Positions 1 through 64,000 of a stretch of 64,000 nucleotides of DNA are shown here, piece after piece. A program made the translations under genes and the position numbers. Each line of letters begins with the position of its first letter. The first letter of the stretch is position 1. The DNA comes from a virus (Duplodnaviria; Heunggongvirae; Uroviricota; Caudoviricetes): IMG/VR virus record IMGVR_UViG_3300045051_000909, positions 130,267-194,266 of that record. One strand, written 5' to 3'. The notes beneath the pieces were generated by a model. It had not been told where the DNA came from. It did no database searches and saw nothing but the letters and a program-made list of their open reading frames with translations.

Positions 1-652
1 TCTTGGCGGCACGCCGCGTGGTTCCGCCGGACTTGGTCACCCCCGCGAACGCGTCGAAGCCCCGCATGAAACTGACGGGTCCAGAAGCGTTGCCGCCACC
101 GGAGAGCTTCTCCAGGCGCGAACGAAGATTCGAGAGGTTCGTACCGGTACCGGAACCGCCCTTGAAGACCATGACCTCCTTCTTTGCGAGATCGGTGATG
201 GACTCCATGGTGTCTTCGACATGTTGAATGAAGCACGCCGATGCCTGCGGCTTCGCCACTACGCCGACGTTGAACCACACCGGGCTGTTGAAGCTGAACA
301 GCTGATTGACGAGCATGAACTCAAGCTCATCGTGAAAGATTTCAAGCTGGTCGACGGGAGATGCGGGGAAGATCCCCTGATCCATGGCAGCCTTGCAAAT
401 CGTCGATACGACGCGGTCGATCATCTGCTTGGCGGAGGTCTCCCGCTTTCCATCGACCACGCGGAAGTACTTGGATGCTACGATCTGTGCGGCGCGGTCG
501 GACCAGAACTCCGGGATTTCGACACCGCGCTGTTCGAACATGATGGTGCCATCGGGTTCCTTGATGATGGCATCCGTCTTGCGCCACTTCACGCGCTCCA
601 GCGGGCGAGTGTCACCCTCCTTGGTGAAGAGACGCTCAATCGTCAGATTCAT
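1..652 (-). CDS. nrdJ: Class II (adenosylcobalamin-dependent) ribonucleotide reductase, 5' part (runs off window)
   Basis: Not in the ORF track because it has no stop inside the window. Translated by hand from ATG at 652: MNLTIERLFTKEG...VEIPEFWSDRAAQIVASKYFR...FNSPVWFNVG...PQASACFI...GGSGTGTNLSNLRS...ASGPVSFMRGFDAFAGVTKSGGTTRRAAK, which are NrdJ motifs. Its ATG overlaps the RuvC stop (ATGA). Confidence 0.9.
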   Translation of the reverse strand, partial: MNLTIERLFTKEGDTRPLERVKWRKTDAIIKEPDGTIMFEQRGVEIPEFWSDRAAQIVASKYFRVVDGKRETSAKQMIDRVVSTICKAAMDQGIFPASPVDQLEIFHDELEFMLVNQLFSFNSPVWFNVGVVAKPQASACFIQHVEDTMESITDLAKKEVMVFKGGSGTGTNLSNLRSRLEKLSGGGNASGPVSFMRGFDAFAGVTKSGGTTRRAAK

Positions 653-1203
653 GTGTTGATGCTCCTGGGTGTGTAAGAGACAAGCGCGAGCCCTGGCTCC
701 TGTAGGAGCTTCTTCAGAACCTCGAGCTCCGCTCGCACAGTAACTGCTTCTTGGTGCTTCAGTGCGCGTGCGACCTGCGCCAATACGTAAGCGTCGCACT
801 CATCATTCTGATCAATATGCTGCTGCCACTTCTGTGCTACTAACTTCGCTACGCCCTCCTTGTCCGCCTTGGCATTACCAGCGAACTTCTTGAGTGAGGT
901 GGGCGGCACGGTGATGAGTGGAACTGCGTGCTGATGGCACGCCAACTTCACCATGCCTCCCGCCTCGCCCAAGTCGAACGGCCGGTTCACGGACTCAATG
1001 GAGTATCCCTCCATCGCCCCTTGTACCGGCTTCCACCGCTTTACTACGTAAACCACTTGATCGTAGATCATCGCCAGACGCTCACCCCCTCGAGCCTTGC
1101 CCGTGGGAACGTGCGTCAAGAAGACCGGGCGATGCGTCCCCTCTTCGAGAACGCAGATGCCGGGACTCCGAAGCGATTGGTCTACGCCCAAGTAGTACTC
1201 CAC
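649..1203 (-). CDS. ruvC: RuvC-like Holliday junction resolvase
   Basis: Acidic RNase H-fold motifs in RuvC spacing: YLGVDQS, AMEGY, PTSLKKFAG..KADK, NDECDA. Confidence 0.8.
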   Translation of the reverse strand: MEYYLGVDQSLRSPGICVLEEGTHRPVFLTHVPTGKARGGERLAMIYDQVVYVVKRWKPVQGAMEGYSIESVNRPFDLGEAGGMVKLACHQHAVPLITVPPTSLKKFAGNAKADKEGVAKLVAQKWQQHIDQNDECDAYVLAQVARALKHQEAVTVRAELEVLKKLLQEPGLALVSYTPRSINT

Positions 1204-1205
1204 GA

Positions 1206-3866
1206 CTACACCTCGATGTTGTTGGAAGTCTTAGGCGGCTCCGTCTTTTCCTGCCGCTCCTTCTTCCGAGCTTCCAGGTCTACCACAACCTCATCGGGGC
1301 CGCGTAGAGGGATTCCCTTCCAGGCGCGATGTTGCACGTTGCCGTAGCGAATTTTCACAGGCTGAATGTTGTGGGTCTCTGTTAGTGTCTGACCGAGACG
1401 ACTCTGACCACGCGAACGCATGTTATTGCGCCGACAGTAGTCGTTGTACACCTCTTTGAGGGTGCTGGAGAGGATGAAGTTCTCACCCTCCACCGTCACG
1501 AAGGCTTCACGCACCTTGCCGTTCTGGGCGGAGTCTACCCAGTCGTAGCTGACCGCGAGCCAGCCATCCTCAAGGATGGACTGAACAAACCGCTCATCGG
1601 AGTGCATGCTAGCTAGCATCATCGCTTCGCGTGCCTTAGAGATGTAGAGATCCCCGTACTTGATGACCGTATTGCGTGTGAGTAGGTGATCGAAGAAAGC
1701 TGCAACTTCGATCTGCGGACCAAGCAGATCATCGTAGATCTTGCTGGCCATCGCAGGGTCAAATCGTTCCGACCGGAAGACCGTGTAACGACGATCTCCA
1801 CGTTCGACGATCACCGGGCGGTCGTCGTTAGACGTGAACATGATGTTGAAGTTGTTCTTGACGAGTCGCGATCCCTGGAACTTTTGCTCAATTGAGATCA
1901 TTGGATCGGTGATCCAGGGCTTGACCTTATTCGCCGTTTCCATCGAACGATTGGTGGAAGAGACCACCTCGTTGGCCACGACGAACAACTTGTCCAGGAG
2001 CTCGCCGTTGAAGCGGTTGTCGAGCTCATTCTGACCGATGGTCACCACGTTGGCGTCACCATAGATCGCCTCCATGATGTTGCCCAACGTGCCCTTGCCC
2101 GAGCCGGGCGCACCGTGGAAGACAAGCGCTGTGCCAAGCTTGTACGGGCCGCCGATACGCTTACCTGTCTGATCCTTCTTGTGCAGTTCCTGGACGGGGC
2201 GAGCGAGCCAGTCAAGAACGAACTCCGCTCCCTTGGCGTCACCGCCACAGAGATTCAAGATGAGCGCGCGGATGTGATCCCACGCACCCGGCTTGGGCTC
2301 GAGCTTGGTCGGCTTGTACGTGTTGAAGATGTTGTCCTTGGGCCCATATACGAGCTCAACACCCGGCTGGGTCCAGACAGGCTTGCGGTAGAGGAACTGC
2401 GGCACCTTGGCCTTCCAACCCTCCTGCTTCTTACGCGGAAGACCCAGGCCGCTCAGATGCATCGAGAACGCGGCCTCGTCCATGTCGTGCCACTCGTTAT
2501 CCTCGTCCTTCGACATCCACTTCGACCGCTCCTTGTCGTACAGGTACTCATCAGGGTTGTGCTTGAAGATGGTGTCCCCACCCTCACCTTCCTCATCGCT
2601 AGAAGCCGCTTCGGATGACGGACTCGAGGGCGTCGACGACGGCGTCGGCGAGGCGGGCATCTTTTTCGGCTCGTTCGAGCTCGTCTCGGAGGCCTTGGAC
2701 TCGCAGCTGAGCTCCTGTGGCTTGGGCTCGGGCGAAGTAGAGGGCTGACTGTAGTCCGGGGCTGCCCCCGACTCCACCGGAGCTGCCGTAGGAGTGGGGG
2801 CCTGGACTTTTGGGTGTGCTGCCCGATCTCCTGGGCGAATCATCATACGGACGAGACCCAGCGGCGACTTGGCACCAGTTCCCAGGTCCTGACAGGCAGC
2901 CTCAGGTACACCGTTGAGTAGCAGGTGCTGGAAGGTCATCGGACCATACTGCGCGGCGGATCGGAGAGCATCCTTGAAGGTCTTTTGGGTCACGGTCCAG
3001 TCGTAGCGGCTGGGGTCAGGCTCAGAGACTTTATGGAAGAGCTCAGCCCCCGCATCATGCATGGACTCGTCTTCGAGGACAGCGGCGGCGATGTTGGTGG
3101 CGATGCCGCGCCACGCTTCCCGGCTTACGTCGGCGGGGTGTTCCATCGCCCACTGGATGATGGGGAGTTCTTCCAGCTTCTCGAGAAGGAGCGTGGCGTC
3201 TGCTGGGCGGTAGGCCCGCCGTGCCTCAGCGGGTGCGCGGTGTGCTCCCTGGCGCTTGACCGCGCGCTCAATGGGCGTGCTCTCCGGGGGCTGGTAGTCG
3301 GCGGGAACGACGGACATAGACAGCAGCGGTCCGTCGAGAGGGCGGATCCACGCATCGGCCTTCGCTGACTCATCGGGTGCGCGCGGGAGGAAGAAGAGCC
3401 GGTCGGGGTTCTTACCGGACGGATCAGCCTTGCGCTCTGTGAGCTCGTAGAACCACCACCAGAGCCGCCGGTGATCGTTCATCGAAATCGGCTCCGCCAA
3501 GGGGAGCAGGACGCGGAACTTCGGGAACGCAGACGTGTGGGAGTAGCTGGAGTGAGCGACGCCTTTGAAGGGTAGCTTCGCCAGGAGTGCATCGACGTCG
3601 ACGCGCTCGAGGACCGTCTTTCCGTCGATCTTGTACTTGCCGTCGAAGTCCAGCGCAAGGCCGGTGACTTCCTGGACGTTCTTCTGCTCGAGGCGTGCGC
3701 CTTCACGGAAGGTAGCGAGGATGACCGCTGTTCCATCTTTCGGGCCTACGAGATGGCCACGTTTGATCAGCTGCTGTACGAACCCCTCCGGGGTGTTTTG
3801 GAGTGACTGATAGTCATCCTTGATCGATGCGGACTGCGCGATGGTGAAGTGAAAAGTAGAAGCCAT
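1206..3866 (-). CDS. AEP/PrimPol-type primase fused to SF3 (D5-like) helicase
   Basis: N-terminal LDFDG, HSSYSH..KFRVLLPL, DPSGKNPDRLFFLP; PriCT-like helical region; P/S/E-rich linker; Walker A HGAPGSGKGT and Walker B-like VVANE. Start placed at MASTF. Confidence 0.8.
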   Translation of the reverse strand: MASTFHFTIAQSASIKDDYQSLQNTPEGFVQQLIKRGHLVGPKDGTAVILATFREGARLEQKNVQEVTGLALDFDGKYKIDGKTVLERVDVDALLAKLPFKGVAHSSYSHTSAFPKFRVLLPLAEPISMNDHRRLWWWFYELTERKADPSGKNPDRLFFLPRAPDESAKADAWIRPLDGPLLSMSVVPADYQPPESTPIERAVKRQGAHRAPAEARRAYRPADATLLLEKLEELPIIQWAMEHPADVSREAWRGIATNIAAAVLEDESMHDAGAELFHKVSEPDPSRYDWTVTQKTFKDALRSAAQYGPMTFQHLLLNGVPEAACQDLGTGAKSPLGLVRMMIRPGDRAAHPKVQAPTPTAAPVESGAAPDYSQPSTSPEPKPQELSCESKASETSSNEPKKMPASPTPSSTPSSPSSEAASSDEEGEGGDTIFKHNPDEYLYDKERSKWMSKDEDNEWHDMDEAAFSMHLSGLGLPRKKQEGWKAKVPQFLYRKPVWTQPGVELVYGPKDNIFNTYKPTKLEPKPGAWDHIRALILNLCGGDAKGAEFVLDWLARPVQELHKKDQTGKRIGGPYKLGTALVFHGAPGSGKGTLGNIMEAIYGDANVVTIGQNELDNRFNGELLDKLFVVANEVVSSTNRSMETANKVKPWITDPMISIEQKFQGSRLVKNNFNIMFTSNDDRPVIVERGDRRYTVFRSERFDPAMASKIYDDLLGPQIEVAAFFDHLLTRNTVIKYGDLYISKAREAMMLASMHSDERFVQSILEDGWLAVSYDWVDSAQNGKVREAFVTVEGENFILSSTLKEVYNDYCRRNNMRSRGQSRLGQTLTETHNIQPVKIRYGNVQHRAWKGIPLRGPDEVVVDLEARKKERQEKTEPPKTSNNIEV

Positions 3867-3897
3867 GGGGTTGACCACGGGGTTACGGGTGAGTGGA

Positions 3898-4419
3898 CTA
3901 CTTGTAAAGGGATGCGAGCCACTGCTTCGCGGGCATCTTGCCCTTGCGCATATTACAGGACTTGCAGCAAGGACGGAGGTTCGAAAGGATATTCGGACCG
4001 CCGCGACAAACCGGAATCAGATGATCGAAGTTCTCAAACGGTTTTTGATGATAGTATGCGCACAGGCCGTCGTATACGAGAGCGCGTCCGAGCAGTTTAT
4101 CCTGTGTGATCTGTGCGTTCGCCGGGGACTTCATCAGCAGCGCACGCCACGTAGTGCGAGACTTGCGTGCCTGGTGTTCGATCAGCAGCTTCAACTCAGA
4201 TACCGTAGGCGACCGCTTCTCTACGGCTAGCCGCTTTCTGAGTTGGCGACAGACATGTTCGAAGACAGCGGGCTGATGTAGGCAGGTCCAGCAGTGGGGG
4301 AGTGCTCGAGGAGCGGTTTTAATGCACTCCGCGATAGCTTTGATCGAACAAGTCCCGATCACCACACCGGGTGCTGGTGTTGACAACTTAGGGGCAGGTA
4401 GGTAGTGTTGGGCGTGCAT
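3898..4419 (-). CDS. HNH endonuclease
   Basis: C-terminal LCAY...DHLIPVCRGG.N..SNLRPCCKSCNMRKG. Confidence 0.8.
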   Translation of the reverse strand: MHAQHYLPAPKLSTPAPGVVIGTCSIKAIAECIKTAPRALPHCWTCLHQPAVFEHVCRQLRKRLAVEKRSPTVSELKLLIEHQARKSRTTWRALLMKSPANAQITQDKLLGRALVYDGLCAYYHQKPFENFDHLIPVCRGGPNILSNLRPCCKSCNMRKGKMPAKQWLASLYK

Positions 4420-4602
4420 AGAGTGAACCCTCTTTCACTCGGCCGAGGCCCCGGGCGTTCCCAGCGTCGCGGGGCCATCTTTTTGGCATCTCCATGCCAG
4501 CCGACGTCCCGGTACCCTACCACACCGCTAATCTACGCGACAAGCCTCCATCACACCTACATATACCTACTGGTACTTACACATACCCACATGTCCGTAG
4601 CT

Positions 4603-4932
4603 GTGTGAGACGCACGCTGAGACGCGCGTGAGACACGCAACCGGGGACTTGTTTTTGTAAATGATGTCATGCAGTTAGCGGGGATTTGGTGGTCGCGTGA
4701 GACACGCAACCCCTAATATCTTTACCCGGTGACTTTTACGCCACTCTTTCCACCTGTAGATCCTTCCACCCTGTCTTACTACCTTCCTTTCTCCTTACAT
4801 TACCTTCAACCTTTGTGTGTCTCACTTGTCTCACGATAAGCTAACTAGGTAATAAGATTAACGAAAGATGTAAGACATGCAGTGAGACACACGCAAAATT
4901 TGTGTGTCTCACGACCCGGTGCGTGTCTCACG
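4603..4932. repeat. Iteron-like TGAGAC/GTCTCA cluster, candidate replication origin
   Basis: TGAGAC at 4606, 4618, 4629, 4698, 4883 and GTCTCA at 4819, 4828, 4906, 4925. Exact 18-mer CGCGTGAGACACGCAACC at 4625 and 4694. 11-bp inverted repeat at 4882-4912. Pyrimidine/AT-rich core. Confidence 0.6.
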
Positions 4933-4988
4933 ACCTCCTGGACGGCCACAGGTAACTCCTGAAGGTGGGGCAGCGCTCCAAGGCCGTC

Positions 4989-4994
4989 TATACT
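4989..4994 (+). promoter_or_regulatory. Putative -10 box TATACT
   Basis: Same hexamer recurs ahead of plus-strand units at 11571, 14609, 27917 and 38023. Confidence 0.45.
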
Positions 4995-5052
4995 GATGTC
5001 GGTCGCAGGACGGGCCGTTTCCGGCCGCCTGGCGCGCTGCTTGAGGGACCTC

Positions 5053-5415
5053 ATGGACCTATCGCATACGCAGACTCGGAGCATCGTCGGGACCGGCTAC
5101 CGCGTCCGCGACGTGGTCACCGCCACCACCGGAGGCATGAAGTCGGAGGTCTTCGTCTTCAAGGTCGCCGACGACCGCTTTAGCCGAGTCGCCTCCCCCA
5201 GCGACCTTGAGGAACTACCGGCCGCCAAGGCGGATGCTATCGCTGCGGGTAAGGATCACTACCGCCTGGCAACGGTGACGCAGGACTTCCCGCTGCTGGT
5301 AGACGCGGTGGACTTCGGCGCCTACATCAAAGCTCGCTTGAAAGTTCTCGTCTCGGAGTACAATACTGCGGTCAGCAGTTTCGTAGGCGAAGACATCGCG
5401 ACAGTTACCCCGTAG
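5053..5415 (+). CDS. Hypothetical protein (probable virion/late)
   Basis: ORF with GAGGGA RBS before ATG 5053; similar in style to the N-terminus of the next gene. Confidence 0.6.
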   Translation: MDLSHTQTRSIVGTGYRVRDVVTATTGGMKSEVFVFKVADDRFSRVASPSDLEELPAAKADAIAAGKDHYRLATVTQDFPLLVDAVDFGAYIKARLKVLVSEYNTAVSSFVGEDIATVTP

Positions 5416-5424
5416 CGAGGGCGC

Positions 5425-6471
5425 ATGGTTCTCACCACTATCTCGCAGCTGTGTCAGGCAGTCACTGACCTGAATGGTCAGCTTCGCTTCAAGATCGACA
5501 GCACGGTGATCCTGGTCGCCCCAGGAGACCTTCCGCATGCCGAGATCTTTGTCATGCGCATCAACGCAGCCACGGATCCGAAGGCTGATACGTTCATGCG
5601 TATCGCCACGGTCCTAGACCTGACGACTCTGCGTACGACGCGCGAAGATGCAGTGAGCATTGGCGCCACGGCGTATCTCACCAGCACCTTCTCGGTTTCC
5701 TACCCTGATCTGAATCAGGCAACCGAAGCCAAGAAGTTGATCCAGGCACGCATTGATCGTCTGATCGCCGATTGGAAGAAGTACAACACGGCGTTCACAG
5801 CGAACAGCACCACGAATTTCCCGATGGTGCCGACCAACATCATTCAAGCGAAGATCGACGCTTTCAGCGCTGCAAAGATCGCGCTGACGTCGGCTGACGC
5901 AACCAAAGCTGCGGCGGACGCTGACTGGACGCTCAAGGACGCCTTGGCCACCAGTGCTAACAACGCCCTGGTCACGGCGACGCAAGATAGCATCAAGTGC
6001 TCTACGCTCTCGTCTTCGCTTGGCGCGATCATCACCGCAGAGAGCACTTTCCGTACTGCCGCCGGAACACTGCTAACAACACTCGGTACTCAGCTACCCG
6101 CGGTACGCGACATTCAGGTTCAGCTGGAAGCCATCCCTCAAGCGTCTACACAGGCAACGGATCTCGACACAGCCTGCACTGCCCTCGAGACCGCGCAGGG
6201 GCTGTTCGCCACTGCTAAGCTTGATGAGTACACCACAGGCGCTACGGCTCTTGCGGGTCTGAGCGCAGCCCTGAGCACCAGCTGTGGAGAGAAGACGGCA
6301 GCTCTCAACAGCGCCGCGCTGGCCAAATCAAACGCCGACGCTGCGAAGGCCACCGCCGGGACGACCAAGGCGGTCGCCGGGGCGGCAGCCTCCGCAGCGC
6401 AGGCAACGTATGACGATGCGCTTGCAGCTGTACTCGAGGTCTGCCCTACGTTCGATCCGAACAGCGTTTAA
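5425..6471 (+). CDS. Ala/Thr-rich coiled-coil protein, probable virion component
   Basis: 348 aa with GAGGG RBS and a long helical Ala-rich C-terminal half. Confidence 0.6.
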   Translation: MVLTTISQLCQAVTDLNGQLRFKIDSTVILVAPGDLPHAEIFVMRINAATDPKADTFMRIATVLDLTTLRTTREDAVSIGATAYLTSTFSVSYPDLNQATEAKKLIQARIDRLIADWKKYNTAFTANSTTNFPMVPTNIIQAKIDAFSAAKIALTSADATKAAADADWTLKDALATSANNALVTATQDSIKCSTLSSSLGAIITAESTFRTAAGTLLTTLGTQLPAVRDIQVQLEAIPQASTQATDLDTACTALETAQGLFATAKLDEYTTGATALAGLSAALSTSCGEKTAALNSAALAKSNADAAKATAGTTKAVAGAAASAAQATYDDALAAVLEVCPTFDPNSV

Positions 6472-7802
6472 CGCGGAGCCCGTTCGACTTTGATCTGGTC
6501 CACGGGCGGCGCACCGACGGCATCGAAGAACTCCGCCCAACTCGAGATGGTGCGGGTGGTCCAGATGCCGCGTCGTCCGCGCAGTCCGAGTTCGACGCCG
6601 CTGTACAACAACTTGCGGTAGCCGATCTTGTCATAGTAGGAGCCGAAGCCCGCGGAGCGCCGGCGTAGTGTTTCATGTTCGAGAGTCGCCAGCCAGAGTG
6701 CGTAGGCTAGGTCGGAGACCGGCTTGATTTGCGCCTCCCGCTTGCGCTTGGGCAGGCCGAATGCCTCGGCGACTTGTGCGTAGGTCGGCCAATCCCTCTC
6801 CAGATCGGCTGAGGTTGCATTGCGGGATGCGGTAATTGTGATCTTTTCACCGGAGCCCCGGTTTTCACGCCGCCAGTGATATGCCATATGCAGGTTGAAG
6901 CCATCGAGGATCACTTTACGCCGCCCAAGCTGAGTCTCCAGGCCAGACTGCTGTGCGATGAGCATGACTTGCCAGGGAGCGTAGCCACTGTCCTTGAACT
7001 GGTCCTTGCGCTCCTCAATCACCCACTCCGTGATCTCTTCATCTGGTGGGAACCGTCCATCGCAGTACCAGTGGCGGTAGTTCCACTGACATGCTGATTT
7101 CTGCATCGGACAGTTGGCGCACTGCTCCTTTTTGAACTTGACTCGATCTGCGCGGGTCACAGCGGCCTTCTGCCGCAGCTCGACCCAACGTTGGATCTGC
7201 GTGAAGTCCTGATCAGTCCAACTGCGATTGGCCGGAGCAAAATGGTCGTACCGGTCTGACTTGGTCAGGACTGGCGAGATGTACGTGAAGCCCGCGATCT
7301 GGGTTTTTCGATTGCGAAAGCCAGTGATGACCTCTTCCTGATCCGTGTTGGTTTCGGGAGCAGCATCCTTGTAATTCTCGAGCAGCCGCCCAGCACAGGT
7401 CTTCCCTCGGTCCGGGCACTTCAAACAACCTACCGCGCGAAACAATGAAAGGCAGGTATCATAGAGTCGCCGATTGGAGAGGGGCACCAATTGCCAGCCC
7501 TTAAGACGTATGAGAACGGGTGGATCATCCAGTGTGGCGCTATCCGGCGGAGGCACTGACTCACCATCGTCGTGGACAAGGATTCGGTCCTTCTCCCCGG
7601 GAACAAAGTGGACGAAGTAACCGCGGGGAAAGAGTCCCCGGTAACTCTCATCTTGGGCGATTCGTTCCTGGTCCTCGAGCGACAATGGATATTCGTCGTC
7701 AGACCCGAAGACCAGGACCGGACTGCCGGTACGATTCCAGTGTATTCGGTGCCACCGTGTTTCGGATGGCGGAGCTGTGTTGGCAACCGTGAAGTACTTC
7801 AT
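6468..7802 (-). CDS. Cys-rich hypothetical protein translationally coupled to the RT
   Basis: 444 aa; ATGA overlap with the RT stop; Cys clusters CLKCPDRGKTC and CANCPMQKSAC-x8-C. Confidence 0.75.
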   Translation of the reverse strand: MKYFTVANTAPPSETRWHRIHWNRTGSPVLVFGSDDEYPLSLEDQERIAQDESYRGLFPRGYFVHFVPGEKDRILVHDDGESVPPPDSATLDDPPVLIRLKGWQLVPLSNRRLYDTCLSLFRAVGCLKCPDRGKTCAGRLLENYKDAAPETNTDQEEVITGFRNRKTQIAGFTYISPVLTKSDRYDHFAPANRSWTDQDFTQIQRWVELRQKAAVTRADRVKFKKEQCANCPMQKSACQWNYRHWYCDGRFPPDEEITEWVIEERKDQFKDSGYAPWQVMLIAQQSGLETQLGRRKVILDGFNLHMAYHWRRENRGSGEKITITASRNATSADLERDWPTYAQVAEAFGLPKRKREAQIKPVSDLAYALWLATLEHETLRRRSAGFGSYYDKIGYRKLLYSGVELGLRGRRGIWTTRTISSWAEFFDAVGAPPVDQIKVERAPR

Positions 7803-9043
7803 GTGCTGACCTCTTCATCGGATACAGCGAGCATGTCCGGCTCGTTATTCACCTCAAAGGTCTCAGACGCCTCATGAAGTGTGCGCGCATGGCTGTAGAT
7901 CAAACGTAGCTTGTTGGCTCGCTCCGGGGCCACCATTGCGAAGTAGGCGATCTTTCCCGCGATCCAGCTGTGCAACTGCCCGACGCTTTCCTTCTTGGCC
8001 CGTTTCACCTGGGCCTGGAAACCATCCTTGACGCAGTTGTGCAGCAGCGAGCGGAACTTACGGTAGCTCTCGCGCGGGATGTTCACCTTCTGATTGAGCA
8101 CGATGCCGAGAATCTTCTGTCGGCGATTGGGACGCTGGACATGCAGCTTCCTGCGGTTTACGCGGTAACCCGCGTCCACCACCACCTGGGTGATGGTCGC
8201 GATGACCTTGTCGACCTCTTCGCGGGAAAGGTTTTCCGGATGCGAGAAGTAGAGGTCATCTGCGTAGCGGGAGTATCGCCAGCCCGGCAACGCTTTCAGC
8301 AGTGGACCATCGAGTTTCCAGTCAGCGACCAGGTTGCAGATGTCACCACTGGCCAGCGAACCCTGGGGTACCCCGCTGTACTTCTTCTTGGTCTTGGGAT
8401 TCTCCAGAGTCACCGTTAGCAGTTGCGCGAGCAGGCCAGAGACGTAGTGGTTGTACCCCACGACCTCATGGAAGTACTTGCGGATGAACGAGCGCCGTGT
8501 GGATGGGAAGAAGTCCTTCAAGTCCATATGGATCTTGACGCCACGTCGGGTGCAATCATGCTTGGGCACGGGCTGGCATGCCGGACAGGTAGTTGTTCCT
8601 GTTCGGATCAGCTGATACCCCTTCCCGCTGGGCTCGAGGGTAGTCTGACAGGTATGCGGCTGATCAGACTTGTCGCAGACCTCACAGCTGAACAGATGCT
8701 GTTTCGCAGTGTCGCGGGTGGACTTACCCACCTGATAGGCACCGACGTGAGGTCCAAGCTGCTCACAGAGCGGAAGCAAGATTCGCGACCGCACTTGTTT
8801 GGTGATGAGCCGCATGATTGGAGACGGGTTGTGTACGGTCCGCAGACCCCCGCTGGCCTTCTTGATCTTGAAGACCTTGTACTGCTTGTCGCGGTTGTTC
8901 AGGATGAACCACAGAGCCCGGCCTGTGAAGCCCAATCGGAAGGCGAGGGTCCAGTCATCGATCACCAGCGGCAGTTTGTCGAGCTTGATTTTTGGGGGCT
9001 CGAACTCGATGCGTTCGAGCTTAGTCGTCTTGAAGGTCGCCAC
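7799..9043 (-). CDS. Retron-like reverse transcriptase with zinc-finger insertion
   Basis: YKVFKIKKASGGLRTVHNP, TAKQH (NAxxH-like), DLKDFFPS, GVPQGSLASGDICN, YSRYADDLYFS, GYRVNRRK, QKILGIVLN (VTG-like region Y). Confidence 0.92.
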   Translation of the reverse strand: MATFKTTKLERIEFEPPKIKLDKLPLVIDDWTLAFRLGFTGRALWFILNNRDKQYKVFKIKKASGGLRTVHNPSPIMRLITKQVRSRILLPLCEQLGPHVGAYQVGKSTRDTAKQHLFSCEVCDKSDQPHTCQTTLEPSGKGYQLIRTGTTTCPACQPVPKHDCTRRGVKIHMDLKDFFPSTRRSFIRKYFHEVVGYNHYVSGLLAQLLTVTLENPKTKKKYSGVPQGSLASGDICNLVADWKLDGPLLKALPGWRYSRYADDLYFSHPENLSREEVDKVIATITQVVVDAGYRVNRRKLHVQRPNRRQKILGIVLNQKVNIPRESYRKFRSLLHNCVKDGFQAQVKRAKKESVGQLHSWIAGKIAYFAMVAPERANKLRLIYSHARTLHEASETFEVNNEPDMLAVSDEEVST

Positions 9044-9686
9044 GGGACATCATCTCCTCGATCTCGGGTTCCTGGATATTGGGCGTCGGATCCGGCTTGT
9101 CGAGCCCATCCTTGAAGTAGTTGAACATCCCCAGGCTTAGATTCTCGTAGCAGATCTCCTGACCTGGATGACATTCCCCGTTTTGGTGGTTGATGTAGCG
9201 TGCGCACATGACACACACGGGACGGATGTTCTTCTCCGGTGTCTGGAGATAGGTGAGTGTCGGGAACGGCGAGACCCTGCCAGGCATCTTCTCACGGCCA
9301 CGCCGCCCTACCCGTCTGTACTTGGTGCGGTACCACTCAGACGCTGCGAGATAACGCGGTACCGCGTTCTTGATGAAACGGGTGAGGATCGGAACTGCCA
9401 TGACCCATTCGTTCTCATCGAGCAGCTTCTGCCATTCCTTCTGGGCCAACTTGCTCACCTCGAGCTCATCGTCATCACGCTCGAATGTGCGGTTGATGAA
9501 CTCATCGGGCATCGCACTCGTGCTGAGCATCGTCTTTAGCGGGCCCTCGACAGGCATGATCAGCGCGTACCGGAATAGCTGCTTCAGGCACGCATGTTCG
9601 CCATGCTTGACGAGGTAAACGCGATCAAACGGGAAGCCGCTGCCAACGACTCCCCGTTTGATGCGTAGGGTGTAGATCTCTGCCAT
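9021..9686 (-). CDS. Hypothetical protein with C-terminal Cys cluster, overlapping RT start
   Basis: 221 aa; CVMC-x10-C-x6-C; overlaps the RT start by 23 nt. Confidence 0.7.
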   Translation of the reverse strand: MAEIYTLRIKRGVVGSGFPFDRVYLVKHGEHACLKQLFRYALIMPVEGPLKTMLSTSAMPDEFINRTFERDDDELEVSKLAQKEWQKLLDENEWVMAVPILTRFIKNAVPRYLAASEWYRTKYRRVGRRGREKMPGRVSPFPTLTYLQTPEKNIRPVCVMCARYINHQNGECHPGQEICYENLSLGMFNYFKDGLDKPDPTPNIQEPEIEEMMSRGDLQDD

Positions 9687-9937
9687 TACGTCTCCTCGGC
9701 GCCCGGCGGCGGCCGGTATTCGCCCCAGCCCATGTGCTGGTGGTACTTCTGCTGGATTTCCGTCCAGTTCTTGCCTTCGATGGTGCAGCAGTACTTTCCC
9801 GTGTCGCCGTACATCTCGCGCATGATCTGATCAACTTTCTTCTTGTTCTCGTCGAGCTCCGGGGTCCCGACGGGGTCGAGTCCTTCACAACCGCCGTACT
9901 CGTCGTCGGGACCCCAGCTCCAGTGCTCAGCTTTCAT
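9686..9937 (-). CDS. Small hypothetical protein
   Basis: 83 aa; overlaps both neighbours in an operon-like chain. Confidence 0.6.
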   Translation of the reverse strand: MKAEHWSWGPDDEYGGCEGLDPVGTPELDENKKKVDQIMREMYGDTGKYCCTIEGKNWTEIQQKYHQHMGWGEYRPPPGAEET

Positions 9938-11546
9938 CTTCGTCGAACTCTCCCTTGATGTGGAACATTTCGATCACCCGATCCGGCGGCGTGTTGTTCA
10001 TGCCCGGTGCCGGGCGGCAGTTGGGTGCGACCAACCAGACGATGGGGCATTCTGGCCGGTACTGTGGAAAGACTTCGCCATCGATGACGACGCCACCATC
10101 AGTGAAGACGACGATGAGGTCAGGCTTCCCGGGATGTTCCTCCGGGCGGCGGCTCGCGTTCTGCCAGTCCTGAGGTGTGTCGACTCCCAGGATGCGTTTG
10201 AACATGGGCGTGTAGACCGTCCCGCCATAGCCGTAGCGAGCGCGAGCACCCCCATCCTCAGGCGGCGCCAGATTGTCGGTGAGCTCCTCGTGCTGGCATG
10301 CGGCGTCGCCCTGGATGTGCACGAGCTCGATGAACTTGTTGACCTTCATGAGCGAGTTGATGCACAGGCAGGCACGCGCGTATTCAGCATCGGCGACGGA
10401 CCCGGAGGTGTCAGTCAGCCACCAGATCCGGAACTTGCGGTCCAAGGTGAACCCCGGCCAGGGTTCGTAGTCCGTCCCGAACAGGGACGTGTTCGGCATG
10501 GCCATCTCCTCCAGGATCTTGGAGTGGATGGCCCCCTGGAGAGCATCGTCCAGAAGCCAGTGCCACGGGATTTGCTCGGGCGTGAGTAGGCCTTTGACCA
10601 GGCTTTCGATGCCAGCCGGAACAGTGCCCCGCGAACGGATGGTCTGTTCGTGGGCGCTCTTCACCAGGCGCTTGGCGTGCTGCTTCATCTTGTTGCTGAC
10701 GCCAGTAGCCTCTTCCGGAGACATATTGTCGGCCATCTTGTTCCAGAGCTGATGGGCCTTCTTCGTGAGGCGTTCGAACGCGTCGGCCAGCTTATCGATG
10801 AGCTCGGGGTTATTGCGGGCGGCCGGGCCCAGTCCCTGCGGCACCTGGGGGTCATCGAGCGTGGGCTGATCCGATTCAGCCTCTCCCTTGGAGCCCTTCT
10901 TGCCCTTCCCGCCCTTGCCCGGCATGATGCCGCCCAGGCTCCCTCCGTCGATGGGTACCTCGATGCCAGCACCCCCGCTGCCACCCTGCTCCTGCTTCTC
11001 CCCGTCCTTACCCTCGAGCATCTGGTCGAGCATTTTCTCCATGTTCTCGAGGGCTTGCGGCAGATCAGCCACCAGCATGGCGATGTACTGCTCCATGCTT
11101 TTGCCCTTGGGATAGTTCATCTTTTCCGGGAGGATCCAGGGGAACTTGCTGTCCTTGAACTCGGGCTCGTTCCGGACGATCTTGTCGTTGTCAGCGAGGT
11201 CAGCGGCGATGTTGAACACCACCATGACAGCCTTGCGCAGGGTGGGGTCGGCGAGCTGGCACTGAACGCGGAACAAGCGCTCGATGTGACGCAGTGCGAT
11301 ATGCCCCGCCTCATGGACGAGGACGAGCTTCTTGTCGCCGGTGGGGAGCTCGTGGAAGAAGTCATCATCCACGTTGAGGACGTAGCGACCGTTCGGGGCG
11401 ACGCTCACAGAAGCCGTGCCGAAGTTCTTCTGGTAGAACTTGTCACACCCGTTGATGACACGCGCCCAGTAGTTGTCCCCGCCCCGTGCGGAGACGAGGT
11501 AGACGAGCGACCGTGAAAGTTCGGTGGTTTCGGTGGTTTCGGACAT
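9927..11546 (-). CDS. HExxH metallopeptidase-like plus VWA-like domain protein (DUF2201-type MoxR partner)
   Basis: LVHEAGHIALRH, NIAADLADN, MIDAS-like DTSGSV, GYGGT, VVFTDG. Confidence 0.8.
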   Translation of the reverse strand: MSETTETTELSRSLVYLVSARGGDNYWARVINGCDKFYQKNFGTASVSVAPNGRYVLNVDDDFFHELPTGDKKLVLVHEAGHIALRHIERLFRVQCQLADPTLRKAVMVVFNIAADLADNDKIVRNEPEFKDSKFPWILPEKMNYPKGKSMEQYIAMLVADLPQALENMEKMLDQMLEGKDGEKQEQGGSGGAGIEVPIDGGSLGGIMPGKGGKGKKGSKGEAESDQPTLDDPQVPQGLGPAARNNPELIDKLADAFERLTKKAHQLWNKMADNMSPEEATGVSNKMKQHAKRLVKSAHEQTIRSRGTVPAGIESLVKGLLTPEQIPWHWLLDDALQGAIHSKILEEMAMPNTSLFGTDYEPWPGFTLDRKFRIWWLTDTSGSVADAEYARACLCINSLMKVNKFIELVHIQGDAACQHEELTDNLAPPEDGGARARYGYGGTVYTPMFKRILGVDTPQDWQNASRRPEEHPGKPDLIVVFTDGGVVIDGEVFPQYRPECPIVWLVAPNCRPAPGMNNTPPDRVIEMFHIKGEFDEDES

Positions 11547-11623
11547 GAGTGGTGGTTTCCTTTCGTGACCTATACTTGTGTCTGTTACTGTGGTTCAATG
11601 TCTCTGCCTCACAGGAGAAACCC

Positions 11624-12616
11624 ATGAGCGTGGTGGACCAGTTCAGCGACCCGGCCTTTGGCCTTCTCTTCCGGCAAGTGAACCGCATGCCGAAGCTTGA
11701 GAATTTCGTCAAGGAGGCTTCGGTCGAGTCCTCTGAGGCTCAGTCGCTCCCGGACCAGGCGTACGCATGGCCAGATGAGCGTAAGTTCCCCATCCACACG
11801 CCGCATCATGCGGCCCTGTCGTATGCCTACTTCAAGGCGGCATCCGAGCAAATGCCTCCATACGTCGAGGCCAACCTCAAGAAGGCTCTGGACGTATACC
11901 AGGTCCCCGCCGAGGTCTTCACGGAGTCCGAGGTCAAGGTGGCCGAGGAGCTGTCCGATGCCGACTACCTGATCCCAGATATGAAGCTGTTCCCGATCAA
12001 GACTGCCGCGCAGGTCAAGCGGGCACAGGCGCAGTTGGTGGATCACCTTCAGCGACTAGATCTGGAGCACCGGGCTACGGCTTGTGCCAACCTGGTGAAG
12101 AAGGCGCAGGAGTTCAGCGTTGAGCTCCATCCTGAGGTTCAGAAGCTCGCTGGGTTCGTGGTGTCGAGCACGCGTCAAGTTCGTGACTGGCTTGAGGCCC
12201 GGGCACACGTAGCTGAGCAGCCCGTTCACAAGCTCGCATACCAGACGATGGCCGACGAGCTCAGTAAGCAGCCGCAGTGGTCGAAGGACCGCGACGGCTT
12301 GCTCAAGCTAGCGAGTGTCATCGGACAGCTCGATGAGCGCTCGGGGTTGGACCGCCACTACGACCGTAAGATCCCGGATGCCCTCCGGACGGTGTTCAAT
12401 ACCAAGACTGCCGCTTCTGGTATGGTGGAGCTCGGCGGCAAGCTGGTTTCGGTGGCCAAGCTGGCGAGCCTGCCGGCGTCGTTCTGGTCAGACCTGGATC
12501 CTGACATTGGCCGGGAACTGGCTCCGAACGGTGTAGTGGATCAATCCAAGCTGGCGACGGTGGTTGATACGCTGCCGCTCGATCTGAAGAACGTGGTTGC
12601 TGCGTACGTTCGGTGA
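11624..12616 (+). CDS. Probable internal virion protein (K-x-A motif rich)
   Basis: AGGAG RBS; repeated KEAS/KVAE/KTAA/KLAS; YAWPDERKFPIHT duplicated as YLIPDMKLFPIKT. Confidence 0.65.
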   Translation: MSVVDQFSDPAFGLLFRQVNRMPKLENFVKEASVESSEAQSLPDQAYAWPDERKFPIHTPHHAALSYAYFKAASEQMPPYVEANLKKALDVYQVPAEVFTESEVKVAEELSDADYLIPDMKLFPIKTAAQVKRAQAQLVDHLQRLDLEHRATACANLVKKAQEFSVELHPEVQKLAGFVVSSTRQVRDWLEARAHVAEQPVHKLAYQTMADELSKQPQWSKDRDGLLKLASVIGQLDERSGLDRHYDRKIPDALRTVFNTKTAASGMVELGGKLVSVAKLASLPASFWSDLDPDIGRELAPNGVVDQSKLATVVDTLPLDLKNVVAAYVR

Positions 12617-12620
12617 TCGA

Positions 12621-13331
12621 ATGAGTATTACGGAGAAGGTCAAGGCCGCTGTTACCAAGGCGTACCAGGCATGGCAGGGCGTATCTTCTTCGTTCCAGCC
12701 CCACCGGGGCTTGTTCGAAGAAGACACATCCGCGACCGTCCTGATGTGCGCTGCAAAGAGGCGGCTAGGCCCTGAGTTCTTGGCCTACGAGCCGGAGACG
12801 CTTTGGCTCGAGCTTGACCCCACTCCATTGAATCGAGACAAGCTGATGGCGGGGATCGCGCTGGCGACATACCCGTCCTTCTACTGGGATTACTCCGTAT
12901 TCGGTCACACGGTACTCGCCTTGAACGACGAGGCGGTCTTCCCGGAGAGCCTTCCCAAGCCAACACTTGAGCAGCTGGTCTGGGGCGTCTTCGAGGCTGA
13001 GCTTATTCTGGCCCTCACCGAGGATGGTCCTATTACCCCCGAATTCGGGGATGACATCGCGGCGTACGTAGCCGCATGCCTGCATGCACAGGGTGTTATT
13101 TACACGCCCGAGAATCTTCGATTCGCACAGCCGTATCTGGATAAGCTGATCTCGAAGGAAGCGAAGGAGCTCCAGGCCAAGGTAAAGGACCTGTGGGCGC
13201 CGCTCGCCAGCCGCACCGCCTTCGAGGATGTGACCCCTGAGGACGATGCGGCTGGCGTGCAGCTGACCCATCTTGTGCGAGCCCAACTTTACTTCGTAAA
13301 GCGGGCCGATGCGCTTACCTCCGCACTTTAG
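12621..13331 (+). CDS. Hypothetical protein (probable virion/late)
   Basis: Long ORF directly following 11624..12616. Confidence 0.65.
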   Translation: MSITEKVKAAVTKAYQAWQGVSSSFQPHRGLFEEDTSATVLMCAAKRRLGPEFLAYEPETLWLELDPTPLNRDKLMAGIALATYPSFYWDYSVFGHTVLALNDEAVFPESLPKPTLEQLVWGVFEAELILALTEDGPITPEFGDDIAAYVAACLHAQGVIYTPENLRFAQPYLDKLISKEAKELQAKVKDLWAPLASRTAFEDVTPEDDAAGVQLTHLVRAQLYFVKRADALTSAL

Positions 13332-14602
13332 CGCTTGGGCATCGGATCCGGCGCAGCCTTGCCGCCCTTGAGCGCCCGCTCGAAGTCGTTGTGCGACTTC
13401 ATCAGACGATGATTGATCTCGAGCCAGAGCTTGTCGGTCTGGAGCTCGTTGGTCAACACCTTCATGTACTGCCGGTTCGAGTTCTGGCGTTCGGGGTCTC
13501 CGGACTCGGAGGCCGAACCCAGCATCGAGAAGAACGCCTGGGCGAGCTCGTCAGGCATGTCGTGCCAGAACAACGCGAGCTGGTTGGCGATCTCCACGGG
13601 CTTGGGGCGCTCGTTGAACAGGAAGTGGGCCACGGTCTCGATGAGCTTCGGGTACTCGCCACCCGGCTCTTCCTTGAGCGACAGCACGCGCTCACGGAGC
13701 TTGGACTTCGCCTTGTACTTGAAGAGGATCTCGTCGGGCGAGATGCGCACTTCGTTGTTGCGGACGTACTCGACGACCGAGCGCGCCAGGGTCGGGTTGA
13801 TCGACATGCTCAGCCGGTTCTCTGCCCGCTCGCTGGTGATGGGCTCGCCCGCGGCCTCGAGGTTGTAGAGGCTGAGCGAGACCGTCTGCCAGGTTGCAGG
13901 GCAGGCGAACTGCTTGTTGCCGTCGCGGTCGGCGTCACGGTAGAGCAGCTTGGGCTCCGTCTGGAGGAACTTCAGCACCCAGGGGTGGCAGGGCTTCGCC
14001 ATGCCGTCGGTGTGGTGGAACTCATCGGTCTTGGCGTGCTGGAGCCAGTCGGTGAAGGTGGCGTAGACGTAGCACTTCATCAGCCGGCGATTGATGGCCG
14101 GGTTGGTCTCGATCTTGGAGACGTTGTACTGCGCCGTCGAAGGATTCATCAAGGCCACGATGATGCACTCGTCCGGGAGCTCGTAGTTGTAGATGCCCCG
14201 ATCCTCGAGCAGCTTGAAGAACATGGCGATGGCGTGCGACTGCCCCTGGTTGATCTCATCGAAGAGGACGATGCACTTCTCGCCCTTCTTCGGGTAGTCC
14301 TCCGGGACCGCGATCTTGAAGTGCCCGGTGTCGTCCGCGCGCTGCGGCACGCCGGCGCCGATGAGGCTGAATTGGCTGGTGCGGATGTCGACGACGCGCA
14401 TCTTGTACTTGCGCGCGAGTTGGTGGACGATCTGCGACTTGCCGACACCGGCTTCAGAGATCGCACAGAGAACGCCGCGCTTCTGGTTCTGCTTGATCGT
14501 GAGTTCGAGGTTCCAGGAGAACTCCCCGAGGGTGATCTTGGGGATCCCGTACTTGTCGTAGTATGCTTCCTGCTGCGGAGCCTTGTCTTGTCCGTTAGCC
14601 AT
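13328..14602 (-). CDS. MoxR-like AAA+ ATPase
   Basis: Walker A SEAGVGKS, Walker B VLFDEINQG, ALMNP, PAINRRL. Start MANGQDK with AGGAG RBS; strong codon bias. Confidence 0.85.
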   Translation of the reverse strand: MANGQDKAPQQEAYYDKYGIPKITLGEFSWNLELTIKQNQKRGVLCAISEAGVGKSQIVHQLARKYKMRVVDIRTSQFSLIGAGVPQRADDTGHFKIAVPEDYPKKGEKCIVLFDEINQGQSHAIAMFFKLLEDRGIYNYELPDECIIVALMNPSTAQYNVSKIETNPAINRRLMKCYVYATFTDWLQHAKTDEFHHTDGMAKPCHPWVLKFLQTEPKLLYRDADRDGNKQFACPATWQTVSLSLYNLEAAGEPITSERAENRLSMSINPTLARSVVEYVRNNEVRISPDEILFKYKAKSKLRERVLSLKEEPGGEYPKLIETVAHFLFNERPKPVEIANQLALFWHDMPDELAQAFFSMLGSASESGDPERQNSNRQYMKVLTNELQTDKLWLEINHRLMKSHNDFERALKGGKAAPDPMPKR

Positions 14603-14643
14603 CTGGTGTATACTCCTGTGGAATTTGGGTGGTGGGAGACTGC

Positions 14644-16272
14644 ATGTATCAACTACCTGCAAAACGTCTTTCAGAAATCGCAGAATCTCTTTTGTGGTTG
14701 GACGGGACGCCTTTCTCGTTCCGGGACTACCCGATGCATAAGGCGATCTACGATGGACGTTACAAGTCCACATTGATGATGTGTGGTCGACAGGTTGGGA
14801 AGTCTACCTCCCTGGCGAACTTCATCATTGCTGAGAGCATCTCGCTGCCGCACTTCAAGGAGTACTACGTCTCTCCTACAAAGGAGCAGACGCTGATCTT
14901 TTCCAATACCCGCGTTGGAAAGACGCTCGCCTACTCACCGCTGGTGAAGAAGCATTTCCAGTCGCCAGAACATGCCGACCGAGTCCTGCACCGCGCTTAT
15001 ACCAACGGTAGCGAGAATGCTTTTACGTACGCGTGTGAAGATGCGGACCGCGCGCGTGGCTTCTCGGCTGATCGCTGTTCGTTCGACGAGTTCCAGGACA
15101 TGCTCGCGGACGCAGTAGTTCCCGTCGTAGTGGCCTCGATGAAGAACTCAAAGTACCGCTACGAGACTTACACCGGTACGCCGAAGACGATGGAGAACGC
15201 GATCCAGGCCTACTGGGAGAAGTCGACTCAGAGTGAGTGGGTCATGAAGTGCGAGGGGTGTGGCAAGTACAACTTCGTCGTTAGCGAGAAGTCCATCGGT
15301 AAGCGCGGGCCGATATGCCTCGGCTGCGGCAAGACCTTGAATCCACGCACAGGGTTCTGGGTGGACATGCACAAGCCTGAGCCGCCCCCAGGTTGGGACC
15401 CGACGACTGGCGTCGATTTCCGTTACATCAAGGGATTCCACATCCCATCCCCGATCATGCCGCTCAACGTACCTACATGCCACGAAAGCGTGGATGGGCA
15501 GCGGGGAGCGCAGGAACGCTGGAACGACATCCTCACGGATATGGAGAAGTTTGGTCCGTCGAAGTTCCGCAACGAGGTTCTAGGTGTGTCGGATGCTATT
15601 GGCCGACGACTGATCTCGCTTGAGGAACTCAAATCGCTTTGTACGGGGCCCGCGTGTGAACGGCGCCCCGGGCACCAGACGAACATGAAAGGTGTGTCTG
15701 TCATTGTAGCGGGTGTCGACTGGTCGGGTGGAGGTACGTCAGGAGTATCCCGTACCGTCCTCTGGCTCTGGGGTTATGTGCCAGCAGAACAAAAATTGCG
15801 CACCTTGTTCTATAAGATTTTCCCAGGACAGAACCCAGTTGCTGATGTTAAGGAGATCCTGGAGATCCTTGCAGCGTATAGCGTGACCATCGTGGTTGGT
15901 GACGCGGGAGAAGGAGCTCTCCCTAACTCAATGTTGCGTGATGCGCTTGGCCCGCACCGGGTCACCATGGTCCAGTACGGTTCGTATCAATGGCCCTGTC
16001 GCTGGAACGGGTTGGATAGGTACAACGCTGACCGTACGACGCTTATCGACAATTACTTGATGATCCTCAAGAAACAGGGCGTCGTATACCCGCCTTACGA
16101 GGAGTGCTCCGAGCCTATCAAGGATATCCTCAATGTGTATGAGGAAGTCACTACGCTAGGCAAAAAAGTTTGGCGTCACGCGCCAACCCTGCCTGATGAT
16201 AGTCTTCACGCGCAGATCTTCGGGTGGTTCGCGTTTAAGCTGCACACGACCGATCTGAAGTTCTATGCGTAA
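14644..16272 (+). CDS. terL: Terminase large subunit
   Basis: CGRQVGKST (Walker A), SFDEFQD (Walker B), TGTP, Zn ribbon CEGC...CLGC, nuclease motifs AGVDWSG and DDSLHA. Confidence 0.88.
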   Translation: MYQLPAKRLSEIAESLLWLDGTPFSFRDYPMHKAIYDGRYKSTLMMCGRQVGKSTSLANFIIAESISLPHFKEYYVSPTKEQTLIFSNTRVGKTLAYSPLVKKHFQSPEHADRVLHRAYTNGSENAFTYACEDADRARGFSADRCSFDEFQDMLADAVVPVVVASMKNSKYRYETYTGTPKTMENAIQAYWEKSTQSEWVMKCEGCGKYNFVVSEKSIGKRGPICLGCGKTLNPRTGFWVDMHKPEPPPGWDPTTGVDFRYIKGFHIPSPIMPLNVPTCHESVDGQRGAQERWNDILTDMEKFGPSKFRNEVLGVSDAIGRRLISLEELKSLCTGPACERRPGHQTNMKGVSVIVAGVDWSGGGTSGVSRTVLWLWGYVPAEQKLRTLFYKIFPGQNPVADVKEILEILAAYSVTIVVGDAGEGALPNSMLRDALGPHRVTMVQYGSYQWPCRWNGLDRYNADRTTLIDNYLMILKKQGVVYPPYEECSEPIKDILNVYEEVTTLGKKVWRHAPTLPDDSLHAQIFGWFAFKLHTTDLKFYA

Positions 16273-16299
16273 AAACTATCGTCGGGCAGTTTAGACTTG

Positions 16300-18240
16300 C
16301 TGAGCGGGCACCGACTCGCCGTCGGACCGTGGTCAGTAGAGGCTAGGCTTCGGATGACCTGGGTCCGACGGTGAATCGGTGTCGCTTCGGGACTCGCTAA
16401 GATCGACAGGTAGTGCTTGAGCCGCTACCGGTCGTCTTCGGACTCGCTAAGTGTTTAGTTTTCTGGACCCCGTCCAGAAAATTACAACTTCGCAGAGCTA
16501 GTAGCGGCGTTGCGCCGCCTGCGAATTTTCGATTCGCACCAAGTCCTACTTTGGGGAACTCCATACACATCACGGAGCTCGGGAAACCGTCCTACTGAGG
16601 GGTTTGTCATCGGCCGCCGGCGCGCGCTACGTCCGGTGGACCCTTAATCGGCCTACGGCCGAGGATCACAATGCCGGCGTTACGCCGGCTCTCGTTTTCA
16701 AGACTAGGACAATGGGTACTGCGTCAGATTCGCTTTGGGGGCACAGTTCTGAAGAGCTCGGCGAGATGACACAGCTTCTTCGATCTCGAGATCCCTTTGT
16801 CGGCCGAAGGCCGAGGGCCGGTGTACTGGCGTTACGCCAGTCGCTCGTCTGAGTGCCGAATCTGTAGGCTTACTTTGAGTGCGGCTCCGGCCACGTACGT
16901 GGTCCAGTCGCTGTCTATTTGGTTCCTATGGAACCAGAGTACGGTGCTAACGTTACGTCAGCCTCGGTTCAATGAGCTAAGCCTGTAGGATCTACTTTGG
17001 GCGGGATGTCATTAAATGCTATTTATGACTTACTATTTCCCTTAGACGTCACTAGAAGCCATTTTCCGGTCCGAAGGCCGGCGATGGCAGCGCTGACGTT
17101 ACGTCAGCCGCCGGTATGCGCGCGCTAGATCCACTTTGTGGTTCTCTTCAGGCGGAGGACCTCGTCGACCTGCATGACTGCGTGTGTCGAGAGTTCGTAC
17201 GCCAGGCTACTCCGGCGAAGCCGGTGCAGTCAATGCCAGCGTTACACTGGCCACCGTAACTGGTGCTGGATCATTTCAAGGTTCACTTCGTGGTGCCCTT
17301 CAGTGACTGGGAGACGTCTCGAGCTGTCCGCCTATGGCATGTCATCTGAAGCACCTAGTCGGCCGAAGGCCGACAGTAATGTTGCTGGCGTTTCGCCAGC
17401 CGTCGGTAGTTGGACGCTGAACCTTATCTAGCCTTCTTTGTGCGAGCAGCTCGCGGTGACCTGCGCAGCTCCTTAATTAGCCTAAACGCGCTACTTAAGT
17501 TTCCGGTCACGAGCTTGACATTCTTCCGGGCCGAAGGCCCGATAGCGTATTGCTGGCGTCTCACCAGCCGTCGGATTGTCGACGCAAGGCTATGTATGTT
17601 GCAGATCTTTCTTCGTTCTCGCGGGGTACCGGCTTAAGCTCGAGGTGAAATACGTATATCGAGCGCCGCCTTTATCGGAGATGGTTCGAGGGGCGGACAA
17701 CCTGCGGCGCCCGTAGCGTCAGCGAGCTAAGCTCGCCGAGCTAGGCTCGTGTAGACCCTCCACTTCGCGCCGGTGTCCTGGCATGAAGTAGCGGAGGGCG
17801 CCGCAGCGTAAGTCCGATGGTCCCAATGCCAGCTTTAAGCCGGCCATCGGAAGGCGCCGATGCAAAGATCTTTCACTTGGTGATCATCTCGAAGTTCTAC
17901 GAGACGAGCGAGCCATCAGCTTGAGCCGAGAAATGCTGTGCTTTTCGATGGCGAAAGCTGTGGCGAGGTTCGTCGAGTAGTTCTTCGCTGGAACGTATGC
18001 TCGCGTTTCGCGAGCGCCTAGCGATTAGGGCTGAAAGATACTCTTCCACTTTGGGGCCGACCTGGTGTGATCCACCCGCGGGCTTCATCTCCGAGCACAG
18101 CCGTGTAGCTCGAGCTGGCGTGATCCGTAGCGAAGCGTAGGATCAGAGCTAGCCGAGCGAAACGGACTGCGCAGGAGATGCAGCCCAGGTCTCAAATACC
18201 CGCGTTACGCAGGTTCCTGTGCTGACAGGGCTGGAAGAGA
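16300..18240. ncRNA. Putative ~2 kb structured non-coding array of ~11 units (strand tentatively minus)
   Basis: No credible CDS between the convergent terL and exonuclease genes. A hairpin A / 9-10 nt / hairpin B / hairpin C / AG..CTT(T/C)G unit recurs with ~105-170 nt period, and long-range stems occur at both ends. Confidence 0.7.
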
Positions 18241-18792
18241 TTATGCGAATAGCTTGCTATAGAGCTCCATCAACTTCAGGTAGACCAGACGGCTGGTCCG
18301 AGCTCCATTGATCGCGCGGTGCGGATCCGGCTCCTTCGCAATGCCGAAGAACTCGCACAGCGTAGCCATACTGACGTACTTGAGCTTGTTCTGCTTGAAC
18401 AGAGGCCACGCCATAGCCGCATTGTCGACCTTATGGTAATGCCAGGTCGCCTTGCGGTTGGTGCGATTCACGAACGCGAGAAGGTGGCCCTCGTCGAAGC
18501 CGATGTTCTGGCCTACCAGGGTCACCTCCCGTGCCAGCTCACAGAACTGGTCTGCTGCCTGTTCACGCGTGTGGGTGGGCGCCCAGGTCCCAGGATTGTA
18601 CCCGTTGACCTCAGCTGCCTTGAGTTCGAAGTTGTCGGGAGCGATTGGGTTTACGCGCGCCTCGAACTCCTGGATGACGCGCTGCCCATCAGGAGTGGTC
18701 AAAACTGCACCAATCTCGATGAGCTCGAACCGCATCGGGTCCAGCCCCAGTGTCTCGGTGTCGGTGAACAGCAGATTACGATGGGCGGCCAT
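18241..18792 (-). CDS. DEDD-family 3'-5' exonuclease (DnaQ/oligoribonuclease-like)
   Basis: FTDTETLG, IEIGAV, GQNIGFD, HRAING. Start MAAHRN with GAAGGA RBS. Confidence 0.85.
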   Translation of the reverse strand: MAAHRNLLFTDTETLGLDPMRFELIEIGAVLTTPDGQRVIQEFEARVNPIAPDNFELKAAEVNGYNPGTWAPTHTREQAADQFCELAREVTLVGQNIGFDEGHLLAFVNRTNRKATWHYHKVDNAAMAWPLFKQNKLKYVSMATLCEFFGIAKEPDPHRAINGARTSRLVYLKLMELYSKLFA

Positions 18793-19042
18793 GTTTGCGC
18801 TTTCCTTCGTGTCGGTTGACCTCGTCAGGGGTCGCTCGGCGGAAAGTACTGACATGCGAACGTGCGATTACGGGATCATCTGAACCCTGAGCTTCCCCTT
18901 GGATGCTCAGACTCTCGTCATCGAACGAGAGCAACCGACCCACTATAGCACGGCCGCTCTGGAGGTACACAGTCACGACCTCGCCCAAAAGGTTCTCAAG
19001 TTTTTGGATCGCGAGGTTTTTTCGCTTCCGCTTAGGCGCCAT
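18776..19042 (-). CDS. Hfq/LSm-like RNA-binding protein
   Basis: VTVYLQSGRAIVGRLLSFDDESLSI...VIARSHVSTF aligns by eye to the Hfq Sm1/Sm2 pattern (VSIYLVNGIKLQGQIESFD...VYKHAIST). Confidence 0.72.
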   Translation of the reverse strand: MAPKRKRKNLAIQKLENLLGEVVTVYLQSGRAIVGRLLSFDDESLSIQGEAQGSDDPVIARSHVSTFRRATPDEVNRHEGKRKHGRPS

Positions 19043-19562
19043 TCGAATCGGCCGCAGAGGAGGCAGCCGGCGGCGGCACTTCCTTGAGCGCCACCTTCTC
19101 GCCAGTGCTCACCGCGACCTCCTCCTGCTCGGTAGCCGGCATGGTGACCTTGGTGGCGATGACCGAGGCTTTCGGAATGAGACCGTACGCGCCCGTTTCC
19201 GCGCGTGCGACGAACTCCCCGTAGGCCTTCTTGAGCCACGCGCCGTACTCGTAGTACTGCCCCCGAACCGCCGCGTCTGGAAGCTTGTAGCGCTTCGGCT
19301 CAGGCATGAACGGAGACAGCACCGCTTGGATGTCGAACTGGTCTCCTGCTGGCTGTTGCTGGTTGTCGAGTACCGGTGTCGACCGGAAACTCAGTTGTGC
19401 GGGCCACTCCAGGTAGGTGCTGCGTCCGTCTTCGGCAACGACCCGTCCCACGAGCTTGAGCCCGCTGACGTCGAAGATGGGCAGCCCCTCCTCACCCGGC
19501 CTCGTCAAGAGAGGCGAGCTCGGTTCGGACTTCTTCTTCGGAGTACGCTTGGTCTGCTTCAC
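19032..19562 (-). CDS. Hypothetical protein, possible Sm-like fold
   Basis: GLKLVGRVVAEDGRSTYLEWP...LSPFMP...Y...GLIP resembles phage Sm-like proteins; weak. Confidence 0.5.
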   Translation of the reverse strand: MKQTKRTPKKKSEPSSPLLTRPGEEGLPIFDVSGLKLVGRVVAEDGRSTYLEWPAQLSFRSTPVLDNQQQPAGDQFDIQAVLSPFMPEPKRYKLPDAAVRGQYYEYGAWLKKAYGEFVARAETGAYGLIPKASVIATKVTMPATEQEEVAVSTGEKVALKEVPPPAASSAADSNGA

Positions 19563-22491
19563 TGATGATCTCCTTTTGTTTGAGGCCCTTCATGTAGACG
19601 TCATACGGCATCAGCTCGCCGTAGTTGTCTCCCACCTCGTAGTCCCACTTGAATGCCACGGGCAACCAGGGGCAAGTTTCCGCAGCCCGTTTCTCGAGGT
19701 GGTACTTCACGAAGTCGGGCAGCTGTGACAAGTACTTCTTCGGGAGTTGGAACCCCAGGCTGTCATGGACAGTGAGCAACATACGACCGTGCAGGTCTCG
19801 TTCGAGTACCGGAATCGACTCGACAAGGCGGCTCAGCACGATATCCGAACTGGTGCACTGAATCTTGAAGTTGATCGCCTGCCGTTCGGCACGACTGCGC
19901 AGGTAGCCGGTAGCGCCTTTGACATTGAAACGGCGACGCCTGCCAAAATAGGTCTCAACGAAACCGAGCTGATGGAGCTCCCATCGCGTCTGATCCATAT
20001 ACCGAGGGATGGACGGGAAGAGAGCGAACAGCAGATCAATCAGCGTTCTTGCCTGCTCGAAACTGATACCAATAGTCTCTGCAATTTTCTTGGGCCCGGC
20101 GCCGTAGAGGATGCCGAATACGACGCGCTTAACTGCCGTCCGGAATTTGGACAGCATCTTGCCGTACTTCTTGTTCGTCACTTCGATGGTATCGCGTGCG
20201 GCAAAATCCGCGTAGGTAAGCGGATAGCTGTTGTCGAGGCCCATGGACTCGAGCTTCTGTGCGGCGTCCGGCTCCAGTCGGACAAGCTCGACGATCTTGG
20301 AGCCGATGAAGCAGTGCGTGTCCTGACCCTCGTTCAGCGACTGGATGAGGGCGGGGTCTCGGCTATAGGCCGTGAAGATGCGGACTTCGGCCCCCTTGGC
20401 GTCAGCGTTGATGAAGGCATAACTGGTGTCATCTGGGATGAAGATGGCCTTGATTAGCTCTCCCGCCAATTCCTTCGGGATGTTCTGCATGTTTTCGTCA
20501 TTGGACGATAGGCGGTAAGTGGCCGTGCCGTGCTGGTTGTAGTTGGTGTGCAGATATCCATCTAGTTCCGACAGATCCCACACATTCTGGCAGAAGGTGT
20601 TCTTAGCCTTGAATGCTTTGGAGTAGATCAGTTTCTTCGCGCTGAAGGGACACTCGTACTTGGCAACCAAGAACTTGAGCACCTTCTCAGTCGTCTGCAT
20701 TTGCCCCTTGTTCGTGAAGCTGACGGGCGGGTAGTACTTGCGCTCCTTCGTCTCAGGGTGAATGAAGCCTTCCGAGAAGAGGATGTTGGCGATGGACGCA
20801 GCATGGTTTAGCTTCAGTGTGTCGGGGCTCTTCTCAGCCATTGCGTACAACGCGTTTTCAGCGTCGGCGATGACCTTTCCCAGCTTTGACTGGAGCGTTG
20901 CCAAGCGCTCCCGGTCCACTCGGATGCCGTAGTACTCCATCTTCGATAGTTCTTTGGCGAGCGGGATGGAGTTGTTGAGCATCAGTTGCTTGAGCGGATT
21001 TGGTGTCGTACAGAGGTTTGGAACGGGGAAGCGTCGTCGGCTATCTCGACGTAGGAGATTGCGCTTCTCTGCGATCTCCTTATCTTCCTGTGCGACGCGC
21101 TGTGCTTGGCGGATGGCGATACGCCGCGTCATGTCGGTATCGATGGCGGCATAGCGCAACAGCATCGGCAGTGGGATCTTTTCGAAGCCACCGTCTTGCT
21201 GCTGCTTCTGCTTCTTCGTCAGCTTCTTTTGGACCGGCTGTCCCAAAGTATCCGCATCCGTTTGCTGCTCCTGCTTTCGCTTCTTTCGGATGTTATCGAG
21301 TTGGGAGTCGCCCTCTTCCTTGGTGAGGAGTTCATGTAGCGTATCGGCATACCCCGCGAACTCTGGGTATTCCGTACGGGTGATCTCTTTCAGCCCGTAG
21401 AGGCCTTTCTTGTCCTCTTCACGCAGATGCTCTCCGAGCATCGAGTCCCAGCGCCAATTGTTGAGAGTCCAACCCTTCTTCCGGTAGACCTTGAGGTCGA
21501 ACTTCCCATGGTGCAGGATCTTGGGCTTGGCAGACTCGAGTACTTGCCGGACGTACGGCACAGCGAGCTCAGGGTCGTAGGGAGTCTCGGGATGCCACAG
21601 GGGAATCGCTGCGGCTTTTCCCTTGCCCCACGCGAAGGAGACGCAGAGCAGTTTGAGCGTATCCCGATGCGGAAATTTGGTGTTCGTCTCGGTGTCGTTG
21701 GAGATGGCCCAGGCTTCCGGGGGAACGCCATCCTCCGAATAAGCAAGGATCTCCTCGCAGGTCTTGCGAACGTCCTCGACAGTAAGGGGAATACGGTATT
21801 CCTTGGTCAGTTCCTCGATAGGGATCTGATTGGGGAGTACCCCGCTATCGGCTATCTCGAATGCGCGCTTCAGGTCGGTGTAGAAGGCGTTGTAGAAACC
21901 CGCCATCGCTATCAACTGTTTGGTCGAGATTGTTACCACCACGTTGTAGTACTTGCCGTTGAAGAGGACGCCGGGAATTACGCGGCTCTGTACTTCCTTC
22001 AACGACTTGGCCTTGATGCCCAAGGCCTTGACGGCAGACATGCCCATCGCGAGGATGGTGGGCGTCTTCTCCCCATCGCAAGCGCGCGACAGGCTGGCCT
22101 GTAGAAAGCCATTGCAACGGTCGAGTGTCGCCTTGTTGGGGTCGGCCCCGGTGCAGAGCACCGCGTAGGTCTTCTCGACCCGCAGCCCTTGGAACGACGC
22201 GTGTTCACTACGCAACGCCCCTACAGCACGACTGACGAGTTTCCCGGCGTCGTCTTCGAAGGGGCGGTGAATGTCAGTAGCGTTGACGATGCGCGGGACT
22301 ACTTGCGCTTCGGCGAGGATGACTACATCAGCGGGCTGTGTGACACGAGCATCGATGAAGTGAAAGGGTTCCTTCTGTGAACCATGCTCGCGCGGACAGC
22401 CCTGGCACCAGGTAGCTTGAAGTGCCTTCTTCGGGCAAACAGCGCACGACCAGTTGGGGATGGTCGGCGGCACATTAGGTGAAGTCCCCAT
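19492..22491 (-). CDS. polA: Family A DNA polymerase with N-terminal UDG family 4-like domain and 3'-5' exonuclease
   Basis: Exonuclease motifs NDTET, HHGKFD, YAAIDTD; polymerase motifs ADAKGAEVR, RTAVKRVVFGILYG, TVHDS. N-terminal VVILAEAQ...PFEDDAGK...ILAMG..AVKAL with Cys ligands. Confidence 0.9.
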   Translation of the reverse strand: MGTSPNVPPTIPNWSCAVCPKKALQATWCQGCPREHGSQKEPFHFIDARVTQPADVVILAEAQVVPRIVNATDIHRPFEDDAGKLVSRAVGALRSEHASFQGLRVEKTYAVLCTGADPNKATLDRCNGFLQASLSRACDGEKTPTILAMGMSAVKALGIKAKSLKEVQSRVIPGVLFNGKYYNVVVTISTKQLIAMAGFYNAFYTDLKRAFEIADSGVLPNQIPIEELTKEYRIPLTVEDVRKTCEEILAYSEDGVPPEAWAISNDTETNTKFPHRDTLKLLCVSFAWGKGKAAAIPLWHPETPYDPELAVPYVRQVLESAKPKILHHGKFDLKVYRKKGWTLNNWRWDSMLGEHLREEDKKGLYGLKEITRTEYPEFAGYADTLHELLTKEEGDSQLDNIRKKRKQEQQTDADTLGQPVQKKLTKKQKQQQDGGFEKIPLPMLLRYAAIDTDMTRRIAIRQAQRVAQEDKEIAEKRNLLRRDSRRRFPVPNLCTTPNPLKQLMLNNSIPLAKELSKMEYYGIRVDRERLATLQSKLGKVIADAENALYAMAEKSPDTLKLNHAASIANILFSEGFIHPETKERKYYPPVSFTNKGQMQTTEKVLKFLVAKYECPFSAKKLIYSKAFKAKNTFCQNVWDLSELDGYLHTNYNQHGTATYRLSSNDENMQNIPKELAGELIKAIFIPDDTSYAFINADAKGAEVRIFTAYSRDPALIQSLNEGQDTHCFIGSKIVELVRLEPDAAQKLESMGLDNSYPLTYADFAARDTIEVTNKKYGKMLSKFRTAVKRVVFGILYGAGPKKIAETIGISFEQARTLIDLLFALFPSIPRYMDQTRWELHQLGFVETYFGRRRRFNVKGATGYLRSRAERQAINFKIQCTSSDIVLSRLVESIPVLERDLHGRMLLTVHDSLGFQLPKKYLSQLPDFVKYHLEKRAAETCPWLPVAFKWDYEVGDNYGELMPYDVYMKGLKQKEIISEADQAYSEEEVRTELASLDEAG

Positions 22492-25400
22492 TGTCTGTGA
22501 CCTTCTTTTCGGGTTCCGGCGCTGCGTGTACGCCCTGCTTCTTGACCACAGCAGGAGCGCTCTCCGCTTGTACCACAGCCTGCGGGCCCATCATGGCGAT
22601 GAGCGGGGCTAGGTTGTAGCCGGTTAGATATATCGGGTTGACGGCCCCAAGCCCAGAGGCGCGTAGCCGGGCAAGCGCAGGGCTCTTCACGAGCACCTCG
22701 GGCTTCACGGCGTAGGGGTCGCGGTTAGCCAACTCCCGCATGTTGGCCATATTCGTTTCCTTAGCGTAGCGGGTGTTGGATAGGATCGTCTGCACAGCCG
22801 CAGGCCAGCTGACTACCAGGACCTTATCCTGTTCGTCCCAGAACAGCCCCATGCCGCACTTGGTAATTTCCGCGCGGGTTTCCGGCGTAGCAAGAAGCTG
22901 TAGCAGGTTGGCGCGATCCTTGTTTCCGCCATCATCACGATGGATGAGCATCGGGCTCTGCGATAGCCAGTCGAAGAGCTCCCGGGAGTCAGTGCGCGTG
23001 GAGACGAGTCCGAAGGTCTCCTCGTTGGCATCGCAGAAGTCTTGTACGAACTTCTTGTAGTCCTTCCCCAGCATCTTCATGATCGTCATGGCGGGGAAGA
23101 GCGTTTCGAATGCGCGCGTTTCGATCTTGGCTGGCCGCGTACCGGGCTTGGAGTACTCCAGCTCGAGCTCGTCGAAAGTCTGGATGAGCTTTGCGGCATG
23201 AGGCAGCAGAGCCATAGATAGCTGGCGCTTCAGCGTCTCCAGGCCCTCTGTACCGAACTCGTTCACCAAGATGAGCTGCGGATCCAGGTGCCCGGCCTTC
23301 TTTTCCATGAAGACCGGGAGCATACGGTTAGCATCCTGGACCTTACGTGCCTTGTTGATCGATGCGATGAAGATGAAGAAGTTGAGGTTGTACACCACGG
23401 ACTCGTTCTGACGGGAGCCCATCGTGTAGTCATTTTCCTCGCCGGTGAGGCCGCGGAACATATCAAGGATCTCGGAGACGCTACGAGCCTTCTTGTCCCC
23501 GCTGCCATCATCCTCGAACTCGTCAAGACAGAGAGGCCGCGTCTTGTTGTTCATCAGTTGCTTGACGCCGGCGGGCGAGTAGCTCATCAGGCCCATCGCG
23601 GATGCGATGAGGTGGATACGCGGGTGCTGCTTTCCGCCGATGAGACCCATGACCATACGGGACTTACCGGACGAAGTATCGGCATGGAAACCAACCACGA
23701 CTTGGCGACGGAAGACGCTGTTGATGGTGGTGGCCATCAAGTGCGCCGTCAGGAAGTCTACCGTGAGTGCGTGATTTTTGTAGTACCAGCCAATGTCCAG
23801 CGCGCGATGCAGCTTGTTCCAGATGTCCTGTAGGTCGAACGAGGCCGCAGCATCGAGATCCGCAGTTGTTACGATCCAGGGAGCCCACGCCTTCTCATTA
23901 CGGCGCCCGGTAGTGATGTCGAAGATGATCCCGTTGTGGGCAGGGCCATCCAACTTCTTCCACTTCAGTGCGCCGTGATCGTCGAAAGACCCCCAGAAGA
24001 TATCCTTCCCGTTTACGACGTAAAGCGTGGGTGGGGATCCGTCAGTGCTGCGCATAACGTGGATACCCTGACCCTTGTGATCAGCCGTGCTGTAATCGGG
24101 AGCGTTCTGAGCCATGTGGAATAGTGCCTGTCGTATGTACCAGTTGTACTCTTTGGTCTTCTTCTGAAGGTGCCCACCCTGCGCTTTTTGCGTTGCGGAA
24201 GCTTCGAGGAAGGGCGGGATTCCGATGTGTTCTTGGAACAGCTGGTAGCTAGGCCCCAGCATGGTGTTGAGCTCTCGTTCGGCGCTGGCATCGTCCGCGA
24301 GCGAGATGTGGATTACGGTCTGCTTTTCCTTGAACCACAGGTACAGCTTGCGGTCATTGTCATAGGCGCGCTGACCCAGGACGTGGAATAGCTGACTCAG
24401 CACGTCTGCGACGCGCAAGATGAACGCGGGTTCGTCCTCTTCTTTGGCTACGATCTCGCGCTTGAGGATGGCCGACGGAATGCCGCAGCTTTTATTGCAA
24501 TCCTGGATGAACAGGTCGCAGTCGATTGTGTTCTTGAGCAGCTGACCCCACCCGCTCGCGATTTCGATGCGGTGGCGCAGGTCCTCTTCGGGAACGGCTT
24601 CGATTTCCGGTTGCGCCTGACCAAAGACCCAGTCCGGCGGGGCTTGGAAGAAGTTCTGGTTCTTGGTGTCGAGCAGCGCGTTCTGCACAGCCGTGAGCCC
24701 GTGCGTCACAACGGCCTCGTCAGGATCCCCAGAACCCCGGAATTGATCCCAACCGGTGAAGACCTTCGTGCGCATGTTTTTGATGGTGGGAAGCCACTGC
24801 TTGATGAGCGCCTCGCCGTGCTTGGGCCCCGGTGCGTCTGCGAATAGGCAGCACTCCTCGAATCCGAAGTGATGCAGGTCGTCGATGTGTTGTGCTCCCA
24901 AGGAGCCGCCAGCGCTCACTACGAGGAAAGTAGGCCCTCCTGCTTGAACTTGCCGAGCCATGACGGAGAGGGCATCGAACTCGCCTTCAACGACGTACGG
25001 CCAGCTGTACTTCTGCTGGGCGCCGAAGAAAGGCTTGTAGAGCTCCCAGCCGAGTCCGTAGAACCCCGGGTCCTCTTCAAAGGCGTCATCCAGCATAATG
25101 ACCGAACTGGAGCTTGCCCCGGCGCGCCGCAGTTTGAACCGACCGATGGTGGTGGGTGAGGTGTCGAGGCGGAAGACCACCGCACCCATCCAACCGGCCG
25201 CGTTGGTCAGGTACTTCTGTGCTTCCTGTTCGAGGGAGTCAAAGGGGATAGGCTTTTCTCCCTTTAGTGCGGACTCTGAACGACGCCGCTCGTTCTCCTC
25301 CTCAGCCTCTGTGTGCAGTGCCTCCACGATTTCTGCGGTGGGCGGGAGAACACCGATCATCGGGAGCGTCGGCAGTGCGTCTACCGGCAGTTGTCGTGTC

Positions 25401-25900
25401 TGGAGGAGGTAGCGTACGGCTGGCTGCGCATACGCATATTGCGGATCGTTCGGCTTCGCAATGGCGTTCAGCAGCGCGTTATGGCAAAGGTCGGAAATAC
25501 GCCGCTTGAGCAGTTGATTACGGTCCCACTCCCGCAGCTGGGCGTTCGCGGATGCTGCGAGCCCACGCATCCCGAAGAGTTGACGAAACTCCTCGAGCGC
25601 CTCGGTCATCGTGATGCCGCAGATGTGCCCCCATACCTCGAGCGGATTCCAGACGAACTTGTCGCAGCCAAAACATTTGGCGTACCCCCTGTCCAGGTAC
25701 ATCCTGAACGAGGGGGTGGACTCGTTGTGGTAGGGGCAGCAACCGACTACTTGGTGGCCTGATGCGGACCACTTATTCTGCGGCTGGATGGCACGCAAAC
25801 GTTCGACGAGGAGAGGGGCCTTGAGCTCCTCCCAGATCTTTCGAAGCTGCGCCTCGGAGAGTCTCGCCGGGCCTTTACTTCCCGTTTTCTTGCTTGCCAC
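22475..25900 (-). CDS. DnaG-type primase (CHC2 + Toprim) fused to P-loop helicase-like domain
   Basis: CCPYHNESTPSF..KCFGC, VVEGEFDALS, DPDE, C-terminal HADTSSGKS and LCLDEFE. GTG start at 25900 with GAGG RBS. Confidence 0.82.
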   Translation of the reverse strand: MASKKTGSKGPARLSEAQLRKIWEELKAPLLVERLRAIQPQNKWSASGHQVVGCCPYHNESTPSFRMYLDRGYAKCFGCDKFVWNPLEVWGHICGITMTEALEEFRQLFGMRGLAASANAQLREWDRNQLLKRRISDLCHNALLNAIAKPNDPQYAYAQPAVRYLLQTRQLPVDALPTLPMIGVLPPTAEIVEALHTEAEEENERRRSESALKGEKPIPFDSLEQEAQKYLTNAAGWMGAVVFRLDTSPTTIGRFKLRRAGASSSSVIMLDDAFEEDPGFYGLGWELYKPFFGAQQKYSWPYVVEGEFDALSVMARQVQAGGPTFLVVSAGGSLGAQHIDDLHHFGFEECCLFADAPGPKHGEALIKQWLPTIKNMRTKVFTGWDQFRGSGDPDEAVVTHGLTAVQNALLDTKNQNFFQAPPDWVFGQAQPEIEAVPEEDLRHRIEIASGWGQLLKNTIDCDLFIQDCNKSCGIPSAILKREIVAKEEDEPAFILRVADVLSQLFHVLGQRAYDNDRKLYLWFKEKQTVIHISLADDASAERELNTMLGPSYQLFQEHIGIPPFLEASATQKAQGGHLQKKTKEYNWYIRQALFHMAQNAPDYSTADHKGQGIHVMRSTDGSPPTLYVVNGKDIFWGSFDDHGALKWKKLDGPAHNGIIFDITTGRRNEKAWAPWIVTTADLDAAASFDLQDIWNKLHRALDIGWYYKNHALTVDFLTAHLMATTINSVFRRQVVVGFHADTSSGKSRMVMGLIGGKQHPRIHLIASAMGLMSYSPAGVKQLMNNKTRPLCLDEFEDDGSGDKKARSVSEILDMFRGLTGEENDYTMGSRQNESVVYNLNFFIFIASINKARKVQDANRMLPVFMEKKAGHLDPQLILVNEFGTEGLETLKRQLSMALLPHAAKLIQTFDELELEYSKPGTRPAKIETRAFETLFPAMTIMKMLGKDYKKFVQDFCDANEETFGLVSTRTDSRELFDWLSQSPMLIHRDDGGNKDRANLLQLLATPETRAEITKCGMGLFWDEQDKVLVVSWPAAVQTILSNTRYAKETNMANMRELANRDPYAVKPEVLVKSPALARLRASGLGAVNPIYLTGYNLAPLIAMMGPQAVVQAESAPAVVKKQGVHAAPEPEKKVTDNGDFT

Positions 25901-26699
25901 GGCTATCCTCACCCGCGAAAGGGCCAGAGCAGATGGTACGGTAGCCGCACCAGTCGCACTTCCACTTTTCTCGCTTGTTGGTGATGGTGGCCGGCGGCTC
26001 GAGCAGCTTTTCACATGACTTCGTCAGGAATGTGACCAGCCACTCCAGATAGGAGCTCTGGATGTCCTTCGCCCAGATGAACTTGTTCCACCGCAGGACA
26101 TCCGGCATGACAAAATTGATGGCGGTCTGTACGCCGCGCAGATTCGGGATCTGCGCGATGGACATGAGGCAGTAGCCTCGAAACTGTGGGTCGTAGTAGG
26201 AGAGATCTTTCTCCTTACCCGACTTATGATCAAAGATCACAAGGTCGTTGTTGTTCGTCAAAATACCGTGGTCAACAACACCGCGGAAGAACACATCCTT
26301 AGCGAAGAACTCGCACTTCGTTCCGTCAGCCTTGATGCCCCAACGGCGCTCAAAAAGCTCTTCCTTGCAGCCGTGCTGCTTCTTGAACTCCGTCGTGAAC
26401 TTTACATAGCGCGCAACTTGATCCCAGCGCGCGTAAAGCTGCTCACTTTCGTTCTGGGTTAGCTCACCCTCGTCGGCAGCAATCATGAAGGCTTGCTTGA
26501 GAGGCGTGCCTTGTAGCGCTAGCTCGAGAGCCTTGTGGACCGCAGTACCGACGCGACTCTGCTCGAATACGGTGATCTCTTTCTGCTTGTTGGGGCCGTA
26601 TTTGTAGGCGAACTGCTGTGAGCACTTTTCGGCGGTCTGCGCCTTGCTTATCGACCACGGCCCATTCTTGAGGATGTGTTCCGGGATTAGTAGAGACAT
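25875..26699 (-). CDS. PD-(D/E)XK nuclease (RecB/Cas4-like, Fe-S Cys)
   Basis: WSISK...C, GTAVHKALE, RGVVD, DHKSG, QFRGY, CDWCGYRTIC. Confidence 0.8.
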   Translation of the reverse strand: MSLLIPEHILKNGPWSISKAQTAEKCSQQFAYKYGPNKQKEITVFEQSRVGTAVHKALELALQGTPLKQAFMIAADEGELTQNESEQLYARWDQVARYVKFTTEFKKQHGCKEELFERRWGIKADGTKCEFFAKDVFFRGVVDHGILTNNNDLVIFDHKSGKEKDLSYYDPQFRGYCLMSIAQIPNLRGVQTAINFVMPDVLRWNKFIWAKDIQSSYLEWLVTFLTKSCEKLLEPPATITNKREKWKCDWCGYRTICSGPFAGEDSRGKQENGK

Positions 26700-26774
26700 G
26701 GTGCGACCCCGCTGAAAGGAGGGGTCCACCCATCATAGGATGGACCCCTCGGTTCGCGCTACAGACCTACCCGG

Positions 26775-27839
26775 CTAGACGTTGCCGCTGCTGCCGCCAG
26801 AGTAGTCGGGGTTCGCTCCCCCCAGACCGAGCATGGACTCGTCGGCGGTGTTCGCCGGCGTGCCCTCAGCCACGCCCGCCTCAGTGCTGCTCTTGGCGCG
26901 GTCGTAGGTGTTCGCCAGGCCCGGGAAGTAGACATCGCAGTCCAGGACCTTGGACAGACCCACGAACAGGTCATGCAGCCCCTTGTTCGTGGCGGTCTCG
27001 CCTTCGGTGACCGGGGTCGCCTTCTGGACGAACCAGCGGCGCCCCTCCTCCTTGCGCTCCTCGGTGGAGAAGGTGATCCAGCGGTCCCAGATGTTCTCGG
27101 ACTTGGTGATCACCTTGATCAGCGCATTGCCGGCGCCCTCGGAGGTCTTCGAGAAGTGCAGCTCGTAGATCCCCGTCATCCCCTTGTCGAGGAGGTAGAC
27201 GCACACGTCGCGCGTGCAGCCGCCCTGGTTGTACTGCATGTTCGCCTTCGGGCAGGTCCCGCACTCGCCATACCGGGAGCCCTTCACCCGATCCATCGAG
27301 ACGCACAGCGGCACCTTGCTGCTGCCCTCGCCCTTCTGCCCCTGCGGCGGCCAGAGGATGCGGCCCTCGTAGAAGCCCAGCACGGCCCCGACGAAGTTCT
27401 TGCCGAGGGCGCGGCTGTCCGAGGTGTAGAAGTGCCCCGGCGGCAGATCGGCCGGGCGGAGCGGGTCGTCGCCGGTGCCCTGGAACAGGCGCACGATGGT
27501 GGGCGCGAAGCCGGTGCGCTCGGTGTGGGCGCCCTGCTTCTTGGGGTTCAGCTTGCGGATGAGCTCCATCATCCGCTCCTGGTCGGTCGCCGGGAGCTTC
27601 TGGACGATGCCGGCCAGCGCGCTCGGGCTCGGGCGCACCATGAGGACGACGTCGTCCTTGTAGCGCGCGGGCAGCCGCTCCGCGAGCGCCAGCATCGGGT
27701 TCGCGGGCGCGGCGAGCGCCATGTTCGGGGTGGACTGTTCGGCGACGACGGGCTTCTGCGCCACGGCCTCGACCGGCGCGGTTTCCTGCGCGGCCGGGGC
27801 TGCGGCGTTGCTGCTCTCCTGCTTCTTATCCTTGGCCAT
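26775..27839 (-). CDS. Putative ssDNA-binding/recombination protein
   Basis: Highly biased codons, AGGAG RBS, C-x-S-x-D...YGECGTC...GGC motif, acidic/flexible tail, located in the replication cluster. Confidence 0.45.
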   Translation of the reverse strand: MAKDKKQESSNAAAPAAQETAPVEAVAQKPVVAEQSTPNMALAAPANPMLALAERLPARYKDDVVLMVRPSPSALAGIVQKLPATDQERMMELIRKLNPKKQGAHTERTGFAPTIVRLFQGTGDDPLRPADLPPGHFYTSDSRALGKNFVGAVLGFYEGRILWPPQGQKGEGSSKVPLCVSMDRVKGSRYGECGTCPKANMQYNQGGCTRDVCVYLLDKGMTGIYELHFSKTSEGAGNALIKVITKSENIWDRWITFSTEERKEEGRRWFVQKATPVTEGETATNKGLHDLFVGLSKVLDCDVYFPGLANTYDRAKSSTEAGVAEGTPANTADESMLGLGGANPDYSGGSSGNV

Positions 27840-27893
27840 GTGAATGTTTCTCCTGATTGTGTTTAGCTCTCTAGAGCGACGGTAGGCTACCCT

Positions 27894-27922
27894 TTTACTG
27901 GGGCGGTTGGCAAGTATATACT
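27894..27922 (+). promoter_or_regulatory. Sigma70-like promoter TTTACT-17-TATACT, likely giving a leaderless sigma mRNA
   Basis: TTTACT at 27894, 17-nt spacer, TATACT at 27917, ATG 7 nt later at 27930. Confidence 0.5.
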
Positions 27923-27929
27923 GCAACCC

Positions 27930-28796
27930 ATGGCAACCCCTGAACGTAACAACAACTACCGACATGCGCGCATGAGCAGCGACGACCGCGTCCTCGAAGC
28001 CTATTATGCTGATGTGCGTACTAGCGACCTGCTATCTCCCGAACTGGAGAAGAACCTCTTCCGCTCTTACCGAACTTGTGGCAACTGCGGACACGTATAC
28101 CAATTCGGAGCCGCACAGAAGACATGCCCCAGCTGCAATGCTCCGCGCGACTTCAAAGCGCGTGATCGTCTCGTCGAGGGCGCTCTGCGCTTCGTGCTTA
28201 AGGTCGCGAAGGACTACGCCAGGATGGTCAAAGGCGTTAACTACGACAGTGAGCTGCTCAAAGCGCTCACTTCAGCAGGGAATGTCGGTCTGCTTATCGC
28301 GCTAGATCGTTTTGACTCATCTCGAGGTACGCGCTTTCTTACTTACGCTGCTTGGTGGATCCGTGAAGAGATCCTCAAGGAGCTCGACAACATGGGTGTC
28401 GTGCGCGTGCCCGTGTATCGCCTCAAGGCACTACGCGCAAAGCGCAAGCAGTGCGAGGTTGTCGAGCCGGACCCCGCCTTTGTTACGACTGAAGACCTGA
28501 CCGCTGTGGATCACAAGCGGCAGGATGAACAACTTGAACGGAATCTAGTGAACACCTACGGTACCGACCTGTTGCACGACGCTATGGTTGAGATGGGTTT
28601 CAGAGGTCGGGACAAGTACATCGTTCTGGCGTACTTCGGAGTTCGAGAAGATCCAAAGAACCTACGTCAGATCTCCAATCGTCTGAGTCTGTCCTCCGAG
28701 CGTGTCCGTCAAATCAAGAAGGATGCGCTTGAGCGCCTCAAGACGTACTTGGAAGACCGCCAGATCGAAACGGCGGATGACATCTTTACGGAGTAA
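27930..28796 (+). CDS. Sigma-70 family factor with Zn-ribbon insertion
   Basis: Region 2 GLLIALDRFDSSRGTRFLTYAAWWIREEI; region 4 LRQISNRLSLSSERVRQIKKDALERLK; inserted CGNC-x12-CPSC. Confidence 0.9.
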   Translation: MATPERNNNYRHARMSSDDRVLEAYYADVRTSDLLSPELEKNLFRSYRTCGNCGHVYQFGAAQKTCPSCNAPRDFKARDRLVEGALRFVLKVAKDYARMVKGVNYDSELLKALTSAGNVGLLIALDRFDSSRGTRFLTYAAWWIREEILKELDNMGVVRVPVYRLKALRAKRKQCEVVEPDPAFVTTEDLTAVDHKRQDEQLERNLVNTYGTDLLHDAMVEMGFRGRDKYIVLAYFGVREDPKNLRQISNRLSLSSERVRQIKKDALERLKTYLEDRQIETADDIFTE

Positions 28797-28841
28797 AAGA
28801 GCGCGAGGCCCGGAGGCCCCGCGCCTTGAGAGACAGAGCAG

Positions 28842-29894
28842 CTATCCGATGACTCGGAGCAGCTCCTTGAACTCGATGCCCGCGGCGATGGCGAGGCCGT
28901 GGAGGATGTTGCGGTTCTCCGCCTTGCTCTTCTCGGTCTCTGCCCGCGCGAACTTATTCGCGTAGGTCACGATCTGCATCAGCAGGTCGGTCTTCTTCAG
29001 CGGCTCGAAGCCGATCTCCTTCACGGACGAGGCGAGGTCGACTTTCGTTTCCTCCGCGCTCTTGGTGTCGTCGGTCTCGCCATCCTTCTTCTTGGGGGCG
29101 CGCTTGGTCTTCTCCTTCTCCGCCTCGCGGGCGGCCTTGGCCTCGGTCTTCTCCTTCTCTTTCTGGTTCAGGAACTCGACCTTGTTCTTGAGGTCGGTGG
29201 CCGTGTACGACGGCACGTCGGGCAGCAGCGTGAGCAGCGCCTCCTCGTTCTTCAAACGGCCGAGTTCGCGCGCTTGCGTGAAGTCGATGTGGCCGCGCTT
29301 CAACGCCACCTGCGCCTTGGTGGGCAGCGCCAGGAGGCCGAGGTACTGCGAGATGGCGCCGGCGGAGAGCCCGAGTGCATCGGCGGCCTCCTTCTGGCTC
29401 TCCATCTGCTCCTCGTCCATCATCTTCTTGATCGCGTTGGCCTTGTCGATGGCGTTCATGTCCTCGCGCTGGAGGTTCTCGATGAGCTGCATGCGGCGCC
29501 GGCGGTTCTCATCCGCCGTCTGGCCGACCACGGGCACCTCCTTCAGGCCCGCCATCTTGGCGGCGGCGTAGCGGCGGTAGCCCGCGATGAGCTCGAACTT
29601 GCCGTCGGGGCGCTGCGCGTCCGAGACGACGAGCGGCTGGAGGATGCCCTCCTTCTTGATCGTCTGGGAGAGGTCGCTGATGTTGCCCATCTCGGTGCGG
29701 GCGTTGCGCGCGGGGTCGGCGAAGATGCTGGTCAGCGGCAACGTCTGCGGCCTGAGCTCGACGGCGTTCAGCGTCTCGTGGGAGACCTTGCTGACCTTCG
29801 ACTCGGTCGTCTCCTCCTTCTCGCTCGCGGTCAGCGCGGCGTTCATGGCCTCCACGTTCTTCTTGTGCTGCTCGTTCTGGATGTCGGTGCTCAT
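28842..29894 (-). CDS. parB: ParB/Spo0J-family protein
   Basis: GILQPLVV, LIAGYRRYAAAK, ENLQREDMNAID, HTH SQKEAADALGLSAGAISQYL. Confidence 0.88.
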   Translation of the reverse strand: MSTDIQNEQHKKNVEAMNAALTASEKEETTESKVSKVSHETLNAVELRPQTLPLTSIFADPARNARTEMGNISDLSQTIKKEGILQPLVVSDAQRPDGKFELIAGYRRYAAAKMAGLKEVPVVGQTADENRRRRMQLIENLQREDMNAIDKANAIKKMMDEEQMESQKEAADALGLSAGAISQYLGLLALPTKAQVALKRGHIDFTQARELGRLKNEEALLTLLPDVPSYTATDLKNKVEFLNQKEKEKTEAKAAREAEKEKTKRAPKKKDGETDDTKSAEETKVDLASSVKEIGFEPLKKTDLLMQIVTYANKFARAETEKSKAENRNILHGLAIAAGIEFKELLRVIG

Positions 29895-29902
29895 TATGCT
29901 CC

Positions 29903-30295
29903 TCACGCCTGTTCGTCGAACATCTCGACGAGTAGATCGGTGTAAATGTCCTGTTGGATGCGGAGCTCCAATAGCTCCGCGTCCGGCATCTGTGTGTACT
30001 TCGCTGCTAAAATCCGTGCGCGAATTACCCTAAGCCTCAGGACAAGGCTGTGCACGTCAGGCTCATCCTCAATCAAAGAGGCGGCCGAAGTGAGAGTCTG
30101 AAGTACTTGGGCGTAGGGCCGGGCCGGCTGGTAATTCGACAGGAGGTTCAGGCCCGCGCTGATGAGAGGGAGGATCCGTTTGAAGTTACGGATCGTGACG
30201 TAGGACTTGGTGCGAACATCTTGAATCAGCTGGGCTCGATAAGTGCCTGCGCACTCCGAGGGGCTATCCGCCATCCTCCATTTCCTCCATAACAA
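29903..30295 (-). CDS. Hypothetical protein
   Basis: ORF in the tightly packed minus-strand operon; start uncertain (possibly 30274). Confidence 0.55.
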   Translation of the reverse strand: MLWRKWRMADSPSECAGTYRAQLIQDVRTKSYVTIRNFKRILPLISAGLNLLSNYQPARPYAQVLQTLTSAASLIEDEPDVHSLVLRLRVIRARILAAKYTQMPDAELLELRIQQDIYTDLLVEMFDEQA

Positions 30296-30527
30296 TGTCT
30301 CGTTTGATCAGATTTAGTCGAAGTTCTTCTACAGGGACACCTTCGAAGATGTCGCCTACGGCATAGGCGAATTCGATGGCTACCTTCTCAAGGGGCAGCG
30401 TCATATCGCTGTACATAGCGATATGCAGCGCCCGGATTGCTTTCAGCTTGTACAGCAGATGTGCTTCGGCAGCTGCACGGCGCTGGACTCGAGCAAGGTC
30501 TTGGTCGTTGGACATTGGACGGGGCAT
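30264..30527 (-). CDS. Hypothetical protein
   Basis: Operon packing with its neighbours. Confidence 0.55.
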   Translation of the reverse strand: MPRPMSNDQDLARVQRRAAAEAHLLYKLKAIRALHIAMYSDMTLPLEKVAIEFAYAVGDIFEGVPVEELRLNLIKRDIVMEEMEDGG

Positions 30528-30692
30528 CTACTTACTCGCTTGTTCGAACGGCTTAGTGCCGCACTTAGGGCACATGAGGACGCCCGTGGTAGTTGTGGGA
30601 CGCAGCTTCTCGCTGCAATCAGGACAGATCTCAGTCTTCCGCATTTCGGCGGTCTTCTCGTCCTGCGCTTGCTCCACTCCGTACTTTTCCAC
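30528..30692 (-). CDS. Small Zn-ribbon protein (54 aa, not in ORF track)
   Basis: AGGAGG RBS and GTG start; MEKYGVEQAQDEKTAEMRKTEICPDCSEKLRPTTTTGVLMCPKCGTKPFEQASK. Confidence 0.7.
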   Translation of the reverse strand: MEKYGVEQAQDEKTAEMRKTEICPDCSEKLRPTTTTGVLMCPKCGTKPFEQASK

Positions 30693-30712
30693 GGGCGTCC
30701 TCCTTCAGACAA

Positions 30713-31093
30713 CTACTTCTTGGCTTCGTTGGTGAGCGGGATCGGCGCCGCTGCCTTGCGCACCGGCTTCTTGCGCTCCTCGAGCTGGTCCAAGGCCGTC
30801 ACCAGTTCGCTGACGCGGACGCTGCACGACCGCTTCCCCTCTTCCTTGAAGTCACAAAGCGTGGGCAGGGACAGGACCTGATACCCCGATTCAGCCCCGG
30901 CGGCGCGACGGATCACAACGAGATCCGGCATCTCGTCGGCAGGAACGGACTTCAGAAACTCCTCGATTCGCTTGGCGTGGAGTTCCCGCTTCTCACGCAG
31001 CACCTCGAGCTTCTGAGCCTGCGCGATGTCGCTGACGACGTGCTTCACGTCGCGGCGGCAGCGGTTGCACTTCTGTTCGACAGTGATGGGCAT
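30713..31093 (-). CDS. Hypothetical Cys-containing protein
   Basis: AAGGA RBS; CNRC ... C-x8-C. Confidence 0.65.
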   Translation of the reverse strand: MPITVEQKCNRCRRDVKHVVSDIAQAQKLEVLREKRELHAKRIEEFLKSVPADEMPDLVVIRRAAGAESGYQVLSLPTLCDFKEEGKRSCSVRVSELVTALDQLEERKKPVRKAAAPIPLTNEAKK

Positions 31094-31111
31094 TTGCGTT
31101 TCCTTTATGCG

Positions 31112-32017
31112 TTAGCGTTTACGGCCGCGACAGAGATGCCAAAAACTGCAATGCAGGGCGTTGCAAGCCCAGTGATCGATGCACGCCATCGGGAAGACAC
31201 CCTTCTTCACGAAGCCTGCTACTTCGTTGATGTCCTCCGTGAGAATCGTGACGTCTTGCGGCGTACGGACGCTCTCCCCGCGAACGTAGGTGCAACCCTT
31301 CTTTTGGGCCAGAAGCTGGTCCACTCGTACGTCCGGGGTGCCCTCAACACCTGAGTACAGCGTCAACTGGGTGTCCGTGCGGAGCTCGTGTTCACTCCAC
31401 TTGGCACGCCCCGTCTTGGTGTCGGCTGTTACGCGCTTCTTGGGAGCCAGCTCCAGCTGCTCTTTGGTCATCCCCGGGGCAGCCATCGCGGGCTGCTCGT
31501 CGATGAGGTCGATCCAGCCAACAACGGGAACGTCACCGAACTTCTTCGCGAACCCTTTCTCAACCCCAAGAGGGTTGATCTTGGGCAGTGCGTGTACGGC
31601 GAAGGCCTCGAACAGCTTCATCGCCTGGTCCTTGATCTTCCCGGGGTCGACAGCTTGGTCGTTGTCGTCTTTACCCCAATCGAGGACATTCTCGGCTTCA
31701 CGGTCGAATGTCTTACTGACAACTTCGCGCGCCTGCTCGAGTGTGAACTCCTTCTTGAGGAGCTTGGCCTTCAAGGCGTACTCGATGCCAGCATGCACCG
31801 CCGTACCGCGCGTGGTCGGTGCATAGTTGGGTGTCTTCTCTTGAAGGACGTACTTGAATTCGTACGCTTTGCCGCAGATCTTCCATGAGACGTACTGGCT
31901 GTGCGAAAAGAAGCCCTTCGGTAGGGCCGGATCCCCGAAATCGGCGGGAACCTTGAGTTCACGTAGCAGCTTCTGCGTACGCGACTCCTTCACCTGTTCG
32001 TGTTGGATGGCTTCCAT
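31112..32017 (-). CDS. PD-(D/E)XK nuclease (RecB/Cas4-like)
   Basis: FSHSQ...ICG, GTAVHAGIE, GWIDL, ADTKTG, QLTLY, C-terminal Cys cluster. Confidence 0.8.
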   Translation of the reverse strand: MEAIQHEQVKESRTQKLLRELKVPADFGDPALPKGFFSHSQYVSWKICGKAYEFKYVLQEKTPNYAPTTRGTAVHAGIEYALKAKLLKKEFTLEQAREVVSKTFDREAENVLDWGKDDNDQAVDPGKIKDQAMKLFEAFAVHALPKINPLGVEKGFAKKFGDVPVVGWIDLIDEQPAMAAPGMTKEQLELAPKKRVTADTKTGRAKWSEHELRTDTQLTLYSGVEGTPDVRVDQLLAQKKGCTYVRGESVRTPQDVTILTEDINEVAGFVKKGVFPMACIDHWACNALHCSFWHLCRGRKR

Positions 32018-32526
32018 CAGCTTTCGTTCTCCGTGAAGGGAGGCATGGTGTCACTCCCAATAGGTCCATGATCGCTGCTCTTAAGACGGTTCTGCTGCGC
32101 TACCAGACCGGGGTTCTCACGATCTAGCTTCTCTTGTAGTGCCCGAGACGTGGCAATGATTCCTGCCGGACTCGCGAATTCACTGTTCTCGCTATCGAAG
32201 CCGTCCCGTCCGGGGGGCGGAACTTCGAGGGTTGCGCCCCGGTCCGCTCGTGCCCGGATGATCTCAGGGCTCGGCTCTGGCGGTAGTTCGGGAGGGGTGA
32301 CGATGAACGGGCCCTCAGTGCGCGACTGAGCCGGTGGCGGCGTAGGGGCGATTACGCTGGTAGGCGGAACCGGTAGGACGGGGGCTGCCGCATCCGGCAA
32401 GGGTACTCCTGTTACTTCTACCTCAAAAGGGTCCGTACGTACGACTACCTTGCTTGCGTCCAGGGTTGCCTCCAGGTACTTCCCGATGATATTGATCAAA
32501 TCCTGCTTTTCGAGCACGATCCTCAT
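32017..32526 (-). CDS. Pro-rich hypothetical protein
   Basis: Start MRIVLEK overlaps the helicase stop. Confidence 0.6.
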   Translation of the reverse strand: MRIVLEKQDLINIIGKYLEATLDASKVVVRTDPFEVEVTGVPLPDAAAPVLPVPPTSVIAPTPPPAQSRTEGPFIVTPPELPPEPSPEIIRARADRGATLEVPPPGRDGFDSENSEFASPAGIIATSRALQEKLDRENPGLVAQQNRLKSSDHGPIGSDTMPPFTENES

Positions 32527-34586
32527 TTGAGCATCTCCGCCTTTGCGATGGTCCGCCGCGCGCTCCGCTGGTAGATACACCCCGGGTCGAACAGTTCAAC
32601 CTTATTACGGAGGCATTCAAACCGCTTTTCACAGTGAATGCAAGCCAGCTTGTTAGTTAGGATTGAACTGATATCCCGCTTCTGCTCCAGGGCGGCGACC
32701 TTATACGTATCGATGGTTCCGCGTCCCAGCAGACGATAAACCGTAACCTTGTTCGTCTGCCCCGCCCGGTAATTTCGATCCAGAGACTGTAGGTACGTCC
32801 CCAGGGACCAGTCCAGGGTGTAGTAGATCGTGTAGGTAGCAGCATTGAGGGTGATGCCAATACCTGTTGCGATCTGACCTAGGTAAACCCTACAGTCGGC
32901 GTTCTCGTTGAAGCTCTTGATCCGAGTCTGCACGTTACCGCTGTTCGACCCATCGACGCGAACGAAGCCGACATTACGGGCTTTGAGACGTTCGGCGATC
33001 ATATCCATCTCGGCCTTGTAGACAGCCCAGATGATGACCTTGTGCTTAGGGTCCACGAGGATACCGTCGAGCAACTCCTCGAGGGCATCGAGTTTCGGAT
33101 TTTCCTTGAGGGTGTGTGCTTGCGTATCGGGGGGCTTAGGAGCAACAACGCAGCGGCTGGTGTAGGGCTTGACGTCCTCCGTTACGCAGCGCGCTAGGTG
33201 CGGGCACCCGTCGCACAATTTAGTGTTGCCAGTTTCCAGTACGAAGCCAGAAACTACCTGGCAGAGTTTATTGAGCAGAACTGCTGCGTTCTGTACCTCT
33301 ACAAATGAATCTGGTGTCTGGAACCATGTGCTCAGGTCTGCGCCCATAGCGGACACCAGCGTGTTGTAGAGGCGTGCCTGTTCCTTCGACAAGTCGAAGT
33401 GTTGGTCGATGATCTGTCGCTCTGGAAGATCGAGACACTCATCTTTGGTCTTCCGGATTGCGACACGCTGGATGCGTTCGTTGAGGATGTTCAGATTTTT
33501 ATAGCCCGTGACAATCCGCTTGTTGTAAGGCGAGCGGACCAAGAAAAGATCAGAGAACTTGAACCAATCTTCTGGGAAGATGGCCGGTGACAAGAACTTC
33601 ATCTGCGGGAACATATCCTGCGGGTTCCCCAAGCTCGGCGTGCCTGTGAGCAGGTAACGCCGAGGGGCCTTAGTAGACAGGGCCAGCATCGCTTTGGTTT
33701 GCTGAGAACTGATGTCCTTGATGCCGTGGCTCTCGTCAGCGACGATGATGTCGTAAGGAAGGTCGATAAGCCACTGAGGGGAGGCGGCGGCTTCTGCGGC
33801 AGTTTGCCGGTCAATCTCGGCAAACGTCGCCCCGTTCTTCCAGGCTTCTACATAAAACGCCTGGCGGTCAGGATCAGACACACGCCGGAGAGAGCGTACC
33901 AACGCCTTGAGACCGCTCTCCGAGATCGTCTTGCCTGCTTTCTGTGCTGCCTGGATAAGGTTGAGTGACGCGCGATGCAGACGTGGAAGTGCCATGTTGC
34001 GCGCAGTACCATAGCTGGCAACGAGGACATCATACTTAGCGTATTCACGCATGATTTTGCGCTTACGCTTAGGGTCTCCGTCCAAGGCTACCGCGCGTAG
34101 TTCAGGTCCATGCACCTGCATTTCCCCAAGCCAGTTACGGACAGTGACAGGGGGTCCGAAGACCAGCATGCGCGTTTTCGGCAGCGCCCGCTTCAGATCG
34201 ATCACTACCTTGGTCTTGGCTGTTCCCATTTCCCAGAACAGCCCTAGCCGGGGATAGTGATAAAGCCAGCTGAGACCTTCGATCTGGTGGTCGAAGGGCT
34301 TCGTGACGAATGTGAATCCTTCAGGTAGGATGCGCTTCTCAATCCGCTGTGGGATACTCTCCAGATAGCGCAGATGCTCTTGAGCTTGCGGTGAGTATAC
34401 GAGATGCGGGACAACGTGCTTCAAGTCAGCGGCAACGATCAATCCGAATGGCGGATAGGCAGGGAACAGCCACCGGCGCCGCTCGGGAACCAGTGTACCG
34501 CCGTATACTCGCGCGAAGATCGGGTGGTCGTTGGGCGACAGGAAGACGGGACTTCCGTTAATGACTTCCAGATCCAACTGACTCAT
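32523..34586 (-). CDS. SNF2-family (SF2) helicase/ATPase
   Basis: DHQIEG, EMGTAKT, IVADESH, LTGTP, GIGITLNAA, QSLDRNYRAGQ. Confidence 0.88.
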   Translation of the reverse strand: MSQLDLEVINGSPVFLSPNDHPIFARVYGGTLVPERRRWLFPAYPPFGLIVAADLKHVVPHLVYSPQAQEHLRYLESIPQRIEKRILPEGFTFVTKPFDHQIEGLSWLYHYPRLGLFWEMGTAKTKVVIDLKRALPKTRMLVFGPPVTVRNWLGEMQVHGPELRAVALDGDPKRKRKIMREYAKYDVLVASYGTARNMALPRLHRASLNLIQAAQKAGKTISESGLKALVRSLRRVSDPDRQAFYVEAWKNGATFAEIDRQTAAEAAASPQWLIDLPYDIIVADESHGIKDISSQQTKAMLALSTKAPRRYLLTGTPSLGNPQDMFPQMKFLSPAIFPEDWFKFSDLFLVRSPYNKRIVTGYKNLNILNERIQRVAIRKTKDECLDLPERQIIDQHFDLSKEQARLYNTLVSAMGADLSTWFQTPDSFVEVQNAAVLLNKLCQVVSGFVLETGNTKLCDGCPHLARCVTEDVKPYTSRCVVAPKPPDTQAHTLKENPKLDALEELLDGILVDPKHKVIIWAVYKAEMDMIAERLKARNVGFVRVDGSNSGNVQTRIKSFNENADCRVYLGQIATGIGITLNAATYTIYYTLDWSLGTYLQSLDRNYRAGQTNKVTVYRLLGRGTIDTYKVAALEQKRDISSILTNKLACIHCEKRFECLRNKVELFDPGCIYQRSARRTIAKAEMLK

Positions 34587-34672
34587 GGCCGTGCACCATA
34601 CTCCATTTCCCTTTACTTCGTAAAGGGTTTCCCTGTACTAAGCTCCATCAAGCCTGACTACGAGGTCTGTCT

Positions 34673-36460
34673 ATGAGCGCCCCTGGTGATTCGTCTTTCG
34701 GTGACATTTCGGTCACAGATTCTCTGTCTTCGTTTGATCGCGCAGCCTCGCACCCGAACCCGGCTTTCGATTTTCTTACCGGCTTCGTCCCGCGTAAGCT
34801 GAAGGACCTTTTCAAGTGGTGCGAGTACCTCTTCTACAACTCGGCGCATACATACGCTGCGTTGAGGAAGTTCGGCGAGCTCGTGATCACGGATATCGAG
34901 ATTCAGACGTCGAACGAGGCCTTGAAGCGCAATTACAAGCGCCTCTTCGACAAGGTTCTCAAGGTCAAGATGAAGCTCCTCATGGGGTCCCTGGACAAGA
35001 ACGTCTACGGGAACCACTTCACTTCGATCTACAAGCCCTTCATCCGGTACCTGAAGTGCCCGAAGTGCGAGAACCTGACCAATATCAATATGGTCGACTA
35101 TCAGTTCGAGCTGAAGAAGCTCCAGTTCCGGTATCGCTGCAAGCGCTGCCACACGGATGTGAACGGCAAGGTAGTGGATCGAAAGGTCCTCGCCGCCGAC
35201 AAGATCCACATCATCCGCTGGGACCCGAAGCAGATGGACATCGACCACAACCCGATTACCGGGCAGTCGGTCTACTACTACACGATCCCCCAGGACATCA
35301 AAGACAAGGTGAAGCTGGGGGCTAAGCATCTGATCAACTCGATGCCTTACGAGTTTCTCGAGAACATCCGGGACAACAAGCTCTTCCGATTTGAGAAGGA
35401 CGCGATCTTCCACGTCAAGGTCCCAGGGCCCGCCGGTATTGATCCTCAGTGGGGCTACCCGCCGCTGGCGACCACGATGAAGCTGTACCTCTACACGATG
35501 GTGCTCCGTAAGGCGAACGAAGCTATCGCTCTAGAGCACATCGTGCCTATGCGCATTCTGCACCCCGCCCAACACGGAGCGCAGGACTTCGCACAGCAAA
35601 TCTCGCTGGGTCGCTGGCAGGAGGAGATGAAGTACAACATTCGCCGTTGGCGGCGAGACCCGCTTCACGTCATGTTTGCCCCGGTGCCTGTCGGGGTCGC
35701 GAACATGGGTGGTGACGGGCGAGCGATGCTTACGCTGGCAGAAGTCCAGGAGGCCGAGAAGGGCATCATGGCCGCGCACGGCGTGCCTGAGGAATTTCTC
35801 TATGGCGGTCTGACCAAGGCGGGTATGGAGGGCACGCTACGCCTGATCGAGAACCAGCTTCAGGGCCATGCCGACGATATGAATGACCTGCTCCAGTGGT
35901 ACATCGACCAGGTCTCTAAGTTCCTTGGTTGGGAGCGTGTCAATGCCAAGCTCACTCCACTCAAGATGGTGGATGATACGGAGACCAAGGCCTTGGTTGT
36001 TCAATTGGCCACAGGCCAAGTTGGCGGCCAGGCGACCGTTTCGATGACCACCATGATGGAGCGCCTGGGCCTGGACCCCGAGGAAGAGCGGGACAAGCGC
36101 CTCCAGTTCGCGCTGGACGAAGCCAAGCTTCAGATGAAGATCCAGCAAGAAGTTCAGAAGCTCCAGAACACGCTGTCGCAGCAGGTCCAAGCACAACTCC
36201 AAGGCGCGCAAGGGCTCAATTACGACCAGCAAGCGGTCATCGGACAGGCCGATCAGATGGTGCAACAGATGATGAGCCTGGACGAGAACACGAAGAAGTC
36301 ACAACTGCACTCTTTGCAAGTCGAAGACTACGTGATGTACTCCGTGGTCGTGCAGCGACTCGAGGAAATGCAGAACGCCCAGCGTATGCAACTCCAGCAG
36401 GCAGTGAAGGCGCAGGGCGGTGCCCCGGATCAGAGCGGTATGCCGCCGCAGGGAGTGTAA
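34673..36460 (+). CDS. Probable portal protein
   Basis: 595 aa late-strand gene; portal-like IFHVK...WGYP and helical stem pattern; Zn ribbon CPKC...CKRC; Q-rich C-terminal coil. Inferred, with no definitive motif. Confidence 0.55.
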   Translation: MSAPGDSSFGDISVTDSLSSFDRAASHPNPAFDFLTGFVPRKLKDLFKWCEYLFYNSAHTYAALRKFGELVITDIEIQTSNEALKRNYKRLFDKVLKVKMKLLMGSLDKNVYGNHFTSIYKPFIRYLKCPKCENLTNINMVDYQFELKKLQFRYRCKRCHTDVNGKVVDRKVLAADKIHIIRWDPKQMDIDHNPITGQSVYYYTIPQDIKDKVKLGAKHLINSMPYEFLENIRDNKLFRFEKDAIFHVKVPGPAGIDPQWGYPPLATTMKLYLYTMVLRKANEAIALEHIVPMRILHPAQHGAQDFAQQISLGRWQEEMKYNIRRWRRDPLHVMFAPVPVGVANMGGDGRAMLTLAEVQEAEKGIMAAHGVPEEFLYGGLTKAGMEGTLRLIENQLQGHADDMNDLLQWYIDQVSKFLGWERVNAKLTPLKMVDDTETKALVVQLATGQVGGQATVSMTTMMERLGLDPEEERDKRLQFALDEAKLQMKIQQEVQKLQNTLSQQVQAQLQGAQGLNYDQQAVIGQADQMVQQMMSLDENTKKSQLHSLQVEDYVMYSVVVQRLEEMQNAQRMQLQQAVKAQGGAPDQSGMPPQGV

Positions 36461-36463
36461 GCA

Positions 36464-36997
36464 ATGCCGAATGAAAAAGGCGACGGCCTCGACTTCGCGT
36501 CGACGATGAGCCGCGCGTTCACGCCCCCAGAACCGGGCGGCGCGAACGGGAAGGACTTGCCCGACGGATTCCCCTTTAGCGCCCCTGGCGAGACATACCG
36601 AATGGTGGATACAGCCAAGGATCCACAGAAGATCCCTGGAGCCACAGAGTTCGATTATGTCCCACATTTCAAAGGGTTTATCGTCTACCGTCCCTGGATG
36701 ACCTGTGATCGCTGTCGCCAGGCAATTGCTCAGGGCGAGGTAGTTCTTCCTGAGGACGACGGTGACCTAGAATGCCCGCACACCCAGGTGAAGCAGTTTC
36801 TGGAGGTACGGCAGCAGGTGCTTGAGGGGAAGGCGATGTGCGACCCCCCACAGCAGGTTGTCTTGAAGGACGGTACCATTGTGATGGCAATGCACTGGTA
36901 TACCTTCAAGCCCAACCACAAGCGCATGCGTGCGGCGCGTAAGATCGCAATGGCTCAGGGTGCTCCGCCGGACGGGATGCCAGAATCCGATCTGTAA
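36464..36997 (+). CDS. Hypothetical protein
   Basis: Follows the portal gene; CDRC...CPH. Confidence 0.6.
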   Translation: MPNEKGDGLDFASTMSRAFTPPEPGGANGKDLPDGFPFSAPGETYRMVDTAKDPQKIPGATEFDYVPHFKGFIVYRPWMTCDRCRQAIAQGEVVLPEDDGDLECPHTQVKQFLEVRQQVLEGKAMCDPPQQVVLKDGTIVMAMHWYTFKPNHKRMRAARKIAMAQGAPPDGMPESDL

Positions 36998-37000
36998 GCC

Positions 37001-37039
37001 AAAAAAGCGGGTCAGGGAGACGGAATCTCCCTGGCCCGC
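37001..37039 (-). terminator. Intrinsic terminator between convergent genes
   Basis: GCGGGTCAGGGAGA-loop-TCTCCCTGGCCCGC stem preceded by A6 (U6 on the minus strand). Confidence 0.7.
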
Positions 37040-37103
37040 ATCGACGTTACTTCTAGACTCCGAAGAGCGCTTTGGCGAGCAGGTGAAGGTAGCGGATGGC
37101 CAC

Positions 37104-37949
37104 CTATCCCTGCTTCGTGCTACCGGTGGCCGGCTGTGCCGATGCCACTTCGGTCCCGATGTGTGCGCCTTCGGCGTCCTTGCCGAAGTAGGTCGTCATC
37201 TCTTGCTGGAGGTTCGACGACTCGACGTTGGGCTGGTGTGCACGAACGAGCTCACCGACCGATGCGGTGAGCGGCGTTCCACGCCGCTGCTTGTTGTGCT
37301 TCTGCTTGTGCAGGGCGTTCTTCGACTGGGCGTGCTGCTGGACGTTCTGCTGGGCGTGCTGCTGGACGTTCTGCTGGGCGTGCTGCTGGACGTTCTGCTG
37401 GGCGTGCCGCTTGGCCTGGTGCGCCTTGCGGCAATTGCGGCAGCGGGTCCACTTCATGTGGTTCCCGCGTTCTCCGACGTTCTTGGCCACGTCACCTGCC
37501 GTGACGATGATGGTCCCCAAGCAGTTGGGGCCCTTGTCCTTGCAGGTGTTCATGTAGACGCGCGTCGTCGGATCGAGCTCACGCGCCCCCACCTTCGCCG
37601 CGATCATGCCGACCTGCTGCTCCCAGTTCGGCATGTACTCGCGGTACCCCGCTCGCGCCTCCGCCACACAGGCGCAGAGGATCGGACGGAGGTGAATCCA
37701 CCCCAACTTCGCAGCCTGCTTGAACGATGCATCATTCTCCTTACCGCAGAAGAAGCAACGCCCCTGTTTCACGCAGGCGTCCCGGACCACCGTGGCCATC
37801 CTCGACATCTTGTCGCCGCTGACCCCGAGTCGGGCTGCCATCTCCGATTCGCGGCCATCGACAACACCAACGACGGCTAGCTTGAGGTCCGGAACGGGCG
37901 CCAGGGTGGCGAGCGGAATCGCCCCGGCGCCCTTTTGTTTCGTTGCCAT
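37104..37949 (-). CDS. Cys-rich hypothetical protein with HAQQNVQQ repeats
   Basis: Start MATKQKG; CFFC, CAC, C-x6-C and CRNC zinc motifs. Confidence 0.65.
   Translation of the reverse strand: MATKQKGAGAIPLATLAPVPDLKLAVVGVVDGRESEMAARLGVSGDKMSRMATVVRDACVKQGRCFFCGKENDASFKQAAKLGWIHLRPILCACVAEARAGYREYMPNWEQQVGMIAAKVGARELDPTTRVYMNTCKDKGPNCLGTIIVTAGDVAKNVGERGNHMKWTRCRNCRKAHQAKRHAQQNVQQHAQQNVQQHAQQNVQQHAQSKNALHKQKHNKQRRGTPLTASVGELVRAHQPNVESSNLQQEMTTYFGKDAEGAHIGTEVASAQPATGSTKQG
37326..37407. repeat. 24-bp perfect tandem repeat, ~3.4 copies
   Basis: CTGGGCGTGCTGCTGGACGTTCTG at 37326, 37350 and 37374, plus a partial copy. Confidence 0.9.
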
Positions 37950-38035
37950 CACACACTCCCTCTCAGCTGCGTTTATACCCGACAATGTGTCGGGTACATG
38001 TACTGATACCAACCAGGAGCGCTATACTTCTGGTC

Positions 38036-41000
38036 ATGAATCTGACCCCAGTTTTGACCGATGCCCAGACCCGGCGCTCCGAGATTCGCAAGAAGGCGGT
38101 GGAGGGCCTTGTCCAAGCCTTCCCGTTGAAGGTGCGCGAACACACTATCGAGCTGAAGGACGTCAAGGTACACGAGCGGGACTACGGCCCGAATGAGCAG
38201 AAGCAGGCCCTGCTCGAAGGCAGCTCCCTCCATGAGCCAGTGAAGGGCACACTGACGTTGCGGGGACCGGATGGGCATGTCCTGGAGACCGTGAAGAACT
38301 TCACTCTCCTACACCTCCCATACTTCACTGAGCGCCACACGTTCATCGTTGACGGCAATGAGTATCAGGTCGCTAACCAGATTCGCATGAAGCCGGGTGT
38401 CTACACCCGCCGTCGGGCAAATGGAGAACTCGAGGCGGCGTTCAACGTCGTAAAGATCCCCAACTTCAAACTGTCGCTGGAGCCGAAGCGGGGTCACCCA
38501 CTGCTCGAGATCGGCACTACGACAGTGCCGCTCTACCCGCTGCTCCGGAAGCTGGGTGTCCCACATGACGACATCGCGAAGCACTGGGGGTCTGAGGTCG
38601 CGAACACCAACGCAGCCGCATTCAAAGGTCACGAAGACAAGGCCGTAGACAAGTTCTACGGAAAGCTGCTGCACCCCTCTAAGCAGACGGCTACGACCTC
38701 CGAGATGCGGGTTGACGCGATTCAGCGCGAGTTTGATCGCTCGATCATGGACGGCGATGTCAACGAACTTACGCTGGGGGCCCAGCACAACAAGGTTTCG
38801 TCCAAGGCCCTATTGGATGCCTCGAAGAAGCTGCTCGATATCTACAAGTCTGGCGCGGATGTGGACGACCGGGATTCGTTGATCTACAAGACCTTCCACT
38901 CGGTCGATGACTTCATCAAGGAGCGTTTGGGCCTTGATTCGCGCGCAATCGCGGCGAAGGTCAAGGGGCGAGCCGCCTCCAAGACAACGATCCGGGAGCT
39001 GATGCCTGCGGCGCCTTTCTCGAGCGGCTTGCGCGCGTTCCTGACAGGCTCACAGCTGTCCTCCATCCCCACCCAGATCAACCCAATGGAGATGGTAGAC
39101 CACGCTGTGAAGGTTACGAGCTTGGGCGAAGGCGGCATTTCGTCCGAGCGCGCCATTCCGATGGAGGCGCGCCAACTACACCCCACGCACTTCGGCATCC
39201 TGGACCCGGTACGTACCCCCGAGTCCTTCAAGGCAGGCGTGGACATCCGTGCGGCTCTTTTTGCCCATCGCGACGAGAAGGGCAACCTCTACACGCTCGC
39301 TAAGAACGTCAAGACAGGTAAGACCGAGCATCTCTCTGCAAAGCAGGTGTTCGACGCCAAGGTAGCTTTCCCGAATCAGAAGCTGTCGGGCATTGTGGAC
39401 GCTATCTACAAGGGCCAGGTGCAGCACCTCCAGGCGTCCGAGGTACAGTACCAACTCACTAGCCCCTCGCAGATGCTCTCGCCGACGTCGAACCTGATTC
39501 CGATGATTGAGAGCATTCAGGGCAACCGTGCCACGATGGGCAGCAAGATGCAGACGCAGGCCCTTCCGCTTGTGGAGCGCGAGGCTCCGCTGGTTCAGGT
39601 GGGTACAGGTGTCGGGGAGCACTCGAGCTTCGAGAAAGAGTTTGGTAAGTTGGTTGTTCCGACGGCACCCGTCTCTGGCAAGATCGTCAAGATCGACTCG
39701 CAGTACATCTATCTCGACCCCTCGGGCAAGAAGCACGCAGAAGAGGCAAAGCTCGCTGGCGTTGCTAAGCGCCAGAAGACGGTCGAAGGCGTTACTTTCA
39801 AGATCGAGCTCGAGCCCGGGGATGAGCGCACGGGCACAAATCCCGAGACGGGCGAGAAGTGGTCGAAGACGATGTCCGTCTGCTACGGCTACATCCCCAA
39901 GACGACGGGTGATGATGATGAGTGTGTTGACGTCTACCTAAAGGAAGACGGCGTCTTTGAGAAGGTCTTCGTCGTCCACCAGGTGGACAAGGAAGGGAAC
40001 TACGACGAAGACAAGTGCATGATCGGGTTCGCTGACAAGGCTGAGGCCAAGGCGGCATACGAAAAGCACGGCCCCGAATGGGGCTTCGGCAACATGGACG
40101 AGTTTTCCTGGGATGAGTTCAAGGACGACTACCTGGAGGAGCGTAAGAAGGAAGCCGCCGACAAAGATCTGATCAAGATCCCTTATGAGACGAACTTCCC
40201 GTTCGCTTCCAAGACGTACCTGACGCACACGCTTAATGTGAAGGCCGGGGATCACGTCAAGGAAGATCAGCATCTCGCCGAGTCGAACTTCACGCGCGAC
40301 GGCGCGCTTGCCCTCGGCAAGAACATGAAGGTCGCCTATATGGCGTACTACGGACTCAACTCTAACGACGCCGTTGTGATCTCTGAAGGTGCCGCAAAGA
40401 AGTTGACCTCCGAGCACATGTACAAGGAGCTCCTCGAGACAGAGCCCGACATGACCGTTGGTCGTGAAATCCATCGACAGTACTATGGCAGCCACTACTC
40501 GATGGATCAGTACGCGAAGCTAAGCGAGGGGGGTGTGGTCAAGCGGGGTCAGAAGGTCCTGCCCCACGACCCTCTGATCGTGGGCGTGCAGAAGTCCAAG
40601 CCCACCGCCACTGATGTACTACTCGGCAATCTCAAGAAGTCCTTGGCACGGCCTTTCAAGGAGGTTGTGCGTACCTGGGATCATGACTTCGAGGGCGAGG
40701 TGATCGACGTCTTCCAGTCCAACAAGCGCATCGTCGTGACCGTACGTACACGCGAGCCCATGCGTGTCGGCGACAAGCTCGCCGGCCGCTACGGCAACAA
40801 GGGCGTCGTATCCCGCATCGTCCCCAGTGAGCAGATGGTGCAGGATGCTAAGGGTAAGCCTATCGACATCCTCTATACCTCGGCCGGCGTCATCAGCCGT
40901 ATTAATCCGGCACAGATCATCGAAACCGCAGTAGCGAAGGTGGCTGAGAAGACGGGCAAGCCTATCGTTATCCCTAGCTTCTCGGGTCGCAACAATGTCG

Positions 41001-42808
41001 AGTGGGCGAAGGGCTTGCTCAAGGAACACGACATCCAGGACAAGGAAACCGTCTTCGACCCGGTTTCGGGCAAGAAGATCGAAGGTGTCCTGGTCGGCCC
41101 GCAGTACACGTTGCGACTTTTTAAGACCACGGAGTCGAACTTCGCTGCGCGCGGAACCGGTAGTTACGACGTAAACCAGCAGCCGACAAAGGGTGGTGAC
41201 GAAGGGGCGAAGGGCATCGGCGCCATGGAGTTCAACGCCCTGGTGGCGCACAACGCGCGCAACGTGCTCAAGGAAACGGCGACGGTTAAGAGTCAACGCA
41301 ACGACGAGTTTTGGCGAGCCATTCAACTGGGGCTGCCGCTTCCTGCCGCCCGCGCACCCTTCGCTTTTGACAAGTTCGTGGCGATGATGCACGCGGCGGG
41401 CATCCGTGTGGATAAGCGAGGCAACAAGCTGCACCTGCTCCCCCTGACAGACGCCGATGTGAAGCGCCTGTCGTCTGGTGCCATTGAGAACGAGAAACTA
41501 GTGCGCGCCAAGGATCTCGCTCCAGAGCGCGGAGGATTCTTCGATCCCGCACTGACCGGCGGCACTACCGGCACTCGCTGGACCCATGTCGACCTAGCGG
41601 AACCCGTGCTCAACCCTGTCTTTGTCGAGCCTGCTCGGCGCCTGCTTGGTCTGAGCAACAAGGATCTCGACAAGATGCATTTTGAACTGGGTGGCGCCGC
41701 GCTAAAGCGGAAGCTCAACGCTATCGATGTCGAGGAGCGCCTGAAGGAACTGCGTACCCAGATCAAGACCGCCCGTAATTCGGCACTCGATGACCTGGTC
41801 AAGCAGATTAAGTATCTAGAGGGACTCAAGAAGGCCGGTATGCGCGCCGGGGACGCCTACGTATTGTCCAAGCTGCCGGTGATCCCACCCATCACGCGCC
41901 CGGTGCTCCCCGGACGTGGCGGCCAAGAGCTCGTCGTGGGTGATTCGAATTACCTGTATCAGAATGCGTTCATGCACAACACCACGTTGCGTCGCCAGAA
42001 CGCCACGCCGGTGCTACCGCCGGAGGAACACGCACAGCTGCGGGAGAATCTATTCCGGGCCGTTGGCGCTGTCATCGGCACGCATGAGACAGACAACCCA
42101 AAGCTCGAGAAGCGGAACGTGAAGGGCTTCCTGGAGCACCTCACAGGCAAGACTACCCCGAAGAGCTCGTTCTTCCAGAAGAAGATCATGAAGCGCCAGC
42201 AGGATTTGTCTGGTCGCGGTACCATTGCTCCTGACGGGTCCCTGGGCATGGATGAGGTCGGCATCCCGGAAGAGATGCTCTGGAACATGTTCGGCAAGTT
42301 CGTCATCGCACGGCTTGTGCGGCGCGGCTTCGGGGCTGTTCAGGCGAAGGAGATGTACGAGAACAAGCACCCTGCCGCGCGAGACGCCCTGATGGCCGAG
42401 GTGAAGGAGCGCCCGGTCATGGTGAACCGTGCGCCTACGCTTCACCGCTACGGCATCGTCGGCGCGTACGCAGTGCCCGTCGCGGGTAAGACGATCACGG
42501 TCAACCCGTTCATTGAAAAGGGTATGAACGCGGACTACGACGGGGACACTTTCCAAGTCCACACTCCTGTACTACCGCAGGCGGTCGAGGATGTTAAGCG
42601 AATGACGTTGTCGCACTTGATCTTTGGGGACAAGAACCGCAACGCCCTTATGGTCGCGCCGGACCACGAAGCTGTGCTCGGCGTTCACATCGCCACGGCG
42701 AAGAAGTCGGACGGCAAGGTCCACAAGTTCAAGACTAAGGCTGACGCCATGGCTGCCTATAAAAAGGGTGAGCTCAACATCAACGACTTGGTGGAGATCA
42801 GCAAATGA
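38036..42808 (+). CDS. Multi-subunit RNA polymerase: beta fused to N-terminal (catalytic) half of beta', with inserted pyrophosphatase domain
   Basis: Beta motifs HPTHFGILDPVRTPE, NRATMGSKMQTQA, GDKLAGRYGNKGVVS, GAMEFNAL; beta' motifs LPVIPPITRP, DLSGRGTI, NRAPTLHR, NADYDGD. Confidence 0.93.
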   Translation: MNLTPVLTDAQTRRSEIRKKAVEGLVQAFPLKVREHTIELKDVKVHERDYGPNEQKQALLEGSSLHEPVKGTLTLRGPDGHVLETVKNFTLLHLPYFTERHTFIVDGNEYQVANQIRMKPGVYTRRRANGELEAAFNVVKIPNFKLSLEPKRGHPLLEIGTTTVPLYPLLRKLGVPHDDIAKHWGSEVANTNAAAFKGHEDKAVDKFYGKLLHPSKQTATTSEMRVDAIQREFDRSIMDGDVNELTLGAQHNKVSSKALLDASKKLLDIYKSGADVDDRDSLIYKTFHSVDDFIKERLGLDSRAIAAKVKGRAASKTTIRELMPAAPFSSGLRAFLTGSQLSSIPTQINPMEMVDHAVKVTSLGEGGISSERAIPMEARQLHPTHFGILDPVRTPESFKAGVDIRAALFAHRDEKGNLYTLAKNVKTGKTEHLSAKQVFDAKVAFPNQKLSGIVDAIYKGQVQHLQASEVQYQLTSPSQMLSPTSNLIPMIESIQGNRATMGSKMQTQALPLVEREAPLVQVGTGVGEHSSFEKEFGKLVVPTAPVSGKIVKIDSQYIYLDPSGKKHAEEAKLAGVAKRQKTVEGVTFKIELEPGDERTGTNPETGEKWSKTMSVCYGYIPKTTGDDDECVDVYLKEDGVFEKVFVVHQVDKEGNYDEDKCMIGFADKAEAKAAYEKHGPEWGFGNMDEFSWDEFKDDYLEERKKEAADKDLIKIPYETNFPFASKTYLTHTLNVKAGDHVKEDQHLAESNFTRDGALALGKNMKVAYMAYYGLNSNDAVVISEGAAKKLTSEHMYKELLETEPDMTVGREIHRQYYGSHYSMDQYAKLSEGGVVKRGQKVLPHDPLIVGVQKSKPTATDVLLGNLKKSLARPFKEVVRTWDHDFEGEVIDVFQSNKRIVVTVRTREPMRVGDKLAGRYGNKGVVSRIVPSEQMVQDAKGKPIDILYTSAGVISRINPAQIIETAVAKVAEKTGKPIVIPSFSGRNNVEWAKGLLKEHDIQDKETVFDPVSGKKIEGVLVGPQYTLRLFKTTESNFAARGTGSYDVNQQPTKGGDEGAKGIGAMEFNALVAHNARNVLKETATVKSQRNDEFWRAIQLGLPLPAARAPFAFDKFVAMMHAAGIRVDKRGNKLHLLPLTDADVKRLSSGAIENEKLVRAKDLAPERGGFFDPALTGGTTGTRWTHVDLAEPVLNPVFVEPARRLLGLSNKDLDKMHFELGGAALKRKLNAIDVEERLKELRTQIKTARNSALDDLVKQIKYLEGLKKAGMRAGDAYVLSKLPVIPPITRPVLPGRGGQELVVGDSNYLYQNAFMHNTTLRRQNATPVLPPEEHAQLRENLFRAVGAVIGTHETDNPKLEKRNVKGFLEHLTGKTTPKSSFFQKKIMKRQQDLSGRGTIAPDGSLGMDEVGIPEEMLWNMFGKFVIARLVRRGFGAVQAKEMYENKHPAARDALMAEVKERPVMVNRAPTLHRYGIVGAYAVPVAGKTITVNPFIEKGMNADYDGDTFQVHTPVLPQAVEDVKRMTLSHLIFGDKNRNALMVAPDHEAVLGVHIATAKKSDGKVHKFKTKADAMAAYKKGELNINDLVEISK

Positions 42809-42987
42809 ACCGACACTATGAGCAGGGCGCACAAGACGCGTGGGCGAAGTTTGGTTTCGAGACACGCGAAAAGGCAGAAGCCCGAGTTCCTGCCAAGAAG
42901 GCGGTTCCCACCGTGCCCAATGTGGGTTGGAAGGAACAGAAGACCCCGCCGGCTTCGTTGAAGAAGGGGCCGGAGTTGTTCATCTAA
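42805..42987 (+). CDS. Small virion-type protein (YEQG..DA...FG motif)
   Basis: Coupled to the RNAP stop; N-terminal motif shared with other late proteins. Confidence 0.55.
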   Translation: MNRHYEQGAQDAWAKFGFETREKAEARVPAKKAVPTVPNVGWKEQKTPPASLKKGPELFI

Positions 42988-43045
42988 CCGGATTGGGCTA
43001 CGATTTCTCCGCACCGTAGATCGCCCTCAAGGGGAAGGAGAACCC

Positions 43046-43447
43046 ATGAACCCGTATCTCGCGACAATTCTCGATCACCTTCTGACCGTTGTGGTTTCGG
43101 TCGTCGTCCCGATTCTCGCCACCGTTCTGATTCGCTACCTCCAGAAGAAGACGAACGTGCAGCTCGACGCCGCAAAGGAAGCCGAACTCCACAATGTGCT
43201 CATGCACGCCATTGGTTATGCTGAGGAGTGGGCGCGTAAGAAGGTCACGACCACTGGCGAGAAGCCAGCGGGCGCCGTAAAGCTCGAGGAGGCGCTTAAG
43301 TGGGCGGAGGAGGAGGCGGCTCGTCGCGGCTTGGACAAGATGGCCAAGGAGCGGCTTGAGGCTCTGTTGCTCGCCAAGCTTGGTCTGACGCGTGACCAGG
43401 CGGAAGCCCCGACGCCAGCACCCGCACCTGCTCCTGAGGTCAAGTAA
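43046..43447 (+). CDS. Membrane protein, LL-H-family holin-like
   Basis: AAGGAG RBS; single N-terminal TM helix followed by AIGYAEE...G..KLEEA. Confidence 0.5.
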   Translation: MNPYLATILDHLLTVVVSVVVPILATVLIRYLQKKTNVQLDAAKEAELHNVLMHAIGYAEEWARKKVTTTGEKPAGAVKLEEALKWAEEEAARRGLDKMAKERLEALLLAKLGLTRDQAEAPTPAPAPAPEVK

Positions 43448-43450
43448 TCC

Positions 43451-43756
43451 ATGGTGTTCAAGGCGGCCACGTACGACAAGGGTATTGAGGACGCCTTGAG
43501 CGCCTTCGGTGTGCGTGTCGCGTCAGAATTCATGGCGCGGCAGCGCATGCCTGAAGGACCGGAGCATCTCGGTGCGGAGCGGTTGAGCAAGCTGCTTCGC
43601 ACCGAGTCCGAGGCGTATAAGCCTTCGCCAGAAAAGAAGCAGCGGCGCAACCTCGAGAACACCCCACGATGGGGTACTCCGACCAGTCTTGAGGGGGCGA
43701 GCACCAGCAGCCACAACGCCTTCCCGGGCATGATGGGGCTGAACGGTGGAGTCTAA
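43451..43756 (+). CDS. Small virion-type protein
   Basis: YDKGIEDALSAFG motif. Confidence 0.6.
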   Translation: MVFKAATYDKGIEDALSAFGVRVASEFMARQRMPEGPEHLGAERLSKLLRTESEAYKPSPEKKQRRNLENTPRWGTPTSLEGASTSSHNAFPGMMGLNGGV

Positions 43757-45556
43757 ATGGCACAGACGCTCGGTCAACTGCTGGTCAATGACGTTTTGCC
43801 GGCGGAGCATCGTGGCTCTGAGCCGCTGACCAAGTCCGCGCTCGTCAAGAAACTCACAGCTATCGGCAAGGAATCACCCGACAAGTATGTCGAGGTGGTT
43901 AGTAAGCTGAAGCGTGTAGGCGACGAGATCACCACGCTTGAAGGCGTCTCCGTCGGTCTGGACGACGTCGCACCGCATTATAAAAAGCGTGACGAGATCT
44001 TGATGCCCGCAGTTGAGGCATTCAAGAAAGCGCAGACACAATCCGCGCGTGAAAAGATCATTCTCGACACGCAAGACAAGATGTTGTCGCATACGAAGGA
44101 GCACCCAGGCTCCATGGCTCCCATGGCCTTGTCCGGTGCTCGCGGTAACATCCCGCAGCTGATGAAGATCGTCGGCTCACCTGTGGCCGCGGTGGATGCC
44201 AAAGGCGTGCTGACTCCCTGGTTGATTGGTAAGTCGTATTCAGAGGGGCTCGCACCAGCCGATTACTGGGTCGCGGGTAACGAAGCACGCATTAACACGG
44301 TCAAGAGCTCTACCTCAGTTGCAGAGCCTGGTGATCTCGCGAAGATCCTCGTAAACAACATGTACCCGCTCGTCGTCACCACAGACGACTGCGGAACAAA
44401 GAACGGTATTCCAGTTGCTACATCCGAGGGTCATCTCATCGGGCGTTACTTGGCGCGCGATGTGGACAGCTTCAAGCGGAATACTGCGATCACGCCAGAC
44501 ATGGCGACGAAGCTTCGCGACAAGCACACTACAGTGATTGTCAGGTCTCCTCTTACGTGCGAGGCTCACGAAGGTGTTTGTCGCAAGTGCCAAGGCCTCG
44601 ACGAGCGTGACCGCCCACACGCCATCGGCGTCAACGTCGGCGTTCGTGCCGCACAAGCTTTGTCTGAGCCGTTGACACAGTTCTCCTTGAGCGCCAAGCA
44701 CGGCGTTCGTCTCCTCAAGGGTGCATCTAAGATGCCCGAGGGTCTTCAGGGTGTCCGCCAGCTCATTGAGATCCCCGAGAGCTTCGTCCACAAGGCAACG
44801 CTGTCTGAAGTTCCTGGCAAGGTGGAGTCCGTGGTCGCGGCCCCTCACGGCGGTAATTACGTCACTGTCGCCGGTCATGAGCACTACGTCTCACCATTGC
44901 TTGAAGTTCTTGTGAAGCCGGGGCAGGCGGTCGAGGCGGGGGATGTTCTGTCCGAGGGTATCCCTAAGCCGGATGAGGTTGTGCAACACAAGGGTCTAGG
45001 TGCGGGACGTCAGTATCTTGCGGACGCGCTATTCAACGTCTACAAGGCGCAGGCGGGCGAGCTCGATAAGCGTCACTTCGAGTTGCTGGCGAAGGCCGAA
45101 CTCAACCACGTCAAGATTATCGATCACTCTGAGAAGCATCCAGAGCTGTTACGTGGGGAGATTGTGTCTTACCCGGTCTACAAGAACGCGCTTGAAGGGG
45201 ACACCAAGAGCCTTTCTATCGACAAGGCCGAAGGGCATTTACTCGGTAAAGAAACGCTCCATTTTACAGTGGGAACGCCGCTTACGGGGTCCGTGCTCAA
45301 CACGCTCAAGATCAATGGCTACAAGACGGTGGACGTAGCCGAGAACGCACCGCGCGCTGAATTCGTGATGAAGCCTATGGCGCGTAACCCTCTGCTGCAC
45401 CCTGACTGGATGGCGCGTATGTCACACCGCTACCTCAAGGATTACGTCTTGAAGGGCGTACACTTTGGGGATGTCTCGGATATCCACGGTACGCACCCTG
45501 TTCCGGCCTATGCTTACGGTGCGGAGTTTGGATCCGGCCCTGACGGACGGTATTGA
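43757..45556 (+). CDS. RNA polymerase beta' C-terminal subunit (bridge helix, trigger loop)
   Basis: SGARGN, EGL...YW...AR, DDCGT, RSPLTC...VCRKCQG, AAQALSEPLTQFSLSAKH. Confidence 0.9.
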   Translation: MAQTLGQLLVNDVLPAEHRGSEPLTKSALVKKLTAIGKESPDKYVEVVSKLKRVGDEITTLEGVSVGLDDVAPHYKKRDEILMPAVEAFKKAQTQSAREKIILDTQDKMLSHTKEHPGSMAPMALSGARGNIPQLMKIVGSPVAAVDAKGVLTPWLIGKSYSEGLAPADYWVAGNEARINTVKSSTSVAEPGDLAKILVNNMYPLVVTTDDCGTKNGIPVATSEGHLIGRYLARDVDSFKRNTAITPDMATKLRDKHTTVIVRSPLTCEAHEGVCRKCQGLDERDRPHAIGVNVGVRAAQALSEPLTQFSLSAKHGVRLLKGASKMPEGLQGVRQLIEIPESFVHKATLSEVPGKVESVVAAPHGGNYVTVAGHEHYVSPLLEVLVKPGQAVEAGDVLSEGIPKPDEVVQHKGLGAGRQYLADALFNVYKAQAGELDKRHFELLAKAELNHVKIIDHSEKHPELLRGEIVSYPVYKNALEGDTKSLSIDKAEGHLLGKETLHFTVGTPLTGSVLNTLKINGYKTVDVAENAPRAEFVMKPMARNPLLHPDWMARMSHRYLKDYVLKGVHFGDVSDIHGTHPVPAYAYGAEFGSGPDGRY

Positions 45557-46215
45557 TGTTCGACCACTTCCAACAACAAGGACGTGCTGCCGCCTTCTCA
45601 GCCTTCGGGTTGGAGAAGACCGCGATCAACTGGGGTAGCGTCGGGGCAGCCGTAAAACCGCATTTGCAGGAAATTGGTCAGGCCATGAAGCCTGACTGGT
45701 CTACCTTGCCAGGCCGCTTGCGCGAAGCCGTGACCCCCGACTTTAAGTCTTGGCCGGGTCGGATGAAGAATTTCCTGGTAGGCAGCCCGACACAGTACTG
45801 GCATCAGTTGAAGAACAATCAGCTCTTCAACGAAGGCGGCATGTACCGCGACATGTTTAAGATGCCAGATTTCAAGAAGAGCCCTATCGGCGGTACGCTT
45901 AGTACCGCACTCAACTACGGCCTGCCTGCTCTAAGTATTTATCAGGCATCGCAGCTGCCGCCGGAGATGCGCGGTTCCGCTGTTGGCGGTACACTGGGTG
46001 GCATCATCGGCGGGTTCGCGGGTGCACCCCTAGGCGCTATTGGACAGCTCGGTGGGTCGATGTTGGCGGGCGGCTTGGGGCAATCTCTCGGATCTGCGTT
46101 TGATGACAAGTCGCAGCGTAGGTCCTGGTCTCCCTACATGGTCGCCCAGCAACAGGATCAGCCAGCACTGTCGGATCGGATGTCAGCCGTAACAGGAAGA
46201 CCGACGCGGTTGTGA
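45553..46215 (+). CDS. Glycine-zipper virion-type protein
   Basis: GGTLGGIIGGFAGAPLG zipper; N-terminal QQG.AAAFSAFGLEKTA. Confidence 0.6.
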   Translation: MMFDHFQQQGRAAAFSAFGLEKTAINWGSVGAAVKPHLQEIGQAMKPDWSTLPGRLREAVTPDFKSWPGRMKNFLVGSPTQYWHQLKNNQLFNEGGMYRDMFKMPDFKKSPIGGTLSTALNYGLPALSIYQASQLPPEMRGSAVGGTLGGIIGGFAGAPLGAIGQLGGSMLAGGLGQSLGSAFDDKSQRRSWSPYMVAQQQDQPALSDRMSAVTGRPTRL

Positions 46216-46331
46216 TGTTTTGAGTAGTTTGGCCTATATTCGTGTGGTGATGGCACATCCTGCCTTCCCACTTTGCAAAACTGACAGCTCTGGCCTATGC
46301 TGCGGCCAGTTTCGGAATCGAGGAGACTGAA

Positions 46332-47567
46332 ATGGGTCTGTTCAAGCGTGCAGCGGTCCGTGGCGTGGCCCACGAGCTTATTCGTCAGGGCGTGGTTGCG
46401 TTCCCGTCGAAGGAGGCAGCCGACGCTGCCGCTGACGAGGTCGCTGACAAGATGCCCGAGCAGGCAGGCCCCCAGGGTCCGGGCGCCGGTCCTGAGGTGT
46501 CTGGTCCGCAGGGCCACTCTCCTGAGGAGGTCGCGGCGGTTGCTCAGAAGCTGATCGAGATCGCCCAGGCGCTGATGGCACAGGCTGGCGCTGGCGGTCC
46601 GCCCGCTGCGGCAGCGGCCAAGATGGGCGCCGAGACGCTGTACAAGAGCGCCTCCGAAGTTGATGCCGATACCTACGGCGAGGTTGCGTCGAAGGTCGCG
46701 GTCGAGCTGATGGAGAAGGCCTCCGCCGAGGCGAAGCAGGCCGGCGCCCTCATCGAGGGTGGCGACAAGGGCAACAAGCCCGCGCAGGCTGCGAAGACTC
46801 ACGAGATCGCCGCGCTGGACGAGAAGCAGCGTCCGCAGGGCACCTACCAGGTGCCGACTGGTGACAGCTCGTTGAAGACCATGCAGGGCCACATCGGTTC
46901 GCTCGAGAAGCACGACAAGCAGCCGAAGGAGAGCCCGTCCGGCGGCAACTCGCTGACCGAGGACCCGGGCAAGAAGGCGTCCGAGGCTCTCTACAGCGAG
47001 GTTCGCAAGATCGCCGGTGCTCTGATCAAGGGTGGCGACAAGGGCAATACCTTCGACCAGGCCGCGAAGACCACCGAGGTCGGCGCGCTGGACAAGAAGC
47101 AGCGCCCCGAGGAGTACGCCCATGTTGGCCAGGGCAACGCCAACTTCTCCGAGCCGCAGGCCGCTCGTGTTGGTCTTGAGAAGAAGCCGGATGTTACCCC
47201 GAGCCGCACCGTCTCGGGCAGCAACTCGGTGATTGAGGCGTCGAAGGCCGCCAGCTACTCGGCGGAGTTCCTGGCCCTCTTCAACAAGTGCGCGGCCGAG
47301 GTTGTTCCGCAGCTTCCCACGAACCTGAGTGATGAGCAGAAGGTCGCGGCCGTGCGCCACATGATGGGCATGGACGAGGGTGAGCGGGCCGAGTACATCA
47401 CCTCGGTGAAGAAGGCGTCGGAGAACAAGCAGGGCGGCGACGCTGCCGAGGCTATGGCCGCGCTGAAGGGCAACGAGGAGACGAAGGAGCCGAAGAAGGA
47501 AGAGAAGGGCGAGAAGAAGAGCGCTCTCCTCGAGGAGATCAACAAGATCGCCACGGCTCAGAAGTAA
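46332..47567 (+). CDS. Abundant internal head/scaffold-like protein with 91-aa internal duplication
   Basis: AGGAG RBS; strong codon bias; AGALI.GGDKGN...AAKT.E..ALD.KQRP at 46740 and 47013. Confidence 0.6.
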   Translation: MGLFKRAAVRGVAHELIRQGVVAFPSKEAADAAADEVADKMPEQAGPQGPGAGPEVSGPQGHSPEEVAAVAQKLIEIAQALMAQAGAGGPPAAAAAKMGAETLYKSASEVDADTYGEVASKVAVELMEKASAEAKQAGALIEGGDKGNKPAQAAKTHEIAALDEKQRPQGTYQVPTGDSSLKTMQGHIGSLEKHDKQPKESPSGGNSLTEDPGKKASEALYSEVRKIAGALIKGGDKGNTFDQAAKTTEVGALDKKQRPEEYAHVGQGNANFSEPQAARVGLEKKPDVTPSRTVSGSNSVIEASKAASYSAEFLALFNKCAAEVVPQLPTNLSDEQKVAAVRHMMGMDEGERAEYITSVKKASENKQGGDAAEAMAALKGNEETKEPKKEEKGEKKSALLEEINKIATAQK

Positions 47568-47597
47568 CTTCTCGGGCGACAACTTTACAGGCCCAGC

Positions 47598-47633
47598 AAA
47601 GGCCGCTTGGGCACTCGCCCCGGCGGCTTTTCT
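47598..47633 (+). terminator. Putative intrinsic terminator
   Basis: AAAGGCCGC.TGGG...CCCGGCGGCTTTT stem followed by a T tract after the stop at 47567. Confidence 0.5.
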
Positions 47634-47669
47634 GGTTTCTGGGCCTACAATTGGATTGAGGAGTGACCA

Positions 47670-50360
47670 ATGCCAATGATGTCTCCCCGGACTCAGGCGA
47701 TGGCGGCGCCGGCGCCTACCGGTGATCAAGCAAAGTCGATGTTCGACCAGGGCCTGTCGCAGATGGCCTATTCTGTCTTGATCACCAAGCTTCCTAGCAT
47801 CAGCCAGGACGTAGTTACCTTCAAGATCCTGGAGAGCGACCCTGAGGCAGGTTCGGGTGTGGGCGCGTTCGTCCTGATGCGTCGTGGACAGACGATCTAC
47901 GTTCCTGTGGTCATGGCGGAAAACCAGATCAAGCCACTCGATATCCTGTACTTCAAGGATCTCAACGTCTTCCTGCCGCTGACCAAGGAATGGCTCGAGG
48001 AGCTCGACAAGCTCTCGCTCGATGAGCTCGGCAACGGGGTCAAGCAGCCGCAGACGCTGTCGACGGACGTGGACATCCGCAATACCGTGGTTCCGCCGAC
48101 CACAGGTCGTTACAGCTACGCTTCGGAGAATGAGAAGCAGGAGCTCGCGGTGAAGCTGGCCGGCTGTGTCTTCGATGCCGCCAAGGACCAGCAAGAGCCG
48201 AAGCAGCTCTACTTGCACTTCTTGTCCCGGTCCCCCGACGCCGTGAAGCTCGCAGTAGCGCGGGTGTACGAGCAGAACAAGCCCCTGCTAAAGCTCGCAG
48301 TGAAGCACTACGGCAAGGAAGCGTTGCTCAACGCTCTCAAGGTTGCGGACTACGGCGGCAAGGTTCCGCTGAAGGGTGGCGCGCTCTACATCGCCGACAA
48401 GAACACCACGCCAGGCGAGTTCAAGGACATCTTTGGTCCCAAGGCGCCGCTGGCGTTCCAGGGCGTTGCCGTCAAGGGCTACTACGCCAAGGATGACCGG
48501 AAGGAACTCAATCGCCCGGTGCAGGTGCAGGTCTTCCGTGACCTGCACGAGCCGAAGGATGCCGGTGCGTATCGACTCTGGGGTCTAGACGGCAAGCCTA
48601 CGCTTGCGCTCATCATTGGTAACCCGATCAACCTGTTTGCGGATACGCAGGGTAAGCGTGTTACGCCGCGCAACGTTCACTCGAAAACCAAGAACGACCT
48701 CCTAGCCCAGGGTGAGAACACCCTGCGCCTGCCACACGTCGACCGCTACGTTGGGATCACCGAGGACGGCAAGCTCATCGACACCTCTCGCTTGATTGGC
48801 GAGCAGGTGGCCATGAGTGAGCTCGAGGGTTCGAAGGTCTACAAGGCCACGGTTGGCGATACCGCCGCAGCCGGACCTCGCAAGGGGCAGTTCGGTATCT
48901 TCGTGCAGCGCCGGGGCGCCAGTTTCGTCGCCACGACGCCGCTATGGATCGAGGCGGTTAGCGAGTCCGACGGCAAGAAGATGATCGAGGTTCTCGGCGC
49001 TGGCGGCAAGAAGACGCTGCTCCTGAACCCCAAGTCGTCGCTGAGCAAGCTCGTTGTTCCTGCCCACAGCCACGTCGTCTACCTCCCGGCAGATTTCGTA
49101 TTCCTCCAGGCTAAGGGCGAGGTCACTACTTCGGACTTCTTCTCGAACCCGAAGGACATCCTGCACTGGACTCTTGACGCGCTTCATAAGGAAGGCGCAG
49201 AGCGGGTCATTGTGCGTAAGCCCTACGGCGACTCCTCCTGGCTCATTGACCGTCAGCCGGTCAACTTCGTCGACGGTCTGCGCAAGCTGGCAACCGAGAA
49301 GAACATCTCGGTTGAGGATGCTGAGGCAGCACTGAAGCAGGCCGAGGAACTCGGTGTGTTTGAGTTCTTTGTCCTCAGCCCCGCGAAGTACGAGAAGGTG
49401 GCCGCGCATCTGAAGGTGGCCGAGGGTGACAGCAAGCCGCCGAAGAAGAAGGACAGCGGTGCTGGCGGCGACCCTGCGGCGCAGGACCCGGCACAGGCAG
49501 CGATGGACCAGATGGCGATGGCGCAGGCCGCTCAGCAGCCGCAGCCGGTTGATATGGCCGTTGCCGAGCAGATGCAGAACATCCAGGGCCAGATGCTGGC
49601 GCTTCAGCAGCAGATGCAACTGCTGAACAACATCCAGCAGCGCACCCAACAGATTGCTACCGGGGGCGGCGCGGCGGGTAACCCGGCGGCGATGGCAGCG
49701 GCGATGGCAGGCCCGATGGACCCGTCTATGATGGGCGCGGGTCAGCCAGTCGGCGCGCAGGCTCCTGCTGCTCCTCCGATGCAGCCTGGTATGGCTCAGC
49801 AGCTAACCCCGATGCAGGGAGCGCCGCCGGTGCAGGGGCAACAGCCGCCGCAGCAGAGCCCTGTGATGGGCGCTGCCGCCCCGCAGCAGGGCATGGGCCA
49901 GATGGGTATGGATCCGAATGCGGCCATGCAGCAGCAGGGCATGGACCCGTCGCAGCAGCAACAGCAGCCGCCGATGGCGATGATGAATGCCGACGACGGC
50001 ACTGTTGAGAGCCTGATGCAGCAGGTCAACCCCAGCTTCATGGAGCAGGCGGGCCAGCTCAATGATGCAGGGGTCTTCGACGCGGCTTCGCTGGCGACGA
50101 TGGCGCAGACCCCGCAGCTCAAGGATCTGGTTGCGGCGTACATCCCGAACCTCGAGAAGTCGCTCGACAACATCGGGCGTGTACTGCTGTCGCTCTGGAT
50201 GGACGAGAGCAACATCAAGGGCGACGTAGGGAACGAGACTTTCATCGCCCTGGAAGACAATCTGCGTAACGTCTTCAAGGGAATGGGGGATCTGATTCTC
50301 AAGATCAACCAACAGTCCCTAGTCATCAAGGGGCCGACAGAGAACGCGGGTCAGGAGTAG
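47670..50360 (+). CDS. Large virion-type protein with Q/M/P/A low-complexity region
   Basis: 896 aa; GAGGAG RBS; many K-x-A motifs. Confidence 0.65.
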   Translation: MPMMSPRTQAMAAPAPTGDQAKSMFDQGLSQMAYSVLITKLPSISQDVVTFKILESDPEAGSGVGAFVLMRRGQTIYVPVVMAENQIKPLDILYFKDLNVFLPLTKEWLEELDKLSLDELGNGVKQPQTLSTDVDIRNTVVPPTTGRYSYASENEKQELAVKLAGCVFDAAKDQQEPKQLYLHFLSRSPDAVKLAVARVYEQNKPLLKLAVKHYGKEALLNALKVADYGGKVPLKGGALYIADKNTTPGEFKDIFGPKAPLAFQGVAVKGYYAKDDRKELNRPVQVQVFRDLHEPKDAGAYRLWGLDGKPTLALIIGNPINLFADTQGKRVTPRNVHSKTKNDLLAQGENTLRLPHVDRYVGITEDGKLIDTSRLIGEQVAMSELEGSKVYKATVGDTAAAGPRKGQFGIFVQRRGASFVATTPLWIEAVSESDGKKMIEVLGAGGKKTLLLNPKSSLSKLVVPAHSHVVYLPADFVFLQAKGEVTTSDFFSNPKDILHWTLDALHKEGAERVIVRKPYGDSSWLIDRQPVNFVDGLRKLATEKNISVEDAEAALKQAEELGVFEFFVLSPAKYEKVAAHLKVAEGDSKPPKKKDSGAGGDPAAQDPAQAAMDQMAMAQAAQQPQPVDMAVAEQMQNIQGQMLALQQQMQLLNNIQQRTQQIATGGGAAGNPAAMAAAMAGPMDPSMMGAGQPVGAQAPAAPPMQPGMAQQLTPMQGAPPVQGQQPPQQSPVMGAAAPQQGMGQMGMDPNAAMQQQGMDPSQQQQQPPMAMMNADDGTVESLMQQVNPSFMEQAGQLNDAGVFDAASLATMAQTPQLKDLVAAYIPNLEKSLDNIGRVLLSLWMDESNIKGDVGNETFIALEDNLRNVFKGMGDLILKINQQSLVIKGPTENAGQE

Positions 50361-50369
50361 CCGGTGCTG

Positions 50370-51056
50370 ATGCCGCCCGATCATAGGTGCCTCGCTACAC
50401 AGGAGGCACTCGCCAAGGGCGGCCCGGCCCCAACCGACGCCCTGGAGGCCGCGTTGTATACGCGGCTTTCGGGGCAGCGTTGTCCTCTCGACACAGTGGC
50501 GTATGCGGCGGACCTTTACGAGAATGCGGACCACCGGCCGGTCGTGGACGCTTTCTTTTTGGCCCGTACCGCCATGGACGAAATCTCGCGCGTGCTGAGC
50601 ATCCCGCCCGCCGTGCTCGAGGTTTACCGCTACCTGTTCATGGACATGTCGGTGTTTCGCAACAAGCTTGAGGTGATCTCCTACGCACGGGACTACGAAG
50701 GTTCCCCGTACGGTAAAGAGCTCGTGCACACCGCAGTGTCTGTGGGCCCGACGTATCTGCGCTGGGCTTATGGCGACGGTGGCGGGGAGCTCGACACACG
50801 TTTCGTAATCCGCAAGACCATGATCGATGCTTACTTCCGGGGCTTGGCGCATAAGGGTAATGCGCTTTCAAGCAATACCGCGAAGGAGGCTCTTAAGTGG
50901 TGGAGCACGGCGATTCGAAATGCCGAGAGCCTAGAGAAGATTGATCCGCACACCACCAAGGAAGCGGTGGATGAATTGCGGATGGCGTTGGAAGCGAAGG
51001 ATGATACGCTGAAGCCTGAGCAGGCACCCGTCCCTATTTCCGACATCCTGCACTAG
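50370..51056 (+). CDS. Hypothetical protein (HTH-like segment)
   Basis: DEISRVLSIPPAVLEVYRYLF segment; located in the head gene cluster. Confidence 0.6.
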   Translation: MPPDHRCLATQEALAKGGPAPTDALEAALYTRLSGQRCPLDTVAYAADLYENADHRPVVDAFFLARTAMDEISRVLSIPPAVLEVYRYLFMDMSVFRNKLEVISYARDYEGSPYGKELVHTAVSVGPTYLRWAYGDGGGELDTRFVIRKTMIDAYFRGLAHKGNALSSNTAKEALKWWSTAIRNAESLEKIDPHTTKEAVDELRMALEAKDDTLKPEQAPVPISDILH

Positions 51057-51065
51057 GAGATTTCG

Positions 51066-51869
51066 ATGCCCTGGAATGAGTCTGAGTTCGTGGAGCGTGC
51101 AAAGGACATTGCTCTTCAGCACGTCACTACGAAGAAGAGCATCAATGAACTCTCTATGAAGGTTGCGCGGGAGAACTCGCTCAATCCTGACGAGATTCGT
51201 ACCCTGGTGCGGCTGTCCAACGTGTCGACGTTTCAGGAGTGCTTCAAGCGCAAGAGTGACGGCGACAAGATGGTCGAATTCGACGTCGGCGATCCGGAAC
51301 AGGTGATCCGGAAGTTCGCCGAGGAGGCGAGCGAAGTGCCCCAGTCCGCTAATATTTTCAATGACAAGCTGGCAGAGGAGATCCCCGATCTGATGCGGGA
51401 GAAGCGCCTCGGGCACAAGTTTGACGACGCGGAGAAGGTCGCTAGTGAGTTCGTCCCTGCGCCTGAAAAGCCGATGCGCCGGGACCTCGCTATCCTGGCG
51501 CTTCGCAAGCTCGCCGAAGACTTTAACGTAGAGCAGATTGCTGCCGGACGTCGGTGGGAGGACAAGATCGCCGCGCTCGCCCAGACGTTCAAGCGCGCCC
51601 CCGGTTACGGCCCTAAGCTCGATGACTTTGAGAAGGATGCGTACGCGGAGTTTGGACATGACGCAGTCCCGGAGCTAAAGCAGCTTTGGGCCGATCTTCG
51701 TCGCGGCGAATACGCAGAGCTCATCAATGAGAAGGTCGCTGAGCTTCAAGATCGCCGCGTCACTGAGGAGACCCCGGAGCTGGCCCTCTTGAAGGAAGCG
51801 GTTGATGCACGGCACGCTTACGTCAAGTTCCGCAATGGCCTCGAGTGGATTAAGAAGCAGGGAGTCTGA
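51066..51869 (+). CDS. Virion-type protein (K-x-A rich)
   Basis: AGGAG RBS; KVAR, EKVAS, KLAE, EKVAE. Confidence 0.65.
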   Translation: MPWNESEFVERAKDIALQHVTTKKSINELSMKVARENSLNPDEIRTLVRLSNVSTFQECFKRKSDGDKMVEFDVGDPEQVIRKFAEEASEVPQSANIFNDKLAEEIPDLMREKRLGHKFDDAEKVASEFVPAPEKPMRRDLAILALRKLAEDFNVEQIAAGRRWEDKIAALAQTFKRAPGYGPKLDDFEKDAYAEFGHDAVPELKQLWADLRRGEYAELINEKVAELQDRRVTEETPELALLKEAVDARHAYVKFRNGLEWIKKQGV

Positions 51870-51870
51870 A

Positions 51871-52794
51871 GTGCGTAATCCTATCTTCCAGAAGATGGTG
51901 GAAGACGCCTTTGAAAAGAATGCTTGGCCGTTTGATCCGGGCCAAGTTGCTGCAAGCATGCCCGCTGATTCTGCGCATGTTGCGAATAATATTCACCGTG
52001 GAGAGCAGATCTTCTCGGGTGCTAAGCGTGTTCTAGGCGAGACGATCCCTGAGGCGTTTCACCTTGGCGGAAGCATCATCAACAAGGTGCTTGCGCCAGC
52101 AGGCACATCAGGCTTGCGTGCGCTGGGTTCAGCAGGGCAGTATCTACGCCAGAATCCGAATCTTATGCGCTTGGGCATCGGGACGGCTGTCGCGGCGCCT
52201 ATACTTTGGAACGCATTCCACTCGTCCCAGCAGAAGAACGAGAAGGATCTGATGGCCATGAATCGCGACCCCAGCCGAGTCATTACTGCAAGCATCGACG
52301 AGTTTCTCGAGAAGAAGGCCGATCAGATGGGCTTCGGCTTCAACGGTCTGGGCGTGGCCGCTGTGCCGAAGTACTCTCTTGGCGGTATTCCAGGGGAAGT
52401 GCACAACAACGCTATCAAGAGCTTCCAGGAAGGCTTCGGCGGCGGGATCGGTAAGGGCGTTGCTGACCGCATCTTCTCGGGACTGGGCAGCCTGGTTGGC
52501 TCAATCCGCGATTCGGTGATCACTAATCCGGCTCGTCAGAAGATGGTCGAGTCGCTGATTCGAAGCGATCCGAGCGTTCACGATTTCGTCAACAACCACC
52601 CCGAAGGGCGCACGATGATCATGGAGGCGTTCGGTACGATGGTACGCTTTGCCCCGACGCTTTCTACGGATATCAATGCGGTTCGCTCGTTCCTTCGTGA
52701 AGTGGCGATCACTGGCTCGGGCGTCAACTACGCCACCATCAAGAACCTCATCGAAACCGAGAAGACGCTCACGGGCGGCTTCAGCAGGAAGTAA
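51871..52794 (+). CDS. Virion-type protein
   Basis: GTG start after GGGAG; EKNA and EKKA motifs; hydrophobic/Gly-rich segments. Confidence 0.6.
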   Translation: MRNPIFQKMVEDAFEKNAWPFDPGQVAASMPADSAHVANNIHRGEQIFSGAKRVLGETIPEAFHLGGSIINKVLAPAGTSGLRALGSAGQYLRQNPNLMRLGIGTAVAAPILWNAFHSSQQKNEKDLMAMNRDPSRVITASIDEFLEKKADQMGFGFNGLGVAAVPKYSLGGIPGEVHNNAIKSFQEGFGGGIGKGVADRIFSGLGSLVGSIRDSVITNPARQKMVESLIRSDPSVHDFVNNHPEGRTMIMEAFGTMVRFAPTLSTDINAVRSFLREVAITGSGVNYATIKNLIETEKTLTGGFSRK

Positions 52795-52809
52795 TTTAGC
52801 GAGGCGACC

Positions 52810-53037
52810 ATGGCAATCGAAGTTCCCGAGATCAATGTTCAGGTGCCGGAGGAGGTCAAGGAGGCGATTCGCGTCCACGGCTTCCACAAGGTCGCAGGTG
52901 CGCTTTACGGGGTCGATTTCGACAACGAGCGCGCGCTCTACGAGTACATCGGCACCAAGCTCGCGATGCAGCTAATTCAGGACACGGCCATCAAGACCGG
53001 CCTTGCAGCGCTCGAGGGGCTGAAGGAGACGAAGTAA
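52810..53037 (+). CDS. Small virion-type protein
   Basis: GAGG RBS; operon packing. Confidence 0.6.
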   Translation: MAIEVPEINVQVPEEVKEAIRVHGFHKVAGALYGVDFDNERALYEYIGTKLAMQLIQDTAIKTGLAALEGLKETK

Positions 53038-53483
53038 TGAATCCCGCTTACGCCGATCTTTGGGCAGCGCTGAAGATGGGCGCCAGCCTCGAGAAGTGGG
53101 CCTCCGCTGAGGACCGCGAGGTTGCAACGCGCAGCCAGGTCGAGAACGCGAAGCTGTGCGACAGCGTCATCGAGCGCGCGCTCAAGGTAGCCTCTGAGCA
53201 ATTCCCCCAGCGCACTTTACTCGGTAAAGAAGCCGGGGTTGCCGCGATGACTCAGCTAGTTCTGTCGCTGCGCGACACGCATGCAGCCACAGGCGAGAAG
53301 CTAGCCGCAGCACCTGAGGCCGTTGCTGATGGCCTCATCAAGCTCGCCACTGCTGTTTTCACGGATCTTGTCATTTCGGAACAGCTGACGAAGCTCTCCG
53401 GCGATGAAGCGCAGAAGGCGCGCATGACGCAACTGCTCGGCCGTGAATACATGGTCGAGGCGATTAGGAGCCTCCTTGCGTAA
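53037..53483 (+). CDS. Virion-type protein (K-x-A rich)
   Basis: AAGGAG RBS; EKWAS, KVAS, EKLAA. Confidence 0.6.
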   Translation: MNPAYADLWAALKMGASLEKWASAEDREVATRSQVENAKLCDSVIERALKVASEQFPQRTLLGKEAGVAAMTQLVLSLRDTHAATGEKLAAAPEAVADGLIKLATAVFTDLVISEQLTKLSGDEAQKARMTQLLGREYMVEAIRSLLA

Positions 53484-55488
53484 GATCATCGAGCTCGACG
53501 AGACTCTCGGTGGAGAGTCAGTGGTGCGGCCGGTACTCCTCTGGGGTGCCAACGGTCGTCCTCTGCGCGAGCTCGACAACGTCAAGACGGCGAGCGAAGC
53601 CGGCGACTTCATCAAGAGCGTAGAGCCCAAGCCGGGAATGACCATTGTTCTCGTTTTGGCGCTCGGTGCTTACGAGTTCTACGATCTCAACCGCAACGGG
53701 GACGGGTTCAACGAGTCGCCGTACCGGATTGGATTCAAGCCGACGTGCGGCCACTCCGAGTGTGAGCGGGGTATGGTGGACGGCTGGATCACCCAGGAAG
53801 ACACCATCCCGTTCCACTACAAGTCCTTTGAGACGATGGGCAAGAATTACATGCACCACGTCAACAAGGACCCCAAGAAGGCTGTAGGGGACATTCTCAA
53901 GTCATTCTGGAATCCGACGATGCACCGCATTGAGTTGCTCGTCGGAATCGACAACACACTCGCACCTGAGATTGTTCAGCGCATCGCTGATGGCGATTAC
54001 CCCGCTGTTTCGATGGGCTGCCGTATCAAGTACGACGTCTGCACTGAGTGCGGACACCGTGCACCTACGCGCAATCACTACTGTGAGCACCTAAAGTACG
54101 GCCTGCGCCAAGTTGGCAAGAGGGGCCTGCGGTACGGCGCCCTCAACCCCTCTCCGCGTTGGTTCGATCTCTCCTGGGTCATCAAGCCCGCCGACCAGAC
54201 CGGCTTCATGATGAAGAAGGTCGCGCACGAGGCTGCCTACGAGATTCGGGCTTCCGCTGACCTCGGGGAGTACTTGGAGGCAGTGGACGAGAAGCGTGCA
54301 GCGATTCAAAAGGTCTCCGACATCGACAAGGTTGTGCGCGGCCTGCCTGTAGATCACAAGACGTCGCCCCTGTCTGCGGGGGAAGCGCAGCTGGTTCGCA
54401 ACTACCACCAGTCGATTCAGCCGGCTCTACGCAACATGCCGGTGATGGACGACAAAACCATCGGCTCTCTGGCGCAACATCCGGTTGCCGAAGTTCTGTC
54501 CACGCTATCGGCAGCAGGAGTCGTCCTCACCACTCCGGAGTTCGTCAAGCTCATCCTCGCCAAGATGGCCCCGGGGGTTAGGGTCGACGAGACCACGCTC
54601 GATGCGATGGTCGCTCTTCAGGGCCAAATTTTTGACTTTTTCGCGAAGAATCCCCAGGCGCTTGATCAGTTGATGCAGACGCACCTGTTCGACATCAACG
54701 CGAAAAACGTCAAGCCCGAGATTGCAGGTAAGGCGGAGAAGTACCTCGAGAAGCGGTCGACGATGATGGACTACCTCGGCCGCGCCCTCGTTCCGCCGAC
54801 CCTCCGCTCCGAGGAGCCGCCGTTTACCGATACTTTCCATGTCCGGGATCCTGCAACTGGCCACAGCTACGCGACGACGCGTGGAGCCGCGACAGCAGCT
54901 CACGATGAGATTGCGCGCCGGCAGCTTGTGAAGATGCTTGGCGGCGGTGCCATGCTTGCGGGGGCGTACAAGCTCCTGGCCCCGGGTCTTCCGGCGATGC
55001 TCCGCCCCGTCGCAGCAGGAACCGCCGGCCTTCTAGGCTACAAGTACCTACGCCCGAACTGGGGTCCCCAGTACATGACTGACGAGGGCGTTGCGATCCC
55101 AGCGTCTACTGAGCTTAGCCAGGAGCGCACCGCGAACGAGTTCGCAAGTGTCGCACTACCCGTGCTTGGTTCAGCCGCATTGGTGGCGGGACTCGGTCAT
55201 GATTACGAGTCGCGTCTGAATCGCGGGGAATTTGTTAGCGACCCGAACGCCCCGATCCATACGCGTCTATTCAATAAGCTCGAGCAGCACGCACATGAAC
55301 ACCCGGCATTGACTATGTTGGGGTCGCTGAGCGCTTATGGCTTGGGGGCCAATGCGCTGGGGAAGTTGGCAGAGTTCTTGGGAGACGTCCTAGAACCGGC
55401 TACAGACTCAGTCCACTTGCCCGATGTGGACGTCGATAGGGCAGCCGAAAAAATAGGTACACTCCTGGTTCATGAATATGACCGATGA
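53476..55488 (+). CDS. Prohead (capsid maturation) protease with Zn-finger insertion
   Basis: AGGAG plus TTG start; NRNGDGF, YMHH, AVSMGC...CTECG...CEH, FDLSWVIKPAD resemble the HK97-type prohead protease signature. Confidence 0.7.
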   Translation: MRKIIELDETLGGESVVRPVLLWGANGRPLRELDNVKTASEAGDFIKSVEPKPGMTIVLVLALGAYEFYDLNRNGDGFNESPYRIGFKPTCGHSECERGMVDGWITQEDTIPFHYKSFETMGKNYMHHVNKDPKKAVGDILKSFWNPTMHRIELLVGIDNTLAPEIVQRIADGDYPAVSMGCRIKYDVCTECGHRAPTRNHYCEHLKYGLRQVGKRGLRYGALNPSPRWFDLSWVIKPADQTGFMMKKVAHEAAYEIRASADLGEYLEAVDEKRAAIQKVSDIDKVVRGLPVDHKTSPLSAGEAQLVRNYHQSIQPALRNMPVMDDKTIGSLAQHPVAEVLSTLSAAGVVLTTPEFVKLILAKMAPGVRVDETTLDAMVALQGQIFDFFAKNPQALDQLMQTHLFDINAKNVKPEIAGKAEKYLEKRSTMMDYLGRALVPPTLRSEEPPFTDTFHVRDPATGHSYATTRGAATAAHDEIARRQLVKMLGGGAMLAGAYKLLAPGLPAMLRPVAAGTAGLLGYKYLRPNWGPQYMTDEGVAIPASTELSQERTANEFASVALPVLGSAALVAGLGHDYESRLNRGEFVSDPNAPIHTRLFNKLEQHAHEHPALTMLGSLSAYGLGANALGKLAEFLGDVLEPATDSVHLPDVDVDRAAEKIGTLLVHEYDR

Positions 55489-55891
55489 TCAAAAAGCGGC
55501 TAAGAAAGCGTATGACCACGCTTACTATCAGCGTAACCGCGATAAGATAAATAAGCGTACTCTGTCTTATCGTAGACGCCGCCGTCAGGCAGACCCGGAC
55601 GCGGTACACAAGCAAGATCGTAATTGGGCTTTACAACAACGTTACGGGATAACAGCCGCAACCTACGCCGCACTGTACGCGGCTCAGAAAGGTTGTTGTG
55701 CTATCTGCGGTTCAGTCGCCGCCAACAACGGAAAGCACGCGCATCTTCATGTGGACCACGACCACACAACTAACAAAGTTCGAGGTTTACTGTGCGGACG
55801 CTGCAACAAGGGTATCGGGCTGTTCCTGGATCGTCGTGACCTACTAGAAGCTGCTGTGGCGTATCTGCTGTCACATGGGAATTTGTCTTAG
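55472..55891 (+). CDS. Endonuclease VII-family HNH (free-standing homing endonuclease)
   Basis: RYGIT...Y...Q.GCCAICG...LHVDHDH...VRGLLCGRCNKGIG; visibly lower GC than its flanks. Confidence 0.85.
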   Translation: MNMTDDQKAAKKAYDHAYYQRNRDKINKRTLSYRRRRRQADPDAVHKQDRNWALQQRYGITAATYAALYAAQKGCCAICGSVAANNGKHAHLHVDHDHTTNKVRGLLCGRCNKGIGLFLDRRDLLEAAVAYLLSHGNLS

Positions 55892-55935
55892 TGCCGAGAT
55901 TCACCTACACTTCCATCAACTGTGAGGTTACCACA

Positions 55936-56583
55936 ATGAAGATCGACCGCATTCTTTCGGGACTAAGGGAATCGCAGAACCCCTCCGAAAAGACCGCCGC
56001 CGCCGCCATCACCGTCGCCGCCACGCCTGCCGCGAAGCCTGAGGAGAAGACCGCGTCGACCAATTCGCTTGTCTCCGCGATGAACGCTGCGGTCGCTGCC
56101 GCTCCGAGCACGCAGAAGACTGCTTCCGAGGCTCCGAAGGCAGGCCCGGTCGAGGACGTGATGAAGATCGCAGAAGATCTGGCCAGCGCCGAGAAGGAAG
56201 CGATGGTCAAGCAGGCCCAGGTGATGGGCGCCGCGTTCGCAGATGCTGTTGTGGCACGCCTCGGCAAGGATTGGACGAAGGCCGCCGCTGCGCAGCCCGC
56301 CGCTCCGGCTCCGACTCCGGCTGTCGAGAAGGTTGCTACCGGGGACGTCGAGTTCGACAAGTGGGCTTCGGAGAATCCGGAGGCCATCGAGCAGGCGAAG
56401 GCGGGCGGCTACCCGCTCAACCGCGTCGGCCTCGAGAAGATGGCCGAGGACTCCTACGTCCAGGGCTACAACAACACCGTGGTCGCGATCCACAAGACCG
56501 CTGCTCTCGAGTTCCTCAAGGGCGCGGCTGTCTGCGCGAACGTGATCGAGGCTAGCCGTCAGGCCCAGGCTGCCCAGCAGTAA
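55936..56583 (+). CDS. Scaffold/internal head protein
   Basis: GAGG RBS; dense EKTA/QKTA/EKVA/EKMA motifs; Ala-rich. Confidence 0.6.
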   Translation: MKIDRILSGLRESQNPSEKTAAAAITVAATPAAKPEEKTASTNSLVSAMNAAVAAAPSTQKTASEAPKAGPVEDVMKIAEDLASAEKEAMVKQAQVMGAAFADAVVARLGKDWTKAAAAQPAAPAPTPAVEKVATGDVEFDKWASENPEAIEQAKAGGYPLNRVGLEKMAEDSYVQGYNNTVVAIHKTAALEFLKGAAVCANVIEASRQAQAAQQ

Positions 56584-56590
56584 GGTGCTC

Positions 56591-56851
56591 ATGTACGACG
56601 CTGAGATCAGGGCGACCTACGCCGAGATGTACAAGACGGCCAATGCGGGCGCGATGTCCCGCATTGGTCCGGCGTTGTCCTCCGCTGCCAGCGAACATCC
56701 GCTGATCGCTGCTGCATTGTCCGCAGCGCTCGCGGGTGGCGGTGGCTACGCACTCGGCAAGCACAATCAGAAGCACGAGGACGAGTCTAAGGTGACGTCT
56801 TGGACTAACGGCTTCAACTACGGCCACAGCCTGCATCGTGGAGGGCTGTAA
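56591..56851 (+). CDS. Small virion-type protein
   Basis: YKTAN motif and a hydrophobic Ala/Gly segment. Confidence 0.55.
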   Translation: MYDAEIRATYAEMYKTANAGAMSRIGPALSSAASEHPLIAAALSAALAGGGGYALGKHNQKHEDESKVTSWTNGFNYGHSLHRGGL

Positions 56852-57078
56852 TGGCGCGCGAGATCAAGACTCTAAGCAAGCTTGCTGATGAAGTTCTCTC
56901 GAAGCTTGAGAGTGAGCAGTTGGTGAAATCAGCAAACCTGTCCTATACCAATAGCAAGCTCGAGACGCAGATCGGGCAGCAGATGGTGAAGGTCGCTGAG
57001 TTGGTTCGAGAAGCTGCGAATGGCAATAAGATCAGTTACGCTGATCTAGACACGTTCCGGAAGCGCTATGGAATCTGA
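56851..57078 (+). CDS. Small virion-type protein
   Basis: GGAGG RBS; KLAD, VKSA, VKVA. Confidence 0.6.
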   Translation: MAREIKTLSKLADEVLSKLESEQLVKSANLSYTNSKLETQIGQQMVKVAELVREAANGNKISYADLDTFRKRYGI

Positions 57079-57220
57079 AAGCCTCCGCAAGATCGCCAAC
57101 GAGCTCCGCCAGACGGCGGCGGCGTTGGAGCAGCAGAAGATGATCAAGTGCGCCCAGGCTATTCAGGCTGCAACCGCGCTCAACCTGCTTCGCGAGAAGG
57201 TGCGTGCCCATGTCCGCTGA
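57068..57220 (+). CDS. 50-aa protein (not in ORF track)
   Basis: MESESLRKIANELRQTAAALEQQKMIKCAQAIQAATALNLLREKVRAHVR; overlaps both neighbours. Confidence 0.6.
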   Translation: MESESLRKIANELRQTAAALEQQKMIKCAQAIQAATALNLLREKVRAHVR

Positions 57221-57572
57221 GTTCCTACTCAAGGTTGCCGATGTGCTCGAGCAGGCGGCCAAGGTTCTCGACGCCAACGAGGCGGAGAAGACTGCGGCTG
57301 TGAAGCAAGCTCGTGAGAGCGCTGCTCGTGCTGTCGCTGCCAAGTTTGCCGAGGTCACTGGGGAAGATCTCCCGGGGGACGTACTCACCAAGCTCGCATC
57401 GTCTGACGGTGACGTCCTGGCCACGGTGCAGAAGCTCCTCGACAAGAAGGCCGAGGAGAGCGTGGAGAGCATGGGGCATTCCAGCGACAAAGCGGCAAGC
57501 CAGGTGCCGGTGACGAGGAAGGACCGGGCGCAAGCCGCCTGGGACAACTTCGGTAGCTACATCAACTCCTAA
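57210..57572 (+). CDS. Scaffold-like protein
   Basis: LKVAD, EKTAA, TKLAS; located immediately before the capsid genes. Confidence 0.6.
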   Translation: MSAEFLLKVADVLEQAAKVLDANEAEKTAAVKQARESAARAVAAKFAEVTGEDLPGDVLTKLASSDGDVLATVQKLLDKKAEESVESMGHSSDKAASQVPVTRKDRAQAAWDNFGSYINS

Positions 57573-57607
57573 GCGCGCCGCGAGGCGACATAAACTGAGG
57601 TGACCAA

Positions 57608-58120
57608 ATGAGCCTGCTGAACTCGAAGTTCGACATTGTCTCTGTGGACAACCCGATGGCGCTCGCCGCGCTGGCGCAGGTCCTCGACGTCCCGAACGGC
57701 ATGCAGCTTGGTGCTAACGGTACGCCGACCGCCGGCACCATTCCTCCTGGCGCCGTCGTCACGATGGACGCCAACGGCAAGGCAATCCTGGCGACCTCGG
57801 GTGACATCAGCGTTGCCGCTCAGACGGGCAAGAAGCTGGTGTTCGTGACGCTCGATGGCAACACTGATTACTCGGGCTCCTTCGTTCAGAAGCTCACCGT
57901 GCTCCACGGCGGCTTCACGATGGTGACCGACCAGTTCGACGGTGTCGCGAGCAGCTACACCCCGGGTCTGGCTGTTTCGTTCGATAGCGGCAAGGTCAAG
58001 CTGCTTTCGGCGATGGGTGATCCGACCAAGGCGCAGATCATGGGCTATGTCGGCCCCGCCGGTGGCGATGCTGTCGCAGGCACCGTCCAGATCATCGTTC
58101 CGCAGGGCTGCGGGCTGTAA
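57608..58120 (+). CDS. Probable capsid decoration/cement protein
   Basis: 170 aa, beta-rich and G/A/T-rich, GAGGT RBS, directly upstream of the capsid gene. Confidence 0.5.
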   Translation: MSLLNSKFDIVSVDNPMALAALAQVLDVPNGMQLGANGTPTAGTIPPGAVVTMDANGKAILATSGDISVAAQTGKKLVFVTLDGNTDYSGSFVQKLTVLHGGFTMVTDQFDGVASSYTPGLAVSFDSGKVKLLSAMGDPTKAQIMGYVGPAGGDAVAGTVQIIVPQGCGL

Positions 58121-58189
58121 TTAACTCGAGGATGCTGAATCAAAATCGAACCGGGATTCGCCCGGATGAGCAGTTGGAGGACACCAAAC

Positions 58190-59104
58190 ATGACGTACAA
58201 GACTGAGACCCAGCAGGTGTCCGCCCAGTTCGTCAACGCGAACTTCGTCAAGAAGATCGAGGACGGGCGGATCAAGGAAGCGGCGGCAGAGGGCTCGGCG
58301 TTCATTCGCGAGTTCGTCCGTCAGGAGTCTTACGCGCGCGAGATCATCACGCCGGTGCTGCTGACCGACGATGAGATCGACCGCGATGAGAACACTGACG
58401 AGCCGAAGAAGATCGTCGAGAAGGAGCCGAACAGCGTTGCTACGTTTGTTCAGTTCCAGGGCGCAGGCCCCCGGACCTGGTTCCGTGGCCCCCGCTACTC
58501 GATCTTCTTCGGTAAGACCGAGTCGCAGCACTTCACCAAGAGCAAGTTCCAGCTGATGACGTATCAGAACGACATCCGCAAGATGCTCTCGGACAACTCG
58601 GTCAAGGACATGGCCGATCAGGAAGACAAGAAGTGGCAGGAGACAATTGACATGCTCGCCGCCGCCAACGTGGCTGAGCAGGTCACCGCCGCCACTGCCT
58701 TCTCGAGCACCGACTTCAAGAAGGGCTTCCAGAAGATGGTCGACCGCCGGCGTCCTATCGGCAAGATGACCATGTGCAAGAGCCTCTACTACGAGTCGCT
58801 CGACCTCCCCGCCACCAGCGTCGGTAACGACGTGGCTTCGCGTCACTACGACGATGGCGTCGAGAACGAGGAGAAGCTGTGGGGCATCCCGGTCATCACG
58901 ACCATCAAGTCCCACGTCCACAGCACGAAGAAGGCGTACGTCTACGCTCCCGAGAACTACCTCGGCAACTTCTTCCTGCTCCAGGACGCCACCCTGTACA
59001 TCAAGCAGGAAGCGGACCTGATCACCTTCTGGACCTACGCGGCGCCGGGCATCGGCATCGGCAACCGCCTGTCCTTCCAGGTGATCGACTTCAGCGCGAT
59101 CTAA
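58190..59104 (+). CDS. Probable major capsid protein
   Basis: GGAGG RBS, extreme codon bias, position after protease/scaffold/decoration genes, LWGIPVIT motif typical of HK97-fold capsids, followed by a terminator. Confidence 0.65.
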   Translation: MTYKTETQQVSAQFVNANFVKKIEDGRIKEAAAEGSAFIREFVRQESYAREIITPVLLTDDEIDRDENTDEPKKIVEKEPNSVATFVQFQGAGPRTWFRGPRYSIFFGKTESQHFTKSKFQLMTYQNDIRKMLSDNSVKDMADQEDKKWQETIDMLAAANVAEQVTAATAFSSTDFKKGFQKMVDRRRPIGKMTMCKSLYYESLDLPATSVGNDVASRHYDDGVENEEKLWGIPVITTIKSHVHSTKKAYVYAPENYLGNFFLLQDATLYIKQEADLITFWTYAAPGIGIGNRLSFQVIDFSAI

Positions 59105-59130
59105 TCGCGATGAAAGTGCAGTGAACCACA

Positions 59131-59163
59131 GGGGCGCCTTCTGAAAAGGGGGCGCCCCGTTTT
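59131..59163 (+). terminator. Intrinsic terminator
   Basis: GGGGCGCCTTCT-GAAA-AGGGGGCGCCCC followed by GTTTT. Confidence 0.7.
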
Positions 59164-59185
59164 ACCTCCGTAGAGGAGAATAATC

Positions 59186-59713
59186 ATGGCCGTTCGTACA
59201 ACCGCAGCTCAGAAGGCATTGGTCGGGCAATTGGCGAAGGCAGGCGAGATGCACGCTCGCATGCTGATGGATCATGACGACAAGCTTACGGCACTCGGCA
59301 CCACCGATGCCAGCGGCTACGTCAAGATGGTGTCGGCATCGATCAGCCTGGCCGAGATGCAGGCGCTCGCTGGCGGTGTGAAGACCATCAGCAAGAACGT
59401 CGGCGCGGTGCTGCCGGCTAATGCGCGGCTGCTCGCTGTTAACTACACCCTCGTCCTCATCGACAACGCTGGCGACACCAGCGCCACCACCGCGAAGTGC
59501 GGCGGCACCGATGATGACGGCCTGCTCGCCTTTGCGGACGTCACCACGGGCAGCGGAACCGCGCTGCACGGCAACGGCAATGGCGCTGTGCTTGTCGGCG
59601 ATTCGCTGTCGGCCCAGCAGCTCGTGCTCAACGTGACCTCGGACACCGACCTCAAGGACATGACCAAGGGCTCGCTTGCGGTTGTTGTCCTGTTCACTGT
59701 CCCGGCCGTCTAA
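59186..59713 (+). CDS. Virion protein (decoration-like)
   Basis: AGGAG RBS; beta-rich; strong codon bias. Confidence 0.55.
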   Translation: MAVRTTAAQKALVGQLAKAGEMHARMLMDHDDKLTALGTTDASGYVKMVSASISLAEMQALAGGVKTISKNVGAVLPANARLLAVNYTLVLIDNAGDTSATTAKCGGTDDDGLLAFADVTTGSGTALHGNGNGAVLVGDSLSAQQLVLNVTSDTDLKDMTKGSLAVVVLFTVPAV

Positions 59714-59737
59714 TCGATTCGAAAACCATGACTCATG

Positions 59738-59774
59738 AACGGGGCGTTCCTATCCGGAGCGCCTCGTTTTTTTT
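59738..59774 (+). terminator. Intrinsic terminator
   Basis: AACGGGGCGTTCC-loop-GGAGCGCCTCGTT followed by a T run. Confidence 0.75.
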
Positions 59775-59821
59775 GGTCTTGGTTTAGCCTATGCTTAAGC
59801 TGTACTCAGCAGAGGTACACC

Positions 59822-60070
59822 GTGAGCTTTTTCGAGACCTTAGACCGGCTCAAGAACTTCTTGGCTGATCGGCCGGAGTGGGCATTTCTTGCCATTTCGC
59901 TGACGGTCAATGTGGCCTTGTTTCGGTTGCTCATGCGCGCACATCAGGAACAGCTCGCAACCATGGAGCGGGTCCTCCCTGTCGTTGATCAGCTCACGAC
60001 GCTGGTTCGTACCGCAGCTACGAAGGCACGTAATCGCGCGCTTCCGAAGCCGCCAGAAGGAGAAGCGTAA
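59822..60070 (+). CDS. Small membrane protein (possible holin-like)
   Basis: GAGG RBS and GTG start; one TM segment (WAFLAISLTVNVALF) followed by a coil. Confidence 0.45.
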   Translation: MSFFETLDRLKNFLADRPEWAFLAISLTVNVALFRLLMRAHQEQLATMERVLPVVDQLTTLVRTAATKARNRALPKPPEGEA

Positions 60071-60273
60071 TGTCCTCGTTCCTGAAGAATCTATTTACCG
60101 TTCGCGTTCCAGCGGCGAAAACCGTTGAGAAGGTATCCCGTCAAACCGCGATGCAGCGCTACCATGATCAGATGTCTAAAGCGCACGTTGACCTAATGCA
60201 TGCGGTGGACGACTTGGGGCGGGGTGATATCGAGTTCGCCGATTTCGCTGATGACGACATCTTTACGTCGTAA
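60070..60273 (+). CDS. Hypothetical protein
   Basis: AAGGAG RBS; operon packing. Confidence 0.55.
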   Translation: MSSFLKNLFTVRVPAAKTVEKVSRQTAMQRYHDQMSKAHVDLMHAVDDLGRGDIEFADFADDDIFTS

Positions 60274-60287
60274 ACGGAGGACTTTCA

Positions 60288-60683
60288 ATGCGTATGCTTC
60301 TAGCCGTAACGCTGCTCTCGCTGGGGGCTGCGTGCGCCTCTGAGTATGTCCCGCTGCCGCAAACAGCAGCGTCCGTCCACGAGACGGGTTATAGCTCTTC
60401 AACGGTTGATTGCCTGGAAGTTACCTGCAATACCGTTGGTGATGGCGGAACGATGACACTCGTAGCTAACAAGCGCTACGACATGCAACTCGATGAGGAT
60501 AGTGCTGCACGCTTCCACATCGCAGGTCCGTGTAACAGCTACGCGACAGGTACGGGTAAGAAAGTATCCGCTGGCGCTATGTTCGACTGGACTGCGCCAA
60601 AGACACCCGATGGTGGGGTGCCTGTTGTGCGCTGCTGCTCCAAGACCGGAACCACCGTACTACAGGCGTGCCCCGCTAAGTAG
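60288..60683 (+). CDS. Putative lipoprotein
   Basis: GGAGGA RBS; signal MRMLLAVTLLSLGAAC (lipobox-like); Cys-rich. Confidence 0.6.
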   Translation: MRMLLAVTLLSLGAACASEYVPLPQTAASVHETGYSSSTVDCLEVTCNTVGDGGTMTLVANKRYDMQLDEDSAARFHIAGPCNSYATGTGKKVSAGAMFDWTAPKTPDGGVPVVRCCSKTGTTVLQACPAK

Positions 60684-60707
60684 TACGTTCGCCGCATCGA
60701 GGTCTCC

Positions 60708-62555
60708 ATGCGATTCTTTCTTCTGTTGACGGCGCTCCTGGTGTGCAGCCCCGCGCCAGCCGCGACACGGCTTCAGACGCGGAACCGTGGAGGGGGTGGT
60801 CTACCACCCGCGCTAGTCACACTTCGGTTTGGCTCCTGCACCGCTGTTCCTTCTGGTACCTCTGGGCTAACGATCACGCGCGCAGGGACCAAGAACTACA
60901 CCTGCACGAGCACGGTCAACAGCGCCCCGGCCAACAACCTGGGAGGCTCGGAGATCGGCGCGAACGTCTGGCCGGGGACGGTCAACAAGGTCCGCTACAG
61001 CCAAAACCTGCCTGGCGGATGGGTTCCGAACAACGTTTCCATTACTGCTCCAGTGGGCGTCACCACCCGAACCGGCGCCCAGATGTACAAGGTCACGGCC
61101 GTCGGGAACTCAGGCGCTCCATACCAATTCACTACCGTTCCAGCGACGAACGGTCCGATCACCTTTACCGCAGAGGTTGGCTCGGATGATGGCACATCGA
61201 AGACGGTATCGGTCGGGGCGAACTGCAATGCGACCTGCCTCAAGGTGAGGTGCTGGCGTGAGGATGGCGGGAAGGTGACTCTTCGTCCTCCGTCGATGTG
61301 TTACACGACCGTTTCCGGGTCGCAGCGCGTCAGAATGGGGCTTACCTACTGGATCGACGGCGCCGCACAAACGACTGTCTATCCGCAGTTGATCCCTGGG
61401 ATGTGGTCAGAGAACCTCGGGAGCGCCGCCTTGTTTGGCGATGCGCAACTCGAACTCACTGAGTACCCGACACCGTTTGTTCCGGCAAACCTCGCAGATG
61501 GCACATCCAATGTCGATCTTGTTTCGCTGACCGATTCACTCCCGATTACTTCGTGGGCTATCGCTGCGATGGCGACGCCTGGCGGCCGCTCCGTCTGGTG
61601 GCAACCGACGGTGAGGTATCTTGCCAGTCGGGGGACGGCTGGAGCGAACAACTCGGCTAGCCTCTACATCGACACCAGCAACCACGCAGTGCTCGATGTC
61701 ATCGACGGGAGCGGCAACCACTCCACGGCGACTAGCGGCTATCTGTCGATCCCTCCTGGAAAGTCTGCGCTGATCTCCGGCTACTGGTCGGGTGCGCCTG
61801 GTATCGCCATCGACGGCTCCATTGTTCCGGTCACGCTTTCGGGAGCTGGGATCGGTCTCCAATCGGCTCCCTCCTCCATCTACCTAGGGTCCGGCGATGG
61901 GTCGGGCACGGGAGCGTGGGGTGGTCAGATCGCGGGATTTCAGACCTGCAAGAAGGGGGTTTCCACCTGTGGCTCCTCGCTCGCGCGCCCAGCAGTGCCG
62001 GTCTCCTACTTCATCGGCTGCATCGGCGACTCAATGACCTTTGGGCAGGGCTTGGCCCCATGGCCCACCACACTCGGAACTCTGCTTGGGTCGTCCTATG
62101 TCACGTACAACTATGGGGTCAGCGGCGAAACCTCTGCGCAGATGCTCACGCGGTGGACTAGCACCTACCGCTACACCGCCCGAAGTCACATAACTTTCCT
62201 TGGCGGAATCAATGAGGTGGTCTTCGGAAATGGTGTCCAAGTTTGGCCGAACATCAAAACAATCACCGATCAAGCAGTTGCTGATGGTGTGCGAGTCGTC
62301 CTTCTGACCCTGCTCCCGTTCAAGGGCTCAGGTGGTTGGACGGCTGGAAACCAGTCCGACCTTGAGGCGATCAACGCCAACATCCGCGCCTACGCGAGCC
62401 CGCCGGCGGTCGTTGTCGTGGACACCTACACCGCGATGGGGGGAGCAGATCCTCTCTATCTGAACGCCGCCTACGACAGCGGGGATCACTTCCACCCGAA
62501 CCAGGCCGGGGCCGATGTCATCGCGGCTCTGGTCGCTGCGGCGATTGTGCCATGA
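60708..62555 (+). CDS. Signal-peptide protein with lectin/LamG-like region and C-terminal SGNH/GDSL esterase
   Basis: N-terminal hydrophobic signal; SGNH blocks GDSMTFG, NYGVSGETS, GGINE, DHFHPN. Confidence 0.8.
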   Translation: MRFFLLLTALLVCSPAPAATRLQTRNRGGGGLPPALVTLRFGSCTAVPSGTSGLTITRAGTKNYTCTSTVNSAPANNLGGSEIGANVWPGTVNKVRYSQNLPGGWVPNNVSITAPVGVTTRTGAQMYKVTAVGNSGAPYQFTTVPATNGPITFTAEVGSDDGTSKTVSVGANCNATCLKVRCWREDGGKVTLRPPSMCYTTVSGSQRVRMGLTYWIDGAAQTTVYPQLIPGMWSENLGSAALFGDAQLELTEYPTPFVPANLADGTSNVDLVSLTDSLPITSWAIAAMATPGGRSVWWQPTVRYLASRGTAGANNSASLYIDTSNHAVLDVIDGSGNHSTATSGYLSIPPGKSALISGYWSGAPGIAIDGSIVPVTLSGAGIGLQSAPSSIYLGSGDGSGTGAWGGQIAGFQTCKKGVSTCGSSLARPAVPVSYFIGCIGDSMTFGQGLAPWPTTLGTLLGSSYVTYNYGVSGETSAQMLTRWTSTYRYTARSHITFLGGINEVVFGNGVQVWPNIKTITDQAVADGVRVVLLTLLPFKGSGGWTAGNQSDLEAINANIRAYASPPAVVVVDTYTAMGGADPLYLNAAYDSGDHFHPNQAGADVIAALVAAAIVP

Positions 62556-62589
62556 CAACTTATATCAGTTCTCAGAAGAAGGTGTCTCA

Positions 62590-62862
62590 ATGGCCACAGT
62601 AGCGCTGAACCACAACTACGGTACGCCCGGTGCTCTTCGCTACCAGACGTTGAGTGGCATGCCAGTCGAGGGCGCAATTGTTCGTGTCTACCGCAAAACT
62701 GATTTCGATCAGGGCAGCTATGATTCGGCCGTCGGCGTCACACTTACCAATGCTCGCGGTGAGTGGGCTAATCCTATCAACGTAGACGCCGGGCTCACCT
62801 ACACCGTACAATTTCACAAAGAAGGACTCTACGGCCCTGACAAGGTGGAGGTTGTCATCTAA
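62590..62862 (+). CDS. Small beta-sandwich virion protein
   Basis: PVEGAIVRVY...TNARGEW (prealbumin/CnaB-like pattern). Confidence 0.55.
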   Translation: MATVALNHNYGTPGALRYQTLSGMPVEGAIVRVYRKTDFDQGSYDSAVGVTLTNARGEWANPINVDAGLTYTVQFHKEGLYGPDKVEVVI

Positions 62863-63356
62863 TGCCAGTAACAGCCACCCCAGTCACTACGCAGGTCCTC
62901 AACCAGGATGATATCCGCGGTTTCCTTCGCGATGTCGCGGGTCAGATCCCGAATACCGGCAGTTACAACATCATGTATGACCTGCCAGAGTTTTCGGATG
63001 AAGAGATGCGCCGCGCAATCAAGTTCACCGTAGCCCGGTTCAACGTGATGACTCCGCCGTCGAATGATTCCCAAGACTCGATCAATATTTGGCTTCTCCT
63101 CATCGGAGCCACGGAGTTCTTGCTTACCAGTGAAGCACATCGGCAGACCCGCAACCGTGTAACCTACGGTGATGGCGACGTTCAGCCTGTAGGCCTAGAC
63201 GACAAGACGGAGCTCTACCTGGCCATGGCAAAGCAGTGCCACGACGAGTTCGAGGACAAGGCCAAGAACTACAAGATCAGCCGTAACCTGGAGTCTTGCT
63301 ACGGACACCTCGGGTCTGGTTACCGAAACGTCTCGAGGTTCTTCCATGCTTCGTAG
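62862..63356 (+). CDS. Probable head-tail adaptor/neck protein
   Basis: IRGFLRD...FSDEE...AI...FN..PP pattern; position downstream of the capsid gene. Confidence 0.45.
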   Translation: MPVTATPVTTQVLNQDDIRGFLRDVAGQIPNTGSYNIMYDLPEFSDEEMRRAIKFTVARFNVMTPPSNDSQDSINIWLLLIGATEFLLTSEAHRQTRNRVTYGDGDVQPVGLDDKTELYLAMAKQCHDEFEDKAKNYKISRNLESCYGHLGSGYRNVSRFFHAS

Positions 63357-63642
63357 CGCCTACGAACAAGGCGCCCTCGAGGCCTTTAATAAGTTCTCGG
63401 GGCTCACCGACGTGCAAGACAAGCTCGTCCCCTCCACTGCGCCGTACCTAGAGACGCGGTCTGGTACGAACCCGGGCCGCGAAGATCTCATCATGCAGGC
63501 TTTTCGCACCAACGCCGCCCTCGGAAATCCGTCGAACGTCGATGCCCCGGCGGTCAACCCCGTGCTTAGCAACACACCCGGTTTCAGCCGCGCGAAGTCG
63601 GACACCATGGGCGGCGTCAACGCACTGGAGGACAACGTATGA
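63346..63642 (+). CDS. Small virion-type protein
   Basis: AYEQGALEAFNKFSG motif. Confidence 0.55.
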   Translation: MLRSAYEQGALEAFNKFSGLTDVQDKLVPSTAPYLETRSGTNPGREDLIMQAFRTNAALGNPSNVDAPAVNPVLSNTPGFSRAKSDTMGGVNALEDNV

Positions 63643-64000
63643 GTGAGAATTCCGCGTTGACAAACGATGCCATCAACGTCTTCCTGCCCATGCTGGTTCC
63701 TGGGCTCATGTCCGGCGCTGCCGACCAGACAGGACACCCTATTCTGCGCGGCCTGGGCACGACGGCGGGATCTGTCGCTGGCGGCGTACTCGGAGGGCGT
63801 GTGTTGGGGGGTGGCCCGTTGGGCGCGCTGCTGGGCCATGCGGTCGGCGGGTACGCGGGGCATCGTATCGGTGGGAGCGTACTAGGGTCGGAGCCCAAGC
63901 AGGCGTCTATTTTTGAGCTCGCTTACGAGCTCGGCTGCAAGGCCGCCGCCGCACAGTTCCAGCCTGTCGCGCCGCCGAAGCCCGCCGCTGCGGCGCCTCT
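63639..64000 (+). CDS. Glycine-zipper protein, partial (runs off window)
   Basis: GGAGG RBS, ATG 63639; MSENSALTND...GGVLGG...LGALLGHAVGGYAG...KQAS..AYELGCKAA. Confidence 0.6.
   Translation, partial: MSENSALTNDAINVFLPMLVPGLMSGAADQTGHPILRGLGTTAGSVAGGVLGGRVLGGGPLGALLGHAVGGYAGHRIGGSVLGSEPKQASIFELAYELGCKAAAAQFQPVAPPKPAAAAP

Follow-up and report, generated by a model that had tools for sequence, protein, structure and literature searches.

The window, the whole 64,000 nt stretch of phage DNA analysed here, belongs to the 194-kb genome of an uncultured phage and carries a gene in which the β subunit of a multisubunit RNA polymerase (RNAP) is fused to the N-terminal half of β′ (Table 1). The frame opens at a TTG at position 37943, followed by an ATG at 38036 and a stop at 42808. 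The 1590-aa product contains the Pfam domains Rpb2_3, Rpb2_6, Rpb1_1 and Rpb1_2 as well as the NADYDGD motif of the metal-A loop. Rpb2_6 yielded a single match across the genome, which is this gene; it is thus present in one copy. The protein is 36% identical to gp206 of Salmonella phage Arash over nearly its full length, and the order of portal and RNAP genes also resembles Arash, with the portal gene just upstream of the polymerase in both phages. Two small ORFs (36464-36997 and 36930-37880) lie in the interval between them. The C-terminal half of β′ is encoded separately, and a sigma-70-like factor encoded in the window is probably the specificity subunit of this RNAP.

Table 1 Features of the RNAP locus, in window coordinates.
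Feature	Position	Strand	Evidence or remark
Sigma-70-like factor gene	27930-28796	+	PF04542 Sigma70_r2, genome 158439-158651 = window 28173-28385
Portal protein gene, upstream of RNAP gene	34673-36460	+	31% identity, E=3e-101, to Arash portal gp204
Fused RNAP β and N-terminal half of β′	38036-42808	+	1590 aa from ATG 38036
Whole 150-aa insert, aa 563-712 of RNAP	39722-40171	+	Flank-anchored comparison, 121 homologues
N-side bracket K-H-A-E-E, insert start	39731-39745	+	Model residues 1-9 of low confidence, pLDDT <50
InPase (PF18823) domain match	39761-40126	+	E=2.9e-33; folded core in AlphaFold model ~39770-40165
Core signature Y53-G54 ... D63-x-E65-x-x-D68 (YGYIPKTTGDDDECVDVY)	39884-39937	+	Family profile vs PDB PPases
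Second acidic/lysine motif D93-E94-D95-K96	40004-40015	+	D93, E94, K96 invariant in 29-sequence alignment and embedded copies
C-side bracket K-E-A-A-D, insert end	40148-40162	+	Predicted at end of last helix
Separate β′ C-terminal half gene, 599 aa	43757-45556	+	Pfam Rpb1_5 E=3.6e-17; PHROG RNAP families
411-aa Ala/Glu-rich protein (p411), same module as RNAP	46332-47567	+	K-x-A-[AE]-[ED] at residue 27
681-aa protein, head-maturation-protease-like region aa 123-219	53443-55488	+	phrog_18299 E=5.4e-11

Using homologues without the insert to define its bounds, we delineated a 150-aa insert in the β part of this polymerase. It occupies a loop of the sandwich-barrel region (SBHM) preceding the β double-psi barrel, which by alignment to Salmonella RpoB is equivalent to N736-G746 of the E. 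coli/Salmonella protein. An earlier, sequence-only reading had located an insert of ~140 aa at 39730-40165; the location is real, and the extent found here is slightly wider. The peptides quoted in that reading, FKIELEPG (39797-39820), YGYIPKT (39884-39904), DDDECVDVY (39911-39937), VFVVHQ (39965-39982) and YDEDKCMIGF (40001-40030), are all in frame within the 1590-aa ORF. Insert and gene agree in GC content (0.565 vs 0.587) and in GC3 (0.769 vs 0.767), and no meaningful DNA repeats were found flanking the insert; we therefore rejected a recent origin from foreign DNA.

The insert matches the Pfam family InPase (PF18823) with 115 bits against a gathering cut-off of 26.8, from profile positions 9 to 132 of 135, and a genome-wide profile search identified it as the single InPase in the 194-kb genome. 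It had previously been assigned to the family I soluble pyrophosphatases (PPases), but the corresponding profile PF00719 stayed below threshold (13.1 bits vs a cut-off of 23.5; E=0.083, across 24 residues only), and the domain belongs to PF18823 rather than to the canonical family. The AlphaFold model of the insert (pLDDT 91.7, pTM 0.85), a check proposed in the sequence-only reading, bore out the PPase fold. Foldseek returned 39 matches at E<=0.001, every one listed being an inorganic pyrophosphatase, and in VIA-align the top 50 entries were all family-I PPases, the best with a Z of 9.0 and an rmsd of 3.1 Å over 116 aa. Overall, 116 of 147 residues align to PPase chains of 160-175 residues, the insert being ~30 aa shorter than the canonical enzymes. 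When the InPase family profile was compared with PPases in the PDB, the alignment covered exactly the YG..T..DGD..D motif.

Two alternatives had been named as refuting this assignment, and neither was borne out by Pfam or by the fold. An intein was rejected on the absence of any Hint/LAGLIDADG Pfam match and on the PPase fold, and an ordinary lineage-specific insertion of β on the fold as well. Some homologues do contain inteins (PF14528, PF14890), and these explain additional length outside the loop segment. The insert is hence a genuine phage-type InPase, a trimmed family-I PPase barrel. Pfam, AlphaFold and structure searches thus support the central claim, that a phage multisubunit RNAP carries, within its β sandwich-barrel region, a PPase-fold domain with an intact active-site motif.

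The core signature of the insert corresponds to Y55 and D65/D67/D70 of E. coli PPase, and we take D93-E94-D95-K96 to be the probable counterpart of D102/K104. Across 29 family members and 40 polymerase-embedded copies, E27, Y53, D63, E65 (D/E in the family), D68, D93/E94 and K96 are invariant or nearly so, and the core signature is invariant in the 40 embedded copies. The middle Asp of D-x-D-x-x-D is a Glu here and in 40/40 type-1 polymerase-embedded copies; it stands at the position equivalent to the general-base Asp (D67 in E. coli). The PROSITE signature of family-I PPases is D-[SGDN]-D-[PE]-[LIVMF]-D-[LIVMGAC]; the window reads D-D-E-C-V-D-V and departs from it at the third position (E) and the fourth (C). 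Of the signature originally described, the core motif and the downstream Lys were thus confirmed, while DEDK is not a strict D-x-K and the middle Asp is a Glu. Canonical PPases have a β-hairpin between strands 1 and 2, bearing K29/E31/R43, that has been reported absent from the InPase family (PMC5512222). Because of this reported loss and the Glu at the D67 equivalent, substrate and rate may differ from those of true PPases.

These same two features, together with the many non-catalytic insertions tolerated by bacterial RNAPs, could be taken to mean that an exapted PPase fold serves here as a lineage-specific structural or docking domain whose catalytic capacity is irrelevant. We consider this highly improbable, since neither the 40 embedded copies nor the 29 diverse family members vary at the acidic, Lys, Tyr and Arg positions, and other enzymes found in the same loop of related polymerases keep their catalytic motifs (e.g., the Pfam matches of GNAT domains described below). 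The insert is probably enzymatically active. Its conservation approaches that of the polymerase core, with mean identities to the query of 62% vs 69%. Clades with 70-73% identity in the core have an InPase identity of 51-62%, and clades with 66-68% in the core one of 63-70%, which hints at incongruent histories of domain and carrier.

To place the insert among related phages, we surveyed the loop in 121 homologous phage polymerases by flank-anchored comparison. In this survey, which followed a suggestion of the sequence-only reading, an InPase was present in ~55 homologues and absent or replaced in the others. The loop is short (8-43 aa) in 54 of the 121. In the others it is occupied by an InPase belonging to one of three subtypes or by GNAT, NTase-like, P-loop or unknown modules, alone or in tandem. 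Some homologues fit as many as two additional modules into this loop, and sizes from 8 to about 340 aa are tolerated. By a wide margin, the most frequent cargo is InPase (~55 of 67 inserts). The GNAT cassettes are backed by Pfam (PF13673/PF13508/PF00583) and the NTase-like and P-loop modules by motif; Pfam gave no matches for cassette classes C and D, NTase-like and P-loop modules. Two pairs with near-identical cores, separated by very short branches on the core tree (P0064/P0059 and P0061/P0067), differ solely by the presence of a GNAT cassette. At the insertion site of Arash, the loop is minimal (GEDGKEH), and no InPase was found anywhere in the Arash genome or in that of a 100%-complete 170-kb relative. 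With unrelated cargo or an empty loop in relatives and no InPase in these two phages, the polymerase does not need the domain, and InPase is probably an accessory advantage rather than a requirement. The loop looks like a general cargo slot in this phage group, and the polymerase seems to ferry helper enzymes that can be exchanged.

This pattern bears on the original proposal that the polymerase has its own enzyme for removing the pyrophosphate (PPi) released by NTP addition. Such a dedicated accessory would be placed to catch PPi leaving the active site and would be required for elongation and the suppression of pyrophosphorolysis. The fold and motifs are intact, InPase predominates among the inserts, and PPi clearing for early transcription was proposed by Iyer et al. 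2017 (PMC5512222). We nevertheless regard a dedicated coupling as unlikely and the proposal in this form as unsupported: the loop of close relatives is empty or filled with unrelated enzymes, Arash and the complete relative manage without InPase, and the family is usually housed in portal or polyvalent proteins that contain no polymerase.

The wider family illustrates the latter point. An exhaustive HMMER search identified 9479 representative proteins matching the insert, and a word-based search for stand-alone relatives returned one match. Polymerases aside, the closest matches are phage proteins built of several domains, with LPD1, PBECR1, ddrB-ParB, KTSC and the C-terminus of the Pa193 portal, contexts that agree with Iyer et al. 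2017. That C-terminus, of portal gp19, is also the only sequence relative of the insert in the PDB; residues 94-528 of gp19 were modelled and the C-terminal part was not built (PMC11456595). We also considered the SNF2 helicase-InPase fusion P0130 as an orthologue of the SNF2 helicase in the window and rejected it at 18% identity.

Cargo-slot behaviour and co-modules of GNAT, NTase-like and kinase-like type, typical of host-modifying polyvalent proteins, are also what one would expect of an effector that is injected for counter-defence or host takeover. In that case the active site, trimmed and more open, would act on a nucleotide-like pyrophosphate compound of the host instead of PPi from transcription, and the polymerase would be its vehicle only. 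Such a compound could be a signalling nucleotide, polyphosphate or an alarmone; Iyer et al. note NUDIX, GNAT and TmrB neighbourhoods and suggest nucleotide-like substrates (PMC5512222). The residues kept in the insert are, on the other hand, the metal- and PPi-binding ones of the canonical enzymes, and we judge the chances of the effector explanation to be slim.

Mass spectrometry of Arash virions detected 116 proteins, of which gp206 was the most abundant; the β′ protein gp216 and a sigma factor were also among them. The authors caution that the preparation could include carry-over of abundant enzymes (PMC10585845). Because this homologue tops the virion proteins, the polymerase of the window is probably packaged as well, and the virion context suggested by the sequence-only reading is probable. 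The argument draws on a 36%-identical homologue from another phage and on the synteny of the late module.

The reading that we prefer, with a probability of roughly 60%, is that of an accessory InPase cassette in a permissive β loop of a virion polymerase, clearing PPi early in infection. The only multisubunit RNAP of this phage, consisting of β/β′-N, the separate β′-C and the phage sigma factor, would be packed in the capsid and enter the cell along with the phage DNA, so that the loop cargo is at hand where and when transcription first starts. With the loop as a general cargo slot, the polymerase would behave like a polyvalent protein, and its single ORF does combine at least two unrelated modules, RNAP β/β′-N and InPase, as is characteristic of this class. 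The cassette, either tethered or released, would act next to the transcribing polymerase and hydrolyse PPi or a small molecule that bears a pyrophosphate, and PPi clearing would favour early RNA synthesis. The data show what the domain is, how it folds, how well its motifs are conserved, where it is inserted, how the cassettes vary and that their distribution is accessory. The packaging of this protein, its catalytic activity, its substrate and its tethered or cut-out state are the parts that we infer, and we found no biochemistry of any PF18823 member in the literature. Since a PPase is ordinarily present in the host cytoplasm, it is not evident what the phage would gain from a local one.

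Whether the cargo is tethered or released may relate to two short motifs at the edges of the insert. K-x-A-type motifs bracket every module in the loops of the homologues, and the K-x-A-[AE]-[ED] of p411 is kept in 7/7 aligned orthologues. Among the orthologues of the portal, β′-C, p896, p330, p220, p177, the protease and p411, conserved bracket motifs were found in p411 only. Genome-wide, K.A[AE][ED] occurs 17 times vs 5.1 expected, an excess that may merely reflect Ala/Glu-rich helices; strict forms are not enriched. If the brackets are cleavage sites, the 681-aa protease-like protein would be a candidate cutter. A punctuated cassette array, in which a head-maturation protease cuts at K-x-A-[AE]-[ED] in the capsid so that free enzymes are injected and the β chain is split at the loop, is a tentative idea, with the odds leaning against it. 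If true, it would reveal a polyprotein strategy hidden in a cellular-type RNA polymerase and a new phage route for loading small enzymes into capsids.

The preferred reading of an accessory cassette in a virion polymerase extends the idea of polyvalent proteins from end-to-end fusions on single-subunit N4-type enzymes to an internal loop of a two-barrel RNAP. It points to a natural insertion-tolerant site in β at which related phages swap entire enzymes. It also offers a direct test of the old suggestion that local PPi removal matters in the first transcription of an invading genome. As a compact 15-kDa domain whose partner is clear, the insert makes a suitable starting point for work on a large family (>9000 representative proteins).

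A 2017 study described InPase in polyvalent proteins packaged in virions and in fusions to portals, and proposed PPi clearing for early transcription (PMC5512222). The domain described there belongs to the same family and shares the conserved acidic residues and the late or virion context of the insert; it is placed terminally or in series with other modules in polyvalent, portal and MuF-type proteins, whereas here it is nested in an RNAP β loop. We found this nesting in a multisubunit RNAP neither in PMC5512222 nor elsewhere in the literature, in line with the sequence-only reading, which knew of no characterised RNAP with this fusion; the PPi-clearing idea itself dates from 2017. With family-I PPases (E. 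coli Ppa, M. tuberculosis Rv3628; PF00719), the insert has in common the barrel, Y-G...D-x-[DE]-x-x-D and the downstream acidic/Lys motif; it is 13-19% identical to them, shorter and embedded, while the canonical enzyme is a free hexamer. The N4-like virion RNAPs (PMC5512222) are likewise capsid-delivered polymerases with enzymatic passengers (ART, lysozyme, PBECR, MPTase). They are single-subunit T7-like enzymes with passengers strung end to end and a processing metallopeptidase, in contrast to the two-barrel cellular-type RNAP of the window with its passenger in an internal loop. A Pfam scan of the 1590-aa RNAP detected no zincin MPTase or LPD-type domains, which are present in other InPase proteins.

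Closer to the polymerase itself are Arash gp206/gp216 (PMC10585845) and the Vibrio phages D69/D181/D148, which share the β/β′-N fusion, the separate β′-C and the upstream portal at 35-36% identity; unlike the phage of the window, Arash has a minimal loop and an InPase-free genome. In Bacillus jumbo phages of PhiKZ-like group 1, an HD phosphohydrolase is fused to the C-terminal piece of β (Iyer et al. 2021, PMC7824862), so a phage multisubunit RNAP subunit joined to a phosphohydrolase has a precedent. That fusion differs in its unrelated fold, its terminal position and the phage group, and no cassette variability was described. Large surface-loop insertions in β are also represented by β-i4 and β-i9 of E. 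coli (BBM2/SBHM modules). These bacterial insertions are non-enzymatic, β-rich and fixed across lineages, whereas the insert described here has an enzyme fold and is variable and exchanged among close relatives.

The insert is a 150-aa in-frame segment (39722-40171) in the β part of a fused RNA polymerase (RNAP) gene. Along this frame, Pfam matches to Rpb2_3, Rpb2_6 and, weakly, Rpb2_7 are followed by Rpb1_1 and Rpb1_2 with the NADYDGD loop; β and the N-terminal half of β′ are therefore joined in one protein. We adopted the ATG as the start that agrees with the N-termini of homologues; an AGGAG sits 16 nt upstream of it, an unusually large gap. The source is an IMG/VR virus record of 194,266 bp rated 100% complete by CheckV, with the window as its final 64 kb (130267-194266), and the whole genome has a single Rpb2_6 match. 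The enzyme formed by β/β′-N and β′-C is the only polymerase of the phage, and the sigma factor probably serves it, as gp10 does in the cultured Salmonella phage Arash.

Coordinates of the polymerase genes, the insert motifs and neighboring features in the window
Feature	Position	Strand	Remarks
Sigma-70-like gene	27930-28796	+	288-aa ORF; sigma-70 region-2 match, E=9e-11
SNF2-family helicase gene	32523-34586	-	Adjoins the portal/RNAP module
Inverted repeat, G+C-rich	37898-37942	+	GGCGCC...GGCGCC, then TTTTGTTT, read directly off the sequence; downstream of the preceding ORF, 90 nt ahead of the polymerase ATG; looks like an intrinsic terminator candidate
RNAP β/β′-N fusion gene	ATG 38036 to stop 42808; frame opens TTG 37943	+	Single long ORF, 1590 aa
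N-side bracket of the insert	39731-39745		K-H-A-E-E
C-side bracket of the insert	40148-40162		K-E-A-A-D
Small ORF	43046-43447	+	Holin_LLH (PF09682) match; between the two polymerase genes; orthologue in only 1/13 related loci
β′ C-terminal half	43757-45556		Gene separate from the β/β′-N fusion
Ala/Glu-rich 411-aa protein, same module	46332-47567	+	K-E-A-A-D at residue 27
Head-maturation-protease-like gene	53443-55488		
615-aa protein	60708-62555	+	C-terminal 180 aa match phage lipase family phrog_6102, E=1e-18

The peptides that the sequence-only reading had quoted from the insert were all found, in frame, in the polymerase ORF. Segment 39728-40168 matches the Pfam family PF18823 (InPase) with E=2.9e-33 and 115 bits (cut-off 26.8), and the canonical pyrophosphatase (PPase) family PF00719 only weakly, with 13.1 bits, below its cut-off of 23.5. 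Foldseek with the AlphaFold model of the insert (pLDDT 91.7, pTM 0.85) returned 39 PDB hits at E≤0.001, each hit listed being an inorganic pyrophosphatase. VIA-align of the model gave Z 9.0 and an rmsd of 3.1 Å with 116/147 residues aligned, and its best 50 entries were all family-I PPases of bacterial, archaeal and eukaryotic origin. The PF18823 match, the model and both structure searches bear out a PPase fold, so the refuting condition named in the sequence-only reading, absence of such a fold, does not apply. The initial assignment thus holds at the level of the fold; by family, the domain is a phage InPase and not a canonical PPase.

In the InPase family profile, the motif Y-G-x-I-x-x-T-x-x-x-D-G-D-x-V-D aligns with the PPase signature of the PDB sequences. 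We aligned the segment with 28 short InPase members from an exhaustive HMMER search. Numbered from K1 at 39728, the residues invariant or nearly so in this alignment and in the embedded copies are E27, R34, Y53, G54, D63, E65, D68, Q85, D93, E94 and K96, position 65 being D or E across the family. Their counterparts in E. coli PPase we take to be E20, Y55, D65, D67, D70 and D102/K104. The InPase family is said to lack a hairpin of PPases (PMC5512222), for whose basic residues R34 may substitute.

The insert was placed by alignment to Salmonella RpoB, numbered as E. coli, in which the polymerase sequences GTGV (aa 523-526) and VKAGDHV (aa 735) align with GTGM 701-704 and VSLGEPV 771. It replaces the short RpoB turn N736-G746, which links two strands within the sandwich-barrel hybrid domain, ahead of the β double-psi barrel, the region already named from the sequence alone. 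This turn is presumably exposed, because 8 to about 340 residues are tolerated there.

The closest cultured relatives are Arash and Vibrio phages D69/D181/D148. Arash gp206, 36% identical and with the same β/β′-N fusion, lacks InPase and has only a GEDGKEH turn at the loop site; in D181/D148 a homing endonuclease interrupts the polymerase gene. Hundreds of metagenomic homologues are present in a large protein database, the longest of their contigs reaching about 197 kb. With the flanks anchored in the best 120 homologues and the query, the loop measures 8-43 aa in 54 of the 121 polymerases and 139-342 aa in 67. Three InPase subtypes occur there: the query type (Y-G-x-I-P-K-T...D-D-G-E-T-V-D and D-E-D-K), a second (D-Y-G-F-x-P-G...D-G-E-E-L-D, D-E-H-K) and a third, divergent one (D-Y-G-H-L-P-G-Y...D-G-D-S-L-D). 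Other inserts are a GNAT acetyltransferase (Pfam annotation), a module with a nucleotidyltransferase-like motif G-S-x-G-S...D-L-D (homologue P0022), a P-loop module (P0057 and P0114) and at least three modules of no known identity. Pfam gave no match for three cassette types (P0049, P0053, P0005-P0007, P0041; P0069, P0088; P0105), one with V-N-G-x-x-V-R-N...D-x-D-F, one hydrolase-like with G-H-S-R-G-A-D and one unique to P0105. Modules stand singly, as tandem InPases or in pairs, among them unknown+InPase, InPase+P-loop and GNAT-like+InPase. Inteins (PF14528 LAGLIDADG_3, PF14890) lengthen the homologous genes P0007, P0031, P0036, P0043, P0044, P0094 and P0105 outside this cargo loop.

In a polymerase-core tree built without the loop, one large clade is marked by the query-type InPase, with scattered losses and replacements inside, and a sister clade by the third subtype. 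GNAT turns up in the near-identical-core pairs P0064/P0059 and P0061/P0067, and InPase similarity fails to track core similarity. The loop is thus a cassette slot, with gains, losses and probably exchanges. In the 39 further polymerases that carry the query-type cassette, mean identity to the query is 62% for InPase and 69% for the core, and the catalytic positions are invariant; base composition and GC3 of the insert equal those of its host gene. These features point to a domain that has long resided in the gene and is kept by purifying selection, rather than to debris. The genome holds exactly one InPase. PF18823 had no match in the whole 180.8 kb of Arash, in a 170-kb relative that is 100% complete and has terminal repeats, or in four partial relatives with insert-less polymerases; the polymerase therefore does not need InPase.

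A short motif, K-x-[A/S/G]-[A/E/S]-[E/D], brackets every module in the loop. Its relaxed form occurs in the first 10 aa of 64/67 inserts, in the last 14 aa of 64/67 and in 53/54 short loops, against 5% of 10-aa windows elsewhere in the same proteins, and the strict form at 46 and 56 of the 67 boundaries against a background of 0.1%; the sequences are related and these counts not independent, yet the motif persists over unrelated cargos. The strict form also divides modules within several multi-module inserts. In orthologues of the 411-aa protein, which resembles a processed scaffold or an internal head protein, K-x-A-[AE]-[ED] recurs at residue 27 (7/7) and near residue 129 (5/7); its conservation was sought in orthologues of the portal, β′-C and five other neighbors and found in none. 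The brackets might be protease sites that release the cassettes inside the capsid, which would fit their position at module edges, the motif in the 411-aa protein and the head-maturation-protease-like gene. Against this, the AlphaFold model puts the C-side bracket at the tip of a helix predicted with confidence, and a genome-wide test of the motif had an ambiguous outcome; we rate release by cleavage as less likely than not.

Iyer et al. 2017 (PMC5512222) defined InPase in phage polyvalent proteins, large multidomain proteins that the capsid carries and that are injected alongside the DNA. Portal fusions are another home, and the proposed roles are attack on nucleotide-like molecules or PPi clearing that aids early replication/transcription (PMC5512222). 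Our searches agree with this picture. The sole PDB sequence relative is the Pa193 portal C-terminus, a part unmodelled in that structure. The exhaustive HMMER search yielded 9479 representative InPase proteins, from 137-aa solo forms to giants of about 5000 aa; domains seen in the members sampled are LPD1, PBECR1, ddrB-ParB, RadC, methyltransferase, thymidylate kinase, KTSC, DUF5661 and SNF2. One 962-aa metagenomic protein (P0130) has InPase at its C-terminus, joined to KTSC and to an SNF2 helicase that shares only 18% identity with the one in the window. The window's helicase, beside the portal/RNAP module, echoes a helicase close to the RNAP genes of Arash and the Swi2/Snf2-RNAP association in PhiKZ-like jumbo phages (PMC7824862). 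In the window and in Arash alike, the portal gene is found a short way upstream of that for the polymerase, the portals being 31% identical. Mass spectrometry of Arash virions found gp206 as top protein (3516 spectra), with β′ gp216 and a sigma, although its authors caution that abundant enzymes may have been carried over into the preparation (PMC10585845).

The better-supported picture is thus of a virion polymerase with a cargo slot, in which InPase is an accessory enzyme cassette. The polymerase would be packed in the head, enter the cell with the genome and start transcription with the phage sigma, while the InPase riding in the β loop would hydrolyze PPi, or a related small pyrophosphate compound, near the working enzyme. 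Its activity would be a dispensable advantage, and some lineages would swap in other host-modifying or nucleotide-handling enzymes. The sequence-only reading had a built-in PPase remove the PPi of NTP addition, driving elongation and suppressing pyrophosphorolysis. This mechanism stays plausible but lacks specificity. The promiscuity of the slot and the relatives lacking any InPase weaken its strict version, an obligatory, geometrically coupled PPi trap, which keeps some probability because no other cargo is nearly as common as InPase.

Within the literature that could be searched, only the 2017 paper (PMC5512222) mentions the InPase domain, and no report places it, or any swappable enzyme cassette, inside a multisubunit polymerase. 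That paper describes N4-type single-subunit virion polymerases as polyvalent proteins, with ART, lysozyme and RNase modules as fusion partners (PMC5512222). The nearest precedent is found in Bacillus jumbo phages, in which an HD phosphohydrolase is fused to the C-terminal piece of β (PMC7824862).
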